DNA from: an uncultured Candidatus Kuenenia sp.
GTDB taxonomy: Bacteria > Planctomycetota > Planctomycetia > Pirellulales > UBA1268
Assembly: GCA_964581055.1 (NCBI GenBank)
Contig: CAZOMJ010000076.1
Span: 3,059 to 67,058 of the forward strand
Direction: 5' to 3'
DNA length: 64,000 nt
The position numbers and the translations under genes are program-made. The notes beneath the pieces were generated by a model, which worked only from the letters and a program-made list of their open reading frames with translations, searched no databases and was not told the DNA's origin. Every line of letters begins with the position of its first letter. Position 1 is the first letter of the stretch. Positions 1 through 64,000 of this stretch are shown here, one piece after another.

Positions 1-1
1 A

Positions 2-370
2 CTCCTGCCTCACTGGGCGAGCGAACTGGCGATGCGGCTCGATTTCCCTTCATACGTGAAGGCGATCTATGCCGCTCCCGCAGCCTTGCCCGAGAGGCCG
101 CAGGAAACCTGGTTTCGGGATCTGCTCTCCTGGATGGTTTCAGTGGAAGGCGACATCGGCGTGAACCGAGTGCTGAGGTTCGAGCGACTGGGCGAGGAAT
201 TGGCCGCTTTGGCGGGCGAACTCCGCATCGAAGGGGAGCTGCCGTGGCGTAACGCCTCGCATGAGCCCCGCGGGCAACGGGACTACCGGGACCGCTACGA
301 CGCCACCTCGCGGCGCATCATTGAAACCCGCTTCGCGCCGACGCTCGAGCGGTTCGGCTACAGCTTCTGA
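2..370 (+). CDS. Sulfotransferase family protein, C-terminal part (5'-truncated by window edge)
   Basis: Frame open from base 2 to TGA at 370. The C-terminus 'VLRFERLGEEL...LPWRNASH...DYRDRYD..SRRIIETRFAPTLERFGYSF' resembles sulfotransferase family 2 C-termini. Lies next to other sulfotransferases. Confidence 0.55.
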   Translation, partial: LLPHWASELAMRLDFPSYVKAIYAAPAALPERPQETWFRDLLSWMVSVEGDIGVNRVLRFERLGEELAALAGELRIEGELPWRNASHEPRGQRDYRDRYDATSRRIIETRFAPTLERFGYSF

Positions 371-417
371 GAAGCCCAGCATGATGCCCAGCCCATCCTG
401 AAAGCCCGTCGCAGCGT

Positions 418-1233
418 TTAGCGTGCGATGAATTGCAAACGCGGGAATCTGTGTCGCAAAGACAGATCGTAAACCGCGCGATTTTTGCCATAGGAGTTGT
501 CCTTCAGAACGACGGGGATTTCGAGAAGGCTCCCGGCAATCGCCACATGCAGCCTGTCCGTGTGAATTTCGGAGTAGCCCGCAAGGGTGGCGAGAAAGGC
601 GCAGGTGTTCGCGTGGATGGAGTCCGTGCTGTTGAGTGGCGGATGGATCAAGCCCGGAAGGTCGAACGTATCATCCTCCAGCGGGCCGTCCGATTCGATA
701 TCCCGTCGATAGGCGCGGAGTACTCGATGCTCCCGGCCGAGCGCGATCGCATCGCGAATGGCCTTCACCGTTGAAAAAGGGTCCCTGGTGAGGTCGAGGC
801 CGATAGCCATGTCGTCTGCCGACAGTGCCCTGACGCCTGGAAAGCCGTCCAGGAATTCTAGGGATTGCCGGTCGCGACAGAAAACGGTGACTCCCTCGAT
901 GGCCCTCCAGAAGGCCGCATGCCCGTTGACCGTGTGCGGCAGGACAACGACGGGCGCAGGGAGCTTCAGCAAGGATGCCACGCACTGGATACCGCCCTCG
1001 TAAAGCGAAACGAGGCTGCCTCCACCGCCGAAGACGAGCAGGTCCGCAGGCCGTACGGAATCGCGCTGGCCACGAATGAAAGCCCAGGGGATGCCGGCTT
1101 TTTCAAAGCCCTGGATGGTGGCCGACGCGATGAGACAGTCGCCAAGATTGCCGCCGTTCGGCATGAACAGGCAGCGGCCGCCCTCACCGAGGCGGTTGGC
1201 GATGTGCTCCAGCGGATCATGGCGTTCAAGCAT
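418..1233 (-). CDS. Polysaccharide pyruvyl transferase family protein
   Basis: Motifs GGNLGDCLI, FGGGGSL and TDRLHVAIAGSLLEIPVVLKDNSYGKN are typical of EpsI/WcaK-like pyruvyltransferases. Confidence 0.8.
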   Translation of the reverse strand: MLERHDPLEHIANRLGEGGRCLFMPNGGNLGDCLIASATIQGFEKAGIPWAFIRGQRDSVRPADLLVFGGGGSLVSLYEGGIQCVASLLKLPAPVVVLPHTVNGHAAFWRAIEGVTVFCRDRQSLEFLDGFPGVRALSADDMAIGLDLTRDPFSTVKAIRDAIALGREHRVLRAYRRDIESDGPLEDDTFDLPGLIHPPLNSTDSIHANTCAFLATLAGYSEIHTDRLHVAIAGSLLEIPVVLKDNSYGKNRAVYDLSLRHRFPRLQFIAR

Positions 1234-2152
1234 TGTTCCAGCGCGACTCGAGTTCGCGCATCATGGAGCCGGCGGCATCGTCGGCGATTTTACGGAGAAA
1301 CAATTTTCCGGCGGGAACGGCAGGCAACTCATCCAGCGAACGGAAAACGAAAGGAACCGGGTTACGGGTCACATCGGTAAGCATCGGCCCCGTGAAGGAT
1401 CGAGCTGTCAGACCAATCCGGTTCGCATACAGCGTCTGGAAGGCCAGTTCGTCGGGCACGGCGGAGAATTCAAACGATTCACGCAGCCAAGGGTCTTCCG
1501 AAAGGTCGTCCAGGATGGCCTCGAGCATCCGCCGCTCGAGGGTCCACCACTGCGATCCCCCCCACACCTCAGGCAACGGGAATTTTCCCCGTTCGCGCAA
1601 CCCGGCAAGCCGCTGGATCGCACCGAGCGAAGCTGCGTCGAATGAGCGGTTTTGAATATCGACTGGGCGAGCGTTCGTCGCCGGGGAATCCATGAAAAAA
1701 AATTCCGTGTAGCGTCTCAGGAATGGCGGGTTCCGTCGCGACATCGCCACATCGATGCGGTTGGGCAGGGAAACGAGATGCCGATGAATTTCACCGGCCG
1801 GGAGCAAGGGAAGCGTGTCATCCGAAACCAAGGCCACAATCCGGCAGCCACCATCGCGGAGAGCGCTGCGGGCGAGCGCCTCAGTGGCCCGGATCATGTT
1901 GAACCCGGCCCAGAACACCTCGAACCGTTGCTCGATGAACGTCAGGTTGGAAGGCCACGCTCGCTCCCGCGAATAGTCGACCAACGGAATCTTGGCATCC
2001 AAGTGGACGAAAATCCGGAAGGGACTCTCGGAGAAGTTTCCTGCGAGGGCTTCGAGCGTCCGCGGCGACTGGCAGGCCAAGACGAGCAGCGCCACCTCCT
2101 CGAGCCCCTTTTCGGATGTCGCAAAAGCCGCCTTCATTCGTAGAGCATCCAC
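1226..2152 (-). CDS. Beta-1,6-N-acetylglucosaminyltransferase (Core-2/I-branching, GT14-like)
   Basis: 'IFVHLDAK', 'VFWAGFNMIRAT..L', 'GGSQWWTL' and 'AVPDELAFQTL' match the branching-enzyme family. Overlaps both neighbours, consistent with an operon. Confidence 0.75.
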   Translation of the reverse strand: MDALRMKAAFATSEKGLEEVALLVLACQSPRTLEALAGNFSESPFRIFVHLDAKIPLVDYSRERAWPSNLTFIEQRFEVFWAGFNMIRATEALARSALRDGGCRIVALVSDDTLPLLPAGEIHRHLVSLPNRIDVAMSRRNPPFLRRYTEFFFMDSPATNARPVDIQNRSFDAASLGAIQRLAGLRERGKFPLPEVWGGSQWWTLERRMLEAILDDLSEDPWLRESFEFSAVPDELAFQTLYANRIGLTARSFTGPMLTDVTRNPVPFVFRSLDELPAVPAGKLFLRKIADDAAGSMMRELESRWNNA

Positions 2153-2895
2153 TCGAATCGCGATCCCTCGAGAGCAGCGGCCACCTCATCGAAATTCGCA
2201 ATCAGGCTTTTTGCATTGTCAGGCAGGATTTTTTTGATATCCACCGACATATGAGCTTCGGGAAGCCCGAGAAAATCCAGAACGCAGCGCATGGCTGGGC
2301 CGTTGTCATCCAGCGAGTCCTCGAAGGCCACCTCGTGAAACGGATGGTCATGGAAACGCCTTCGCATCCTTTCAGACTCGGCCTCGATCGCATCGAGGTT
2401 GGCGAGCAGCACTGCAGGGGGGATCTCCATGCGCGGCGGCGGGGGAACCTCCTCGTTCGTAAGGAAGAAATTTTTCCGGCTGACGGTTCCAACGAAATAT
2501 TCGGAGAGAAACCGTTTGACGCCGTTCCGCCGCACCAAATGGATCACGCGGATGTCGTCGTCCGCAGCGAGCGCGTCCAGCAATCCCGGCCAGCACTCCG
2601 CCAGTTGGTGGTAGAGAATTTTAAATCCAACCGCGGATTCTCCGCCCACCGCGAAAACCCTTCTCATCGCGAAGCCTGCGGGGTCCGCGCCCCTCTCCTC
2701 GACCAAGATCCGGTGGCTCTCGGATCCCGGTTCGGCAAGCGTCGACAGGTTCCCGCCGAACACCTCGCCGTGGGAACGGGCCAACGGATGGGAGTCCAGC
2801 AGGCGCCGGAGACGCGTACTGCCGGTTCGGCCTGCGGCGAGGATGAAAAACCTCGTCGGTGTCGGCCGCCGCAACATATTTGAATCTGGCATCAT
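2134..2895 (-). CDS. Sulfotransferase (Stf0-like)
   Basis: PAPS-binding loop 'AAGRTGSTRL', 'SHGEVF', 'VGFKILYHQ', 'IHLVRRN', and C-terminal 'IKKILPD...IANFDEV..AL'. Confidence 0.75.
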   Translation of the reverse strand: MMPDSNMLRRPTPTRFFILAAGRTGSTRLRRLLDSHPLARSHGEVFGGNLSTLAEPGSESHRILVEERGADPAGFAMRRVFAVGGESAVGFKILYHQLAECWPGLLDALAADDDIRVIHLVRRNGVKRFLSEYFVGTVSRKNFFLTNEEVPPPPRMEIPPAVLLANLDAIEAESERMRRRFHDHPFHEVAFEDSLDDNGPAMRCVLDFLGLPEAHMSVDIKKILPDNAKSLIANFDEVAAALEGSRFEWMLYE

Positions 2896-2919
2896 GAGAA
2901 CTCATTCTATAAGCACCCC

Positions 2920-5900
2920 ATGCCCAAGCAACCATTTCCAAGCCGCCGCCAGATGAACCGTCAGACACTCCCACGACCGGTCATGCTCCTTGTCCTCGGT
3001 GTTCACCGGTCGGGGACGAGTGCGACGGCGCGGATGCTGGAGTGCCTCGGCGGGCGTCCATCGACACACCTCCACGAACCACTCCCGAACAATCCCAAGG
3101 GGTTTTTCGAGGATTTCGATATCCAGCGATTCAACGAATACGAACTCTTGCCGGCGCTCGGCGCTCGTTGGCATGATGTGACGCCGTTGGACTGGACAAG
3201 GCTGTCCGACGAGTCCAGGGCTGAGCTTTCGGCAAAAGCCGTTGGGATCGTCGGGAAGAATTTCAGCCGTGACAATTCACTTTCGATCTTGAAGGAGCCG
3301 CGTCTCGGCATTTTGCTTCCGTTCTGGCTCGCCGTGCTGGAGGAGGCCGGCTTCGAGGTGAAAGCCGTTTGCACGGTGCGCGACCCCCTGAGCGTCGCGC
3401 GTTCGCTGCACGCGAGGGACGCGTTTTCCATCACCCACGGAGCGATGCTTTACGCCTCGAACTGGCTGGCCACCCTGCAGTCACTCGGAAACGTCCCGAC
3501 GTCTTATCTCTCGTTCGACTCCATCTTCCGTGACGCGCGGGGGGGTCTGGAACGGTTGGCCCGGGAACTCGGCATTCCTCTGCCGCAGGATTTCGACGCA
3601 CGCATCGAGGACTTTGTATCGGACCACCTCGACTCCGGCCTGCGACACAGCATTGCCTCGGCGGAGGAAGTGACGGGCGACCCTCGGATCCCGCCGGTGG
3701 CCGCGGCTGTTCATGCCACCCTTCTCGACGCGGTCGATTCACATGCGCGGCGCGATGCGATGGACCGCCTCTCGGCCTGGGCGACGAGGCACTCAGACTC
3801 GGTGCCCCTGTTGCACGACTACGACCGGCTTTTCCGTGATCGCGCCACGTTGCTGCAAACCGCGATCAACCACGAAAACGAAATCGCCGGTTTGAGGGAC
3901 CATCTGGCGAACACCGAGGCCGAGCGGGATGTGACGAGTCGCGACCAGAAAGTCGCCGAGCGTGACGATTCACTCAATGAACTGAGGAGCCTCCTGTTGG
4001 AGCGGAATGGAGAGGTAGCCGCATTGACTGATGAGTTGGCCGATCGCAAGACGACTCTTTCCAGCTTGCAGGCGATCATCGAGGATCTCACCCGCGAGGT
4101 CGTCGAACGGGAGTCCGCTGTCCAGGAGCTGGAGAAGAACCTCCTGGCAACTAATGATTCGCTGGTCGAGAAGGAAGTCGCACTGTGTTCTGCGAAGGAT
4201 CGAACGGTGGAACTCCTCGAATCACTGGCTCAGGCCGAGGCACAGAACGCCCGTTTGGCCGATGCGATTGCCAGTCTGGAATCCAGGCTGGAATCGCAGC
4301 GGGCCGAAGACGAAAAACGGGAAGCGACGATTCAGCACCTGGTGCTTGCTCTTTCTTCCACCCGTACAACCACATGGTCACGCGTGACAGCGCCGGTTCG
4401 ATGGCTTGCCGAAGCGGTGGGAACCAGTCCGCTCGGATTGTCCAGGGCGATGCGAGAGATTCGTGAAAGCGGGCTGTTCGACCCCGTCTTCTACTTGCTG
4501 AAACATCCCGATGTGCGCGACTCCGGTGTCGATCCGCTGAAACACTACCTTCTTCACGGAGGCCACCAGGGACGAAATCCCTCCCCGCTTTTCGACAGCC
4601 ACTTCTACCTCGATCAATACGTCGATGTGCGGGCCTCCCGAATCAACCCGCTCCTGCACTACATCCGCTTCGGCCGTGCCGAGGGGCGGTTGCCAGTACC
4701 GCATCATCAACTCGCCGCCGAACCGCCACCCTCTGAAACCCCGGTAGCCCGCGACATCCGGATTATTCGTGAAAGCGGTCGCTTCGATGCCGCCTACTAC
4801 CTGGAGCAGCATCCCGATGTGAGACATGCTGGCGTCGATCCAATCGAGCATTTCGTTTGGCACGGGTGGAAGGAGGGGCGGAACCCTTCGCCGTTTTTCG
4901 ACACTCGCTTCTACCTCCGCATCTACCTCGACAGCGATCTCGCGGGAGACAATCCACTCCTCCACTTCATCCAGAAGGGCCAAGCCGAGGGGAATTTCGC
5001 CTCCGAGGCGCACCGGGCTGAAGCCCGCCGAGTCTACGGGCAAGCGTACTGGAACCGACTTCTAACCTACCTGGTCAACGGAAGCTCGTTGCCTGCAATC
5101 GGCCGGTTTTTCCGGAAACTGGTCTCCATTGGTCCCGACGAAGTCGCCAGGGACTTCCGCGAGCGTGCGACACATGCTGGGCAAGGACTCGGAGAAGATG
5201 CCGCTTCGACCGGCGATCGACTGCCGTCGCGTGAGTCGTTACCCGAGTCTGGAACCATCCTGTTTATCGGGTGCAACGGGCTGCTCGCCGGTTCGCAAGT
5301 TGTCCTCCTCAACATCATCAAGTGGCTCCATGCCCACACGACGCTGGACGTGAAAATCATCCTGCTATCAGGCGGAGAATTGCTCCCCGAGTATGCCACC
5401 TACGGCTCCGTTGTTGTCTGGCAGGAATTGGCGTTGCAGCTTCCCGACGTCAACACACGCCGGGAGCACCTTGCCGCCTGGTGTGGCAAGGTCGATCTGG
5501 TGTATGGCAACACCATCCTGGCGGCGACCATCTACGAGGAAATGGAATTCCTGGGAGCGCCCTTTCTGAGCCACGTCCACGAACTGGAACAAACGATCCG
5601 CGCCTACGCTCAACCGCACACCATCGATACCTTCCAAAGTCTGACATCGGAATTCATCGCATGCTCGCCTCCAGTGGCGGCGAACCTCGTTGAGAATCAC
5701 CGGGTGTCGTCCTCCCGCATCCATACGGTCAACGCCTTCATCGAGAACCGCGCGTCGATCGCAGCAAACGCAAAGCGGGGTCTGCGGAAAACGTTGGGCC
5801 TGCGGGAACGGGAGTTTGTGGTGGTGGGCTGCGGCACCATCTACGCACGCAAGGGAGTCGACCTGTTCGTCGACACGGCGGTGAAGCTCAAGGAAAGCGG

Positions 5901-8439
5901 GGCACAAAAGTTCCGCTTCCTTTGGATCGGTGACCATTACTGGGATTTCGATCCCCAATCACGCCGCTTGATGGCCTGGAACAGCATCGAGGCAACGATC
6001 CGAAAGCACGGAATGGAGGACCTGATCGAATTCCCAGGGGTGAAGACGAATGCCCGTGAATATTTCGCCGCGGCCGATGTCTTCTATCTCCCCTCGCGAG
6101 AGGATCCCTTTCCACTCGTCTGCCTCGAAGCCGCGCAGTGTGGCACTCCGGTCGTGTGTTTTGACAAGGCTGGCGGGATGCCGGCGTTTGTGGAAACCGA
6201 CGCAGGCCTCGTTGTTCCACATCTGGATGTCGATGCCGCCGTCGCCGCAATCAAACGACTCAAGGACGATGCTCGGCTTTGCAATCGACTCGGCACGGGA
6301 GCCGCTTCCAAACTCGCGCGGCTCCACACGGACGACATTGCCGTTCCAGAAATCCTGAAGATCTGTCGTAAAGCGATGAGAACGGGCCCGATGGTCAGCG
6401 TCATCGTCCCGGTATTCAACCACGGCCGATTTCTTGTCCAGCGGATGGAGAGCATTCTGTCCCAGTCCTTCCGCGACTTCGAAATCATCATTTTGGACGA
6501 CGCCTCGACCGACGACAGCTTCGAGGTGGCGAGGAGGTACGAGGGGCACCCCCAGGTGCGCATAGCCCGCAACGAGCACAATTCCGGCTCCCCCTTCCGC
6601 CAATGGAAAAAAGGCCTCGAACTCGCGCACGGAACAATCGTTTGGATTGCGGAGGGGGATGACGCCAGCGAACCCGATTTTCTTCGCCGGTTGCTCCCCT
6701 TCTTCCGCGACCCTGAAGTCGCGATCGCCTACTGCGACTCGAAGGTCATCGACGAAAATGGGCACTCCCTCGAAAATTACGAGGCCTACTACGAGTCGCT
6801 CGACTTCAGCCATTGGAAGATGGATCGGCTCCTGTCTGGCGAAGCGGAGATCAATTTCGGACTTGGCGTCAAAAACACCATCCCAAACACGAGCGCCGCC
6901 CTCTTCCGCCGGGAATTCATCGATTCGGCGATGCTCGAAAACATAAGCTCCATGCGTTATTCAGGCGATTGGTTTTTTCATGTCCAGATGGTCAAGGGCC
7001 GCAAAATCGCCTTCCGTCGCCTGCCGCTGAACCTCCACCGCAAGCACGCCTCCACACTCACGCACCAGTTCAATCGCAACGAGACGCAGCAACATGCCCT
7101 CCTTGACGAAGCCAGGCGGGTGCATGAATACGTGCTGGCGAATTACACGCCCACCCCTTCCTTTCGCAGGAAACTCGCTTTCTACCTAAACGATCAGATC
7201 GAGTCGCTCTTTCACGGAACCCCGAAATCCCAGCACGACCGACTCTACCCGGTTACCCGGACCCTCGAGGCCGTGGATCGCGCCATTGCGGCTTCATCGC
7301 CCCTGGCGACACGCATGGCCTTCATCACCACCGGCGATGTCACGCACGACGGCGGCAGCGAACAACTCTGGATTCAGACCGCACTCCGCATGGCCCGCAC
7401 GGGACACCGTGTCTTGGTCGTTATCAAGCGATGGTCACCCGAGCCGTATTTCTTCGCCGAATTTCGCGACGCGGGAATTGAACTCGTCTTCAAGGACAGC
7501 AAGCCTGTGGAACGATTGGTTGATTTTTCCCCCCACCTCGTGGTGATCAACATCGGCGACCAGGACGAAGGAATTGATTGGTATGCCGCCTGCCGGGCGA
7601 ATGGACTGCGCTACACGATCGTCAACCACCTGACGAAGGAGCCCAGATACTGGCCGATCCGCCCCGAACTGCAGGACGCAGTCCGCGAAGGCAACCTTGG
7701 TGCTGCTCAGGTGCTATTCACTTCCCAAAACAACCGCGCCCTGCTCGAGAAGCGCCTCGGCTGCGCCATCCCGCATGCCGGCGTTTTCCACAACCCGATT
7801 TACATCGACCGCACGAAGCGACTGCCCTTTCCATCCATGGACGGCCCCATCCGGCTCGCGATGCCCTCGCGACTGCTCACCATTCACAAGGGCCAGAACA
7901 TCGCGATCGAGGTGTTCTCCAGGAAGAAGTGGCGCAACCGCAACATCCAACTCCACATCTACGGCAACGGCCCCGATGAGGCCTCCCTGCGTGACACAGT
8001 CGCACGCGAAGATCTCACGAATGTCTTTTTTCACGCCCCCAATTGGCAACTCCCCACACCCGACATGGAATCCATCTGGCGCGACAACCATGCGCTGCTC
8101 ATGACCTCCTTCATGGAGGGCATGCCTCTGGTTCTGCTCAACGCCATGTTCTACGAACGCGTCGCGATCGTCACGGATATCGGCGGCCACCGCGAGGTGG
8201 TCCAGGACGGCATGAGTGGCTTCATCGCCGCCGAGCCAAGTCCCGACGCGGTGGATAGAGCCATGGAGAACGCCTGGCGCAGCCTTGGCACATGGGAACA
8301 AATCGGACGCCGCGCCCGCACCCGCATGCTTCAATTCGCGCCAGAGGACCCCGTCGCGGACTTTATCGAGAAACTGTCCTATTTGTCCAAGGTGGCCGCA
8401 CGTGATCCCACGGGCCTCGCTTCTCACACAACTGGCTGA
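2920..8439 (+). CDS. Giant multidomain glycan synthase: sulfotransferase-like domain, coiled coil, two FDxxxYL repeat modules, GT4, GT2, GT4
   Basis: 1839 aa. N-terminal 'GVHRSGTSA..NPKGFFED..LKEPR'; heptad-rich helix at ~aa300-480; repeats 'FDPVFYL.KHPDV..DPL.HY..G..GRNPSP.FD'; GT4 'RKGVDLF..SREDPFPLVCLEA'; GT2 'VSVIVPVFNH..LDDASTD'; second GT4 'SFMEGMPLVLLNAM'. Start could also be 2953 or 2983. Confidence 0.9.
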   Translation: MPKQPFPSRRQMNRQTLPRPVMLLVLGVHRSGTSATARMLECLGGRPSTHLHEPLPNNPKGFFEDFDIQRFNEYELLPALGARWHDVTPLDWTRLSDESRAELSAKAVGIVGKNFSRDNSLSILKEPRLGILLPFWLAVLEEAGFEVKAVCTVRDPLSVARSLHARDAFSITHGAMLYASNWLATLQSLGNVPTSYLSFDSIFRDARGGLERLARELGIPLPQDFDARIEDFVSDHLDSGLRHSIASAEEVTGDPRIPPVAAAVHATLLDAVDSHARRDAMDRLSAWATRHSDSVPLLHDYDRLFRDRATLLQTAINHENEIAGLRDHLANTEAERDVTSRDQKVAERDDSLNELRSLLLERNGEVAALTDELADRKTTLSSLQAIIEDLTREVVERESAVQELEKNLLATNDSLVEKEVALCSAKDRTVELLESLAQAEAQNARLADAIASLESRLESQRAEDEKREATIQHLVLALSSTRTTTWSRVTAPVRWLAEAVGTSPLGLSRAMREIRESGLFDPVFYLLKHPDVRDSGVDPLKHYLLHGGHQGRNPSPLFDSHFYLDQYVDVRASRINPLLHYIRFGRAEGRLPVPHHQLAAEPPPSETPVARDIRIIRESGRFDAAYYLEQHPDVRHAGVDPIEHFVWHGWKEGRNPSPFFDTRFYLRIYLDSDLAGDNPLLHFIQKGQAEGNFASEAHRAEARRVYGQAYWNRLLTYLVNGSSLPAIGRFFRKLVSIGPDEVARDFRERATHAGQGLGEDAASTGDRLPSRESLPESGTILFIGCNGLLAGSQVVLLNIIKWLHAHTTLDVKIILLSGGELLPEYATYGSVVVWQELALQLPDVNTRREHLAAWCGKVDLVYGNTILAATIYEEMEFLGAPFLSHVHELEQTIRAYAQPHTIDTFQSLTSEFIACSPPVAANLVENHRVSSSRIHTVNAFIENRASIAANAKRGLRKTLGLREREFVVVGCGTIYARKGVDLFVDTAVKLKESGAQKFRFLWIGDHYWDFDPQSRRLMAWNSIEATIRKHGMEDLIEFPGVKTNAREYFAAADVFYLPSREDPFPLVCLEAAQCGTPVVCFDKAGGMPAFVETDAGLVVPHLDVDAAVAAIKRLKDDARLCNRLGTGAASKLARLHTDDIAVPEILKICRKAMRTGPMVSVIVPVFNHGRFLVQRMESILSQSFRDFEIIILDDASTDDSFEVARRYEGHPQVRIARNEHNSGSPFRQWKKGLELAHGTIVWIAEGDDASEPDFLRRLLPFFRDPEVAIAYCDSKVIDENGHSLENYEAYYESLDFSHWKMDRLLSGEAEINFGLGVKNTIPNTSAALFRREFIDSAMLENISSMRYSGDWFFHVQMVKGRKIAFRRLPLNLHRKHASTLTHQFNRNETQQHALLDEARRVHEYVLANYTPTPSFRRKLAFYLNDQIESLFHGTPKSQHDRLYPVTRTLEAVDRAIAASSPLATRMAFITTGDVTHDGGSEQLWIQTALRMARTGHRVLVVIKRWSPEPYFFAEFRDAGIELVFKDSKPVERLVDFSPHLVVINIGDQDEGIDWYAACRANGLRYTIVNHLTKEPRYWPIRPELQDAVREGNLGAAQVLFTSQNNRALLEKRLGCAIPHAGVFHNPIYIDRTKRLPFPSMDGPIRLAMPSRLLTIHKGQNIAIEVFSRKKWRNRNIQLHIYGNGPDEASLRDTVAREDLTNVFFHAPNWQLPTPDMESIWRDNHALLMTSFMEGMPLVLLNAMFYERVAIVTDIGGHREVVQDGMSGFIAAEPSPDAVDRAMENAWRSLGTWEQIGRRARTRMLQFAPEDPVADFIEKLSYLSKVAARDPTGLASHTTG
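4459..5001 (+). repeat. Intragenic duplication of a ~79-aa module (4459-4695 and 4765-~5001, 306-nt period)
   Basis: Both units begin attcgtgaaagcgg (IRESG.FD..YYL..HPDV..G.DP..H) and each contains two FDxxxYL sub-motifs. Confidence 0.85.
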
Positions 8440-8502
8440 TCACCCGAGGGACCAACCCATTCACGCGACCACACGGCGTTTCATCATGAGGGGCCCATCC
8501 AC

Positions 8503-9501
8503 TTGAGCACACCAGCGAAGAGCCTGTTTGTCACGAAAGTGACCAGCGCGCATGTGTTGGAGGCGATTGCACAACACCTGACCGCGAAGCAGGTGGCCGT
8601 CATCCTTTTCGATGGCCACGGGGAAATCAACGGCATCGATGACGACCCTCGCGTGAGGCTTGTCATCGACGTGCGCGAAGCGCCCCCGACGATCTTGGAT
8701 TCCTTACACGAGGGCGATGTTGTGATTTATGCATGCACCCAAGACGATCTGGGACTGCCTTACATCGCGCATCTCCACAAGACCGGGAGAAAATATTATC
8801 CGATTTGGAGCGCCCGCCCGGGCGGCTATGCGTTCACGAATTGCATTGCGAGGCAGGTGTTGGACGATGAGCATCGATTTCAGAGGCGGCACGGATTCGC
8901 GAAGTGGGACTTTGGCCACGGCGATTTCGTCAATCTCATTCAGGCTCTCGAAATCACCAAGAATGTAGCTGGATGCTATCTGGAAGTCGGCTGCTATCGA
9001 GGCTCAAGTGCGGGTGTGGTCCTGCGCTATCTGGCCGCCACGCGCCGCCCGATGGAAACATTTTTCCTCGATGTCTTCGAGGGTTTTGCATACGAGGCGT
9101 CCCACGATAGTGCGGATGCGGTGTGGCACGGCACGCACCAGACGGATGGCTTCGAGGCTGTGAGTGAACGCTTGCAAGCGTACCGGAACGGCTTTCCCGA
9201 TCTGCACATCACGGTCGAACGAAACAATATCATTACAGACCCGCTGCCGGCAGGTGTCCTTGAGCGGGGAATCTCGCTTGCCAATTTGGATGTCGATCTC
9301 CACGAGGCCGTCTATGCGGGACTGCACAAACTGGCGCCTCACGTTGCGAAGAACGGGATCCTTGTTGTCGAAGACCCGGGACACACGCCGTTGCTGATTG
9401 GGGCCAAATACGCCCTCGATAAGTTCCTGGCGGACGAAATTGGCACGCACTTCATATCACTCTGCATGGAAAGTGGGCAGACTTTTTTGATTCGGAAATG
9501 A
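8503..9501 (+). CDS. TylF/MycF/NovP-family SAM-dependent O-methyltransferase
   Basis: SAM motif 'YLEVGCYRGSS', 'LDVFEGF' and 'NLDVDLHE', with a ~130-aa N-terminal extension. Confidence 0.75.
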   Translation: MSTPAKSLFVTKVTSAHVLEAIAQHLTAKQVAVILFDGHGEINGIDDDPRVRLVIDVREAPPTILDSLHEGDVVIYACTQDDLGLPYIAHLHKTGRKYYPIWSARPGGYAFTNCIARQVLDDEHRFQRRHGFAKWDFGHGDFVNLIQALEITKNVAGCYLEVGCYRGSSAGVVLRYLAATRRPMETFFLDVFEGFAYEASHDSADAVWHGTHQTDGFEAVSERLQAYRNGFPDLHITVERNNIITDPLPAGVLERGISLANLDVDLHEAVYAGLHKLAPHVAKNGILVVEDPGHTPLLIGAKYALDKFLADEIGTHFISLCMESGQTFLIRK

Positions 9502-9724
9502 CAGCTTCACTGAGAGACATGGCACGAATTGGGCGATCCGCCGGTTCCCGGCAGCGGATTGGCTCTCCGAATCGAAGATCGCCCATGAAAGCGATCAGTT
9601 TCATTGCGTCGCTTGGTTTGAGACATTTTGTCCGGACTCCTCGCCTTTGCATCCGGATCTGGGTGCCAGGGGACATTCCGTCGCATCGATTGCACGAACG
9701 TCCTGCGCACAGGAACCTTGATTG

Positions 9725-11179
9725 ATGGTCTTCAGCTCAGTCGCATTTCTGTTTTTCTTCCTGCCGGCCACGCTGCTTCTCTTTTATGCGGCGAATGAGC
9801 GGTTGCGTTTCTGGATTCTGCTGCTGGCGAGTTTGTTTTTTTATTTTTACGGTGAGAACTATCTCATCCTCGTCATGCTCGCCACAACGGCGATCGACTA
9901 TCTATGTGGCCTGATGATCGCCGGGAGTGCGCACCGTCTGCAGGAGGGAGGGCCGCGGAGTCGCACGCAGCGGCGGTGGCTGATGACTTCCGTCGTCTCG
10001 AACCTCGCGCTTTTGGGCTACTTTAAGTACTTCAACTTTTTCACCCACAGCCTGATCGAGATGCTCCGCGCCCTTGGCCTTGGACCTATGCGTTTGGACG
10101 GTTTCGTGCAGGTGGCGCTGCCTCTGGGGATCAGCTTCTACACGTTCCAGTCGATGAGCTACACGATCGATGTGTATCGGGGGCATGTCGCGGCGAACCG
10201 AAATCTGCTGACATTCTCGACCTTCGTGACAATGTTCCCGCAGCTCGTGGCGGGGCCGATCGTACGGTATGCCGACATCGAGAAACAGCTGCTTGCGCCA
10301 CGTGAGACGACTGCACAATTCGCCGAGGGCGTGCGGCGTTTTTTGGGCGGACTGGCGAAGAAGGTGCTGATCGCGAACCCCATGGGAGAAGTGGCGGACA
10401 AGATTTTTGCGATCCAGGGAGGGGAACTCTCCACGGGGATCGCCTGGGTGGGGCTGCTCGCGTACACGCTGCAGATCTATTTTGATTTCTCTGGTTACTC
10501 GTGCATGGCGATCGGGCTTGGAAAAATGTTCGGGTTCGATTTCCCAGAAAACTTCAACTTTCCCTACATATCCCGATCGGTTCGGGAATTTTGGCAGCGG
10601 TGGCACATCACGCTGTCCACCTGGTTCCGGGATTATGTCTATTTCCCGCTCGGCGGCAGCCGGGGCTCGGAACGACAAACATGGCGAAATCTCTTCATCG
10701 TGTTTCTCACCTGTGGACTCTGGCACGGTGCGAGCTGGAATTTCGTCCTTTGGGGACTTTTTCACGGGCTTTTCATTTCCCTCGAGAGGACGAGACTCGG
10801 CTCGATTCTTTCAGCACTTCCGCCGCTTTTTCGTCATGCGTATCTGCTTCTGGTTGTCATGCTCGGCTGGGTATTCTTTCGATGCGAAACAGTATCGGAT
10901 GCCATGGTGTATGTGCAACGCTTGCTGATTGTTCGGAGCACACGCCCCCAGACCATCGCCGCGTTTCTAAGCCCCGATGTGATCTTCATCATGGTGTGCG
11001 GACTGCTTTTTTCCATGCCGGTGGTTCCGTGGTTACGAGCACGGATCAATGGCCTGACTGGTGCACCGAGAGCCGCGTCCGAGATTGTGTGGATGGCTTG
11101 CACGTTCGGACTATTCCTTCTGAGCGTCGCGAGCCTTGCCTCTGGCAGCTACAACCCGTTCATCTATTTTCGGTTCTGA
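9725..11179 (+). CDS. MBOAT family O-acyltransferase (AlgI-like)
   Basis: 'MVFSS..FLFFFLP', 'LPLGISFYTFQSMSY', 'QIYFDFSGYSCMAIG', 'FWQRWHITLSTWFRDYVY', 'GLWHGA' and C-terminal 'SYNPFIYFRF'. Confidence 0.92.
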   Translation: MVFSSVAFLFFFLPATLLLFYAANERLRFWILLLASLFFYFYGENYLILVMLATTAIDYLCGLMIAGSAHRLQEGGPRSRTQRRWLMTSVVSNLALLGYFKYFNFFTHSLIEMLRALGLGPMRLDGFVQVALPLGISFYTFQSMSYTIDVYRGHVAANRNLLTFSTFVTMFPQLVAGPIVRYADIEKQLLAPRETTAQFAEGVRRFLGGLAKKVLIANPMGEVADKIFAIQGGELSTGIAWVGLLAYTLQIYFDFSGYSCMAIGLGKMFGFDFPENFNFPYISRSVREFWQRWHITLSTWFRDYVYFPLGGSRGSERQTWRNLFIVFLTCGLWHGASWNFVLWGLFHGLFISLERTRLGSILSALPPLFRHAYLLLVVMLGWVFFRCETVSDAMVYVQRLLIVRSTRPQTIAAFLSPDVIFIMVCGLLFSMPVVPWLRARINGLTGAPRAASEIVWMACTFGLFLLSVASLASGSYNPFIYFRF

Positions 11180-11183
11180 AGTC

Positions 11184-13217
11184 ATGCAACGTGTCGTCAA
11201 CTATTGTTTCATTGCGATCTTCTGCGGTGCACTGGCGATCGTGCCGCTGTTTTTCGCTTTGGGACTTCGCGTTCAATCCCCCGGGGCTTTTCTCCAGTTT
11301 GATCAACGTCCGCGCAGCTCGCTGGCGCAACCGGGCTGGGATCGCGAGTCACTGAGGACTTACTTCGGGTCTTTCGAGCGATTTCTCTCTGACCGGTTGC
11401 CGTTTCGCGAGGACCTCCTCAAGACGAGGGCATACGTCAACCTGAGGTTTGGAAAGCTGCTCAACCCCGAGGTCGTTGTTTTGGGAAAAAACGGCTGGCT
11501 GTTCTTTGGAAACGCCGTGGGCCGCGGGATCGATCAACACCGCGGACTGGCCCCCATGGACCCCAGGCAACTGGACGCGTTCCAGCGATACTTCAGCGAC
11601 ATCCACCGGCACCTGGAGCAAGCGGGCATTCCCTTTCTGGTCGTCATTGCACCGGACAAGCACACCATCTACCCGGAATTCCTTCCGAGCCATCTTTCAC
11701 AAAAAGGCGTCTCGCCGGCCGATCAGATCATGGCTCACCCGATGGGGTGTGAGATTCTGGACCTGCGCCCGGTGCTCCTCGGGCATAAAAACAAGTCGTC
11801 ACCGCCCCTCTATTACAAAACGGATTCCCACTGGAACGAGTACGGTGCCTACCTCGCCTACAGGAGCATCATGATGCGGCTACCTTTGGGTGCGCCGGTC
11901 GAGGCACGAGAGGATGACTTCGTTCAATTGCCGGTGACAGGAAAGGGGGACCTCGCTGTCAAGGTTGGCGGGGCGGTTTCCTTCTCCGATTCACTCACTC
12001 ACATCCGCCGGAATTTCTTCCGGGGAACACTCGAAGTCGAAAATCTCAACGATGGGAGTCTTGCCAAACAGAACCGGATCGAGATGAACCGGGTGTCACA
12101 ATTCCACTCTCTGAAAGTCTCGAATCCCGACAAGTCGGGATCCATTCTGCTCCTCGGCGACTCTTTTCTGGACAATCTTACGCGTTTTTTCAACAACACC
12201 TTCGGCCATACCGTGTATCAGCACTACACGGAGTTCGGGACAGCGAGCATCGGCCGGCTCGTTGCGGATGTCCAACCGCAGGCAGTGGTTTTTGTGATCG
12301 TGGAGCGGAATCTCATTCTGCCCGTCTCAAGATTCATTCCGGACTCGGGTGCGACGGGTTCCAAAACCGAACCACAGAGCGGCTCCACGGCATCCGCGAA
12401 AACGAACTGCGGACCATCATCGGTGCTGATCCCAAACGACAGACTTTTTTCGGACTCGAGCTTCGTTCGTGGCATCGAGAGTGTCCGTGCGGAGCAGGGC
12501 GGAGTCTTCTTCACCTCGACCGGAAACGACCCCTATTTCCATCTGCCACAGGCTCCGCCAATGCCGGAGGGGGCGACGGTGGCGATCGAACTCACACTGC
12601 CCGCAGAGAGGCTTGTTCAGCTCTTCTATCAAACCACCGAGACTCCGACGTTTACGGAAGAGAATTCCGAGAAAGCAATCCTCCCAGCTGGTCGCCACCG
12701 CCTCGAGTGGCCCATCAAAGCGTCGTTGAACGGTGTCTTCCGCCTCGATCCAGGCAATGGACCTGGTAACTACCAGATCCACAAGGTGGAGTTTTGTCCT
12801 TCGTTGTCGTCCGGTGCCCGGAAGTCCTCCACGGCTTTCACGTTTGCCAATGAGAAACTGCTCGCGGAATCAAGCTTTGTTCACGGAATGGAAAACGTGC
12901 GATTGCAGCAAGACGCACTCTGCTTCACCTCGGTCGGTGACGATCCCCATTTCTATCTGCCCCCGGCTCCGCCTATGCCGAAGGGAGCCACGGTGGCGAT
13001 CGACCTCACGCTGCCCGCAGAGAGATTGGTTCAGCTTTATTATCAGACCGCCGACAGGCCGGAGTTCACCGAGGAACATTCCGTCACAAAAGCCCTTCCT
13101 CCCGGCCGTCATCTCCTCGAGTGGCCGATCAAGGCCTCCCTCAATGGTGCCTTTCGCCTCGACGCAGGGAACGGTCCGGGTGAGTATCGCGTTCACAAAG
13201 TGGAAATCCGCCCGTGA
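11184..13217 (+). CDS. AlgJ/AlgX-like SGNH O-acetyltransferase with two tandem C-terminal beta-sandwich-like domains
   Basis: N-terminal TM; 'VVLGKNGWLF', 'IAPDKHTIYPE', 'YYKTDSHWN' and 'GDSF'. ATG 5 nt after the MBOAT stop. Confidence 0.82.
   Translation: MQRVVNYCFIAIFCGALAIVPLFFALGLRVQSPGAFLQFDQRPRSSLAQPGWDRESLRTYFGSFERFLSDRLPFREDLLKTRAYVNLRFGKLLNPEVVVLGKNGWLFFGNAVGRGIDQHRGLAPMDPRQLDAFQRYFSDIHRHLEQAGIPFLVVIAPDKHTIYPEFLPSHLSQKGVSPADQIMAHPMGCEILDLRPVLLGHKNKSSPPLYYKTDSHWNEYGAYLAYRSIMMRLPLGAPVEAREDDFVQLPVTGKGDLAVKVGGAVSFSDSLTHIRRNFFRGTLEVENLNDGSLAKQNRIEMNRVSQFHSLKVSNPDKSGSILLLGDSFLDNLTRFFNNTFGHTVYQHYTEFGTASIGRLVADVQPQAVVFVIVERNLILPVSRFIPDSGATGSKTEPQSGSTASAKTNCGPSSVLIPNDRLFSDSSFVRGIESVRAEQGGVFFTSTGNDPYFHLPQAPPMPEGATVAIELTLPAERLVQLFYQTTETPTFTEENSEKAILPAGRHRLEWPIKASLNGVFRLDPGNGPGNYQIHKVEFCPSLSSGARKSSTAFTFANEKLLAESSFVHGMENVRLQQDALCFTSVGDDPHFYLPPAPPMPKGATVAIDLTLPAERLVQLYYQTADRPEFTEEHSVTKALPPGRHLLEWPIKASLNGAFRLDAGNGPGEYRVHKVEIRP
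12435..13208 (+). repeat. Tandem 360-nt (120-aa) domain duplication: 12435-12794 and 12849-13208
   Basis: Units share 'F..DP.F.LP.APPMP.GATVAI.LTLPAERLVQL.YQT...F.EE.S....LP.GRH.LEWPIKASLNG.FRLD.GNGPG.Y..HKVE' and clear DNA-level similarity. Confidence 0.95.
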
Positions 13218-13436
13218 CCAAGGACGCCCTACTCACCAACTACAGCCAGCGCTTCCGTGAGGCAGCGGCCCGTTGAGCTGATCCGCGGAAGCAAAACGTC
13301 GACGAGGCGAGACGAGCGGTTCAGGTCGAGCAGCGTCTTCACGCCACCGTTCCCGAGAGCCACCGCTCACGCTCGGCCGTGAACGCCAAGCAGGCCCGAA
13401 TGTCTTCGGAGGTCTGGTCCGGGCCCTTCCAAGGGA

Positions 13437-13638
13437 GTCGGTCTGCTCCGTCGCGCCGATCTTCTTGACCTCCTTTGTGACAGTCTTGCCTCTCCCCACC
13501 TCAACCTCGACCTCTCGAAGCTCAGGTGTGATCTGCTCAGTCAGTTCCTTCTTTCCGCGTGGCATTGGTTGCCTCCCTTGGTTTGCTCCACCTCCAGATT
13601 CTCTCTCTGGAAGCGGTGCCGTTTAAGGGGGGCAGGTC
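13437..13638 (-). mobile_element. IS3-family (IS407-like) remnant: left end plus truncated orfA
   Basis: Minus strand begins (c)GACCTGCCCCCC, resembling the TGACCTGCCCCC IS407-group end. It continues through RBS GGAGG into 'MPRGKKELTEQITPELREVEVEVGRGKTV..VKKIGATEQT', which resembles the OrfA HTH; similarity stops after TEQT. Confidence 0.75.
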
Positions 13639-15020
13639 GTAATCTCGTCACACTGCTGCCGGAGTCGGGCGACAATGTCCGGATGCTGCTTCGCAACATC
13701 CACCTGTTCGGCGGGATCGTTCTTTAGATCAAACAGTTGCATTGCAGCGGCGGCAATGCCGGCTTGCGCGCCGGGATACTCACTCGGCTGCGGTTGCTCA
13801 CGTGGCGCGACGATTGTCGTGCCGTCCGGTCCGCGAGGGTCCGTCCACTGACCGCCGCGTTTTGTGGCTCCAAGGAAGGGATCATTACCAGGCAAAACGT
13901 GCAGCTTCCACTGGCTGTCACGGATGAAGGCCGGCTTCTCGCCCTGAGCTCCAACAATTGCCTGATGTTCACTCGTCGCCGTGGTTGACGTAAACAGTGG
14001 CAGCAGATTGCGACCGTCGATAATACGATCCTGTGGCGCTGCGATGCCTGCAACATGGAGCACTGTCGCGAAGATATCCATCGTCACGGCCAACTCTTCG
14101 CTCGTGTGTCCGCCCGGGATTTTTCCCGGCCAGCGCGCAATGCAAGGGACTCGATGCCCACCCTCGTAAGTGCTGCCCTTCATGCCGCGAAGTCCGGCAG
14201 TGCTTCCTCCGTACCACGGCCCGTTATCGCTGGTGAAGAGCACGAACGTGTTCTCGTCCAGCTGCAGCGACCTGAGCTTCGCGAAGAGCTGCCCGACACC
14301 GGCATCCAGCTCCGCCAGCACATCGCCGTAAAGGCCGAGCTGCGTTTGACGATAAAACCTGTCGGATGCTGCCAGTGGCTTATGCGGCATGCTGTGCGGC
14401 AGGTAGAGAAAGAACGGACGCGAGCGGTTCTGTTCGATGAACGCCAGCGCGCGATCGGTGTATCGCTGAGTCAGCTTTGACTGATCGAGCGGGAACTCGG
14501 GATCGGGCTGAGTGCCTTCAAACAGCCTGACCGGCCGCATGTCGTTGGAGTAGGGGATGCCAAAGTAACTGTCAAAGCCGCGACTAGTCGGCAGCCACTC
14601 GGGCTTCGCATGTCCTAGGTGCCACTTGCCGACAATCGCCGTCGCATAGCCGGCCTGGCGAAAGAGTTGTCCGAGTGTGATTTCGGTTTCCGGCAGGTGC
14701 GTCTGGTCTGCGATCGCCCCCCCATCGGGAGCGGGGTTCGACGGCATTCCACAGCGAAATGGATACCGCCCCGTCAAGAGCGCCGCTCGGGTCGGAGCGC
14801 AGACCGGGCTCGGCGTGTTGAAGTGTGTGAGTCGAGCTCCCTCGGCGGCCATCCGATCCAGATGCGGTGTTCTGAACTTTGGATGTCCGTAGCAGCCGAG
14901 ATCACCATAACCAAGATCGTCCGCGAGAATGACGATCACATTGGGCGGGGCAGCAGTAACAGCCATGCACGTGCTCAGGAAGAGCAGGCCTGCGGCAAGA
15001 GCGTTTCTCAGCAGTGGCAT
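13623..15020 (-). CDS. Exported S1-family sulfatase (arylsulfatase A-like)
   Basis: Signal peptide, 'PNVIVILADDLGYGD', formylglycine motif CAPTR (CxPxR), 'GKWHLG' and 'SDNG'. Start set at MPLLRN. Confidence 0.93.
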   Translation of the reverse strand: MPLLRNALAAGLLFLSTCMAVTAAPPNVIVILADDLGYGDLGCYGHPKFRTPHLDRMAAEGARLTHFNTPSPVCAPTRAALLTGRYPFRCGMPSNPAPDGGAIADQTHLPETEITLGQLFRQAGYATAIVGKWHLGHAKPEWLPTSRGFDSYFGIPYSNDMRPVRLFEGTQPDPEFPLDQSKLTQRYTDRALAFIEQNRSRPFFLYLPHSMPHKPLAASDRFYRQTQLGLYGDVLAELDAGVGQLFAKLRSLQLDENTFVLFTSDNGPWYGGSTAGLRGMKGSTYEGGHRVPCIARWPGKIPGGHTSEELAVTMDIFATVLHVAGIAAPQDRIIDGRNLLPLFTSTTATSEHQAIVGAQGEKPAFIRDSQWKLHVLPGNDPFLGATKRGGQWTDPRGPDGTTIVAPREQPQPSEYPGAQAGIAAAAMQLFDLKNDPAEQVDVAKQHPDIVARLRQQCDEITTCPP

Positions 15021-15148
15021 CACCAGGGCTCCTGTGTGCGAACAAAAAGTTGGCGACTTGTGCCCTTCGTAAAACACCGCAAAAGCGAACGCAGGAAGGC
15101 GGGAAGCAGGACGAGTCAAGTGCCCCCATGAATGGCGACATGCTCTAA

Positions 15149-15203
15149 GTTAGGGTTTTGCCCCTCAACTGACCATCGCTGTGCGTTTGCGGAGGCGCAG
15201 CCG
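15149..15203 (-). repeat. ~55-bp dispersed element, copy 1 (inverted relative to 17874-17923)
   Basis: Reverse complement reads cggctgcgcctccgcaaacgcacagcgatggtcagttgaggggcaaaaccctaac. Confidence 0.8.
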
Positions 15204-15262
15204 TAACAACCGTACAAGGCTGCAGCGACTCTGGGTCCGGGGGTCGGTATCCCGGGGCACTG

Positions 15263-15316
15263 TTTCAACCACCGCACGGCGATGCCCGGGAAATCCTCAT
15301 CCGCGAGAAAAAGCAT
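15263..15316 (-). pseudogene. DUF5615 PIN-like toxin, N-terminal remnant
   Basis: 'MLFLADEDFPGIAVRWLK' matches the MxFLADENFP start of this family. The ORF (15116-15316) then loses similarity. Lies directly downstream of the DUF433 gene. Confidence 0.65.
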
Positions 15317-15328
15317 GCCTGTCTGCTC

Positions 15329-15565
15329 TCATTCGGGCGAGGTAAGAGCGACAACACGCTCCGATGTCAGGATCTCGGTTGCGTAGAAGAGGCACGCAGA
15401 AATGTCATCGTGTGTCAGGCCGGGGTAGTTCTCGATGATCTACTTCTCGGACCAACCGTTAGCCATGAGTTCGACGATCTTCTCAACGGCCAGCCTTGTG
15501 CCTTTGACGACCGGCTTTCCACCGAGAATGCCCGGACCAAACCCGATGCGTGCCTGCCAGTTCAC
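15329..15565 (-). pseudogene. DUF433 antitoxin-like gene with in-frame TAG (not in ORF track)
   Basis: Manual translation from GTG 15565 (RBS AAGGAG upstream): NWQARIGFGPGILGGKPVVKGTRLAVEKIVELMANGWSEK*IIENYPGLTHDDISACLFYA. Stop at 15440-15442. Confidence 0.85.
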
Positions 15566-15902
15566 TACGATGACTCCTTAAAGGAAGATCCGGCGATCAA
15601 GTGGCTAGCCGGGTCTGTAACAAACGCTGCGATCCCCAAGTTCTCCCCCCCCGGAAGCCCGGACAACATAGCCTTGCACTGACGCTGCTACAAACTTGGC
15701 ACCAGCCCGGTTTTCGGCGATGCACGGCTGGCTGCGGTATTCTGAGGGCGCCATTGCTGACCGCACCAACGATGTATGCTGGTAGGCCAATGGTCGGTAT
15801 GCCGCCGGTCGTAGCCCCGGGCACGGAGGCACAGCGAACAAGACAGCCTCGTCGGAGGAAAATCAACAAAACCTTCAACAAGATTCTGCAAAAACCGCTT
15901 TC

Positions 15903-15976
15903 GCGCCCGTAGCTCAGGTGGATAGAGCATGGGATTTCTAATCCCAGGGTCGCTGGTTCGAGTCCAGCCGGGCGTA
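15903..15976 (+). tRNA. tRNA-Arg (anticodon TCT)
   Basis: GCGCCCG/CGGGCGT acceptor stem, D arm AGCTCAGGTGGATAGAGC, anticodon arm TGGGA-TTTCTAA-TCCCA, T loop GGTTCGAGTCC. CCA not encoded. Confidence 0.97.
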
Positions 15977-16074
15977 CTAGAAGTTTGGCGGGCACGATGC
16001 CCGCCCATCGAGAGCCGACGGAGGTCGGCCAAGCAAAGCGAGGCACGATGCCGAGGCTTTGCGTGAACACAGCC

Positions 16075-16102
16075 CGCTGGTTCGAGTCCAGCCGGGCGTA
16101 CT
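16075..16102 (+). repeat. att-like copy 1 of tRNA-Arg 3' end (28/28 identical)
   Basis: cgctggttcgagtccagccgggcgtact equals 15951-15978. Confidence 0.92.
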
Positions 16103-16455
16103 TGAAAAGCACTGGGACAACATTGCTTTTCGCATTTCAGGTGCTGAGCGGGTTTCGTCGATCCGGCATCTGTCATCAAAATCCTCAAATCTGTACCGGC
16201 ATAGGGCGGGCCTGCCCACACTCGATCCAAAGCAAACAGCCGTTCCGGTGGCGTGGATGCCCCTAAAAAAACAGTTACCCGATGACGCCAGCAAACGCAG
16301 GCTCACCCCGTCTGTCGGTCCTGCTTGGCACGTTTCTTGGCGATCTCGACCACCAGGGCCCAGACGGTGGCGGCAGCAGTATTGACTATGTGAGAGAATA
16401 TCCATCGTTTATTCGACCTGTCCTCCATGTTGTCGCGTTCCTTAGAAAGGGATCC

Positions 16456-17235
16456 ATGATGGTCTATCTCCCGTGCCGCCCCCGTTTCAGAGTGTTGTAT
16501 CTCTTCGTGCTGGCGGTGGTCATATCCGTGGCCGGTGCGCCCGCCATTTCGTTCGCCGACGAACCGATGCCCGATGCTGCAACTCTGGAGGCTACGGAGA
16601 AGAAGGCGCTGCGTGGCGTCCTCACGCGGGAGCAGCAGGCTGCATACACGCCCCAGACGGTGCTGGACAACCTCCTGGCGGGCAATCGTCGCTTCGTGGC
16701 GAACAACCTCACGCAGCGGAACCACTCACAGCGGATCCGCGAGGCCTCCGAAGGCCAGTTTCCAAAGGCGGTGATTCTTTCCTGCCTCGACAGTCGCATT
16801 CCCGTGGAGGACGTCTTCGGTCTTGGCATCGGCGACATCTTCGTGGCCCGTGTCGCCGGGAACTTCGTCAACGAGGACATTCTCGGCAGCATGGAGTTTG
16901 GCTGCCATGTCGCGGGGGCGAAGGTGATCATCGTGATCGGGCATACCCAGTGCGGTGCCGTTAAAGCCGCGATCGACGACGTGAAGCTGGGCAACATCAC
17001 GCCCATGCTCGCCAAGATTCGGCCAGCGATCGAGAAGGGCAGGCCATTTGACGGCAAGAAGGGGAGCGACAACCCCGCCTATGTCGCCCACGTCTGCCGC
17101 GAGAACGTACGACTAGCCGTCGAGACCATCCGTGAACGCAGCGAGATCCTCCGCACGATGGAGGCCGACGGCTCGCTCAAGATCGTCGGGGCCTACTACG
17201 ATCTCCACTCCGGTGAAGTGACGCCGTTGCCGTGA
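16456..17235 (+). CDS. Beta-class carbonic anhydrase with signal peptide
   Basis: Zn ligands 'CLDSR' and 'GHTQCGAVKA', 'RVAGN', 'L..L..GNRRF'. Hydrophobic leader ending ...AISFA-DE. Start moved from 16282 to ATG 16456. Confidence 0.93.
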   Translation: MMVYLPCRPRFRVLYLFVLAVVISVAGAPAISFADEPMPDAATLEATEKKALRGVLTREQQAAYTPQTVLDNLLAGNRRFVANNLTQRNHSQRIREASEGQFPKAVILSCLDSRIPVEDVFGLGIGDIFVARVAGNFVNEDILGSMEFGCHVAGAKVIIVIGHTQCGAVKAAIDDVKLGNITPMLAKIRPAIEKGRPFDGKKGSDNPAYVAHVCRENVRLAVETIRERSEILRTMEADGSLKIVGAYYDLHSGEVTPLP

Positions 17236-17285
17236 CGCGGGCCGCGGCACACCACTCCCCGGCCCCGGAGACGCTGCAGCCCAGT

Positions 17286-17586
17286 GTCGAGTAGGCCCGG
17301 GGGCTTTCGCCCCAGGCCTCTCACAGAACCGGACTTGTGGGTCACACATCCGGCTCTTTGGGTTTCAGTCTCACAGGTCGAACAACAGCGTTTGAGCAGA
17401 GGCCAGTTTCGGGGGCGGGTTGAGCTCCTCCCACGTGGCAGCCAGTGACACCAGCCGCTCGTGGAACCACGCGTTCCGGTACGCCACAGTCATTCCCGGG
17501 GTGTTGCTCTGGTACCACACGCCCCGTCGGCAGTAAGCCGTGCTCGTGGCTGCACGCGCACTGGCCCCACGTTGTTGCAGGTGCCG
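17286..17586 (-). mobile_element. Group II intron 3' remnant: RT/maturase C-terminus, domain V and domain VI
   Basis: Minus strand: ...LQQRGASARAATSTAYCRRGVWYQSNTPGMTVAYRNAWFHERLVSL...DL* (stop 17371-17373). Then DV GAGCCGGATGTGTGACCCACAAGTCCGGTTC (AGC triad), then DVI GAGAGG...CCTACTCGAC with bulged A. Confidence 0.88.
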
Positions 17587-17696
17587 TCCTCTCGGAGATC
17601 AGTGACGACTGGGAAACCGAACGCGCCTACCTGAACATGGAAGCCAGATGACCCGCCTCTGAAATCCGCGATTTACAGAAGAGGTGTTGCTTTACC
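17574..17696 (+). mobile_element. IS256-family remnant: transposase C-terminus and right end
   Basis: 'AVLSEISDDWETERAYLNMEAR*' resembles IS256 transposase C-termini. Followed by atttacagaagaggtgttgctttacc, an IS256-like terminal repeat. Confidence 0.7.
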
Positions 17697-17873
17697 ACGT
17701 GCGTTCGGTGCTGCGGTTCGCCTCGGGCTTCCATCCCACACGCCCTCGCGGGAAAGACCTCGGCTGTGCAATGCCAGCCTCGGCCTCGTGCAGCTGCCTC
17801 CGGCTTCTGGTTGCCTCCAACGGGCCCCATAAAGGACTCTCACCTTCGATCATTCATCCATGCCCAACGCACG

Positions 17874-17923
17874 CGGCTGCGCCTCCGCAACCGCACTGGT
17901 CTGTCAAAGGGCAAAACCCTAAC
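17874..17923 (+). repeat. ~50-bp dispersed element, copy 2
   Basis: cggctgcgcctccgcaaccgcactggtctgtcaaagggcaaaaccctaac. Shares 17-bp and 15-bp exact blocks with the reverse complement of 15149-15203. Confidence 0.8.
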
Positions 17924-17992
17924 GTCCCCGGATGGATCAAGAAACGGGGAGGACGTCAGTTTCTCCGGGAGTTGTGAAATCGTCCCGCCTCA

Positions 17993-18038
17993 GATTTCTA
18001 ATCCCGGGGTCGCTGGTTCGAGTCCAGCCGGGCGTACT
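17993..18038 (+). repeat. att-like copy 2 of tRNA-Arg 3' half (45/46 identical)
   Basis: gatttctaatcccggggtcgctggttcgagtccagccgggcgtact versus 15933-15978. Confidence 0.92.
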
Positions 18039-18243
18039 TGATTTCTAAGGGTTCACTGCCACCCCTGCCGGGGTGGTGTTACCAAGACCGTTACGTGTTT
18101 CGCCGGTGAACGCCTTCGCGTAGGCGTCGTCGGATCCTGGCGCTCGCTGCCAGCAGGTTTCCGCCGTCCCCGCCATGGTCACGACCAGTCCGCACGCCGC
18201 ACCCCATACCATCGAGACTTCCAAGAGAGAGATCCTTGTGAAG

Positions 18244-19104
18244 TTAGTCTGGACAACTTTTTTCAGACGTGGAGCGACGTGCGGACAGCGCCCGCCAGTG
18301 CTCCCGGTAGTCGCGGGGCGACGAACCAGTCTTCTTCTTGAACAGCTTCGAGAAGTGGTACGGGTTTTGGAATCCGATCGCGATCGCGATCTGCTTCACT
18401 GACAGTTCCGAGTTGCGGAGCATCTCACCGGCGCGACGCAGCGTGAGTTGAAGATGATACTTGTAGGGGCTTTGGCCTGTTTGCTGCTTGAAGGCACGAA
18501 AGAAGTTCGTGCGGCTGACATCGAACCCCCGGATAAGCTCCTCGACGACCGGCAAGCCGGCCGGATCCTCTTCGAGCAGGAGCCTCGCCCGTCGCACGAT
18601 CTCCTGCAGTCGGGGAACAGGTCGTTCCCTCGCCGCGCTGCCCTTGAGACGCGCGAGAATCTCGAAACTCTTGGCGGCCGCGACGAGCGAGCGTTCCGCT
18701 GAATCTCCCCGGAGGCTGTCGAGAAGCCCGCGGAAAGCCTCGAGGATGCAATCGTCGAGGCCGCACCGCACGACCGCGCGGTTCGGACTGAAGATGCCTT
18801 CTGCCTGGAGGCGACCCGCCATGTCCCCTTGGAAGTGCACCCAGTAGTTGCCCCAGCCGGTTTCACTCGACGGGCGATAACGATGCCAGACGCCTGGAAA
18901 CAGGATCACGGCGTCTCCCGGCCCGAGCGGCGTGAGGCCGGTGCCCTGCGAGTCGAACTCGCCTTGCCCGCGCGTGACGTAAACCACGGCATACTCGGTG
19001 AGCACCCGCCCTTTTTCCCAAACGTAGGAATGCCCGGGCGGGTGCGGACGCTTCGGGATGGGATCCGCCCCGGGCTCGACCGGTTGGTAGCCCGCCCCGG
19101 TCAC
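18244..19104 (-). CDS. AraC-family transcriptional regulator (true start probably further upstream)
   Basis: Cupin sensor domain (GRVLTEYAVVYVTRGQG, PGVWHRYRP) and C-terminal double HTH (GFQNPYHFSKLFKKKTGSSP). Confidence 0.9.
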   Translation of the reverse strand: MTGAGYQPVEPGADPIPKRPHPPGHSYVWEKGRVLTEYAVVYVTRGQGEFDSQGTGLTPLGPGDAVILFPGVWHRYRPSSETGWGNYWVHFQGDMAGRLQAEGIFSPNRAVVRCGLDDCILEAFRGLLDSLRGDSAERSLVAAAKSFEILARLKGSAARERPVPRLQEIVRRARLLLEEDPAGLPVVEELIRGFDVSRTNFFRAFKQQTGQSPYKYHLQLTLRRAGEMLRNSELSVKQIAIAIGFQNPYHFSKLFKKKTGSSPRDYREHWRALSARRSTSEKSCPD

Positions 19105-19655
19105 GGAAAGCCCCCATGACTGGTCGCGGGGATCGACGACCAGGTACCGGAAACACTCTTTGGAACTTTTGGCTATGGGAGGTGAGGCTACCCCAGCCAG
19201 ACAGGAACCACAATTCTGGAATATGTTGCTTATTTACTGCGATGATCACTAACTGTCGCCATGGATTCTTGTCGAACGCGACGCGTACAAATAGACATGC
19301 CTTGGTACCTTTGGATATTCCCGCCACAGCCGTGGTCGAACAAGATGCAAGCCTGCATGATGCGGCCACGCGGTTCCCTGCCGTATGGATGCCCGACTCA
19401 TGACACGGTCCGCAGAGAACCCCGACATGCTTCTGCAACGCCGCAGCGTTCTCGCCGGGGCAACCCTTGCAGCCGTCGGCTGGGTGTCGGCCGAGGTCGG
19501 TGGCGGTGATGTGAACCGTCTGAAGCACGTGCTCGATCAGATGAAGCGGGCCCTGCTCGGATGGGGCCGTCGATCTGGGGATGAGAAACTCCTGTTAGAA
19601 ACTACAATTGAGTCAACAGAAAATGCTGTCCGGAAACTCAAGGAGACTGCTTGCC

Positions 19656-21029
19656 ATGACCGTGCCCGCCTTCGATCACCCGAGTTCCGGTTCCTCCGAC
19701 CACGTCGTCGGCCCGTCGCAATCCAGCAGCCCGCACTCGCTGGCGTTCCGACGGGATCTCTCCCGTCGGAATATGCTGGGGGCGGGCATGGCGACGTCCG
19801 TCGCCGCGGGGCTGATGGTCCATTCGTCCGTGGAAGCCGCGGAAGAGACTCGTGAGTTGCGACTGGGGCTCGTCGGCTGCGGTGGCCGGGGGACCGGCGC
19901 GGCCGCCGACTCGCTGGCGATCAATCAGAACGTGAAGCTCGTCGCAGCTGCGGATCTCTACCCTCGCAACGCGGCATCGGTGCGACAGAAACTCGAATCC
20001 CACAAAGACAAAGTTGCGATCGACGACTCGAAGATTTACGGCGGACTCGACGGCTACAAGCGGGTGATCGAGGATCCGAACGTCGATATCGTCCTCCTCG
20101 CAACGTCGCCGGGATTCCGCCCTCGCTATCTGCTCGAGGCGGTCGAGGCGGGCAAGCACGTGTTCGCAGAGAAGCCTGTCCTCGTCGATCCTGCCGGTTA
20201 CCGGATCTGCCTCGAGGCGCATGAAATGGCCATCGCCAAGGGCACGGCGATCGTCACGGGAACGCAGTATCGCCGACAGCCGAGTTTTATCGAGGCGGTC
20301 GACCGGATCCGTAAAGGTGAGATCGGCGACGTCGTCAGTGCGATCACGCGCTATTGCACCGGTGGAATCTGGTACCGCGGCCGCCAACCGGGCATGAGCG
20401 ATGCCGAGTACCAGATGAACAACTGGATGCACTTCATCTGGGCCGGAGGCGACCAAATCTGCGAGCAGGCGATCCACAACCTCGACGCCATCAACTGGGT
20501 GATGAATGCCAACCCGGTCTCGGCCTACGGTTCCGGCGGCCGGTTCACTCGGCCTGCGGACAGCGAGATGTGGGATGCCATGAGCATCGACTACACCTAT
20601 CCGGGGGACCGGGTGGTGTCGTTCATGTGCCGCCAGATCCCGGGCACGGCCGGTGACAACGTCAACGTCGTCTACGGGTCGCGGGGCACCTGCCACATCG
20701 GCGCGATGAACGCAGGCTCGAAGATTTTCGACCGTGCGGGGAAGCTCGTCTGGGAAACGAAGGGCGACATCGCTGCCGCCTATCGGCAGGAACACAAGGA
20801 TCTCGTCGATTCGATCCGATCGGGGAAGCCGATCGTCGAGCTGAAACAGACGGCCGACAGCTCGCTCGTCGGGGTCATGGGCCGCCTCGCGGCCTACACC
20901 GGACAGCAGGTCTCGTGGGACTTCCTCACGAAGGAGTCGAAGCTCGACCTCTTCCCTCCGAACCTCGCCTGGGACGCCTCGCTGCCGACGCCCGGCCATG
21001 CGGTGCCCGGCCGCACGAAGCTCGTCTGA
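19656..21029 (+). CDS. Gfo/Idh/MocA-family oxidoreductase with Tat leader
   Basis: 'LSRRNML' twin-arginine motif, Rossmann 'GLVGCGGRG' and 'EKP'. AAGGAGA RBS before ATG 19656. Confidence 0.92.
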   Translation: MTVPAFDHPSSGSSDHVVGPSQSSSPHSLAFRRDLSRRNMLGAGMATSVAAGLMVHSSVEAAEETRELRLGLVGCGGRGTGAAADSLAINQNVKLVAAADLYPRNAASVRQKLESHKDKVAIDDSKIYGGLDGYKRVIEDPNVDIVLLATSPGFRPRYLLEAVEAGKHVFAEKPVLVDPAGYRICLEAHEMAIAKGTAIVTGTQYRRQPSFIEAVDRIRKGEIGDVVSAITRYCTGGIWYRGRQPGMSDAEYQMNNWMHFIWAGGDQICEQAIHNLDAINWVMNANPVSAYGSGGRFTRPADSEMWDAMSIDYTYPGDRVVSFMCRQIPGTAGDNVNVVYGSRGTCHIGAMNAGSKIFDRAGKLVWETKGDIAAAYRQEHKDLVDSIRSGKPIVELKQTADSSLVGVMGRLAAYTGQQVSWDFLTKESKLDLFPPNLAWDASLPTPGHAVPGRTKLV

Positions 21030-21117
21030 ACTTTCATCTGAACGCCCGAAGACGTTCGATCGGGATTTCATGAGGAAATCCTCTTCCAAGTCCCGGGCGC
21101 TGCAGATCACACCCTGA

Positions 21118-22035
21118 CTACCCCAGGAGCGGGTGCAGTCGATCCAGGATCTTGGGCACTTCCACGAAGGGGTCGGCTTCGACCTCATACTCGAGGGTGA
21201 ACCAGCCCTGGTAGTTCGCCCGGCGCAGCAGGTCGAGGATGCGCGGGATGTCCACCTCGCTGGTCTCGCCCTTGTCGGTTTTCATCTCCATCTTGAGCTG
21301 CACGTTGATCGCGTAAGGGGCGATCTTTTCCAGATCCGCATACGGGTCTTCGGTGTGGAAGTTGCCGCTGTCGAAGTTGATGCCCGCCCACGGGCTGTCG
21401 GCGGCCCGGACCATCTTCACGAGGTTCTCAGGCTCCGCGACGATGCCGCCGTGGTTCTCCATGCCCAGGAAAATGCCCCTCTTCGCCGCGTAGTCCAGGC
21501 ACTCCTGGTAGGCGACGATGCAGTTGGCCTCCGCTTCTTCGATGCTGATGTCGTTCGGTACCGGGCCGGCGAAGACGCGGATGTGCGGGGCATTCATGAC
21601 CGCAGCGTGGTCGATCCATTGCTTCACCCTCGCGATCTCGGCGTCCAGCCTCTCGCCCTTGGCCAAGGCAAAGTTGTTGCCGATGGCGGTGCCGGCCAGT
21701 TGCACGCCACGGAGGTAGGCGTGGCGTTTGACATCCAGCAGGAAGGCGTCGTCCACGTCCGGCGGGAAGAAGTAGCTGGTGACCTCCGCGCCGGGCACGT
21801 TGTGGTCGGCGCACCAGTCGATGAAGTCGAGGATGGACCAGGGCCTCTGGCCGCCCTTCGGCTTCTGCTCCTTGCCGCGACTCCACTGGAAGGCCTCGCG
21901 GAAACTGTACGCGGCGACGCCGAGCTGCATCCGGCCTTTTCCAGCACGCTGGATCGGCTCGATCGCGGGCAGTGTGCTGGCGGCGAGAACGCCAAGGCCG
22001 GTGGAGAGGAAGTGGCGGCGGTGCATGATGGTCAT
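21118..22035 (-). CDS. Sugar phosphate isomerase/epimerase (xylose isomerase-like TIM barrel) with Tat leader
   Basis: 'MHRRHFL', 'GMENHGG', 'INFDSGNF' and 'YQGWFTLEYE'. Confidence 0.9.
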   Translation of the reverse strand: MTIMHRRHFLSTGLGVLAASTLPAIEPIQRAGKGRMQLGVAAYSFREAFQWSRGKEQKPKGGQRPWSILDFIDWCADHNVPGAEVTSYFFPPDVDDAFLLDVKRHAYLRGVQLAGTAIGNNFALAKGERLDAEIARVKQWIDHAAVMNAPHIRVFAGPVPNDISIEEAEANCIVAYQECLDYAAKRGIFLGMENHGGIVAEPENLVKMVRAADSPWAGINFDSGNFHTEDPYADLEKIAPYAINVQLKMEMKTDKGETSEVDIPRILDLLRRANYQGWFTLEYEVEADPFVEVPKILDRLHPLLG

Positions 22036-22175
22036 GGCAAGAATCAGGCATAACAGGATGACGCGGCGGGGGCAAGAATCGTAGCCGCACTTCGTTCAAA
22101 CGCCCCCCTCCGGCCGCGTTGGCCTGCCGGTGGATCGCCCCTCGTCCTCGCGTCTGATTCCTCCGCAGCGTCACG

Positions 22176-22223
22176 CACCCCCAGATTCTCTCTTGGAGTG
22201 GTGCCGTTGAAGGGAGGCAGGTT
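22176..22223 (-). mobile_element. Isolated second copy of the IS3-like left end
   Basis: cacccccagattctctcttggagtggtgccgttgaagggaggcaggtt aligns with cacctccagattctctctctggaagcggtgccgtttaaggggggcaggtc at 13589-13638. Confidence 0.75.
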
Positions 22224-22250
22224 GCTGGTTCGCGTCCAGCCGGACGTATT
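22221..22250 (+). repeat. Degenerate att-like copy 3 of tRNA-Arg 3' end (26/30)
   Basis: gttgctggttcgcgtccagccggacgtatt versus gtcgctggttcgagtccagccgggcgtact (15949-15978). Confidence 0.75.
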
Positions 22251-22302
22251 CGATCCTCAAGGCCACTCCCACCGAGCTGGCGGGGAGCTATAACGGTGAA
22301 CT

Positions 22303-22746
22303 ATGAGCAACGCACGAACAACAGCCGCACTGCCCCGAATCTCCTGGTGGCTGGTCGCAGCCGGGATCTACAACCTGCTCTGGGGAGCACTGACTGTCCT
22401 CTACCCCGGCTGGCTCTTCGACCTCACCGGCATGGAACGGCCAAACTATCCGTTCATCTGGCAGTGCGTCGGCATGATCGTCGGCGTCTACGGTATCGGC
22501 TACCTGGCCGCGTCACGTGATGCGATCACGCACTGGCCCATCGTGCTCGTGGGCTTCCTCGGCAAGATCTTCGGACCGCTGGGATATGCCATGGGCGTCG
22601 CCAAAGGGGAGGTGCCACCGGCCTTCGGCTGGACCCTGCCGACCAACGACCTGATCTGGTGGGTGCCGTTCGCGTTCCTGCTCTATAAGGCGTGGCAGGC
22701 ACATCATCCGTCGGCGGCCGGCGACACGTCGCCCCTTCGCGGCTGA
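22303..22746 (+). CDS. Conserved small membrane protein (~4 TM)
   Basis: Hydrophobic segments; 'NYPFIWQCVGMIVGVYGIGY..HWPIVLVGFLGKIFGPLG..NDLIWW.PF'. Function not assigned. Confidence 0.75.
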   Translation: MSNARTTAALPRISWWLVAAGIYNLLWGALTVLYPGWLFDLTGMERPNYPFIWQCVGMIVGVYGIGYLAASRDAITHWPIVLVGFLGKIFGPLGYAMGVAKGEVPPAFGWTLPTNDLIWWVPFAFLLYKAWQAHHPSAAGDTSPLRG

Positions 22747-22762
22747 GGGAGGCGGTATCCGC

Positions 22763-23206
22763 GTGACGTTGACCGATGTCATCCTCGGCGCCCAGGTACT
22801 TTCCTCTGCCGCCATGTGCGGTCTGATCTGGTTCGTGCAGGTGGTGCACTATCCGCTGTTCGCCCGCACAGACACCGCCCACTCGCCCGACTACGCCGAC
22901 GAGAACCAACGCCGAACCGCGCCTGTCGTGCTTCCGCCCATGCTGATCGAGGCGGCCACCGCCACGCTCATCGCGTTGAGTCCGCCACCGGCGATCGGAC
23001 GGCCGGTGGCACTGGCCGGCCTCGCCATGGTGGCGGCACTCTGGGTTTCCACGTTGCTCGTACAGATGCCGCTGCACGCCCGACTCAAGCACGACGGCCA
23101 CACGCAGAGCACCGTCGCGGCCCTCGTGCAGACCAACTGGGTTCGCACGGTCCTCTGGTCGGCGCGGGCCCTGCTCGCCATCTGGATGCTGCACGTGGCC
23201 GGCTGA
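22763..23206 (+). CDS. Conserved membrane protein (DUF1772-like)
   Basis: GTG start 17 nt after the previous stop. 'GLIWFVQVVHYPLF...QMPLH..L...TNWVRT' with 4 hydrophobic helices. Confidence 0.7.
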   Translation: MTLTDVILGAQVLSSAAMCGLIWFVQVVHYPLFARTDTAHSPDYADENQRRTAPVVLPPMLIEAATATLIALSPPPAIGRPVALAGLAMVAALWVSTLLVQMPLHARLKHDGHTQSTVAALVQTNWVRTVLWSARALLAIWMLHVAG

Positions 23207-23241
23207 AGACCACCGCGATCACCCGGGCTGATTGACTCGTT

Positions 23242-24630
23242 TCAAGCGTGGATCGCGCTGCCGCCCACGGCCAGCGCCGCTTCCTTGAGCGCCTCGGGCA
23301 GCGTGGGATGGGCATGGCAGACCCGGCCGATGTCCTCTGCCGTCGCGCCGAAGTTCATCGCCGCGGCCGCTTCGCCGATCAGGTCGCCCGCGGCCGGACC
23401 GATAATATGCACGCCCAGCACGCGGTCGGTCGACGTATCGGCAAGCACCTTCACCTTGCCCGTCGTGTCGTTGATGGTGCGGGCCCGTCCGTTGGCACGG
23501 AACGGAAACACGCCCTTCTTGAAGGCGGTGCCCTCGGCCACCAGTTGCTCCTCTGTCTTGCCCACGGCGGCGATCTCTGGATGCGTGAAGACGACGGCCG
23601 GCACGAGGTCGTAGTCGACGTGCGACCAGCCGCTCTTCATGGCTTCGACGCAGGCCACGCCGTCCTCCTCGGCTTTGTGAGCGAGCATCGGGCCGGGAAT
23701 ACAGTCGCCGATCGCGTAGACGCCGTTCGCCGACGTACGGAAGTGCTCGTCGACGGCAATCCAGCCGCGTTTGTCGGTGGCGATCCCCACCGTCTCCAGG
23801 CCGAGGTCGGCCGTTGCCGGAAAACGGCCCGTCGCTGCCAGCACGCGGTCGCATTCGATCGGCGGCTGCCCTTCGCACTCCACCACACACCGCCCGTTGA
23901 CAGCGCGGGCAGACTTCACCTTCATGCCCAAGCGGATATCGAGCCCCTGCTTGCGGAACAGCACGAGCGCCTCCGACGCGATCTCCGCGTCGATGCCCAT
24001 CAGGATCCGATCGGCATATTCGAGCACGGTCACCTTCGAGCCGAGCCGCCGCCAGACACTTCCCAATTCCAGGCCGATGTAACCTCCGCCGATCACCACC
24101 AGATGCGCCGGCACCGCGTCGAACGCCAACGCCTCCGTGCTGGTGCCCACCAGCCGGCCGTCCACCTCGACGCCGGGAAGAACGACGCTCTTGCTCCCCA
24201 CGGCCAAGATGATCTTTCCGGCCTCAAGGACCGTCTTCGTGCCATCGGCTGCTGTGACCTCCACCTTGCCCGATCCGGCCAACCGGCCGGTGCCGCGGTA
24301 ACGGGTGATCTTGTTCTTGGCCAGCAGCGCCTCGATCCCCTTGGAGAGCGTCGTGACGACGTCGTCCTTTCGCTTCATGAGCGCCGGCAGGTCGAGCGAG
24401 ACGCCCGCCACCTTCACGCCGTGCACCGCCAGTTCGTGACCGGCCTCCTCGTACTTATGGCTCGATTCGAGGAGCGCCTTCGAGGGAATGCAGCCGACCC
24501 GCAGGCAGGTGCCGCCGAGCTTCTCCTCCTTCTCGATGACGGCGGCCGTCATCCCCAGCTGCGCGGCCCTGATCGCCGCGACATAGCCACCCGGACCGCC
24601 ACCAATCACCACCAGATCATGCTGTGCCAT
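23242..24630 (-). CDS. lpdA: Dihydrolipoyl dehydrogenase (E3), copy next to sucB
   Basis: 'VIGGGPGGYVAAIRAAQLG', redox-active 'GGTCLRVGCIPSK' and 'HAHPTLPE'. Start at MAQHDL. Confidence 0.96.
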   Translation of the reverse strand: MAQHDLVVIGGGPGGYVAAIRAAQLGMTAAVIEKEEKLGGTCLRVGCIPSKALLESSHKYEEAGHELAVHGVKVAGVSLDLPALMKRKDDVVTTLSKGIEALLAKNKITRYRGTGRLAGSGKVEVTAADGTKTVLEAGKIILAVGSKSVVLPGVEVDGRLVGTSTEALAFDAVPAHLVVIGGGYIGLELGSVWRRLGSKVTVLEYADRILMGIDAEIASEALVLFRKQGLDIRLGMKVKSARAVNGRCVVECEGQPPIECDRVLAATGRFPATADLGLETVGIATDKRGWIAVDEHFRTSANGVYAIGDCIPGPMLAHKAEEDGVACVEAMKSGWSHVDYDLVPAVVFTHPEIAAVGKTEEQLVAEGTAFKKGVFPFRANGRARTINDTTGKVKVLADTSTDRVLGVHIIGPAAGDLIGEAAAAMNFGATAEDIGRVCHAHPTLPEALKEAALAVGGSAIHA

Positions 24631-24664
24631 GTTCCACTTTCTGTGTTCACGCCGAGCCTTCCCC

Positions 24665-24734
24665 CGTGGCGGCAAGTTTTTAACTTGTCCGTGGCCACGG
24701 CATCGATTCCACAAGTTGAAAACTCGTGGACACG
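24665..24734. repeat. REP-like imperfect palindrome between sucB and lpdA
   Basis: agtttttaacttgt ... acaagttgaaaact (13/14 complementary), flanked by cgtg/cacg, with an inner ccgtggccacgg palindrome. Confidence 0.7.
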
Positions 24735-24807
24735 GGTCGAACTCCTTCGGTCTCGTCCTTCATGCCGAGACAGCCTCAACTCCGCCCCTCTCCGCTTTCC
24801 GCTTTGA

Positions 24808-26046
24808 TCAGACTTCGAGCATCAGCCGGCTCGGATCCTCGATCGTGTCCTTGATTCGCTTGAGGAAGGTGACGGCCTCGCGGCCATCGACCAGCCGGTG
24901 ATCGTAGGTGAGCGCGAGATACATCATCGGCCGGATCACCACCTGGCCGTTCACCGCCATGGGCCGATCCTGGATCGCATGCAGCCCGAGGATGCCGCTC
25001 TGCGGCGGATTGATGATCGGCGTGCTCATCATCGAGCCGTAGACGCCGCCGTTGGAGATCGTGAACGTGCCACCCTGCAGCTCGTCCAGCTTGAGCTTGT
25101 TGTCGGCGGCACGGCGGGCGAAGTCATTGATCGCCAGTTCGATCCCGGCAAACGACATGGTCTCGGCATTGCGGAGCACCGGCACGACGAGCCCCTTGCC
25201 GCCGCCCACCGCGATCCCGATGTCGCAGTAGTCGCGATAGACGATGTGCGGCTCCCGGTACTCGGCATTCACCTGCGGCACGGCACGGAGGGCCTCCACC
25301 GCGGCACGCACGAAAAACGACATGAAGCCCAGCTTCACGCCATGCCGCTCCTGGAACACGTCCTTGAACTTTGAACGCAACGCCATCACTGCCGACATGT
25401 CGACTTCGTTGAACGTGGTCAAGAGCGCCGCCTGCTGCTGGGCCTCGACCAGCCGTTCGGCGATCCGCTGACGGATCGGACTGATGAGCACGTAGCGTTC
25501 CTCGCGGTTGCCCCCCGCGGCCAGGCTACCTCCGGTCTTGGCCGGCACGACCGCGGCCGGACGGGCAACGGACGTCGGTGCAGCCGGCTTCGCCGTGGCG
25601 GCCGCGGCATCAGACTTGGTCACGCGGCCGCCGGGCCCGGTTCCCGTCGCCGCCGTCGCTGGCAGACCGGCCTCGCCGAGCACACGGGCCGCCGCCGGCA
25701 TCACCCGAGGCGGCTGCACCGAACCGATGTCGGTCCGCCCATCGGTCCGCTTCACGTCCACGACCGGCTGCGAGGGCGTCGCTTGCGCGGGAGTGCCGGC
25801 ACCGGCCCCGGCCGGCTCGAGATAGCCGATCACCTCGCCCACTTTCGCCTTCTCACCACTGCCCTTGAGCACCTTCGTCAACGTTCCCCCCCGTGGGGCC
25901 GGCAGATCCACCGTCGCCTTGTCGCTCTCGATCTCCACGATCGACTCGTCGATCGAGACGGTATCCCCCTCCCGCTTCTTCCAGATGCCGATCATGACCT
26001 CGGTGATCGATTCACCGACTTCGGGGACTTTGAGTTCGAGTGGCAT
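24808..26046 (-). CDS. sucB: 2-oxoglutarate dehydrogenase E2 (dihydrolipoyllysine succinyltransferase)
   Basis: Lipoyl motif ESDKA, '[11 protein letters not shown]', 'KLGFMSFF' and catalytic DHRLVDG. Confidence 0.96.
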
Positions 26047-26118
26047 GGGGGACCGTTGCGTTGCAGGGGGTGGAAAGGAGTTGGTGAATGCGGTGTCTGG
26101 CAGCGGCTGACGCCGCGA

Positions 26119-29079
26119 CTAACTGTGGAAGGCGGCGGAGAGCAGTTCGTTCTGCTCAAGGTCATGGCTCTTTTTGGAGCCGGTGGCGGGGCTGGCGGCA
26201 CTCTGCCGACAGACACCCGAAAACGGGAAGCGATCGAGCAACTTCTCCCCGAAGTGGATGCGGAAGAACCGCCAGGCTCCCATGTTCTCCGGCTCTTCCT
26301 GCACCCAGACGGCCGGCGTGCCCGGCGCGTAGTCCGCCAGTGCCGCCTCCAGCGCCCGCTTCGGCAGCGGATAGAGCTGTTCGACCCGCACGATGGCCAC
26401 GTCGCGACGCCCGAGTTCCTGCCGACGCTTTTCCAGTTCGTAGGCGACCTTGCCGGAGCAGAGCAGAATCCGGCGGATATCCCGCGCAGGCATGGCCGAC
26501 GCATCGGGAATCACCCGCTGAAACGTGCCCTTCACGAGATCGTCCATGCTCGACACGCAGGCCGGATTTCGCAGCAGGCTCTTGGGCGTCATCACGATCA
26601 GCGGCTTCCGCCATACCCGCAGCACCTGCCGCCTGAGGCAGTGGAACATCTGCGCGGGAGTCGTCGGCTGCACCACCTGGATGTTGTCCTTGGCCGCCAG
26701 CGACAGAAAACGCTCAAGCCGCGCGCTCGAGTGCTCTGGGCCCTGCCCCTCGAAGCCGTGCGGCAGGAGCATCACGATACCGGAGAGCCTGTTCCACTTG
26801 TCCTCGGCGCTCACGATGAACTGGTCGATCACGACCTGCGCGACGTTGACGAAGTCGCCGAACTGCGCCTCCCACATCACGAGTCCGTCGGGGCAGTCGA
26901 GGCTGTAGCCGTATTCGAAACCCAGCACCCCCATCTCCGAAAGCGGGCTGTTGTAAATTTCGACCGGCGCCTGGTCCGGCGAGAGGTGCTCGAGAGTGCA
27001 GTAGGTGTCGTCGGTGACCGCATCGTGGATGACGGCATGACGGTGGCTGAACGTGCCACGCTGGCTGTCCTGCCCCGAGAGCCGAATCCGCAGCCCCTGG
27101 GTGGCAAGAGTCGCGAGGGCCAGCGCCTCCGCAGCCGACCAGTCGAGCGGCTGCCCGCCCCGTGCCATCTGCTGACGTGCCTCGAGAAACTTCTGAATCT
27201 TGGCGTGGGGCTGGAAGCCTTCCGGCAGCGCCACGAGCCGGTCGAGCAGATGCTCGAGCACCTCGCGCCGCACACCGGTATCGACATCGGCGGCCTCCCG
27301 CTCGCGACCACCCACATAAAACGCCCAGACGCCGCCCACGTCGCTCCGGTGCACGTAGTCGTCGCTTTTGGCGACCGACAGTTCCGCATCGAGCCGGGCC
27401 CGGTGCTCGTCGGCGATCTGCATCGCCTCCTCACGGGTGATCTCGCCGAGCTTCAACAGCTTTTCCAGGTAGCTCTCGTGCACGCTCGGCCGCCGCTCGA
27501 TCACGCGATACAGCGCCGGTTGCGTGAACGCCGGCTCATCGGCCTCGTTGTGGCCGCGGCGGCGGAAGCAGTACATGTCGATGACGACGTCGCGTTGGAA
27601 CTCGCGGCGGAAATCCATGGCGAGGTTCACCACCTGCGCCACGGCCTCCGGATCCTCGCCGTTCACGTGGAAGATCGGGATCTGCAACATCTTCGCCACG
27701 TCGGTGGCATACATGCACGACCGCGACTCCCGCGGGCCGGTCGTGAAGCCAATCTGGTTGTTGACGACGACGTGCAGCGTGCCGCCGGTGCGGTAGGCCT
27801 CCAGCTCGCTGAGGTTCAGCGTCTCCTGGATGATCCCCTCGCCCGCGAAGGCCGCGTCGCCGTGAATCAGGATCACCATGCCGTTCTGCCGGGACTGATC
27901 CGCGGAACGGTCCTGCCTCGCACGCATGCGGCCGATCGCCACCGGATTCACGAATTCCAGATGGCTCGGATTGAAGCAGAGCGTGAGGTGCACGCTCCTG
28001 CCGTTTGCGGCGCCGTAGTCGGTGGAATGGCCGAGGTGATACTTCACGTCGCCCCGGCCCACGTGCAGTTCCGGATCCATGTCGGCAAACTCACGGAAGA
28101 TCCGCTGCGGGCTCTTCCCCATGATGTTGGCGAGCACGTTCAAGCGTCCGCGGTGCGCCATCGCCAGCACGATGTCGCCGATGTCCTGCGACGCCGCCCG
28201 CTCGATCGACATCTCGACCAACGGAATCAGGCTTTCCGATCCCTCCAGCGAGAAACTCTTGGCGCCGAGGAACCGCTTTTGGATGAACTCCTCGAAGACC
28301 GCCGCGGTGGTCATCTGGCGGTAGATGCGGAGCTGCTGCTTGCGATCGAGCTGGATTCGGTTCTCACACCCCTCCATCCGCACCTGCAGCCACTGCCGCA
28401 CCCGCAGGTCGTCCATGTGCATGAACTGCACGCCGATCGACCGGCAGTAGGTGTTGCGCAGCCGCTTGATGATCTGCCGCAGCGACATCGACTGCGGCCC
28501 CTCGATCGTGTCGGTCGAGAACGACCGATCCATGTCGGCTTCAGTGAGGTGGTAGAACTGCGGATCGAGTTCTGGCAGGCCCGGCCGCGGCCGGCCAAGC
28601 GGATCGATCTCGGCCATCAGGTGGCCACGCACCCGGTAGGCCCGCACGAGTTGGTCGACGCGGTCCTGTAGGAAGGCCACCCGCTCCTCACCCGCCGTGC
28701 CCGTCGCCACCGGCAACGGCAGCGGCATCGCCTCTCCCGCCGGCGCGCTGGGCAGCCGCACGTCACCGTTGGCGATCGCCACGGCGTGTCCCGTGGCGAT
28801 GCCGTCGGGGGCCACGAGCTTTTTGACAGGGAGGGTCGCCACCGGCGCATGCACGGCTCCATTGCTGCCGCCGGCGATACTCGGCCCGGGCCGGTGGGCA
28901 GAGCCGTTGGCCGTCTCGCCCGCGGGCGTCTGAGGCACGGCCCCCGGCCGCAGGGAGTCGAAGTAGATCCGCCATTCGGGATCCACGCTGGCCGGGTCGT
29001 TTTGATACTGCTCGAAGAGTTCCTCGAGGAAGGCGAGATTCGCAGTTCCCGCCGCATCGATACTGTCGGTCGTGCTCAC
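26119..29079 (-). CDS. sucA: 2-oxoglutarate dehydrogenase E1
   Basis: 'KRFSLEG'-like ([10 protein letters not shown]), '[10 protein letters not shown]', ThDP motif '[10 protein letters not shown]', 'WEAQFGDF' and '[12 protein letters not shown]'. Confidence 0.97.
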
Positions 29080-29090
29080 TGGTGGCCCTG

Positions 29091-29131
29091 CAGGTCGTGG
29101 CGTTCAGGTCGTGGCATTCAAGTCGTGGGTT
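29091..29131. repeat. Three 13-14-bp tandem repeats just upstream of the sucA start
   Basis: caggtcgtggcgtt / caggtcgtggcatt / caagtcgtgggtt. Confidence 0.8.
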
Positions 29132-29189
29132 CGGAATTCACATCGGAGGCAGAAAGCAGCGGCGGTCCTCACGTTCACATCGCCGGCAC

Positions 29190-30542
29190 TCACATCGCAA
29201 GCAGGAGACGTCCCGGGCTCTCCAGGTATCCGATGACCTCCTTGAGAAACCGGGCGGCAGCGGCGCCGACGATCACGCGGTGGTCGTAAGAGAGCGACAA
29301 CGGCATCATCAGCCGGGCCTCGATGCGGTCGTCGCGGACGACCGGAATCTTGCGAGAGCGGCCCACCAACAGGATCGCCACCTCGGGCCAGTTGATGATC
29401 GGCGTGGAATAGGTCCCGCCGATCGCGCCGAGGTTGCTGATCGTGAACGTGCCGCCGCGCAGATCCTCGATGCCATACTGGGCGTTCTTCGCCTTCTCGG
29501 CGGTGTCGGCGACAGCCTGCGCGATCTGCGGAATCGACATTTCGTCGCAGTTGCGGAGGACGGGCACGACCAGACCGCGGGCCGTGTCGACTGCCAGGCC
29601 GATGTTCACGTAGTCCTTGTAAACGAGCTCGCCCTTTTCCATGTCGATGGAGGCATTCACGATCGGATGCTGCCGAAGCGAAAGGCTCACCGCCTTGATC
29701 ACGAAGCCGAGTGCGGTCAGCTTGACGTTGCTCTTCGCGTATTCCTGGGCGCTCGCCTTGCGGAGATTCTCCAGTTCCGTCACGTCGGCGTCGTCAAAAT
29801 TTGTGAGGTGCGGAATCGTCGACACGCTGCGGACCATGTTGGCAGCGATCGTCTTCCGCATCCGCGACAACTGCTCACGGCGAACCGGCCCCCAGTCATC
29901 CCGTTCCGTCGAGGCGGGGTCGGCCGAACGGCCCCTCGTGGACGTGCCCTGACCGCCCGCCTGCCGAACGGCGGTGATCACGTCCTCACGCACGATCCGG
30001 CCGGCCGGACCGCTACCCCGCACCCGCCCCAGATCGACACCCAATTCCCTCGCCAGCCGCCGCACTGCAGGACCCGCCGGCTCGACAACGGCCGAGGCCG
30101 CAGCCTCCGGCTCCGCCACCGCAGCCCGCGTGCTGCTCGCAACGGCGGCAGCCGCGACCGGAGCGGCAGGCGGCGCAGCAGCCGCGACCGGCTGAGCAGG
30201 AGAAGGAGCGGCAGCCGCGGCTGGCTTCGGTGCGGGTGTCGGTGCCGGTGCCTGCGCCGGTGCTTGGGCCTGCGGAGCCGCCTTGGCCGGAGCCGCGGCA
30301 GCGCCGGCGGCATCGAGCACCACGAGGGCCTGCCCCACTTTGACGGTATCGCCCTTCTTGACGAGCACCTGGGCGATCCGGCCGCCCGGCGGACACGGCA
30401 CTTCGATCACCGCCTTGTCGGTCTCCACCTCCAAGAGCGCCTGCCCCGGCTTCACCACATCGCCTTCCGACACGAAGACGGTCACGACATCGCCAGACGC
30501 GATGTTTTCGCCCAGATCGGGCAGCTTGAATTCGGTTGCCAT
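29190..30542 (-). CDS. aceF: Pyruvate dehydrogenase E2 (dihydrolipoyllysine acetyltransferase)
   Basis: Single lipoyl domain (ETDKA), Ala/Pro linker, E3-binding domain and catalytic domain. The active-site motif reads DHRVIVG. Confidence 0.92.
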   Translation of the reverse strand: MATEFKLPDLGENIASGDVVTVFVSEGDVVKPGQALLEVETDKAVIEVPCPPGGRIAQVLVKKGDTVKVGQALVVLDAAGAAAAPAKAAPQAQAPAQAPAPTPAPKPAAAAAPSPAQPVAAAAPPAAPVAAAAVASSTRAAVAEPEAAASAVVEPAGPAVRRLARELGVDLGRVRGSGPAGRIVREDVITAVRQAGGQGTSTRGRSADPASTERDDWGPVRREQLSRMRKTIAANMVRSVSTIPHLTNFDDADVTELENLRKASAQEYAKSNVKLTALGFVIKAVSLSLRQHPIVNASIDMEKGELVYKDYVNIGLAVDTARGLVVPVLRNCDEMSIPQIAQAVADTAEKAKNAQYGIEDLRGGTFTISNLGAIGGTYSTPIINWPEVAILLVGRSRKIPVVRDDRIEARLMMPLSLSYDHRVIVGAAAARFLKEVIGYLESPGRLLLAM

Positions 30543-30644
30543 GGACTCCGTTGCTCTTGTTTGGCGTTTGGGTTAGCGATTGGGTAAGTGTTTGGGGAGG
30601 TATCGACGATTGAAAAAGCAGTTCACTGCGGAGTGCAGCCCGCT

Positions 30645-33479
30645 TCAGGCCGATGCGGCATCGACCTTGTCAGGATTCACACCCAGCTTCCGGATGGCCT
30701 CGGCGACGACGTGCGCCCCGATGGCCCCCTCAGCCGCCAGCCGCGACAGCGTGCCGATGGCGATGCACTCGGCATCGACCTCGAAGTGCCGCCGTAGCGG
30801 ACCACGAGTGTCGCTGCGACCAAAGCCGTCGGTGCCCAGCGTGAACAGCCCACCCGGGATCCAGGGATCGAGCTGCTCGGGAACCGTCCGCACGTGGTCG
30901 CTGGCCGCCACGAAAACACCCTTCGTGCCTGCCACCGTCTCTTCGAGATAGCTCCGACGGGGCGCGGACTCGGGGTGGAGCATGTTCCAGCGACGGCACT
31001 CCAGTGCCTCGCGACGCAACTCCTTCCAACTGGTCACGCTCCACACGGTGCTGGCGACACCCCAGTGCTCGGCCAGCAGTTCGGCGGCCCGGATCACCTC
31101 CCGCAGGATGGCGCCCGAGCCGAGTAGGTTCACGTGAGGCAGCGGCGCCGGCGACGCCGCCGGCACCTCGCGCAGCCTGTACATGCCCTTGAGAATGCCC
31201 TCTGCGCATCCCGGAGGCATCGGGGGCATCTCGTAATTTTCGTTGTAGACGGTGATGTAGTAGATCCAGTCCTCGCCCTTGGCGTACATGCGATCCATGC
31301 CGTCCAGCATGATGACCGTGGCCTCGTAGACGAACGCCGGGTCGTAGACCTTCACCGTGGGATAGGCGATGGCGAACAACTGGCTGTTGCCATCTTGATG
31401 CTGCAGCCCCTCGCCGGCGAGCGTCGTCCGGCCGGCCGTGCCGCCAAGAAGGAAGCCGCGGGCCCGGCAGTCGCAGGCGGCCCAGATCTGGTCGCCGATC
31501 CGCTGGAACCCGAACATCGAGTAGTAGATGAAGATCGGGATCATCGGCACGCCATGGCTGGCGTAGGCCGTGCCAGCCGCGATGAAACTCGAGATGCTCC
31601 CGGCCTCGGTGATGCCCTCCTCGAGGATCTGCCCGTCCTTGGCCTCACGGTAGTAGAGCAGCTGATCCGAGTCGACCGGCTCGTAGAGCTGGCCACTGTG
31701 GGCATAGATGCCGCACTGCTTGAACAGTGGATCCATGCCGAATGTCCGCGACTCGTCGGGCACGATAGGAACGATGTACTTGCCGACGTGCTTGTCCTTC
31801 AACAGCGACGCCATCAACGTGACAACGCCCGTGGTCGTGGAGACCTCGCGACCGGCACTCTTCTCGATGAAACTCGTGTATTCTTCGAGCGTTGGCGTCT
31901 TGAGCAGCGGCGCCTTCGTGGGCCGCGTGGGCACGGGACCGCCGAGTGCCTCGCGACGCTCACGCAGATACTTCATCTCGGGCGAATCTTCCGGCGGCCG
32001 GTAGAAGGGAGCCTTGGCGACCTCGTCGTCGGAGATCGGAATCCCGAACCGGGTGCGGAAAGCCCGCAACTCCTCCTCGTTCAGCTTCTTCTGCTGATGG
32101 GTGACGTTGCGTCCCTCGCCCACCTCGCCGAGGCCGTATCCCTTGATCGTCTTGGCGATCACCACGGTAGGCTTGCCGTGGCACTTCATCGCCGCGTCGT
32201 AGGCCGCATAGACCTTCTCTGGATCGTGGCCGCCGCGACGCAGCTTCTTGAGCTTCTCGTCGGAAAGGTGCGCCACCATCTCAGCCAGTTCCGGATCGCC
32301 GCCGAAGAAGTGCTCGCGGATGTAGCCGCCGGGCATGACGACATACTTCTGATACTGGCCGTCGACGATCTCGTTCATCCGCTTGACGAGCTTTCCCTTC
32401 TCGTCTTTCGCGAGCAGCGAATCCCACTCGTCGCCCCAGATCACCTTGATCACGTTCCAGCCCGCACCACGGAAGACGCCTTCCAACTCCTGGATGATCT
32501 TGCCGTTGCCCCGCACCGGTCCGTCGAGCCGCTGCAGATTGCAGTTGATGACGAACACGAGATTGTCGAGTTTCTCACGGGCCGCCAGCGAAATCGCGCC
32601 GAGCGTCTCGGGCTCGTCGCACTCGCCGTCGCCGATGAAGGACCAGACGTGCTGCTTGCTCGTGTCCTTGATGCCGCGATCCTGCAGATACTTGTTGAAG
32701 CGGGCCTGGTAGATGGCCATCAGCGGCCCGAGCCCCATCGACACGGTGGGGAACTCCCAGAAATCCGGCATCAGCCACGGATGCGGGTAGCTCGAAAGCC
32801 CGCCCCCCTCGGCCAATTCGCGGCGGAAATTCTCCAGCTTCTTCTCGCTGAGCCGCCCTTCGAGAAACGCGCGGGAGTAGATGCCTGGTGAGGCATGCCC
32901 CTGGAAATAGACCTGGTCGCCGGAGTAGTCATCCCCGCGGCCACGGATGAAGTGGTTCATCGCCACCTCGACGAGCGTTGCCGACGAGGCGAAGGTGGAG
33001 ATGTGGCCGCCGATGCTCTTGTCTTCGCGATTGGCCCGCACGACCATCGCCATCGCGTTCCAGCGGATGATGCTTTTGATCCGTCGCTCGAGTTCGCGGT
33101 TGCCCGGAAACGGCGGCTGTTTTTCGGGCGGAATCGTGTTGATGTAGGGAGTGGTGGTGGAGAACGGGATCGGCACTCCCAGCCGGTAGGCCTCCTGCTC
33201 GATCGCATGAAGGAGATACGCGGCCCGGTCGGCTCCACGGCTGTTGATAACGTACCGCAGCGAGTCCAGCCACTCGGTCGTTTCGGTCGGATCCGCATCG
33301 ACCGCCGCGACACCGTCGGCACGCACCGGCTGTCCGCTCGTGCTGTCGCTCATCTGGCCGATCGACATGGGAGCGTGGGCCCCACGGGGCAGGTTCCCGC
33401 CCGCACCGGACCGCCCGTTCGCCCCCGCCGCCTCGTCAACAACTTCACTGCCGGTCTGATCGATGTCGGGGCTGGCCAT
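30645..33479 (-). CDS. aceE: Pyruvate dehydrogenase E1, homodimeric AceE type
   Basis: 'GGHISTFAS', 'YFQGHASPG', 'GLSSYPHP', 'GDGECDEPE', 'NCNLQRLDGPV' and 'GEGLQHQDG'. Start uncertain (33479 or later). Confidence 0.96.
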   Translation of the reverse strand: MASPDIDQTGSEVVDEAAGANGRSGAGGNLPRGAHAPMSIGQMSDSTSGQPVRADGVAAVDADPTETTEWLDSLRYVINSRGADRAAYLLHAIEQEAYRLGVPIPFSTTTPYINTIPPEKQPPFPGNRELERRIKSIIRWNAMAMVVRANREDKSIGGHISTFASSATLVEVAMNHFIRGRGDDYSGDQVYFQGHASPGIYSRAFLEGRLSEKKLENFRRELAEGGGLSSYPHPWLMPDFWEFPTVSMGLGPLMAIYQARFNKYLQDRGIKDTSKQHVWSFIGDGECDEPETLGAISLAAREKLDNLVFVINCNLQRLDGPVRGNGKIIQELEGVFRGAGWNVIKVIWGDEWDSLLAKDEKGKLVKRMNEIVDGQYQKYVVMPGGYIREHFFGGDPELAEMVAHLSDEKLKKLRRGGHDPEKVYAAYDAAMKCHGKPTVVIAKTIKGYGLGEVGEGRNVTHQQKKLNEEELRAFRTRFGIPISDDEVAKAPFYRPPEDSPEMKYLRERREALGGPVPTRPTKAPLLKTPTLEEYTSFIEKSAGREVSTTTGVVTLMASLLKDKHVGKYIVPIVPDESRTFGMDPLFKQCGIYAHSGQLYEPVDSDQLLYYREAKDGQILEEGITEAGSISSFIAAGTAYASHGVPMIPIFIYYSMFGFQRIGDQIWAACDCRARGFLLGGTAGRTTLAGEGLQHQDGNSQLFAIAYPTVKVYDPAFVYEATVIMLDGMDRMYAKGEDWIYYITVYNENYEMPPMPPGCAEGILKGMYRLREVPAASPAPLPHVNLLGSGAILREVIRAAELLAEHWGVASTVWSVTSWKELRREALECRRWNMLHPESAPRRSYLEETVAGTKGVFVAASDHVRTVPEQLDPWIPGGLFTLGTDGFGRSDTRGPLRRHFEVDAECIAIGTLSRLAAEGAIGAHVVAEAIRKLGVNPDKVDAASA

Positions 33480-33560
33480 GGCGTGCTCCGGAAAGGTGGG
33501 CGAACTTTGCCCATTATTCCGATGGTTCCGGGGGGCGTAAAGCCCATTCGCCATACCCGC

Positions 33561-34985
33561 CTACTTGGCCGTTTCCGCACGGGGTCGGTAGATCTCGGTG
33601 GCGAGTCCGAAATAGTTTTCGGCCGAGAAGGCCACCGTCTCGCTGAGCGTCGGATGCGGATGGATCGACTCCATCAGATCGCGGGCCGAGCATCCCATCT
33701 CGATGGCCAGCACGCCCTCCGCGATCAGTTCACCGGCCCCGGGCCCAACGATGCCCACGCCGAGCACGGTGTCGGTCTCGGGATCGATGAGCACCTTCGT
33801 CATGCCGTCTGTCCGCCCGAGGGCATGAGCCCGGCCGCTGGCGGCCCAGGGATAGCGGCTGATCTCGACCGTGCGGCCCGACGCAGCCACATCGTTCTCG
33901 GTGAGCCCCGCCCAGGCGATCTCGGGATCGGTGAACACCACGGCGGGAATGGCCCGCGGGGCGAAGACCGCTGGTTCGCCATGAAGGGCCTCCACGGCTA
34001 CCTTCCCTTGGTGGCTCGCGCGATGCGCCAACATCGGCTCGCCGCACACGTCGCCAATGGCGAGGATGTGCGGATCTGCCGTCTGCTGCCTGTCATCCAC
34101 CTCCACGAAACCCTTCGCGCTGATCTTCACGCCAGTGCTTTCCAGACCGATGCCGTCTGAATTCGGCCGCCGCCCCACTGCCACCAGCACCCGCGAGAAC
34201 TCCCGCACGCTCGGCCCCTCGGGCCCCTCGAAATGCACACGGACCGATTGGCCGGCATCCTCCATTTTCACGACCTTCGTGCGGAGGTGGATCTTTTCGA
34301 ACAGCTTCTCGAGCCGTTGCTGGAGCGGCTTGACGAGGTCGCGATCCGCGCCGGGCAGCAGCGTGTCGGTGAGTTCGACGACCGAGACCCGCGTGCCCAA
34401 CTCTGCATAGACGGTGCCCATCTCCAGACCGATGTAGCCGCCGCCCACGACCAGCAGCGATTCCGGGATGTCGGCCAGTTCCAGCGCGCCGGTTGAATCC
34501 ATCACCCGCGGACTGCCGATGTCGAAGGCTGGGATCCGAGCCGGTCGGGATCCGCTGGCGAGGATGCAGTGGTCGAACGTGAGCGTCTGGCTGGCACCGC
34601 CCGGCGTCGTGGCCGCGACTTCCAGCGTATTGGGATTCGTGAAGCGGGCATTTCCCCGCACGATCGTCACGTTGCGACGCCGTGCCAGTTGGGCGAGACC
34701 GCCGGTGAGCGTGGAAATCACCTTGTCTTTGCGAGCCCGCAGGGCGTCGATGTTCACCGAGGGCTGCCCGAAGTTGACCCCCCACTCCTCCATCTCCCGA
34801 GTTTCCGCGAGTACGCGGCCGACGTGCAGGAGCGCCTTCGACGGAATGCAGCCCCGCAGCAGGCAGGTGCCGCCCAGGCGTTCGTCTCGCTCCACCAGGG
34901 TCACCGCCATGCCGAGATCAGCCGCCATGAAGGCCGCGGCATAGCCGCCCGGACCGCCGCCCAGCACCACCAGTGGAACATGCAT
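33561..34985 (-). CDS. lpdA: Dihydrolipoyl dehydrogenase (E3), copy next to aceE
   Basis: 'VLGGGPGGYAAAF.AADLG', 'GGTCLLRGCIPSK' and 'HPHPTLSE'. Start at MHVPLV. Confidence 0.96.
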   Translation of the reverse strand: MHVPLVVLGGGPGGYAAAFMAADLGMAVTLVERDERLGGTCLLRGCIPSKALLHVGRVLAETREMEEWGVNFGQPSVNIDALRARKDKVISTLTGGLAQLARRRNVTIVRGNARFTNPNTLEVAATTPGGASQTLTFDHCILASGSRPARIPAFDIGSPRVMDSTGALELADIPESLLVVGGGYIGLEMGTVYAELGTRVSVVELTDTLLPGADRDLVKPLQQRLEKLFEKIHLRTKVVKMEDAGQSVRVHFEGPEGPSVREFSRVLVAVGRRPNSDGIGLESTGVKISAKGFVEVDDRQQTADPHILAIGDVCGEPMLAHRASHQGKVAVEALHGEPAVFAPRAIPAVVFTDPEIAWAGLTENDVAASGRTVEISRYPWAASGRAHALGRTDGMTKVLIDPETDTVLGVGIVGPGAGELIAEGVLAIEMGCSARDLMESIHPHPTLSETVAFSAENYFGLATEIYRPRAETAK

Positions 34986-35092
34986 CGCTCGGGAATCTCC
35001 TGAAATTGCAGGGGGAGGGCTGGGGTCGATCAAACGACGGCCGTTGTTGTAGTTTCGCCCTGCCAGTTGTTCAAGAAACACCCCCGCAGGAA

Positions 35093-36595
35093 ATGAGGCT
35101 CCCCATGCTGTCGCGGCGGGCTTTCACGCTCGATTTCCGCAGCCTGGCCGCCTTCCGGGTGGCGATCGGCCTCCTCGTGGCCGTCGACGCCCTGCTCCGC
35201 AGCCGCGACGTCTCGCTGATGTTCGGGCCGGACGGGATGTTTCCGCTCCCGATGTTGCGGCAGTACCTGAACGATCCCTGCGCCTGGTCGCTCGCCACGC
35301 TCATCGACGCCGAGTGGTGGGGGCGGGCCGTGCTCTGCCTGGAAGCCGCGGCGGGCCTGCTGCTGGCGGCGGGATGCGGCACGCGCTCTGCCACGATCGC
35401 GTCGTGGGTGGCCGTTGTGAGCGTCCTGCGCCGGACGGCGCCGGCCACCAACGCCGGCGATGCCTGGCTGGCCTGCCTGCTCTTTTGGGGGATGTTCCTG
35501 CCGCTCGCGGCCACCTGGTCGTGGGATGCCCGCCGCGGCAACAGGCGGAGCGAGATCTGCTCGACCGCGACCGTTGCCCTCGTGCTGCAGATCGCCGTCG
35601 TCTATCTGGCGGCAGGACTGTCCAAGTGGAACAACGCATGGCTGTCGGGAGACGCCATCCGCTTCGCCATGTCGGTCCACGACCACGGCACGCCGCTGGG
35701 AGCATGGCTGCTGGGCACTGGATGGCTGGCCCAGCCTATCTCGTTGGCGGTCGTCGCGATTGAACTCCTCGGACCGGTGCTTCTGATCGCATGGCCGTCG
35801 GCCCGCGTCCGCATGAGTCTCGTCGTCGTGTTCATGTTCTTTCACCTCGCCAGTTGTGTCACGATGACCGTCGGGCTCTTTGGATACGTCGGACTGGCGG
35901 CCTGGCTGGCGGTGGTGCCGCGGGAGGCGTGGGACATGCTCGGCGGACGGGAATCGCCCGCCTGCCAGGCCCCGGGCGCCCCGGCCGGCCGGGAGTCATC
36001 GATCGCGCGATGGGCCTGCCTGGCAGCCGGAACGCTCGCATTGGCAAGCCTCGTGCACGATGTGACGCCATGGCGGGACAGGCCGTTGCCGCGGTCGGTG
36101 AGGTCGCTGATCAACATTCCGTGTATGCACCAGGAGTGGGGCATGTTCGGCGACGTGCAGCGGCAGGAGCAGTGGGTTTACGCGCGGGCGGAACTGGCCG
36201 ATGGCAGCGTCGTTGACCTCCTTCGGGGCGGGCGGCCGCTCGAAGCGGAACGGCCCGCGGGCGGCTTCACGTCCCTGCCCCACCACCGCTGGCACAAGCT
36301 CTTCTGGGTGCTCCCTCGACCTCGGGAGCGGATCTTCGCCCCCGCGATTGCCGCAGCGCTCGTCCGGTGGTGGAATGCAACCAATCCGTCCGCCAGCGGC
36401 GTGCAGTCTTTGGAAATTAGGTTCGCCAGGCTGGGCCGGACGGCGGCCGATGACACCCTGCATGAACTGCTGCTGGCAGCCTGGCCGCCCCGCGACGACA
36501 GCGGCCGCGGCAGCCTCGAGCGACTCCTCGACGGCGCGCACGCCGACCTCGATCGGCGGGCCGAAGGAACGGCCAGCGGATCGACGGTAGACTGA
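35093..36595 (+). CDS. HTTM domain-containing membrane protein
   Basis: 'DFRSLAAFRVAIG', 'YLAAGLSK...W.SG.AI', 'FHL', then C-terminal 'QEWGMF' and 'HHRWHK'. Confidence 0.8.
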   Translation: MRLPMLSRRAFTLDFRSLAAFRVAIGLLVAVDALLRSRDVSLMFGPDGMFPLPMLRQYLNDPCAWSLATLIDAEWWGRAVLCLEAAAGLLLAAGCGTRSATIASWVAVVSVLRRTAPATNAGDAWLACLLFWGMFLPLAATWSWDARRGNRRSEICSTATVALVLQIAVVYLAAGLSKWNNAWLSGDAIRFAMSVHDHGTPLGAWLLGTGWLAQPISLAVVAIELLGPVLLIAWPSARVRMSLVVVFMFFHLASCVTMTVGLFGYVGLAAWLAVVPREAWDMLGGRESPACQAPGAPAGRESSIARWACLAAGTLALASLVHDVTPWRDRPLPRSVRSLINIPCMHQEWGMFGDVQRQEQWVYARAELADGSVVDLLRGGRPLEAERPAGGFTSLPHHRWHKLFWVLPRPRERIFAPAIAAALVRWWNATNPSASGVQSLEIRFARLGRTAADDTLHELLLAAWPPRDDSGRGSLERLLDGAHADLDRRAEGTASGSTVD

Positions 36596-36610
36596 GGCAC
36601 CCGGGGTTCC

Positions 36611-36692
36611 GCGAGAGTGGCGAAACTGGCAGACGCGCTGGATTTAGGTTCCAGTGCCGAAAGGCGTGCGGGTTCGACTCCCGCCTCTCGCA
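36611..36692 (+). tRNA. tRNA-Leu (anticodon TAG)
   Basis: GCGAGAG/CTCTCGC acceptor stem, anticodon arm CTGGA-TTTAGGT-TCCAG, long variable arm GCCGAAAGGC, T loop GGTTCGACTCC. Confidence 0.97.
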
Positions 36693-36714
36693 TTCACCAT
36701 GGCGATTGCGGCGT

Positions 36715-37566
36715 TCACGGCTGAACCGCCAGCCGTGGCGGCGTGTTGGTGAACGTCCGCCAGGCGGTGCGGCTCACCTCCTCTGCAGCACTGTCTTCTT
36801 GCACGGTGTCTTCCGCCGACGGCATGGGCGTCGCCAACTCCGCACCGGAAGTATCGCCGGAAGCATCGTCCAAGGACGCCGTTCCTTCGTCGGGTCGCAC
36901 AGGGACAAGAAAGGATTGCGGATCGGCAGGCGCTGGCGGCTGCGGTTCCGGCCGGGTGTTTTCGGGTTCGTCGGGAAGATCCGACGCAGCCGGAGCGGGG
37001 AGGTCTGCGGTGGCCGCATCAGACTCGAGCGATTCTTCCTCCGCGCCGGGCACCTCGGCCCGCGGCGGTCGTGCCGGCGTGGCGGCGTCATTGTTCGACG
37101 CTTGAACCACGCCCGCGCCAGGCCACTTCCGCCACCGTGTGCCGTAATACCCAAAGACATCCGGGCGCACCGGGCAATGGGCGGGGCAGAGGCCGTGCTG
37201 GCACTGCGAATGTCCGTGGGTATGTCCTTCGGCGAGCCGGCACTGGGGACAGGCGGACCGCTGGCAATGGCTGCATTTGGCCTGACCGGGAGCGGCCCCC
37301 CCCGCCGGCATCACAGCATGGTCGACCTTGGGGCTGCGGGCGGCGACTCGCGCGTCGGCCCGAGTCACCGTCGGCCGGCCGGTGGACGACAGACTGCTGG
37401 CTGCTGCACGTGCTTGACCAGGCCTCGCCTGTGCCGGACGCATTGCCGCCGGCTCGGCGGCCGGAAGCACGCCCGCCAGCGCGACGGCAAGCACCACCCC
37501 GCCCCACAGGCGACATGGCTTCGAAAACTGTCCGCGGTGGAGGCTTTCACGCACGGTTGCATCCAT
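36715..37566 (-). CDS. Hypothetical exported protein with Cys/His-rich motif and acidic low-complexity tail
   Basis: Hydrophobic leader; 'CSHCQRSACPQC...HTHGHSQCQHGLCPAHCP.RP..FGYYGTRWRKWP'. Confidence 0.65.
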   Translation of the reverse strand: MDATVRESLHRGQFSKPCRLWGGVVLAVALAGVLPAAEPAAMRPAQARPGQARAAASSLSSTGRPTVTRADARVAARSPKVDHAVMPAGGAAPGQAKCSHCQRSACPQCRLAEGHTHGHSQCQHGLCPAHCPVRPDVFGYYGTRWRKWPGAGVVQASNNDAATPARPPRAEVPGAEEESLESDAATADLPAPAASDLPDEPENTRPEPQPPAPADPQSFLVPVRPDEGTASLDDASGDTSGAELATPMPSAEDTVQEDSAAEEVSRTAWRTFTNTPPRLAVQP

Positions 37567-37774
37567 CCCAGTCGTCCTTTTCTGAACGGCATGCCGCCGC
37601 TGGCCGTCAATCCCGCTGCATTCGGAAAAGCTTGCGCAACCGGATCATCGTCCAGCCTGCTCGAAAATCTTTGGGTGTTCCGTTCCCTGGTGCGGGCCCA
37701 CCGAAACCGTGATGAAAAACGAAGGCGGGCGGGGGCCACAATCGCGGTATAGACTCTGAAACACCCCCCCGACC

Positions 37775-40700
37775 GTGTCTGCTCAGGCCCCCCATCCTGT
37801 GAACCGTTCACCGAAACGCCTCAATGTTCGCGTTCTGATGACGGTGCTGGCCGTTGCCGGCATGATCGTGGTCTTGATCGCGGTCATCCACCGCATCCAG
37901 GTGACCCGGAACGCAGGGGCCTTGGCGCGACTCGCGCGAGCCAAGCAGCAAGAGGGCAAGTCCACGGACGCGATGGGGCTGTATGCGCGGTACCTCGCCT
38001 ACCAGCCAGACGATGCGGCAGCACAGGCCGAGTTCGCCCGCCTGCTGATCGAGTTTGCCGAACTCCCCACCGCGACCAAGAACGACCGCACCTTTGCCTA
38101 CTCCCGGCTCGAAACGGCGGTCCGCAAGAACCCTGACGATCTGCTGCTCCGCAAGCGGCTCGCGGATTGGATGCTCCGCTTCAACCGGCCCGGCGATGCC
38201 ATCAAGGAACTGAACATCCTCCGCGAGCGGCTCGTGGCCGGCCGGCCCGGGAACACCGAGCAGGAGGCCGTCGAGCTCGATGCCATCGATGTGCTTCGGG
38301 CAAGGGCGTTCGTCGGCAGTGGCAGATTCGAGGCCGCTGCCACCGCCGCCGCCGCGGTCATTGGATTCGACCTGAAGACCAAGGCCTTCAAAGAGGGGGC
38401 GGAACCGAAAACGGGAATCAACGCCCACGAGGCCTCCATACTCCTGGCAAATCTGTTGGAGACGAAGCTCAAGTCGCCGGACTCAGGATTGGTCGTCCTC
38501 GAGCACTTGACCACGTCCAACCCAGAGGATGTCGAGGCTTGGCTCGCGCTCGCGGGATGGCACAGTTCCCACGGCAACATGGCGAAGGCAGCCGCCGCGT
38601 TTAGGATCGCCGCGAAGATCGCTCCGGACGATCCCAATGTCGTGTTCGCCGACCTCGAAATGTCCCTTTCCGAGAAGAGGTACGAGGCCGCCGAGCAGAT
38701 TGCGACCCGGGCCCGCACGCTGTTTCCCAACGACGAGCGAACCTTTCGGGCGCTCGCCTCATCTGCCATGCAGCGGCAGGATGTCGAGAAGGCCATTTCC
38801 GTCCTCCGTGAGGGCTTGGAAGCGCAGCCGGGCCAACCGGTTCTGCTTCGGATGCTGGCCGATATCCTGCTGCAACGAGGTCGGCTCGACGAGGCGGAGG
38901 AGACGATCGACACGTTCGTGGAACTGCACGGCGACAAGCGACCGCCGGTGGGAATGCTCCAGGCGCGGCTGATGATGGCAAGAAAACGCTGGCTTCCTGC
39001 CCAACAAAAGCTCGAGTCCATCCGCCCCCTCGCCGCGGACTCGGATCAACTGACCAGGCAGATCGATCTCATGCTCGGGCAGTGCTATGAAATGCTGGGG
39101 CAGTTCGACGCGCAACTCGCGGCCCACCAGCGGGTGCTTCTCGGAGACTACAACTCGCTGGCCGCACGCATCGGCGTGGCCACGGCCCTGGCGTCATCCG
39201 GCAAGCCGGACGCCGCGAGGGCGGAGTTCGAAGCGATCGCCGCCGCGATTCCGCCAGAGCGGTTGACCAAAATCCCCGAGGTCTGGTACCCGCTGATCCA
39301 ACTTCGCATCGCCGACCAGATGAAGCGTCCCCCAGCCAACCGTGACTGGTCTCCGGTCGAGCGGCTCCTCGACTCGCTGGAACAATCGCCCGTCGTCTCG
39401 GATTCGCAGCTGGTGCTGCTCCGTTCCGATCTTCTCGTTCGCAAGGGTGACGCAGCCGCGGCCTTCGAAATCCTTCGGAAGCATGTGGATGCCAACCCGT
39501 CGAATCCCCAGACGCTGGCGGCCCTCGTTTTGCTCGTACTCCGGGAGCAAGGCCCCGCGGCGGCCCAGGAGGTGCTCGAGAAGGCACCGGCCGCCATCGC
39601 CGAGGACCAACTGCTGCTGTCGGTTGGGGCGCAGCTGGCGGCGCAACTGCCGGCGGAGGAGTCCGCCGCGGCCTTGGCGCATCTCGAGCAGAAGGCCCTC
39701 GACATGCCCGACGAACAACAGGTCCGGCTGCTCTCGACGATCGCCTCGATCCACCGCGGCATGGGAGATCAGGAACCGGCCGAGCGTGTCTGGCGGACCG
39801 CGATCAGGCAACGCCCCGACGACCTGCTCATGCGCACCGCGTTGTTCGAACTCGCCTGCGAGCAGGGCGATGTCGAAAAGGCACAGGCCGGCGCCGATGA
39901 AATCAACCGGCTGTCAGGACCGACGAGCCCGCATGGCCGCGTCGCGCAGGCCGCCACGATGGTGCTCGCCGTGCGGGTGTCTCAGGCCAAGAAGACGGCG
40001 GCCACCACATTTGCGACGGACCTCCCCACCGCACCCGATCTTTCCCCCGACGACAACAAACAGCTCGACGCAGCCAAAAACCTGCTTATTGAAGCCGAGA
40101 ACGACAGGCCAGGCTGGGCGCAGATCCAGCAACTTTTCGCCGAGGTCGCGAGCCTTCAGGGGGACCTCCCGACCGCGATCGAACGATTGCAGCGGGCAAC
40201 GCGATTGGGGCCGGCCAATCCGGCGGTGATTCGCCAGCTCGTGGCACTCCTCTACGGTTCCGATCGCCTCGAGGAGGCGCAGCAGGCCCTCGCCATGGTC
40301 GGCCCCGATGGCCTGAACGGCTTGGAACGGATCTCCGCCGAAATCGACCTGAAGGCGGGCCAATTCGACAACGCCGTGGCGATGGCGGAACGGAGTCTTG
40401 CTGGCAGCCGAAAAAACTCCGCGGGCGATCTGCTCTGGTTCGGACAGTTGCTCGCCCGCGCCGGCACGATCGATCGGGCCAGTGAGGTGCTTCAGCAAGC
40501 GGTGGATGCGGAGCCGCAGCGGCCGGAGGGCTGGATCGCGTTGCTGCTGATCCAGAATGCGACAGGCCAGCGTCAGGCCGCCGAACTCACGCTGGAAAAA
40601 GCCGCCAGAATTTTGCCGTCTCCCCAGCGGCAGCTCTTCGCCGCACAAGGGCATGAGTTGCTCGGCCGGATCGACGATGCGGAACGCAGTTTCCGCGAAG

Positions 40701-42175
40701 CGATCAACGAAGCCCCCGACAACCCTGCCGCCTTGCGCAGCCTGGCTGCGTTCCTGGTCAGGCAGGGCCGACTGGCAGAGGCCCGCGAGGAACTGCGGGC
40801 GATCATTGCCGCCACACGGCCGGATTTCGCAACGAAGCAAACCCAGCAGTGGGCCAGGCGCATGCTCGCGGAACTCATCGCCCAAACCGGCAGATACCCG
40901 GACATCGAACGCGCGTTGGCCCTGCTCGACGCCAACGCCAACGCGGAAGGAAGCCTGCCCGCGGAAGACCTCGCACTGCAAGCGGGCATGCTCGCTTCCA
41001 GGCCGGAACCGAGCAGCTGGCAGCGGTCGCTCGACCTCTTCGACCGGCTCACCTCTCTGCAGCCGCTCTCCAATGCACAGCGCTCACAAAAAGCCCTGCT
41101 GCTCGAACAACTGGGCCGATGGGAGGAATGCCGTGACGAACTCCTGTCGATCGCATCGGCACCGAACACACCGCCGCCGATGCTGGCCCTGCTCATCGAG
41201 AAACTCGTCCAACACAAGGAACTGAGCGCCGCGCGAATCTGGCTGAAAACATTGGCCGACCGATTTCCCGACGCGCCGTTCGTCGTCGCGCTGCAGGCCA
41301 AACTGTCGCTGGCGGAAAATGACCGGGCGGCGGCGGTGGAGGCCGCCCGGAAGCTCATGCCGGGCGAGTCACCGACTCCTGAAGTGGCCGGCCAACTGGG
41401 GGCCCTTTCCGCATTGCTCGAGGACCTCGGTCTCAGCGCCGCCGCCGACAAGGTGTTCACCCAATTCGCGGCCGCGTCGAGCGACGGCCTGATCGCCCGG
41501 GCGGGATTCCTTGGGCGAGCGCAGCGGGTCGATGAGGCGCTCGATCTGCTCGAAGGCTCCTGGGACGAACTGCCACTGGAAAACCTTCTTCGCACGGCGT
41601 CGGCGGTGCTGGGATCGCAGTCCGCCAACGTGACGCAGCAGCAGATGGAACGCGTCGGCCGCTGGTTCGAGAAAGCCCACCGCCAGGATCCGGACTCCTC
41701 GGCGCTGACGCTGCTGTTCGCCGACTTCCTCGCCACGACAGGGCGTATCGAGGACGCTGTCGCTGCCTACCGGGCACTCTGGGACCGCAAGGATCTGCCT
41801 CCCCAGCAGGCCGCGGTGGTGGCCAACAATCTGGCATACCATCTCGCGGAGCCGAAAACGGCCGCTGAGGCCGAGAAACTGGTCGCGTTCGCCATCGCCG
41901 AACTGGGTCCCCAGCCAGACGTTCTCGACACACGGGGGGTCGTCCTGCTGGCGGCAGGCAAGGGCAAGGATGCATTAACCGACATCAAGACGTCCATCCT
42001 GGTGCCGACGGCCTCGAAATACATCCATCTCGCCGCGGCCCTGGCATCACAGGACCAGTTTGACGCCGCCCGCCAAGCGGTCGCAGAGGCGAAGAAACTC
42101 GGGTTCGTTACCCGCCAGCTTTTCTCCACGGATCAACGGCTCCTCAAGAGCCTCGAAGCCGCACTTGCCAAGTGA
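37775..42175 (+). CDS. Giant membrane-anchored tetratricopeptide-repeat protein (1466 aa)
   Basis: Basic N-terminus plus one TM (LMTVLAVAGMIVVLIAVI), then continuous TPR-like helical repeats. C-terminal 'DVLDTRGVVLL'. Confidence 0.88.
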   Translation: MSAQAPHPVNRSPKRLNVRVLMTVLAVAGMIVVLIAVIHRIQVTRNAGALARLARAKQQEGKSTDAMGLYARYLAYQPDDAAAQAEFARLLIEFAELPTATKNDRTFAYSRLETAVRKNPDDLLLRKRLADWMLRFNRPGDAIKELNILRERLVAGRPGNTEQEAVELDAIDVLRARAFVGSGRFEAAATAAAAVIGFDLKTKAFKEGAEPKTGINAHEASILLANLLETKLKSPDSGLVVLEHLTTSNPEDVEAWLALAGWHSSHGNMAKAAAAFRIAAKIAPDDPNVVFADLEMSLSEKRYEAAEQIATRARTLFPNDERTFRALASSAMQRQDVEKAISVLREGLEAQPGQPVLLRMLADILLQRGRLDEAEETIDTFVELHGDKRPPVGMLQARLMMARKRWLPAQQKLESIRPLAADSDQLTRQIDLMLGQCYEMLGQFDAQLAAHQRVLLGDYNSLAARIGVATALASSGKPDAARAEFEAIAAAIPPERLTKIPEVWYPLIQLRIADQMKRPPANRDWSPVERLLDSLEQSPVVSDSQLVLLRSDLLVRKGDAAAAFEILRKHVDANPSNPQTLAALVLLVLREQGPAAAQEVLEKAPAAIAEDQLLLSVGAQLAAQLPAEESAAALAHLEQKALDMPDEQQVRLLSTIASIHRGMGDQEPAERVWRTAIRQRPDDLLMRTALFELACEQGDVEKAQAGADEINRLSGPTSPHGRVAQAATMVLAVRVSQAKKTAATTFATDLPTAPDLSPDDNKQLDAAKNLLIEAENDRPGWAQIQQLFAEVASLQGDLPTAIERLQRATRLGPANPAVIRQLVALLYGSDRLEEAQQALAMVGPDGLNGLERISAEIDLKAGQFDNAVAMAERSLAGSRKNSAGDLLWFGQLLARAGTIDRASEVLQQAVDAEPQRPEGWIALLLIQNATGQRQAAELTLEKAARILPSPQRQLFAAQGHELLGRIDDAERSFREAINEAPDNPAALRSLAAFLVRQGRLAEAREELRAIIAATRPDFATKQTQQWARRMLAELIAQTGRYPDIERALALLDANANAEGSLPAEDLALQAGMLASRPEPSSWQRSLDLFDRLTSLQPLSNAQRSQKALLLEQLGRWEECRDELLSIASAPNTPPPMLALLIEKLVQHKELSAARIWLKTLADRFPDAPFVVALQAKLSLAENDRAAAVEAARKLMPGESPTPEVAGQLGALSALLEDLGLSAAADKVFTQFAAASSDGLIARAGFLGRAQRVDEALDLLEGSWDELPLENLLRTASAVLGSQSANVTQQQMERVGRWFEKAHRQDPDSSALTLLFADFLATTGRIEDAVAAYRALWDRKDLPPQQAAVVANNLAYHLAEPKTAAEAEKLVAFAIAELGPQPDVLDTRGVVLLAAGKGKDALTDIKTSILVPTASKYIHLAAALASQDQFDAARQAVAEAKKLGFVTRQLFSTDQRLLKSLEAALAK

Positions 42176-42191
42176 TGCTTGCCAAGTGACG

Positions 42192-42509
42192 TCAGTGGCC
42201 GCCCTGCAACATGCGTGACTTGGCCAGGGCGTCCTCGGCCTCGGTGATGCGTCCGCCACGCATGCACGCCACGCTCAACGCGGTATAGCTGAACGGATCA
42301 TTGGGCTCGAGTTCACAGGCCCGCCGGGCATGCCGGATCGCCTCATCGTGTCGTTCCAGACGGGTGCACCAGGCCGCCAACGCCGAGTGGGCCAGCGTGA
42401 AGGTGGGGTGCTCCTCGACCAAGACCTCCAAAGCGGCCACCGCTTCGGCAAGTTTCCCCTCGTTTTTGAGAGCTTCGGCGGCGGCATACCGGTCGTCGCA
42501 GGTCGTCAT
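42192..42509 (-). CDS. Small TPR protein
   Basis: 'YAAAEALKNEGKL.EAV..LE...P.FTLAHSALA..DPFSYTALSV'. Start at MTTCDD. Confidence 0.8.
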   Translation of the reverse strand: MTTCDDRYAAAEALKNEGKLAEAVAALEVLVEEHPTFTLAHSALAAWCTRLERHDEAIRHARRACELEPNDPFSYTALSVACMRGGRITEAEDALAKSRMLQGGH

Positions 42510-42732
42510 GCTGAAAATCTCCATCCATCAGTAAATTCGCCCGAGCGCGTAGTGTAGCGACTTTCCGGAGTCTGGCGAGCCGAGAGAGGACGGGGGGACT
42601 CTGCGATCGATGCCAAACTGACATTGAATCGAGGATCCTCATAAGCCGATAAACCGCTTCTGTCGGCTTGCAGCGCCGACCCGCCCGCGGTAATCGCGGC
42701 AACGGTGGCCCCCATCCGGCGTGGAACACCCC

Positions 42733-43584
42733 GTGAGCATTCATCCGTTGGCCAACGTGAGTCCCGAGGCCCGTCTGGGCTCCGGCGTGAGCATCGGGGC
42801 TTTTGCCAGCGTGGAGGCCGACGTCGAACTCGGCGACCACTGCGTGGTCGCTTCGGGCGCGGTTGTGAAATCCGGCGTGAAGGCAGGATCGCACAATGAA
42901 TTCGGCGAGCACTCCGTGATCGGCGGGGCCCCGCAACACGCCGGTCGCCCCCAGCACATCGGGCGGGTCGTGATCGGCGAAAATAACGTCTTTCGCGAAT
43001 ACGTGACGATCCACAGGGCCCTCAAGCCCGAGACCGCGACGACGGTCGGCAACGGGAATTACGTCATGGCGAGCGGGCATTTCGGCCACGACTGCACGGT
43101 CGGCAACCATGCCATCTTCGCCAACGGAGCCATGCTCGGCGGCCACGTGTCGGTGTCGGACCGTGCCTTCGTCTCGGGGGCGGTCGCCGTCCACCAGTTC
43201 TGCCGTGTGGGCCGTCTGGCGATGGTGGGCGGTCACGCCCGTGTCGTTCAGGACGTGCCCCCTTTCATGCTCCTCGACGGGCAGAGTGGCTGCATCGTCG
43301 GGCTCAACATCGTTGGGCTGCGACGCAGCGGACATACGGCGGAAGACATCGCCGCGCTCAAATCGGCCTACCGACTCGTGTACCGTCGCGGCCTGCCTTG
43401 GAAAGATGTTCTCGAGGCTCTGCGGACCGAGTTCACTGCGGGGCCCGTGACGCAGTTGCTCGAGTTCCTGTCCGCAGGCACGCGTGGATTCGTCCAGGAG
43501 CGACGGGCCCCACCGGCGGCGACGCTCCGACTGCGAGTGCCTGACGAGGATGCCGCAGCCCCGATTCGGATCAAAGCGGGCTGA
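42733..43584 (+). CDS. lpxA: Acyl-ACP--UDP-N-acetylglucosamine O-acyltransferase
   Basis: Hexapeptide repeats, 'IGGAPQH', 'FREYVTIHR', catalytic 'HFGHDC', 'GGHV' and 'AVHQF'. Confidence 0.9.
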   Translation: MSIHPLANVSPEARLGSGVSIGAFASVEADVELGDHCVVASGAVVKSGVKAGSHNEFGEHSVIGGAPQHAGRPQHIGRVVIGENNVFREYVTIHRALKPETATTVGNGNYVMASGHFGHDCTVGNHAIFANGAMLGGHVSVSDRAFVSGAVAVHQFCRVGRLAMVGGHARVVQDVPPFMLLDGQSGCIVGLNIVGLRRSGHTAEDIAALKSAYRLVYRRGLPWKDVLEALRTEFTAGPVTQLLEFLSAGTRGFVQERRAPPAATLRLRVPDEDAAAPIRIKAG

Positions 43585-43778
43585 CGCACCGCTTTTCCAG
43601 GTCTTTGCAGGGCCAGCGGCGCCGGTTGTGCCGGTTTTGACGCTCCGCGAGGAATTTCCGGTGCCGGGGAATCGCCCGGCCGCGAAAGATGGGGCAAGAT
43701 TGCAGGGGGTGACCGGCACGACGCCGGACCGCCACTTCCCTCCGGCCTTTCTCCCATCTGGCTCGTGCCGACATCGCC

Positions 43779-45908
43779 ATGCAGTCTTTTCCTTCGGCGG
43801 GGCCGAATCCGCCTGCGGCGGACTCGCCGCCCGGCGACCTGATGCTCCCCGGCCACACGCCTGCGTCCGCTGCGACCGCGATGAAGCGTTCCATCGCCAG
43901 ACGGCTGTTGTTCTGGTTTCTGATGATCGCGCTCATCCCTTGTGCGGTGCTCACGGCAATCACCGCCCAGATCGCCTCGAGTGCCTTGGAGAATTCCGTC
44001 CGCGAAAGCCTGGTGCGCATCGCCTCATCGAAAGCCACCGAACTTGAGGCGTATGCGCTGGAACGCCTTCGCGACGGCAGGGCGCTCTCCGGCGAACCAG
44101 ACGTGATCCGCGTGGCCCGTGACCTCGGATCGGTCACCGGCGCCGCCGGCACCGTTGAGGCAACCACCGCCCTCCGCAAGGCCTTCGGCGCGAACACGTC
44201 GGGGGTCGCTGGATTTCTCGCCCATGCCGCGAAGGCGTTCGGCTACTCGCATCTGCTCGTGATCGACGCAACGGGCCGTGTCGTCCTCGCGCTGGACGAA
44301 TCGCTGCCGCTCGGTTCCTCGGTGCTGGCAGGCGGCCCGACATCGACACCACTCGCCATCGGCTTCGACAGGTCACGCACCACCCAGCAGACGGAGCTCA
44401 GCGGTTTCCAGTCCCTCGGCACGGCCGGGCCCCCGGTGGCGTTCGTGACGAGCCCGATCGTCGACGAGGGCAGGGTCGTCGGCGTTTTGGCACTGGGGCT
44501 CGGACCACAACGCATTTGGGAGATGCTCTCCGACCTTGGCGGGTTGGGGAACACGGGCGAGATCGTGACGGGCGAGAGCCAAGGCGACACCGTTCTGGTC
44601 ACCGCGCCGTTGCGGCACGAAAACAACGCGGCATTCCGCAGGCTGATCCCGCTCGGCTCGACACGCGGATCGGCAACCCAGCGGGCCGCGAAGGGCGAAG
44701 AGGGATACGGGCCGGCGATCGACTACCGGGGGCAGAACGTGGCCGCCGCCTGGCGGTTCCTGCCCACCCTTCGTTGGGGATTGTGCGTCAAGCAGGACGC
44801 CAGCGAAGCCTATGCGCTCCTGCGGTGGCAACGGGCTGCCACCATCGGCCTCTCGCTCGCCACGATTCTAGGCGTTACCCTGGCGGCTCTCGCCCTCGCT
44901 CGGAGCTTTTCCACCCCCATCCAGACGGCCGTGACCGTCGCCCGGCGCGTGGCAGCGGGCGACCTGCGGGCCACGGGCATGCCGACTGACGACGGCAGCA
45001 CCGGGGACGACGAAACCGGCGCCCTGCTGACCGCCATCCAGGCGATGACCAACAACCTGCGGGGGCTGATCGGAAGGATCCAGAAATCATCGGTGGCGCT
45101 GATCTCGACCGCCACCGCGATCCAAGCCACCTCCAGCGAGCAGCAGCAGGTGATCGCCGACTACGGCGCCTCGACGAGCCAGGCGGTCGCGGCGGTCAAG
45201 CAGATTTCGGCCACGAGCCAGGAACTACTGCGGACCATGACCGAGGTCAACGACATGGCCGCCCATACGGGGCTGATGGCGACCGACGGCCGCCAGAACC
45301 TGGCCAGCATGGATGGCACCATGCGGCAACTGGCTGACAGCACGCTGTCGTTCAGTTCCAAGCTTGCCCAGATCAGCGAGCGGGCCTCGACCATCAATCT
45401 GGCGGTTACCACGATCACGAAGGTGGCCGACCAGACGAACCTGCTCTCGATCAACGCGGCGATCGAGGCCGAGAAGGCCGGCGAATACGGTGCGGGGTTC
45501 CTGGTCGTGGCCCGCGAGATTCGCCGCCTTGCCGACCAGACGGCGGTGGCGTCGCTCGACATCGAGCAGATGGTCAAGGAGATGCAGCACAGCGTTTCGG
45601 CCGGTGTGATGGAAATGGACAAGTTCGCGGGGCAGGTCCGCTCGAGCGTCAGCGAGATCAGCGACGTCTCCTCGAAACTGGGCGAGATCATCTCGGCGGT
45701 GCATGGCATCAACGGTCGATTCGAACAGGTCACCGAGGGCATGCGGGCGCAATCGCAGGGCGCGGCACAGATCCGCGAGGCGATGATTCGTCTCTCCGAG
45801 GGAGCAGCCCGCACGGCCTCGTCGCTCGAGGATTTCAACAAGGCGACCACCCACCTGCGCGGCGCGGTGGGCGACCTCAAGGAAGAAGTGTCGCGGTTCA
45901 CGATCTGA
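43779..45908 (+). CDS. Methyl-accepting chemotaxis protein (WspA-like): TM, periplasmic Cache-like domain, TM, HAMP, MCP signalling domain
   Basis: '[37 protein letters not shown]'. Two TMs. Start may be 43822 or 43881. Confidence 0.93.
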
Positions 45909-45958
45909 CGGCACGGACACCCCGCCGTTTCCTGCCGCCCACTCGCGCTCACCCGGTC

Positions 45959-46465
45959 ATGCAACTGCTCTCTTTCACCGTCGGGGCAGAGGATTACGCG
46001 ATCGAGTCGCGCCGGGTGATCGAGGTTCTGCCGCTCGTGGCCGCGCGGCCGATCCCCCGCATGCCAGACTTCATTCGCGGCATCTTCACGCACCGCGGCC
46101 GGCTCGTCCCCCTCGTCGACCTCGGGCGGTTGCTGACCGACACTCCACTGCGGGAACGGCTCAGCACGCGAGTGATCGTGGTGGAGTTTGCCTCGGGCGA
46201 CGATCCGGCCAACCAGCATGCCATCCGGCTGGGGGCGGCTGCGGAGAACGTCCTGTCGCTCTGTTCCATTTCCGAGGCCGATTCCGAGGCCGAGACGTCG
46301 TTGCCCACACTGCATCCGCCCCACGCCCCCTACCTCGGCCGCCTGCTGCGGATCGACGGCCGCACCATTCAGCTACTCAACGTGGAACACCTGCTGCCAC
46401 CATCGTTGATTGCCGGCCTCGTCGCTCCCGCCCCGGCATCGACCGGAGGCCAATCCAGGTCATAA
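45959..46465 (+). CDS. CheW-like protein (WspB-like)
   Basis: 'MQLLSFTVGAEDYAIES..VIEVLP...RGRLVPLVDL'. Confidence 0.88.
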   Translation: MQLLSFTVGAEDYAIESRRVIEVLPLVAARPIPRMPDFIRGIFTHRGRLVPLVDLGRLLTDTPLRERLSTRVIVVEFASGDDPANQHAIRLGAAAENVLSLCSISEADSEAETSLPTLHPPHAPYLGRLLRIDGRTIQLLNVEHLLPPSLIAGLVAPAPASTGGQSRS

Positions 46466-46478
46466 TGACCGATCCGCC

Positions 46479-47798
46479 ATGCACGCCGACGCCATACAGC
46501 CTGTCGCCAACACACCCTCCAAGGCATGCCCCCCTGCCGAGACGTTGCTGGAGCGTTGGATCGGGCTCGATTCACAAACGGTCGGCAGCGCGGCCATCGC
46601 CCGCGCCGTACGGGTGCGGATGGAGGCTTGCGGCGACCCCGACGAAGAGACCTTCCTCGCTCGTCTCGCCCGAGATGCCGCAGAGCAAGGACGGTTGATC
46701 GACGAGGTCGTCGTGCCGGAAAGCTGGTTCTTCCGGGATCAGCAGGTCTTCGATTTTCTCCGGGAGTTCGCCATCACGTTCGCCACCACCCGGAGGCAGG
46801 CTCCGCTCCGCATCCTGTGCGCGCCCTGCGCCGCCGGTGAGGAACCCTATTCGGTTGCGATGGCGCTTCTCGAAGCCGGACTGTCCACGCCGCAGTTCTG
46901 CATCGATGCGGCCGACGTCAGCCACGCCGCCGTCGCCCGGGCTAAGGCCGCGACCTACTCGGCCAACGCCTTTCGCGGCACCGACCTCGCCTTCCGTGAT
47001 CGCTGGTTCCGCACGCGGGGGGCGGTTGCCGAACTCGACGAGACGGTGCGGAATCAGGTGCACTTCTCCCGGAGCAATCTGCTCGACGAGTCATTCGCCG
47101 CCGACCGGCCGCCGTACGACATCATCTTCTGCCGCAACCTGCTGATCTACCTGACCTCCGACGCCCGCTGCCGCGTGGAGATGGCGTTCGACCGGCTGCT
47201 GGCGCCGGACGGCCTGCTCGTGCTGGGGGCGGCCGAACCTCCGATCCTGAAGGGCTCATGGCTCCCGGTCGCCGGCACTGCGGCGTTCACGCTGGGGCGT
47301 GGCACGCGGGCGAATGGCTTGCCCGTTCCCACGTCGATGCAGCCGCCCGCCGTCACCGCTGCACCGATCCGTGGCAGCTTGGGCCGCCTCCCCGCGGGCG
47401 CCCCATCTGCAGCCCCTGCGGCCGTGCATGCCCCCCGCGGATCAGCTGCGAACGAGCCCGTCACCCCCAGACCGCCGACGGGCGACGAACTGCTTCGTGC
47501 AGCGCACGAACTGGCCAACGCGGGCCGCCGCGTCGAAGCGATGGAAGCATGCCAGCGGCATCAGCAGGCCGCTGGCCCCTCCGCGCAGGTCTTTTTCCTG
47601 ATGGGCATGCTGTACCAGGCGTCCGGCGACCTCGAACGCGCCGAGGCCAGCCTGCACAAGACGCTCTATATGGACCCCGCCCACGACGAGGCGTTCCTGT
47701 CCTTGGCGGTCGTGGCGACGCAGCGTGGGGATGCTCCGATGGCGGAACACTACCGCCAATCCGCCGCCCGGATACGGGCGCGTAAAGGGTCATCATGA
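46479..47798 (+). CDS. CheR methyltransferase with C-terminal TPR (WspC-like)
   Basis: 'VVPESWFFRD', 'CAAGEEPYS' and 'DIIFCRNLLIY'. TPR 'AQVFFLMGMLY...LHKTLYMDP.H.EA'. Confidence 0.9.
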   Translation: MHADAIQPVANTPSKACPPAETLLERWIGLDSQTVGSAAIARAVRVRMEACGDPDEETFLARLARDAAEQGRLIDEVVVPESWFFRDQQVFDFLREFAITFATTRRQAPLRILCAPCAAGEEPYSVAMALLEAGLSTPQFCIDAADVSHAAVARAKAATYSANAFRGTDLAFRDRWFRTRGAVAELDETVRNQVHFSRSNLLDESFAADRPPYDIIFCRNLLIYLTSDARCRVEMAFDRLLAPDGLLVLGAAEPPILKGSWLPVAGTAAFTLGRGTRANGLPVPTSMQPPAVTAAPIRGSLGRLPAGAPSAAPAAVHAPRGSAANEPVTPRPPTGDELLRAAHELANAGRRVEAMEACQRHQQAAGPSAQVFFLMGMLYQASGDLERAEASLHKTLYMDPAHDEAFLSLAVVATQRGDAPMAEHYRQSAARIRARKGSS

Positions 47799-48490
47799 GC
47801 CACGATGTCGCACGTGACGGCCACAAGGTGGTGGCGCCAATGGAGGATTGCTGGCGGCATGTCGGCGTGAATGGTGATCGCAGCTGCGCCGAGTTGTCCA
47901 CCTTCGTCCACTGTCGCAACTGCCCCGTGCTCGCGTCCGCAGCCCGCCGCTTCTTCGACCGTCCCGCGCCCGCCGGCTACCTCGAATCATGGCAGGACAT
48001 GCTCGAGCAGCCCGAAGCGGCCCCCGATGCAGACTCCAGAAGCGTGCTCGTCTTCCGGCTCGGCAACGAATGGCTGGCGCTGCCCACGGCCGTGCTCGTC
48101 GAAGTCACCCAGCCGCGTCAACCACACGGACTGCCGCATCGCTCGGGCCAGCTGCTTGCCGGAATCGTAAACATCCGTGGCCAGCTGCAGTTGTGCGTCC
48201 GGCTCGAGGGTATCCTGGGGCTGGATGCGCCGTCCACGCAGCCGCCACCCGTGGCACCCACGGCACGGCTGCTCGTGGTTGAGCGCACAGGTGCGCGATG
48301 GGCCTTCGGTGTCGACGAAGTTGCGGGCGTGCACCGCGTGCCAGGGTGGTCACTGCGCGACGTGCCAGCGACCGTCAGCGGTGCGGACATGCGTGCGACG
48401 GTGGCGCTCTTTGCCTGGCAGGACAGGACGGTGGGGCTTCTCGACGCGGCCAGGCTGCTGGATGGCCTGCACAGGCGAATTTCGGGGTGA
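47795..48490 (+). CDS. CheW-like protein with Cys-rich N-terminus (WspD-like)
   Basis: 'DCWRHVGVNGDRSC..L...VHCRNCPV' is the WspD-type N-terminus, followed by a CheW core. Confidence 0.88.
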   Translation: MSHDVARDGHKVVAPMEDCWRHVGVNGDRSCAELSTFVHCRNCPVLASAARRFFDRPAPAGYLESWQDMLEQPEAAPDADSRSVLVFRLGNEWLALPTAVLVEVTQPRQPHGLPHRSGQLLAGIVNIRGQLQLCVRLEGILGLDAPSTQPPPVAPTARLLVVERTGARWAFGVDEVAGVHRVPGWSLRDVPATVSGADMRATVALFAWQDRTVGLLDAARLLDGLHRRISG

Positions 48491-48518
48491 CGGACGACTG
48501 CGGCCAGGAGCTCGTGCG

Positions 48519-50825
48519 GTGGAAGACCTGAGCACATTCTCGATGCTGGATCTGTTCCGACTGGAGGCGGACACCCAGACGGCCGTGCTGTCGGCCGGCG
48601 TGCTGGCGATCGAGGAGCTGGAGCATTCCCCGACCACGATCGAATCGATGATGCGGGCGGCGCACTCCCTCAAGGGTGCCGCACGGATCATCGGCCTCGA
48701 ACCCGCCGTGCGGGTCGCCCACGTCATGGAGGAGGTGTTCGTGGCGGCCGGCAAGGGGGTCTTCACGATACGCCCCGAACATGCCGACACACTGCTGGCG
48801 GGCATCGATTTCCTCGGTTCGATCGCCCGGGCAGACGATGCGTTGATTCCGGATGGACCGTCGACAGAGCGGGCCACTGAACTGGTCAAGAGACTGGCAG
48901 CGGTCCTGGCCGCTCCCGCCAGCTCTGCCCCGATCCAACGTCCAGCTGCAGTGACCACGGCGGAGACCGCAGCCCCGCCCCAGACGCCCCTGCCCGAGGC
49001 GACCCTGCCCGAGGCGATCGCTACCGCCGGCCCCGCTACTCCGACACCGCCGGTCTTCGAGCCTGTCGATCGGGTGGTGCGGGTATCCGCCGACAGTCTG
49101 ACACGCCTTGTCGGGCTCGCAGGTGAATCGCTGGTCGAGTCGCGGCAGCTTCGCCCCTTCATCGACGGGCTGTTGTCGCTTCGCAGCACGCAGTCGAAGC
49201 TCTGCGACACGATCGCGGCGCTCGACGACCAACTCGACCGGGGTGATCGTGATTCGACCGCTTCACGGACCGGACTGCTCGGCGTACTCCGCGAGCAGGC
49301 CGACACCGTCCTCTCCGGGCTCACCAGGCAATGCGAGGCGTTCGAAAGCTTCGCCGGCCGCAACGAGGACCTTTCGAGCAGGCTGCACCACGAGGTTCTC
49401 ACCAGCAGGATGCGGCCGCTCGCCGACTGCATCCGCGGTTTCCCCCGGCTGGTCCGCGACGTGTCACGGTCCCTCGGCAAGCAGGTGCGACTGGAAGTGC
49501 GCGGTGAGCAGACGGGCGTGGACCGCGACATCCTCGAGAAGCTGGAAGCGCCGCTCTCTCACCTCATCCGCAATGCGCTCGACCATGGAATCGAACGGAC
49601 GGACCGCCGGGAAGCCGCCGGGAAGCCGGCCGTCGGCACGATCCTGCTCGAGGCGAGGCACCGCGCGGGCATGCTCCACATCACGATCACCGACGATGGC
49701 GAGGGCATCGACATCGAGACGATCCGGGCACGGGCCGTCGCCCTCGGACTTGTCGCGAGCCAGGTCGCGGACCAGCTCTCGACGTCGGAACTGCTGGAGT
49801 TCCTCTTCTTGCCCGGGTTCTCCACCAGAAACGAGGTCACGGAGATTTCCGGCCGGGGCGTCGGCCTGGACGTGGTGCAGAGCATGGCGAAGGCTGTGGG
49901 AGGCAGCGTGCGGGTGACGACCCAGTCCGGCAGGCAGACAGCCTTCACGCTCCAGCTGCCGATCACCATGTCGGTGATCCGGGCGCTGCTGGTCGATATC
50001 GGCGGTGAACCCTATGCCTTCCCACTGACGCGGATCGACCAGATTCTCTCCTGCAGGCACGCCGATATCCGCGTGGTGGAGGGCCGCCAGTACGTCGATC
50101 GTGACGGGGTCTCGATCGGCCTCGTCCTGGCGGCGCAGGTCCTCGGCCTGGCCCCGCCCCAGGCCCGGGCGGCGGGCGATGCCCTGCCGGTGGTCGTGAT
50201 CAGCGATCGCGGCCAGCAGTTCGGCATGATCGTCGGTGCCTTTCTGGGCGAGCGTGATCTGGAGGTTCGCCCTCTCGATCCGCGGCTGGGGAAGGTGCCT
50301 GACATCAGCAGCGCCTCCCTGCTCGAAAATGGCAGCCCCGTGCTGATCGTCGATGTGGACGACCTCGTGCGTTCGATTGACGGCCTGTTGACGGGACGAC
50401 GCCTGACACGCGTGGAGTTCGCCCGGATGGCGGAGCGAGCCCGGCGGCACAAACGGATCCTCGTAGTGGACGATTCGATCACCGTGCGGGAACTCGAGCG
50501 GCAACTGCTGCAGTCACGGGGCTTCGACGTCGACGTCGCGGTCGACGGGATGGACGGCTGGAACGCCATCCGCGGCGGGCAATATGACCTCGTTGTGAGC
50601 GACGTCGACATGCCTCGTCTGGACGGCATCGGGCTGGTCTCGTTGCTCAAAGCCGACCCGGACCACAGGAACGTCCCCATCGTCATCGTCTCGTACAAGG
50701 ACCGCGAGGAGGATCGGCTTCGTGGGCTCGAAGCCGGCGCGAACCGCTACCTGACCAAAGCCAGCTTCCACGACGAGACCTTCCTTCATACGATCATCGA
50801 CCTGATCGGCGAGCCGACCGGCTGA
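48519..50825 (+). CDS. Hybrid CheA histidine kinase / receiver (WspE-like)
   Basis: Hpt 'AAHSLKGAA', HATPase 'HLIRNALDHG..GRGVGLDVV', CheW domain, and REC 'VVSDVDMP'. GTG start 8 nt after AGGAG. Confidence 0.93.
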   Translation: MEDLSTFSMLDLFRLEADTQTAVLSAGVLAIEELEHSPTTIESMMRAAHSLKGAARIIGLEPAVRVAHVMEEVFVAAGKGVFTIRPEHADTLLAGIDFLGSIARADDALIPDGPSTERATELVKRLAAVLAAPASSAPIQRPAAVTTAETAAPPQTPLPEATLPEAIATAGPATPTPPVFEPVDRVVRVSADSLTRLVGLAGESLVESRQLRPFIDGLLSLRSTQSKLCDTIAALDDQLDRGDRDSTASRTGLLGVLREQADTVLSGLTRQCEAFESFAGRNEDLSSRLHHEVLTSRMRPLADCIRGFPRLVRDVSRSLGKQVRLEVRGEQTGVDRDILEKLEAPLSHLIRNALDHGIERTDRREAAGKPAVGTILLEARHRAGMLHITITDDGEGIDIETIRARAVALGLVASQVADQLSTSELLEFLFLPGFSTRNEVTEISGRGVGLDVVQSMAKAVGGSVRVTTQSGRQTAFTLQLPITMSVIRALLVDIGGEPYAFPLTRIDQILSCRHADIRVVEGRQYVDRDGVSIGLVLAAQVLGLAPPQARAAGDALPVVVISDRGQQFGMIVGAFLGERDLEVRPLDPRLGKVPDISSASLLENGSPVLIVDVDDLVRSIDGLLTGRRLTRVEFARMAERARRHKRILVVDDSITVRELERQLLQSRGFDVDVAVDGMDGWNAIRGGQYDLVVSDVDMPRLDGIGLVSLLKADPDHRNVPIVIVSYKDREEDRLRGLEAGANRYLTKASFHDETFLHTIIDLIGEPTG

Positions 50826-50867
50826 ATCGATGCACAAGTCCGCGTGGTGACAGGGAGCCGAGGGACC

Positions 50868-51872
50868 GTGAGAATAGCGATTGTCAATGACGTACGGGCG
50901 GCCGCGGAGTCTCTGCGTCGGGTGGTCAGCAGCCTGCCCGACCACACCGTTGCCTGGACGGCAGCCGACGGCGTGGAGGCGATCGCGATGGCGAAACGCG
51001 ACCGCCCCGACCTGATCCTGATGGATCTGATCATGCCGCACGTGAATGGCGTGCAGGCCACGCGACAGATCATGGCCGGCAGCCCGTGTGCGATCCTGAT
51101 CGTCACCGCCACGGTGAGCGGAAATATTTCGCTCGTCTACGATGCCATGGGGTTTGGCGCGCTCGACGCGGTCGATACTCCCACGCTGGGCCCGACCGGC
51201 GATATGACGGGGGCCGGAGCGCTCGTCGAGAAGATCGCCACCGTCGCCAAACTCGTCGGTTCTCACGCCGATGCCCGGCGGACCAGGAAGGGCGACGCCC
51301 TCCCGGCAACGCCACAGATGCTCGTCATCGGCGCTTCGACCGGAGGACCCAAGGCACTCGCCGACCTGCTCCAGCCCCTGCCACGCGATTGGAACGTGGC
51401 CGTCGTCATCGTGCAGCATGTGGATGTCGCCTTCTCGCAAGGGCTGGCCACGTGGCTGGCAGACCGCACGGGCCATGCCGTCCGCGTGGCCGAGCACGGT
51501 GAGCGGCCGCAGGCCGGAGCCGTGTTGCTGGCTGGCACCAACGACCATCTCGTGCTGTCGAAGAACCGCACGCTCGAATATTGCGAGGAACCGCGGGAAC
51601 TGTTCTTCCGCCCGAGCGTCGATGTCTTCTTCGAAAGCGTGGCCGACCATTGGCCGCTTGCCGGCACGGCCCTCCTGCTTACCGGCATGGGCAGGGACGG
51701 TGCGAAGGGCATGTCGCGACTGCGTGCCTGCGGCTGGCACACGATCGCGCAGGACGAGGCCACGAGCGTCGTCTGGAGCATGCCCAAGGCCGCCATCGAC
51801 CTGGGGGCCGCATGCGAGGTGCTCGCCATCGGGCAGATGCCGCCGACGATCCTGTCGCGGATGAGTCGCTGA
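50868..51872 (+). CDS. cheB: CheB methylesterase response regulator (WspF-like)
   Basis: REC 'PDLILMDLIMP'. Catalytic motifs 'GASTGG', 'VQH' and 'LTGMGRDG'. Confidence 0.92.
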   Translation: MRIAIVNDVRAAAESLRRVVSSLPDHTVAWTAADGVEAIAMAKRDRPDLILMDLIMPHVNGVQATRQIMAGSPCAILIVTATVSGNISLVYDAMGFGALDAVDTPTLGPTGDMTGAGALVEKIATVAKLVGSHADARRTRKGDALPATPQMLVIGASTGGPKALADLLQPLPRDWNVAVVIVQHVDVAFSQGLATWLADRTGHAVRVAEHGERPQAGAVLLAGTNDHLVLSKNRTLEYCEEPRELFFRPSVDVFFESVADHWPLAGTALLLTGMGRDGAKGMSRLRACGWHTIAQDEATSVVWSMPKAAIDLGAACEVLAIGQMPPTILSRMSR

Positions 51873-51882
51873 CCGCAAGCGA

Positions 51883-52719
51883 TCAGGGGATCACGAAGCG
51901 GAACCGCTGCTCGCCGCACCGGAAGAAACAGTAGGGCGTCAGCCCTACGGCGGAGATCGACACCCAGATGCCGTTGCGGGTGGTCTCCGCGGAAATCATC
52001 CACGTGCCGTCCCGCAGCCGTTTGAGTTCGGCGTGCCGGTTTGCCAGCAAGGGGTCGTCGAGTTCGATGTCGGCACCCCCGCCCGCCCGACCGATCACAA
52101 GCCTGTCCGAACGCAGCGAAAACTCGACCGCGCCCGGCTTCGTGGAGGCCTCCACCAGAACCGGCCACACGGTCTCCGGAATGTGCGCGCCGTCCATGAG
52201 GTTGGTGTGGTGACCGACCGCGGCCATCGAGTTGGGCTTGAGCGGGTTGCGGAGCCGGAACCGCCGGGCCCCGAGGATAAGGATCGCGTTTTGATGCAGC
52301 ACGGCACGGACGCACCGCACGAACGTGCCATTGACACTTTCGAGGTCGTGCAAATGCCACTGGAAGCCGCCCCTCCACGGCGTGCGGCGGATCTCCGCAT
52401 GGGCGCCCGAGATCGAAGCGTCGTTGGGCAGTTGGACGTCGCCCGATGTGCGGCCGATCGAGAATCGTTCGCATCGCAGCCGCACGTCCTCTCCCTCCTC
52501 CAGCGACCCGTCATCGAGCACGCTCAGCACCGGCACGGGGGGCCGCAGGCTCGGCCGGAAATCATGGCTGTCTTCGGGGGCATACTTCGGCTCGGCAGCG
52601 CGGCCGAAAGCATCCGGTTCCGACACCCATTTCACGATCCGGCGGACCGACGCAAACTCCTCCACGACCGGCGGCAAGGTGTTGCCACCGAGCGGCTGAT
52701 TGTCGACATCCTCGGGCAT
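51883..52719 (-). CDS. Tandem FHA-domain protein
   Basis: Two FHA-like cores, 'IGRTSGDVQLPNDASISGAHAEI..DLESVNGTFV' and 'IGRAGG..DDPLLANRHAEL..TRNGIWV'. Confidence 0.85.
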   Translation of the reverse strand: MPEDVDNQPLGGNTLPPVVEEFASVRRIVKWVSEPDAFGRAAEPKYAPEDSHDFRPSLRPPVPVLSVLDDGSLEEGEDVRLRCERFSIGRTSGDVQLPNDASISGAHAEIRRTPWRGGFQWHLHDLESVNGTFVRCVRAVLHQNAILILGARRFRLRNPLKPNSMAAVGHHTNLMDGAHIPETVWPVLVEASTKPGAVEFSLRSDRLVIGRAGGGADIELDDPLLANRHAELKRLRDGTWMISAETTRNGIWVSISAVGLTPYCFFRCGEQRFRFVIP

Positions 52720-52781
52720 GCGACTCCTCACTCTTTTGCGACACGCTCATCTGGACGGCCAACGGCCGCGTACCAGCGAGT

Positions 52782-54329
52782 CTATTCTACCCCACCATCA
52801 GGGTGCTGCGACTGGCCGCGCTCGAGGAGACGCATCACGTCGAGCACGATCCGCTCGGACCACAGGGGATCGGCGGCCGGCGGCGCGCCCGGCACGCCCA
52901 CCACCTGCACACCGATGGGCAGGCCACGGCTGTCCCGATCGGCGGCGACCGCCGCCTGCACGACGCGATCACGACTCAGGACACGCCCGTTTTCCTCATC
53001 CGGCCACACCCGCGTCATCGGCACGGTTCCTGCCGGCAGATCGAGCAAATTGGCCAGCATGCAGGGCGCCGCCGCCAGCACCAGCCTGGCGGCGGTGCCA
53101 TGCCGCAGTGCCGGCAGGGCCGACACCGGACAGACCAGCGCATCATATGGGGCCACCGTCGCGGCGAACCGCGTCGCGAACTCCGCCCGCCGGCCGTGGA
53201 GTGACTCCAGCGCCCGAGCGTTCCTGGGGCCGGTGGCACGCAGGGCATTGGCCTCGATGCCGCCCCCCACAGCCTGCGAGAGACACGCGAGCAGTGACCG
53301 CAGCCACACCGGGAGACCTGCCAGCCGGAGCAGCCTTGCCACCGGCGGGATCGGTCGTTCGCCGGCGAACAGCCGGCTGATGTCGGCCCCTCCATCGGCC
53401 GACAGCACCGCCAGGTGCAGCCATGCAGCTTCCGCGGCCAGACCGCCATCCATGCGGATCGTCTCCACTCCCACCCGCGCAAGGCGGCTCACCGCCTCAT
53501 GAACGGCTCTCCGCACGGCCGGCGATGGTTCGAGCGGCCCGGCATCATCCCACCAGGCGACCCGTAGACGACGGGCCGCGGCGACGCGGCCAGAGGCACC
53601 CGGCATGGCTTCGGCATCTCGAGCCCGCGAGTCGATGTGCCGCACGTGCACCACTGCTTCGAGAGCACAAGCCAGATCGTCGACCGTTCTGGCGAGGAAG
53701 CCGGCGCGGGGGCGGACGACCGTCAGGTGCGGCACGGTATCGAAGCCGCCGCCGTCGCCGACCACCGTCGACCGCGGCAGGAATCCGGCGATGCCGCATG
53801 CATGCGCCGGTTGCCGGATGCTCCCCGCCAAGTCCGTTCCCACGGCGAGCGGCACCACGCCTGCGGCGACCAGTGCAGCGTCGCCGCCGCTGGATCCCCC
53901 CGGGCCGCGAGTGGCGTCAAACGGATGGTTTGTGCGGCCCCAGACGGGATTGTCGGTCTCGTGCAGATACATCGCCTGGGGCACGTTGCCCTTGCCGACG
54001 ATGATCGCGCCGGCCTCCTGAAGACGGGCAACGATCGGGGCGTCCATGCCGTCGATTGCCTGCCGTCTCGACTTGATGCCGAGACTCGTCACCAGGCCCG
54101 CCACCGCGAAGCATTCCTTGACGCTCACCGGCACCCCGGCGAGCGGACCGGCGACCGCCCCCTCACGGAGCCGCGATTCAAGCAGGTCCGCGTCACAGCG
54201 GGCCGCGGCATGCCGCGGCTGCACCAACGCATTCAGGGCCGCCGCGGTCTCGCGATGTCGGGCAACGTGCTCCGACAACACGTCGCTCGGCCTCACCTCA
54301 CCGGCAGCCACGGCTTCCGCGATGCTCAC
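52782..54329 (-). CDS. Amidase signature family enzyme (FAAH-like)
   Basis: Lys in 'VSVKE', 'GGSSGG' and 'GTDLAGSIRQPA'. Start placed at GTG (SIAEAV). Confidence 0.9.
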   Translation of the reverse strand: MSIAEAVAAGEVRPSDVLSEHVARHRETAAALNALVQPRHAAARCDADLLESRLREGAVAGPLAGVPVSVKECFAVAGLVTSLGIKSRRQAIDGMDAPIVARLQEAGAIIVGKGNVPQAMYLHETDNPVWGRTNHPFDATRGPGGSSGGDAALVAAGVVPLAVGTDLAGSIRQPAHACGIAGFLPRSTVVGDGGGFDTVPHLTVVRPRAGFLARTVDDLACALEAVVHVRHIDSRARDAEAMPGASGRVAAARRLRVAWWDDAGPLEPSPAVRRAVHEAVSRLARVGVETIRMDGGLAAEAAWLHLAVLSADGGADISRLFAGERPIPPVARLLRLAGLPVWLRSLLACLSQAVGGGIEANALRATGPRNARALESLHGRRAEFATRFAATVAPYDALVCPVSALPALRHGTAARLVLAAAPCMLANLLDLPAGTVPMTRVWPDEENGRVLSRDRVVQAAVAADRDSRGLPIGVQVVGVPGAPPAADPLWSERIVLDVMRLLERGQSQHPDGGVE

Positions 54330-54388
54330 CGCCGATGCGGCCACTGCTGCTCCCTTAAGCCGCACGGCGGGTGCCAGGCGGCCGCGTG

Positions 54389-56485
54389 CTACTCCGGATC
54401 GGACCCCGACACCGGCTGCGGTGCGACCGGCCGCATGTCGGCGGCCCACACGGCGTCACCGTCGAACATCACGCCCGCGACCACGACACGGTCGCCGACG
54501 TCGGCCGGCGGAGCCAAGCGTGAGATGATCGACAGGCTGCGGTCGGTGCCATCTGCGTGTGCACCCGCAACCGACGCGCGCGTGCTCCAATAGGGGCCGA
54601 CCTGTCGCGATGCGCCCAGCGTGGCAACGACGGCGACTCCGTCATTCCGCCGCTTCTGGCTAGTAAGCCACATCCTGCCGAGCCTGTCGAGTTCCGCCAC
54701 GGCCGTATCGCTGACGCAGATCCGGTCGAAAAGGTCAGCGGCGGCAGCGGGTGTCGGCGAGAGCGGGCGGCCGGAATCGGCCGCCATGGTCTCAAGCCTG
54801 ACCAACTCCTCGCCGAGTTGTGCCAGCCGTCTGTACCACGTGACCAACGCCCGATCGTGGGCGGGGTCGCCAGCGTCGAAACTCGTGTCCCGCGTTCCAA
54901 ACTCCAGCGACTCAAATGCCTGCGTCGCACGCTCGGCGGCCATCTCCACGCCGGACAGGTCAAGCGGTGGCAATGCCGGAACTGCGGAGGCCGGCGCCGC
55001 CGGGACCGCGGTGTCGGTCGCAGCCACCAGAGCATCGAGACCAGACAACGCATCTGATGGCGGCAGTGCCGCAAGGCTTGAAGCCGCGGCCATCGCCGGG
55101 GCTGCCGTACCGGTGTCGGTGACATCGGCCTCAATGGCAGGGGCGGCCGCCGGTTCGGCAGACGGCGCCGGTTCGATGGGCTCCGCTGATCCCGCCCCTT
55201 CAGCCGGTGAGGCCACCACGACCGCCGTTTCCATCGGCTCGGCCGGCTTTGCGTCGGCCAACTCGGCATCGGAATCGACCGGCTCGGCGGCGACGGTGGC
55301 AGCCGGCTCTGCAGCGGGCGGCGTCGCTTCCTCAACCGGCGGCACGTCCTCGGCCGACGGCACGTCATCGAGCGACGGCACGTCATCGAGCGACGAGACG
55401 GCGTCGAGGTTGGAGCCCGCGGCCGGCTTCTTGGGCGGCTTGTACCCGGGCTGGAGTTTCTGTGGCAGCAGGAACGCCAACTGCGGCGGCATTTGCTTGC
55501 CGAATTTGAACGGATCCTTTTGGAATCCCCAGATCAAAATTGCGTATGTGATCGGCAGCGCCATCAGCCCGCCCAGCACCACGCCGACCATCTGGCCGAG
55601 GCCGCCCCCTTTTTTCTTCGCAACCGCCGGCCTGCCGCCGGTCGAGGCCACGGCTGCCCCTGCCGCAGCAACGGCGGCGCCGGCCACGGCGACGGAGGGA
55701 TTGAGGGGAATCGAGGCGGGATCGTCCTGCCACGGCTCCGCCGCATCGCCCGCCGGCTCGAACGGTTCGCTGTCGGCGAACGGAGGCGTGCCACCCATCA
55801 TACCGGCATCGAAAGACACGTCGTCGGAGTGCGCTTCGTTGACTGGCTCGCCAAAATCGGCTGCCGCATCGAGATCCTCTCCCGACGCGAGAGCCTCTGC
55901 TGCAATCGCCTCGCCCTCGACGTCCAGCAACCCCAGTTCGTGGGCGATGTCCTTGTCGTCAAATGCGTTATCGACGGCATCGCCAACGCCGAAGTCATCC
56001 GAGGCGCCGCGTTCGACCGCGTCGGCCATGGAGATGATGCCAGACTGCCCGGTCCCGATGAGAATTTCCGACCCGGCAGACTCGGCATCCGGTGGTGGAA
56101 ACAGGGCCAGGGGAATCTCGCCTGCCGCCGCATCGCGCTGGCCGTCATCGTCCAGAGCCGCATCGCCCCCAAATGGCGACTCATCCGCATGGGATGGCTC
56201 CCCATCATCAGGCTCCCCCTGATCAAACACCCTGTCGTCGGAGTTCCCGTGAATCGACGCGACGATGGGTTGCGACTCGTGTTCGACCGGATGTTCGAGC
56301 GGATGTTCACCAGCGGAATGGTCGCCGGCAGGTGGCCCGATCATCGGCTCATCACCGTCCGCCACCTCCTCGCCGAGCCCGTCGAAGGAAAACGCAAAAT
56401 CCTCCCCTTTGTCTTCCGCGCCGCCGATGTCCAATCCGGCCCACGGATCCTGCTCGGGAAGCTGTTTGTCGTCGTCGGTCGCCAT
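54389..56485 (-). CDS. Hypothetical single-TM protein with very acidic N-terminus
   Basis: Long D/E-rich region, 'KKKGGG' plus TM (MVGVVLGGLMALPITYAILIWG), Pro/Ala linker and globular C-terminus. GGAGG RBS before ATG 56485. Confidence 0.75.
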   Translation of the reverse strand: MATDDDKQLPEQDPWAGLDIGGAEDKGEDFAFSFDGLGEEVADGDEPMIGPPAGDHSAGEHPLEHPVEHESQPIVASIHGNSDDRVFDQGEPDDGEPSHADESPFGGDAALDDDGQRDAAAGEIPLALFPPPDAESAGSEILIGTGQSGIISMADAVERGASDDFGVGDAVDNAFDDKDIAHELGLLDVEGEAIAAEALASGEDLDAAADFGEPVNEAHSDDVSFDAGMMGGTPPFADSEPFEPAGDAAEPWQDDPASIPLNPSVAVAGAAVAAAGAAVASTGGRPAVAKKKGGGLGQMVGVVLGGLMALPITYAILIWGFQKDPFKFGKQMPPQLAFLLPQKLQPGYKPPKKPAAGSNLDAVSSLDDVPSLDDVPSAEDVPPVEEATPPAAEPAATVAAEPVDSDAELADAKPAEPMETAVVVASPAEGAGSAEPIEPAPSAEPAAAPAIEADVTDTGTAAPAMAAASSLAALPPSDALSGLDALVAATDTAVPAAPASAVPALPPLDLSGVEMAAERATQAFESLEFGTRDTSFDAGDPAHDRALVTWYRRLAQLGEELVRLETMAADSGRPLSPTPAAAADLFDRICVSDTAVAELDRLGRMWLTSQKRRNDGVAVVATLGASRQVGPYWSTRASVAGAHADGTDRSLSIISRLAPPADVGDRVVVAGVMFDGDAVWAADMRPVAPQPVSGSDPE
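55342..55396 (-). repeat. Intragenic 18-bp tandem repeat (SLDDVP x2 + SAEDVP)
   Basis: cgacggcacgtcatcgag repeated, with one variant unit. Confidence 0.8.
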
Positions 56486-56704
56486 CGATTCCTCCCTACC
56501 GGCCGCCATCGCGTTGTGCAGTGCATCTGTGCCGGCCTTGCCGCCGCTCGAAGAGGCGTTGCCGGGGCATCGAAAGTCTACCATCGCCCCGCCGGCGTCC
56601 GAAAAGGCGGAAAGAACGGGTTGCCGGGGCGACCGTCCCTTCAACCATCCCTCCACTGAGTCCGACGATGTTTCCGTGGGGAGGCGGCCCGCAGCCCCCG
56701 TCCT

Positions 56705-58279
56705 TCACGCGAGCCCGTGCGCCGCGCCGTACCGCCGCCAGAGGCTTTCCACGAGCCACCGGGCCGACACAGGCTCTCCAGTGGCCCGCTCCACGAGCGA
56801 GGCCGAATCGAACTGCCGCCCGTGGGCATGCACCTGCTGCCGCAGCCAGAAGAGCAGCCCCCCAAAGCGGCCTGACGCGATGTCGCCGCCCATATCGGGC
56901 ACTTGCCGGGCGGCCGCCGCCATCAACTGGGCGGCGAAAATGTTGCCCAGCGTGTAGGTGGGAAAGTAGCCGATCAGTCCGGCGCTCCAGTGGATGTCCT
57001 GCAACACGCCCTCCGCGTCCGACGGCGGACGGAAGCCAAAGTCCCGGGCAAACCGCTCGTTCCATGCCTCGGGAAGATCCGCGACGGTCATGTGGCCGTG
57101 CACGACGGCGCGTTCCAAATCAAACCGCATCATCACATGGAGGTTGTAGGTGACCTCGTCGGCATCCACGCGGATCAGCGACGGACGCACCACCATGAGC
57201 GACTGCTGCACGCCAGCCGCGGTGGCATCGGACAGTGCCTGCGGAAACGCCGCCCGCGCGATCGGAAAGCACCATTCCCAAAACTCTGGAGAGCGGCCGA
57301 CGAGATTCTCCCACAGCCGCGACTGCGATTCATGGATGCCGAGCGACGCCGCTTCCCCCGGTGGCAGGCCATACCACTCGGTAGGCAGCCCCTGCTCGTA
57401 GAGCCCATGTCCGGCCTCGTGCAACACGCCATAGAGCGCAGTCGGAAGCGCGTGTTCATCCCAGCGGGTGGTGATGCGGCAATCATCCGGTCCCACGCCC
57501 GAGCAGAACGGATGCTCGGTGGTATCGAGACGTCCTCGTTGAAAATCGAAACCGATCCGTGACGCGACCTCGCGAACGAACCGTTGCTGGTCGGCCACCG
57601 GGTAGCTTCGACGCAGGATGGCGTCGTCTGGCCGCCGCGCTGCGCCTGCGCACGCCTGCACCAGCGGCACGATCTCGGCACGCAGCGCGCTGAACTGCGA
57701 GGCAATCGTCGCCCAGCACCCACCTGGCTCGTAGTCGTCAAGCAGGGCATCGTAGGGATCGGCACCGGGCATCTGGCAGGCAGCCAGTTCGCGTTTGAGA
57801 TCGAACACCTGCCGGAGCCAGGGTTTCAGGGTCCTCCACGACGATTCGGCGCGGGCGGTCACCCATGCCTGCTGGGCCTCGACACAGGTCTTGGCCAGCG
57901 CCCCCACCAGCCGCTCCGGCACGCGGGCGTGCTTGTCGAAGTCCTTGCGGAGCAGGCGGATAGCGGCGCGGATCTGCGGGGATCCCTCCTGAGCCAACGG
58001 CCCAGTCGCCAGCGTGGCCAACTGCTCGCCGTATGCCGGATCGGATCGCTGTCGATGGACGAGGGTCGCCACCGCCTCCGCCTGGGCGGCCCGATGAACC
58101 GCGGCCTTCGGCGGCATCATCGTCTGTTCATCCCACCCCAGCAGCGATTCCACCGAAGCCAGCACGGCGGCCTGTCGGGCGTGTGCGCAGACGCGGTCGA
58201 AGAGCTGCTCTTCGCTGGTCTTTTGGCTGGTCTTTTCGCTGGAGTTTTGGCCGGAGCAAACGGACGGGTGCGGGTTCAT
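56705..58279 (-). CDS. Carboxypeptidase, family M32 (Taq-like)
   Basis: 'WDEQTMMP', 'RLDTTEHPF', HEXXH 'HEAGH', 'HESQSRLWEN', 'GVLQDIHW' and 'GYFPTYTLG'. Confidence 0.94.
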   Translation of the reverse strand: MNPHPSVCSGQNSSEKTSQKTSEEQLFDRVCAHARQAAVLASVESLLGWDEQTMMPPKAAVHRAAQAEAVATLVHRQRSDPAYGEQLATLATGPLAQEGSPQIRAAIRLLRKDFDKHARVPERLVGALAKTCVEAQQAWVTARAESSWRTLKPWLRQVFDLKRELAACQMPGADPYDALLDDYEPGGCWATIASQFSALRAEIVPLVQACAGAARRPDDAILRRSYPVADQQRFVREVASRIGFDFQRGRLDTTEHPFCSGVGPDDCRITTRWDEHALPTALYGVLHEAGHGLYEQGLPTEWYGLPPGEAASLGIHESQSRLWENLVGRSPEFWEWCFPIARAAFPQALSDATAAGVQQSLMVVRPSLIRVDADEVTYNLHVMMRFDLERAVVHGHMTVADLPEAWNERFARDFGFRPPSDAEGVLQDIHWSAGLIGYFPTYTLGNIFAAQLMAAAARQVPDMGGDIASGRFGGLLFWLRQQVHAHGRQFDSASLVERATGEPVSARWLVESLWRRYGAAHGLA

Positions 58280-58356
58280 GCCGGAGAGTATGCTGTCGAG
58301 CGGCCGACCGGGCAATCAGCGGTCGCGCGAGACGAATCCTTGCAAAGGCTGCGTAG

Positions 58357-59040
58357 ATGCTCGACGTGCTCGTGATCGCACCGCACCCGGACGATGCCGA
58401 ACTCGGCATGGGGGGCACCATCGCGCTCATGCAGGCGCAGGGACTGAGGGTGGGCGTGCTCGACCTCACCGATGGTGAACCGACGCCGAGAGGATCGCGG
58501 GAGACGCGGGCTCGAGAAACGGCAGCCGCGACCGCGGCGCTCGGGCTCGCATGGCGTGAGAACCTTGGCCTGACCAATCGGCGGCTACGGGCGACACTCG
58601 CCGCCCGTGCCTCGCTCGCCGGCGTCATCCGCCGCGTGCGTCCGCGCTGGCTCTTCGCGCCTCACTGGGTCGATGCCCACCCCGATCATGTCGCCGCTAC
58701 GAAACTGGTGGAGGCAGCGCGGTTCTGGGCCAAGCTCACGAAGTGCGATCTCCCCGGTGACCCATGGCATCCGGAACGGATTTACTACTACTGGTGCGTG
58801 CATCTGAAGCTCGTCCGGCAGCCGGCCTTCGTGGTGGACACCACCACGACATGGGACACAAAACGGGCAAGCCTGGACTGCTACGCCAGCCAGTTTGACC
58901 AGACCGCCCCCAGGCCCACGGTGCTCGACAGGGTCGAGGCGGCTTCCCGGTGGTGGGGTGCAACGATCGGCACGCTCCACGGCGAGCCGTTCTCATCGCG
59001 GGAACCGGTCGCCCTCCGAGGCTTTGCCGACCTGTTTTAA
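58357..59040 (+). CDS. bshB1: PIG-L family deacetylase, BshB1-like
   Basis: 'APHPDDAELGMGG', 'DLTDGEPTP' and 'DAHPDH'. Confidence 0.8.
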   Translation: MLDVLVIAPHPDDAELGMGGTIALMQAQGLRVGVLDLTDGEPTPRGSRETRARETAAATAALGLAWRENLGLTNRRLRATLAARASLAGVIRRVRPRWLFAPHWVDAHPDHVAATKLVEAARFWAKLTKCDLPGDPWHPERIYYYWCVHLKLVRQPAFVVDTTTTWDTKRASLDCYASQFDQTAPRPTVLDRVEAASRWWGATIGTLHGEPFSSREPVALRGFADLF

Positions 59041-59326
59041 CCGCACGAAAAAGGTCCGTTGCCTCTCCCGAGATGCTTCGGCGAGAGGATCACGAGCTTT
59101 TCGGCCGCCCCGGCCACCGCGAGGGAACTCATACCGTCCCCGAGCCAATCCCGAGCCAATGCGGGGGACAGCACCAAGCGACACACGAGCGGGGGTTTGA
59201 GCGAGATGGCCGGATCGCGGCGACCGGGCGGGGCCACGCAGGAAGGCTGGACGGGCCTCGCATCGCCTGCCGATAGGCCTTTAGGTAGGCCGTGGGTGCG
59301 GCCGCTCGGCCTGCAGGATGCGGCGC

Positions 59327-59560
59327 ATGGCTTCCCGTGACATCAACGTCATCGCCCTCGTCAAGGGCGGAGAACGCTACGTCTTCCTCTACGACGACGA
59401 CAGCCGGGAGGAAACCCTCCGGACGCTCGCCAGGTATGCGTCGAATCCAGACCTGAGTTTTTCCTGGTACGACGCGGCGATGCTGGGGCAGAAGATCCGC
59501 GGGAGCACATCCCACAGCCGCCGTCACCGCTTCGCCCCCCGCGCCGACCGCCCGGCCTAG
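59327..59560 (+). CDS. Small conserved hypothetical protein of planctomycete type
   Basis: 'DINVIALVKG.ERYVFLYDD..R.ETLRTL.RYASNPDLSFSWYDAA.L.QKIR'. Stop 9 nt before xerC. Confidence 0.75.
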   Translation: MASRDINVIALVKGGERYVFLYDDDSREETLRTLARYASNPDLSFSWYDAAMLGQKIRGSTSHSRRHRFAPRADRPA

Positions 59561-59569
59561 GCTTTTCCG

Positions 59570-60499
59570 ATGGCACCGCACTCGTCGGCATCGGGAGATG
59601 GCTTCTCGGGAGCGATCGACCGGTTTCTCCGTTTTTTGGCCGCCGAGCGAGGGGCGTCGCCGCTGACGCTCAAAAGCTACCGGGAGGATCTCCGTCAACT
59701 GGAAGAGTTTCTCCGGTCGGCAGGCTGTCGGACGCCGGGAGAGGCTTCCAGCGTGATCCTGCGCCGGTTCGCCGCCGGCCTGCATGCCGCCGGCTATGCC
59801 GCCTCCAGCGTGGCTCGCAAGTTGGCCAGTACCCGCAGCTTCTATGCGTTCGGGCAGCGGGAGGGCTGGGTGCCCGCGAATCCCGCCAAGCCGCTGCGCA
59901 GCCCCAAACGCTCGCGCAAGCTGCCGAAGTTTCTGACGGGCGAGGAGATCGGCCGGCTCTTGGCCGCCCCCAAACCAGCCAGGGCTGGCGGCCTGCGTGA
60001 TCGGGCGATTCTGGAACTGATGTACTCGTCGGGCGTGCGTGTCCGGGAACTGGTGGGCCTCGATGACGCCGATCTAGACGTCCGCGGGGGCACCGTCCGC
60101 GTTCGCGGCAAGGGCCGACGCGAACGGCTGGGAATGGTCGGATCGCACGCTCAAGCCGCCCTCCAGGCATGGCTCGCAGCCCGCCCACGGCCGGCGATTG
60201 CCCCGCCCCGAGGGGCGCCCCGTCCCCTGTTCACCAACCGGTTCGGCGGCAGGCTGTCGGTTCGCGGGGTGGCCAGGCTGCTGGAGAAGCATCTCGCCGT
60301 CGCGGGGCTTTCGCGTCGGGCAAGCCCGCACACGCTCCGCCATAGTTTCGCCACCCACCTGCTCGATGCCGGCGCGGACATTCGCAGCGTGCAGGAACTT
60401 CTCGGCCACAAGAGCCTCGTCACCACGCAGATCTACACCCACGTGACGACCACCCGGTTGCTCGACGCCTTCGACAAGGCGCATCCCCGGGCGAAGTGA
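59570..60499 (+). CDS. xerC: Tyrosine recombinase XerC
   Basis: Catalytic residues in 'SSGVRV', 'GKG', 'HTLRHSFATH', 'LGH' and 'TQIYTH'. About 309 aa with N-terminal SAM-like domain. Confidence 0.88.
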   Translation: MAPHSSASGDGFSGAIDRFLRFLAAERGASPLTLKSYREDLRQLEEFLRSAGCRTPGEASSVILRRFAAGLHAAGYAASSVARKLASTRSFYAFGQREGWVPANPAKPLRSPKRSRKLPKFLTGEEIGRLLAAPKPARAGGLRDRAILELMYSSGVRVRELVGLDDADLDVRGGTVRVRGKGRRERLGMVGSHAQAALQAWLAARPRPAIAPPRGAPRPLFTNRFGGRLSVRGVARLLEKHLAVAGLSRRASPHTLRHSFATHLLDAGADIRSVQELLGHKSLVTTQIYTHVTTTRLLDAFDKAHPRAK

Positions 60500-60516
60500 G
60501 GCAGACCTCAGCTTCT

Positions 60517-60571
60517 CGCGATTGAGAGGAGTTCGCGATTCAGACGAGGCCGCGATTTAGACGAGGCCGCG
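60517..60571. repeat. 17-bp-period tandem repeat duplicating the regulator's stop region
   Basis: cgcgattgagaggagtt / cgcgattcagacgaggc / cgcgatttagacgaggc. Confidence 0.75.
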
Positions 60572-61189
60572 GCGGACAGCCCAGACGGCGGCCTGCGTAC
60601 GGTCGCCGACAGCGATCTTCCGCAGAATGTTCTGAACGTGCTCCTTCACCGTCTCCACGCTGATCGTCAGCGACTGGGCGATCTCCTTGTTGGAGAGTCC
60701 CAGAGCCATGTGCCGGAGCACCTGGGTTTCCCGCTGCGTCAGCGGGATGTCCGGATCGGGCGTCGCCACGCGGTTGGCCATGGTTGTGGCCACCCGGCGG
60801 AGTTCACCAGCCTTCATCGGCAACTGGCCTGCGGCCGCTCCGGCGATCGAGTGGATGAGTTCGGCTCGGGTGCAGCCCTTGAGCATGTAGTCGTGGGCAC
60901 CAGCGGCCACGGCGCGGGCCACATAGGTGGGGTTGTCGAAGGTCGAGAGCATCACCACCTTGACCGCGGGCATGTCGGCACGGATGCGTTCGAGCGCTTC
61001 CAACCCGTCCTTGCCGGGCATGCGGATGTCGAGCAGCACGACGTCAGGCTTCAGTTTGCGGGTGAGTTTGACGGCCTCGTCGCCGCTGGCGGCTTCACCG
61101 ACGATTTTGACTTCCGAACCAGCGAGCAGGCTCACAAGGCCCCGGCGAACCACCTCGTGATCATCGGCAATGACTAATTTGATGGACAT
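60557..61189 (-). CDS. NarL/LuxR-family response regulator
   Basis: 'IADDHEVVR', 'LLDIRMP' and HTH 'LTQRETQVL..MALGLSNKEIA..L.IS.ETVKEHV'. Start at MSIKLV. Confidence 0.93.
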   Translation of the reverse strand: MSIKLVIADDHEVVRRGLVSLLAGSEVKIVGEAASGDEAVKLTRKLKPDVVLLDIRMPGKDGLEALERIRADMPAVKVVMLSTFDNPTYVARAVAAGAHDYMLKGCTRAELIHSIAGAAAGQLPMKAGELRRVATTMANRVATPDPDIPLTQRETQVLRHMALGLSNKEIAQSLTISVETVKEHVQNILRKIAVGDRTQAAVWAVRRGLV

Positions 61190-61408
61190 CTGCGTTTCAA
61201 ACCTTTTCGCGGTCTTCGCGAGAGTGCTTCCCGTCGCGTCTCCGAGTGGCACACGCTGAGTGAATCGTAACAAATCAAGTTTTTTGAAACAACCGGCGAC
61301 CATCGAGATTATCGAACTCGATCCACCTGTTGACGGGGGATACTGTCGCGAAGTCGGGGCAATCGGCCAACCACCCACTTTGGTGGCAACCCCTCTTTTC
61401 CGGAGGAT

Positions 61409-62404
61409 TCACGCGTGCCCAGCCCGTGCACGCATGCGGAGCAACATCGATTCGGCTCCACGCGCGAGCAGCATCTCCGCCAGTTGTTTCCCCAACGACT
61501 CCGACTGCCCGGACAATGCCCGTCGATCGCCGTCCACAGCAGCCGCGCGGACCGTGGCCGTGATTCTGGTCACGCGGTCGCCCGTATCCTCGAGGACACA
61601 CCCTCCCAACTCGAGCCGCCCATCGTCGGCATGGCGCCCCCAGGCTCCGATGGGGGCCAGACAGCCGCCCGCCAGGGCGGCGAGACAACTCCGCTCCGCA
61701 CGTACGGCCTGATGCGTCGCGAGATCGTCGAGCGGGTCGAGTGCGAGACGCATCCGACCATCGTCGTCTCGGATCTGGATTCCCAGAGCACCCTGTGAGA
61801 CCGCCGGCCAGAAGGCATCGGGCCGCAGTACGTGCGTGATCCGGCTGCCCAGCCCCAACCGCTCGAGGCCCGCCCCAGCGAGAATCAGGCAGTCGTATTC
61901 GCCGGCATCGAGCCGGCGGAGCCGCGTATCGACATTGCCACGGATGGGACGGACGACCAGGTCGCCGCGAAGCGATTTCACCTGAGCGACCCGCCGCACA
62001 CTGGACGTGCCCACCACGGCGCCGGACGGCAGCGATTCGAGCGTGCAGGGCTCCCGCGCGACGAGCACATCGAACGGCATGGCCCGCACGGGCACGCAGG
62101 CCACGGTCAGCCCGGGCGTTTCCTCCGTGGGCAGATCTTTCAGGCTGTGCACGGCGGCGTCGATCCGTCGCTCCAACAGGGCCCGCTCCAGTTCGCGGAC
62201 AAAAACGCCGTCCCCGCCGATCGCCGCGATCGGCACGTCGGCACGCGCATCCCCCTGGGTGGAAACCGTCACGACCTCAACCGCATGCCCATGGCTGCGG
62301 AGTTGTTCGACCACCCAGCCGGTCTGTGTGCGGGCCAGAAGACTGGCCCGGGTGCCTACCCGAATCGGGTCACTCTGCCGAGTGGGTTCTGAATGCGTAT
62401 GCAT
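61409..62404 (-). CDS. hemC: Hydroxymethylbilane synthase
   Basis: 'GTRAS.LA..Q', 'DAAVHSLKDLP', 'GTSSVRR', 'RGNVDTRL' and cofactor Cys in 'GGC'. Confidence 0.95.
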   Translation of the reverse strand: MHTHSEPTRQSDPIRVGTRASLLARTQTGWVVEQLRSHGHAVEVVTVSTQGDARADVPIAAIGGDGVFVRELERALLERRIDAAVHSLKDLPTEETPGLTVACVPVRAMPFDVLVAREPCTLESLPSGAVVGTSSVRRVAQVKSLRGDLVVRPIRGNVDTRLRRLDAGEYDCLILAGAGLERLGLGSRITHVLRPDAFWPAVSQGALGIQIRDDDGRMRLALDPLDDLATHQAVRAERSCLAALAGGCLAPIGAWGRHADDGRLELGGCVLEDTGDRVTRITATVRAAAVDGDRRALSGQSESLGKQLAEMLLARGAESMLLRMRARAGHA

Positions 62405-62584
62405 GCCTGCGTATTGCTCCTGACTGCCGCGATCGACGCTCCAAGGAGTCCTGGGTACCGGAGCGCGCGTTTGAGCGTCTCCGAGCCAAGCGGCCTCCAC
62501 GCCCACTGGCCCCGCCGAGGAGCCGCTCTGCGAGCGATGGTATCCAGGGACTCCGAACACCGCCCCGAGTCTACCCGCAGAAAC

Positions 62585-63379
62585 CTAGCGGTCATCGTTG
62601 CTTCGGTCGGCCTTGGCCACGACCGCCACGTCGACGGTCGCTGCGCCGGCGGCCACGAGCGCCCGGCAGCAGGCGGACAGGGTCGCCCCCGTCGTGACGA
62701 CGTCGTCCACCAGCAGAATCCTCTCGCCATCGAGCCGGCGGCGGCCGCGAAAGGCCCCCCGTACGTTGAGCGGCCGGTCCTCAATCGGCAGTTCGTTCTG
62801 CATCCGCGTGGCCCGCTGCCGCACGAGCGCCCGGCTGTGGGGCAGCCCCAGCAAGGAGGCGATCCGCAGCGACAACTCATCGGCGGCACTTGTGCCGCGG
62901 ATCGACCGTCGCAGCCAATGCATCGGGACTGGCACGACCCGACCGACTCCCCAAGAGACCAGCGTATCCCCGTGCTTGCGGACGATCAGCGACGCCAACG
63001 CGGCCGCCACGTCATCCCCCGCCGGACGCTTGGCACGCAGCACCGCCTCGCGAAGACTGCCGGCATACGACGACAAGACCGCGATCTGACGCCAGTCGTG
63101 GGGCCGCTGCGGACAGCGTCGACAGCCGTCGGTCGCCCCGCCGGCTTCGCCACACAGCCGACAGCGGCCGCTGTCGGCTGACAACTCCCGCGCGCACATC
63201 CCGCAGACCGTGGCGGTCCACGATTGCGCCGAGGATGATGGCCCGGGTTCCGACGCCGCCACCAGATCCTCGGCGGAGTGTTCGCGGCGGCAGATCGGAC
63301 ACCGTGGCGGATAGAGGAGATCGAGGCCGCGGGCCATCCAACGGCTGGCCTGAGCGTGCAGCGATCGAGCCCATTCCAT
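62585..63379 (-). CDS. comF: ComF family protein (double zinc ribbon + PRTase-like domain)
   Basis: CxxC pairs, 'VPVPMH..R...RG' and 'LLVDDVVTTGAT'. Start placed at MEWARS. Confidence 0.88.
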   Translation of the reverse strand: MEWARSLHAQASRWMARGLDLLYPPRCPICRREHSAEDLVAASEPGPSSSAQSWTATVCGMCARELSADSGRCRLCGEAGGATDGCRRCPQRPHDWRQIAVLSSYAGSLREAVLRAKRPAGDDVAAALASLIVRKHGDTLVSWGVGRVVPVPMHWLRRSIRGTSAADELSLRIASLLGLPHSRALVRQRATRMQNELPIEDRPLNVRGAFRGRRRLDGERILLVDDVVTTGATLSACCRALVAAGAATVDVAVVAKADRSNDDR

Positions 63380-63604
63380 AGCCGTGCCTCTGCTGCTGCG
63401 AATCATGGCCGCCATGCTGCGGTGCGAATCCAGGCTGTTTGAGGCCTCTGCCGCGGCGGTTTTGCGGTCAGAGTCCAGGTTGACGCTCCGAGCGGACCGG
63501 CGTACCCTCCGCCGCCCCGCGGGCACAGGCCGCCGCTGGCCCAAGATGCCCGTGTCGTGTCACCGGGTCAATCGTCCGCCACGGCCGCAATCCGTCAAGC
63601 GTTC

Positions 63605-64000
63605 ATGCTCATAGACCGCTACATCACCCGGGCGCAGCTGCACGCGTTCATGATCGTATTCGTGAGCCTGGCCGGGCTGACGTTCGTGGTCGATGCGTTC
63701 ACCAACATCGAGGAATTCATCGCCCACGCCCCGGAGTCGGGCGGCCTGGCACAGGTGCTGGGAGCCTACTACGGCTACCGGCTGATCTCGTTTTTCGACG
63801 CCACGAGCCCGGTGATCTCGCTGGCCAGCGCCATGTTCGCGCTCTCGTGGCTGGAGCGGCACAACGAGCTCACGGCACTCCTCGCTGCCGGCGTGACCCG
63901 TTGGCGCATTGCCCGCCCGACACTGGTTTTTGCCGCCGTGGTGAGCCTGCTCGCCATGGCGAATCGGGAACTCGTGTTGCCGCAGATACGGCACAACCTC
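63605..64000 (+). CDS. LptF/LptG family permease, 5' part (runs off window; not in ORF track)
   Basis: Manual translation: MLIDRYITRAQLHAFMIVFVSLAGLTFVVDAFTNIEEF...RHNELTALLAAGVTRWRIARP...NRELVLP. Confidence 0.85.
   Translation, partial: MLIDRYITRAQLHAFMIVFVSLAGLTFVVDAFTNIEEFIAHAPESGGLAQVLGAYYGYRLISFFDATSPVISLASAMFALSWLERHNELTALLAAGVTRWRIARPTLVFAAVVSLLAMANRELVLPQIRHNL

Follow-up and report, generated by a model that had tools for sequence, protein, structure and literature searches.

What is the function of a single protein of 1839 aa in which a sulfotransferase-like (ST) domain is joined, by way of a long helical segment, to a series of glycosyltransferase (GT) modules? The initial annotation of the window (the whole 64-kb stretch of DNA analysed here) had described one polypeptide with an ST-like domain, a coiled coil of ~180 aa, two repeat modules and GT4-GT2-GT4, and Pfam, AF2 modelling and alignment of the repeats confirmed this architecture. 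The order of the parts in the ORF, from terminator-type enzyme through coiled coil to glycosyltransferase modules, is also the terminator-ruler-polymerase order that had been read from it. The protein is probably a terminator-ruler-polymerase of the sulfotransferase type, which would make it a variant of the WbbB/WbdD kind. Coordinates of the protein's parts and of the adjoining genes are collected in Table 1.

Table 1. Features of the fused-ST gene and its neighbours (nucleotide positions in the window; aa numbering from the ATG of the 1839-aa ORF)
Feature	Position	Strand	Basis or remarks
Sulfotransfer_2-type gene, 3' end	2..370	+	runs off window start
Polysaccharide pyruvyl transferase	418..1233	-	
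GT14 'Branch' glycosyltransferase	1226..2152	-	core-2/I-branching type
Stand-alone Sulfotransfer_3 enzyme	2134..2895	-	divergently transcribed
Whole ORF, 1839 aa	2920..8439	+	ATG to stop; ST, coiled coil, two repeat modules, GT4-GT2-GT4
PAPS-type sulfotransferase domain, aa 20-292	2977..3795	+	AF2, Foldseek, profile, conserved motifs
5'-PSB loop GVHRSGTS, aa 27-34	2998..3021	+	motif conservation
3'-PB motif RDPLSVARS, aa 154-162	3379..3405	+	motif conservation
Coiled coil, aa 295-478 (~184 aa)	3802..4353	+	AF2 helices 295-336 and 342-478
Flexible segment with conserved post-coil motif, aa 480-503	4357..4428	+	AF2 pLDDT 30-46, family conservation
Repeat module 1, aa 504-590	4429..4689	+	sequence repeat, AF2
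Repeat module 2, aa 608-692	4741..4995	+	52% identical to module 1, E 5e-33
First GT4 (GT4a; GT-B, retaining family), aa 776-1140	5245..6339	+	Pfam, PDB matches, motif
GT2 (GT-A, inverting family), aa 1150-1370	6367..7029	+	Pfam, PDB matches, motifs
Second GT4-like module (GT4b), aa 1481-1810	7360..8349	+	Pfam, PDB matches, motif
TylF-like O-methyltransferase	8503..9501	+	
MBOAT membrane O-acyltransferase	9722..11179	+	
AlgX-like SGNH O-acetyltransferase	11136..13217	+	two C-terminal GxDPYF...RLDPGN modules
Sulfatase	13623..15119	-	signal-peptide-like N-terminus (read by eye)

The N-terminal domain adopts the fold of PAPS-type sulfotransferases and keeps its cofactor motifs intact. Its AF2 model has pLDDT >90 across aa 20-292, and in a Foldseek search of the PDB its best matches were 4gox, TPST2 (3ap3) and CurM (4gbm), which, together with 8w5z, were assigned a probability of 1.00 at target-normalised TM scores of 0.44-0.47. 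Every match with E<=0.01 was a genuine PAPS sulfotransferase; gluconokinase and dephospho-CoA kinase stood lower in the list. A profile of the ST family, searched against the PDB, retrieved OLS (4gox, E 8.7e-5) and CurM (4gbm, E 6e-4) with the 3'-PB motif in alignment. The 5'-PSB residues (G27 and R30-S34) and 3'-PB residues (R154, P156 and S162) showed little or no variation among 111 homologues, and the positions of both motifs were invariant or at least 90% conserved in sets of 111 and 45 homologues. E64 and K125, also invariant in homologues, are candidate catalytic residues. With TPST2, CurM and OLS the domain shares an RSGT(S/T) 5'-PSB loop and an R-x-P-x5-S 3'-PB motif, but it is only 15-19% identical to these enzymes, which act on protein tyrosine or a polyketide beta-hydroxyl and have no coil or GT fusion. 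The sulfotransferase identity that had been given to the domain is thus upheld by fold, profile and cofactor motifs but not by Pfam, since the match of the fused ST to Sulfotransfer_3 (aa 24-222) reached 20.5 bits against a gathering threshold of 27; the homologues P0240 (34.1 bits) and P0248 (53.3 bits) exceed that threshold. PAPS-dependent sulfate transfer is the predicted activity of the domain. An exact look-up of the 1839-aa product returned no entry. The public gene call for this protein (P0112) begins at M39; the true start has to be upstream of M39, because the conserved PSB loop lies at aa 27-34.

The segment that follows was predicted to be an extended coiled coil, and both the helices of the AF2 model and the sequence periodicity agree with that prediction. 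Heptads run uninterrupted over about aa 352-463, Pro accounts for 1 of 183 residues, and the hydrophobic periodicity at 3.5 residues (z = 8.6) was equalled in none of 2000 shuffles. If fully extended, the coil would span about 27 nm; it was modelled as a monomer only, and, given its break at aa 337-341, a hairpin would also be possible. A comparison of coil lengths among homologues, suggested in the initial annotation, revealed a range of 59-286 aa (~five-fold) in 11 orthologues, with coil identities of only 16-54%, while the catalytic domains were fixed in length (ST 271-275, GT4a 364-368, GT2 221 and GT4b 330-331 aa). Across the wider ST family the coil measures about 63-494 aa.

Immediately after the coil, the flexible segment contains the sequence TWSRVTAPVRW, for which the family consensus is S-x-S-W-R-x-T-x-P-x-R; we infer that this segment may be a membrane- or partner-docking element. 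In the first repeat module, two FDxxFYLxxxPDVxxxGxDPLxHYxxxGxxEGRxP half-repeats make up a small helical domain. The two modules gave zero matches to Pfam or NCBIfam and no match to PDB folds (best E 4.2).

The GT4, GT2 and GT4 modules each scored above the Pfam threshold. In GT4a, Glyco_transf_4 covers aa 791-938 and Glycos_transf_1 aa 956-1128 (E 1.5e-44), and an (E/D)x7E-type motif, EDPFPLVCLEA, is found at aa 1061. The GT2 module (Pfam match aa 1157-1364, E 1.2e-24) has the motifs DDAS and GDD (DXD). GT4b contains a second Glycos_transf_1 at about aa 1600-1780 (PDB matches 1599-1778), and its motif EGMPLVLLN, kept in all orthologues, reads EX7N where EX7E is expected. The three modules would polymerise a glycan backbone. 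The closest PDB sequence match of GT2 was the chondroitin synthase K4CP; the hint of a GAG-like backbone in this likeness to chondroitin/heparosan synthases was set aside, as the match covers the generic nucleotide-sugar-binding half only. Transmembrane helices are absent from GT2, and a hydropathy scan detected zero transmembrane segments in the whole protein, which is predicted to be soluble. A reading as a transmembrane synthase was rejected, the top 19-residue hydropathy window being the Rossmann beta1 strand of GT4a. NCBIfam returned only sub-threshold GT matches for the protein, the best of which, stp2 (PEP-CTERM/XrtA system), was not accepted at 106 bits against a cut-off of 409.

The hallmark of chain-terminating systems has been described as an extended coiled coil that carries the terminator distally (PMC11231755). 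WbbB (Klebsiella pneumoniae O12 / Raoultella terrigena) resembles the 1839-aa protein in that one chain, working in the ABC pathway, holds a terminator at the N-terminus, polymerising GTs at the C-terminus and a coiled-coil ruler between them (PMC11231755). The WbbB terminator, however, is a GT99 beta-Kdo transferase where the present protein has a sulfotransferase. WbbB carries one GT1-type and one GT25-type module, whereas the present protein has GT4-GT2-GT4 and two extra helical repeat modules; also, the O12 Wzt bears a CBM and the Wzt of the orthologue P0117 does not. ORF6 of K. pneumoniae O7 likewise unites terminator, coil and GTs in one protein, with further GTs separate (PMC11231755), and these are matched by the separate GT14 at our locus and by a separate GT2 in orthologous loci. 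ORF6 differs in its methyltransferase-kinase terminator, which adds methyl-phosphate, in an Ig-like CBM before the coil, and in having two GT2 as polymerase modules. In WbdD (E. coli O9a / K. pneumoniae O3, O5), too, the terminator is N-terminal and is joined to a coiled-coil ruler whose length sets chain length; the C-terminal region of WbdD binds the membrane and the polymerase (PMC11231755). For WbdD to fold, part of the coil was required. The WbdD format is matched by the stand-alone ST-coil relatives P0009, P0014 and P0025, but WbdD has kinase/methyltransferase chemistry, a separate polymerase (WbdA) and no sequence similarity to the 1839-aa protein. No WbbB or WbdD chain appeared among the best 60 of 85 PDB sequence matches or among the 50 fold matches listed, and the likeness to these proteins is one of architecture, not of ancestry.

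Only a handful of bacterial sulfotransferases that act on carbohydrates have been characterised (PMC11625862). Among them, NodH, M. loti KpsS and Stf0 are PAPS-dependent enzymes that sulfate bacterial glycans or glycolipids (PMC11625862), but they are stand-alone enzymes acting on internal or specific residues, and they have no coil, GT fusion or proposed role in chain length. A stand-alone sulfotransferase-like ORF lies between wzt and wbbB in an Aeromonas salmonicida paper, where it was left unexplained. The initial annotation knew of no characterised example of a sulfotransferase terminator, and we too found none characterised or discussed in the literature searched, although the 2019 census of terminator chemistries (Mann, Kimber, Whitfield, Glycobiology 29:822) may already list candidates.

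The fused ST belongs to a family of 11,592 clusters at E<=1e-30, in which the ST is mostly N-terminal and is followed by a coil and glycosyltransferases. Among the top 141 representatives, 80 are of at least 600 aa, and a Pro-free stretch of at least 80 aa follows the ST in 92 of the 105 with lengths of at least 450 aa; about a quarter of the 141 are short stand-alone proteins. The C-terminal modules of the family are GT2, GT4, WbsX, RgpF or GT9.

The link to an ABC transporter that had been anticipated for this protein was found in relatives but not at its own locus. At locus L014 the gene order is wzm, wzt, GT2 and then the large gene (P0117, an orthologue of 53% identity), with wzm-wzt in the same orientation as the large gene, and more distant proteins with this ST and a GT likewise lie after wzm/wzt. 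In contrast, wzm/wzt are absent from the window and from 7 kb upstream of it, and no ABC transporter lies within reach at the orthologous loci L008, L010 and L015. The anticipated Wzt with a C-terminal CBM was seen only beside distant fusions: at L013, Wzm and a 468-aa Wzt with Wzt_C lie directly upstream of an ST-coil-WsaF-type GT, and at L011 (Vibrio quintilis, AP024897.1, about 261-285 kb) a 438-aa Wzt with Wzt_C is followed by a stand-alone ST and then by a fusion of ST and GT2 in which the ST shares 34% identity with that of the 1839-aa protein. The 245-aa Wzt beside P0117, the only Wzt found adjoining an orthologue, consists of ABC_tran only, so that a checkpoint in which the cap is read by a CBM lacks support in this clade. 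At L012 and L005, Wzm and Wzt adjoin ST-coil proteins, and both Wzt are without CBM. Genes for Wzx, Wzy, Wzc/Wza or a membrane-embedded synthase were found in none of five orthologous loci.

The gene cluster is limited upstream by a Ser/Thr kinase gene within 7 kb of the window, and the sulfatase is the final gene of a low-GC3 glycan island. At least 5 sulfotransferase genes besides the fused ST are present in the locus, so that sulfate is not specific to a cap, and from this gene content sulfation within the glycan chain appears certain. With the pyruvyl, methyl and acetyl transferases added to these sulfotransferases, the product is expected to be heavily decorated. The fused ST and the adjoining stand-alone Sulfotransfer_3 enzyme have no similarity to each other, which fits a separate role for the fused domain. 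Sulfate could serve as a terminal cap. That the glycan is of the class 'O-antigen' is an assumption.

In our proposal, the protein would act in the cytoplasm, peripheral to the membrane, in assembling a sulfated, pyruvylated, methylated and O-acetylated surface glycan of this Planctomycetota bacterium. At the inner membrane face, the three GT modules would polymerise a backbone attached to a polyprenol carrier, and the coil would keep the sulfotransferase 15-27 nm away, so that only chains grown long enough could reach it. Elongation would then stop once the terminal sugar is sulfated, in the simplest case on the hydroxyl to which the next sugar would be added, and the finished chain would be exported by an ABC transporter of the Wzm/Wzt type, with its genes at another place in the same genome. 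The coil's base may be fixed to the membrane, or to partner enzymes, through the post-coil W-R-x-T-x-P-x-R segment together with the repeat modules. The stand-alone sulfotransferases, pyruvyl transferase, GT14 and methyltransferase would decorate the chain in the cytoplasm, and MBOAT with the AlgX-like protein would acetylate it after export. Taken as a whole, this explanation, in which a coil-held ST caps a GT-made chain for Wzm/Wzt export, seems to us somewhat likelier to be right than wrong.

Three other explanations were weighed. The fused ST might decorate in-chain residues, the coil serving only to oligomerise or scaffold a multi-enzyme complex, with chain length unaffected. This is consistent with the many other modifying enzymes of the locus (the further sulfotransferases and the pyruvyl, methyl and acetyl transferases), with a Wzt at P0117 that lacks a CBM for recognising a cap, and with the existence of stand-alone, coil-less members of the ST family. 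Yet it leaves unexplained why one ST clade should be tethered at the far end of a coil of variable length and be conserved so in thousands of proteins; moreover, the enzyme at the far end of the coil is the terminator in every characterised case (PMC11231755), and two distant family members adjoin a Wzt with Wzt_C. We regard in-chain decoration by the fused domain as unlikely, though worth serious consideration.

Considerably less probable is that the protein makes a lipid-linked repeat unit for a Wzx/Wzy- or synthase-dependent pathway, and not the full polymer for an ABC transporter. The lack of a transporter at its own locus and at three orthologous loci would suit such a pathway, as would the MBOAT and AlgX-like pair, which is typical of synthase-dependent polymers, and the presence, at the related Phycisphaerales locus L006, of Wzy_C-type and WecA-type genes next to homologous sulfotransferases. 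However, the corresponding Wzx, Wzy, Wzc/Wza and synthase genes are missing from the five orthologous loci, the GT2 has no membrane helices, wzm-wzt precede an orthologue at L014 in the same orientation, and coil-bearing multi-GT fusions are a signature of the ABC pathway (PMC11231755). We consider it very improbable that the N-terminal domain is a degenerate or non-glycan ST-like P-loop domain, with a regulatory or nucleotide-binding role, that adds no sulfate to the polymer. Its sub-threshold Pfam score, the moderate TM values and the kinases lower in the Foldseek list could be read in that way, but the family as a whole shows no variation in the PAPS-binding residues or in the candidate catalytic Glu and Lys, the significant Foldseek matches are all true sulfotransferases, and homologues pass the Pfam threshold.

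To our knowledge, only three capping groups (methyl, methyl-phosphate and beta-Kdo) are established for terminators that control chain length from a coiled-coil ruler, and the envelope glycans of Planctomycetota are little characterised. If sulfate capping as proposed here is correct, sulfation would be a fourth capping chemistry and, judged by the size of the family, could be among the commonest forms; bacterial sulfotransferases of a very large, so far uncharacterised branch would gain a function, Planctomycetota would have sulfated surface glycans of defined length, and parts would become available for engineering sulfated glycans of set length. More tentatively, and with rather more doubt than belief, we suggest that sulfation may be a widespread and unrecognised chain-terminating chemistry, in which more than 10,000 ST-coil-GT clusters cap bacterial glycans of the ABC pathway and set their length, and that in Planctomycetota the system may operate without a CBM-bearing Wzt, termination then being uncoupled from the export checkpoint. 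Vibrio quintilis, with the L011 genes described above, offers a cultured relative for testing.

A scan of genome contigs with the truncated upstream sulfotransferase as query detected one relative, at 57% identity, in a Phycisphaerales MAG.

We regard the ORF for the 1839-aa protein as a real gene, since its codon-position GC (0.64/0.43/0.72) fits this reading. No transmembrane segment was found anywhere along the protein, and the GT4-GT2-GT4 order claimed in the initial annotation was matched by three glycosyltransferase (GT) modules detected with Pfam, the third being placed by PDB sequence matches. Of all parts of the protein, this third module, GT4b, is the most conserved; its motif EGMPLVLLN (window ~8090-8120, aa ~1727-1736) follows an EX7N pattern kept in 11 of 11 orthologues, where GT4 enzymes usually have EX7E, and judged from its sequence GT4b may be atypical in activity.

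Features of the window and of the 1839-aa protein (window positions unless marked aa or assigned to an orthologous locus; orthologue columns, n = 11)
Feature	Position	Strand	Remarks	Orthologue length	Identity to the protein
Sulfotransfer_2 gene, 3' end	2-370		island gene		
Pyruvyl transferase			island gene		
GT14 'Branch' enzyme			island gene		
Sulfotransfer_3 gene			island gene, divergent to large gene		
Large gene	2920-8439	+	complete ORF, ATG to stop		
ST domain				271-275 aa	48-71%
Coil	aa 296-478			59-286 aa	16-54%
Post-coil motif segment	4357-4428 (aa 480-503)				
Repeat modules	4429-4995 (aa 504-590, 608-692)				
GT4a	Glyco_transf_4 aa 791-938; Glycos_transf_1 aa 956-1128	+	Pfam, E 1.5e-44	364-368 aa	47-76%
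GT2 module	aa 1157-1364	+	Pfam, E 1.2e-24	221 aa	49-83%
GT4b (second Glycos_transf_1 stretch)	near C-terminus; aa 1599-1778 by PDB sequence matches	+	Pfam, PDB	330-331 aa	60-83%
TylF-like methyltransferase			directly after large gene		
MBOAT			island gene		
AlgX-like acetyltransferase	11136-13217				
Its C-terminal modules	12460-13217 (aa ~445-690)				
Sulfatase			island gene, signal-peptide-like N-terminus		
tRNA-Arg(TCT)	15903-15977				
Group II intron match	17286-17358	-	Rfam RF00029		
2-Oxoacid dehydrogenase sets	23242-35081	-			
tRNA-Leu	36611-36692				
Arg-rich ORF	36706-37752	+	348 aa		
294-299-aa gene, orthologous loci	L008 15637-16521; L010 15412-16299; L014 9748-10647; L015 11740-12639				

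The N-terminal domain, described initially as sulfotransferase (ST)-like, would be doubtful if judged by Pfam alone; its Sulfotransfer_3 match (aa 24-222) scored 20.5 bits, under the 27-bit threshold. In an AF2 model covering aa 1-780 (alignment of 111 homologues), aa 20-292 had pLDDT above 90, and in Foldseek comparisons with the PDB all eight matches with E<=0.001, and likewise all with E<=0.01, were PAPS-dependent sulfotransferases. These included the OLS domain 4gox, tick and human TPST (8w5z, 3ap3) and the CurM ST 4gbm, with a probability of 1.00 and a target-normalised TM of 0.44-0.47. A profile from 45 homologues of the domain also matched 4gox (E 8.7e-5) and 4gbm (E 6e-4); the aligned region includes the 3'-phosphate-binding (PB) motif. 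Family alignments showed invariance or at least 90% conservation for the 5'-phosphosulfate-binding (PSB) loop (G27, R30-S31-G32-T33-S34), the PB residues R154, P156 and S162, and also N58, G61, E64, K125 and H243. Presumably, the spacing R(PSB)...E...K...R-x7-S agrees with that of the TPST2 catalytic residues Arg78, Glu99, Lys158, Arg183 and Ser191. By predicted fold and cofactor motifs, the domain is a PAPS-type sulfotransferase, as had been proposed. The identical protein in public data (P0112, 1801 aa) begins at M39, which cuts off the PSB loop (aa 27-34), and its precomputed Pfam list therefore holds GT domains only and no sulfotransferase. The start at 2920 leaves a divergent gap of only 24-42 bp to the neighbouring ST gene; M12 and M22 are alternative starts, the extra N-terminus (aa 1-38) occupying window 2920-3033.

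Relatives with the same N-terminal ST (28-48% identity) occur in 2 formats, a WbdD-like stand-alone ST-coil protein and an ST-GT fusion, and the family is associated with genes for the ABC transporter Wzm/Wzt. Among stand-alone proteins, P0025 adjoins Wzm and Wzt, its locus being of rhamnose type, the locus of P0014 includes Wzm, and P0009 precedes a 1796-aa multi-GT protein. Among fusions, P0037 (ST-coil-WsaF-type GT) directly follows Wzm and a Wzt of 468 aa that carries Wzt_C, P0062 (ST-coil-GT4) follows Wzm and Wzt, and P0169 of Vibrio quintilis, a 1039-aa ST-GT2 protein annotated 'hyaluronan synthase', follows a Wzt of 438 aa, also bearing Wzt_C, and a stand-alone ST. The P0169 N-domain is 34% identical to that of the 1839-aa protein (E 2e-30), and the cultured Vibrio would be a convenient organism in which to test for a sulfate cap. 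A WecA-type gene lies near P0169 in this locus (AP024897.1, 261408-284527). The family is unexpectedly large: in an exhaustive profile search, 29,155 cluster representatives passed E<=1e-3, and 11,592 of them passed E<=1e-30. Among the top 141 new representatives, which our architecture counts cover, the ST domain was nearly always N-terminal, the PSB and PB motifs were kept in 129 and 138, respectively, and length was at least 600 aa in 80 and at least 1000 aa in 43; 92 of the 105 representatives of at least 450 aa had, after the ST, 80 or more consecutive residues without Pro. The seven long members examined contained GT2, GT4, WbsX, RgpF, GT9 or methyltransferase modules.

The ~180-aa coiled coil of the initial annotation corresponds to AF2 helices at aa 295-336 and 342-478. 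Its 183 residues include one Pro and are 61% L+E+A+R+D; their hydrophobic periodicity peaks at 3.5 residues (z = 8.6, matched by 0 of 2000 shuffles), and one heptad register is visible across about aa 352-463. With a rise of ~0.15 nm per residue, a length of ~20 nm would result for the long helix and ~27 nm for the entire stretch, provided that it is fully extended and not bent by the 337-341 break. Directly after the coil, most orthologues and many distant relatives, down to 28% identity, carry the motif S-x-S-W-R-x-T-x-P-x-R (here TWSRVTAPVRW), which was found in 43 of the 105 long representatives. AF2 confidence is low at aa 474-503, and the motif segment is modelled as flexible. Possibly, the motif is a membrane- or partner-docking element; its position is like that of the WbdD C-terminal region. 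The 2 repeat modules that follow are 52% identical (E 5e-33) and, modelled alone, form small helical domains (pLDDT 92.9). A fold search of the PDB gave no match for them (best E 4.2), and neither Pfam nor NCBIfam assigned them to a family. Several stand-alone ST-coil proteins (P0003, P0009, P0025) end in this module as well, which is apparently a so far undescribed domain in proteins of glycan assembly.

An extended coil with a terminator at its distal end is a published mark of chain-terminating systems, and the domain order of the 1839-aa protein is common to WbbB and Klebsiella pneumoniae O7 ORF6 (PMC11231755); for these reasons we favour a terminator-ruler-polymerase mechanism. The GT modules would build up a polyprenol-linked chain on the cytoplasmic side of the membrane, the distally held ST would sulfate the terminal residue and thereby block further extension, export would proceed via Wzm/Wzt encoded elsewhere, and the remaining island enzymes would decorate the chain. 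Judged by architecture, the protein would work like WbbB and O7 ORF6 without being a family member by descent, and neither GT99 nor the WbdD kinase/methyltransferase turned up among the 60 best of 85 PDB sequence matches or the 50 fold matches listed. The main rival is that the ST sulfates within the chain and that the coil is a scaffold only. Eleven orthologues of full length were compared (47-72% identity, along with the identical P0112); their sources are metagenomes and, for those that bear names, Phycisphaerales MAGs. Their coil varies in length and the catalytic domains are nearly constant; across ST-coil proteins more widely, ST domain and post-coil motif lie ~63 to ~494 aa apart. Such variation is the behaviour expected of a length-determining spacer, yet a neutral linker would tolerate it likewise, and the pattern is therefore consistent with a ruler rather than proof of one.

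Counting against the strict terminator paradigm are the many other sulfotransferases of the locus, its lack of transporter genes and, beside one orthologue, a Wzt that bears no CBM. Neither the window nor the 7 kb upstream contained wzm/wzt, Wzx, Wzy, Wza/Wzc or an initiating transferase. The remaining window genes have housekeeping or other roles apart from glycan export (among them 2-oxoacid dehydrogenase complexes, a chemotaxis operon and a TPR protein); transporter genes were also absent from 3 orthologous loci of similar gene content (L008, L010, L015). The wzm/wzt pair with a CBM-bearing Wzt that the initial annotation proposed to look for was found in part, beside the orthologue P0117 (53% identity, same architecture; Phycisphaerales MAG GCA_018883105.1), where ABC2_membrane (299 aa), ABC_tran (245 aa) and GT2 genes lie directly upstream on the same strand. 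However, this 245-aa Wzt has no CBM, and in this feature the orthologue differs from the paradigm. The large gene is followed closely, or with a slight overlap, by a gene for 294-299 aa in 4 orthologous loci. The L008 and L010 products of this gene have a PSB-like P-loop, GPHK(T/S)GTTS; in the window the gene is missing.

In full-text literature, we found no sulfotransferase terminator, characterised or discussed, and a 2019 census (Mann, Kimber, Whitfield) may anticipate it. In a 2024 review on sulfotransferases acting on polysaccharides, the characterised enzymes named from bacteria are only a few, and 'fused' and 'non-reducing' occur nowhere in the text (PMC11625862). On the sequence evidence, we rate the putative ST-type terminator-ruler-polymerase as a novel form of a known architecture with a large family behind it.

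The glycan island (window 1-15119) has a GC3 of 0.66-0.76, against 0.79-0.90 in most downstream genes, and the tRNA-Arg gene lies just beyond its end. An identical JGI contig (L007) adds 7 kb upstream, where two further sulfotransferases are followed by small ORFs; a Ser/Thr kinase gene marks the upstream end of the cluster. With its lower GC3, the nearby tRNA gene and the kinase boundary, the cluster looks like a horizontally acquired island. The fused ST and the adjoining stand-alone ST showed no similarity to each other. The AlgX-like protein ends in two ~110-aa modules with the motif GxDP(Y/H)F...LP...VQLxYQT...LNGxFRLD(P/A)GN; this module, for which no Pfam family was found, occurs in L008 as separate ORFs (16490-17146, 17243-18436, end of 22601-23929) and may be glycan-binding.

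Elsewhere in the window, the group II intron match (42.9 bits; gathering score 40) lies within a ~1-kb stretch (17235-18244) without an ORF kept by the ORF filter, and may be an intron remnant. The Arg-rich ORF right after tRNA-Leu has no family match and is probably not a real gene. The 2-oxoglutarate dehydrogenase E1 is 83-87% identical to Planctomycetota MAG proteins, and the source of the window is an uncultured planctomycete. The 2 tandem 2-oxoacid dehydrogenase sets are complete, E1o-E2-E3 and then PDH-type E1-E2-E3.
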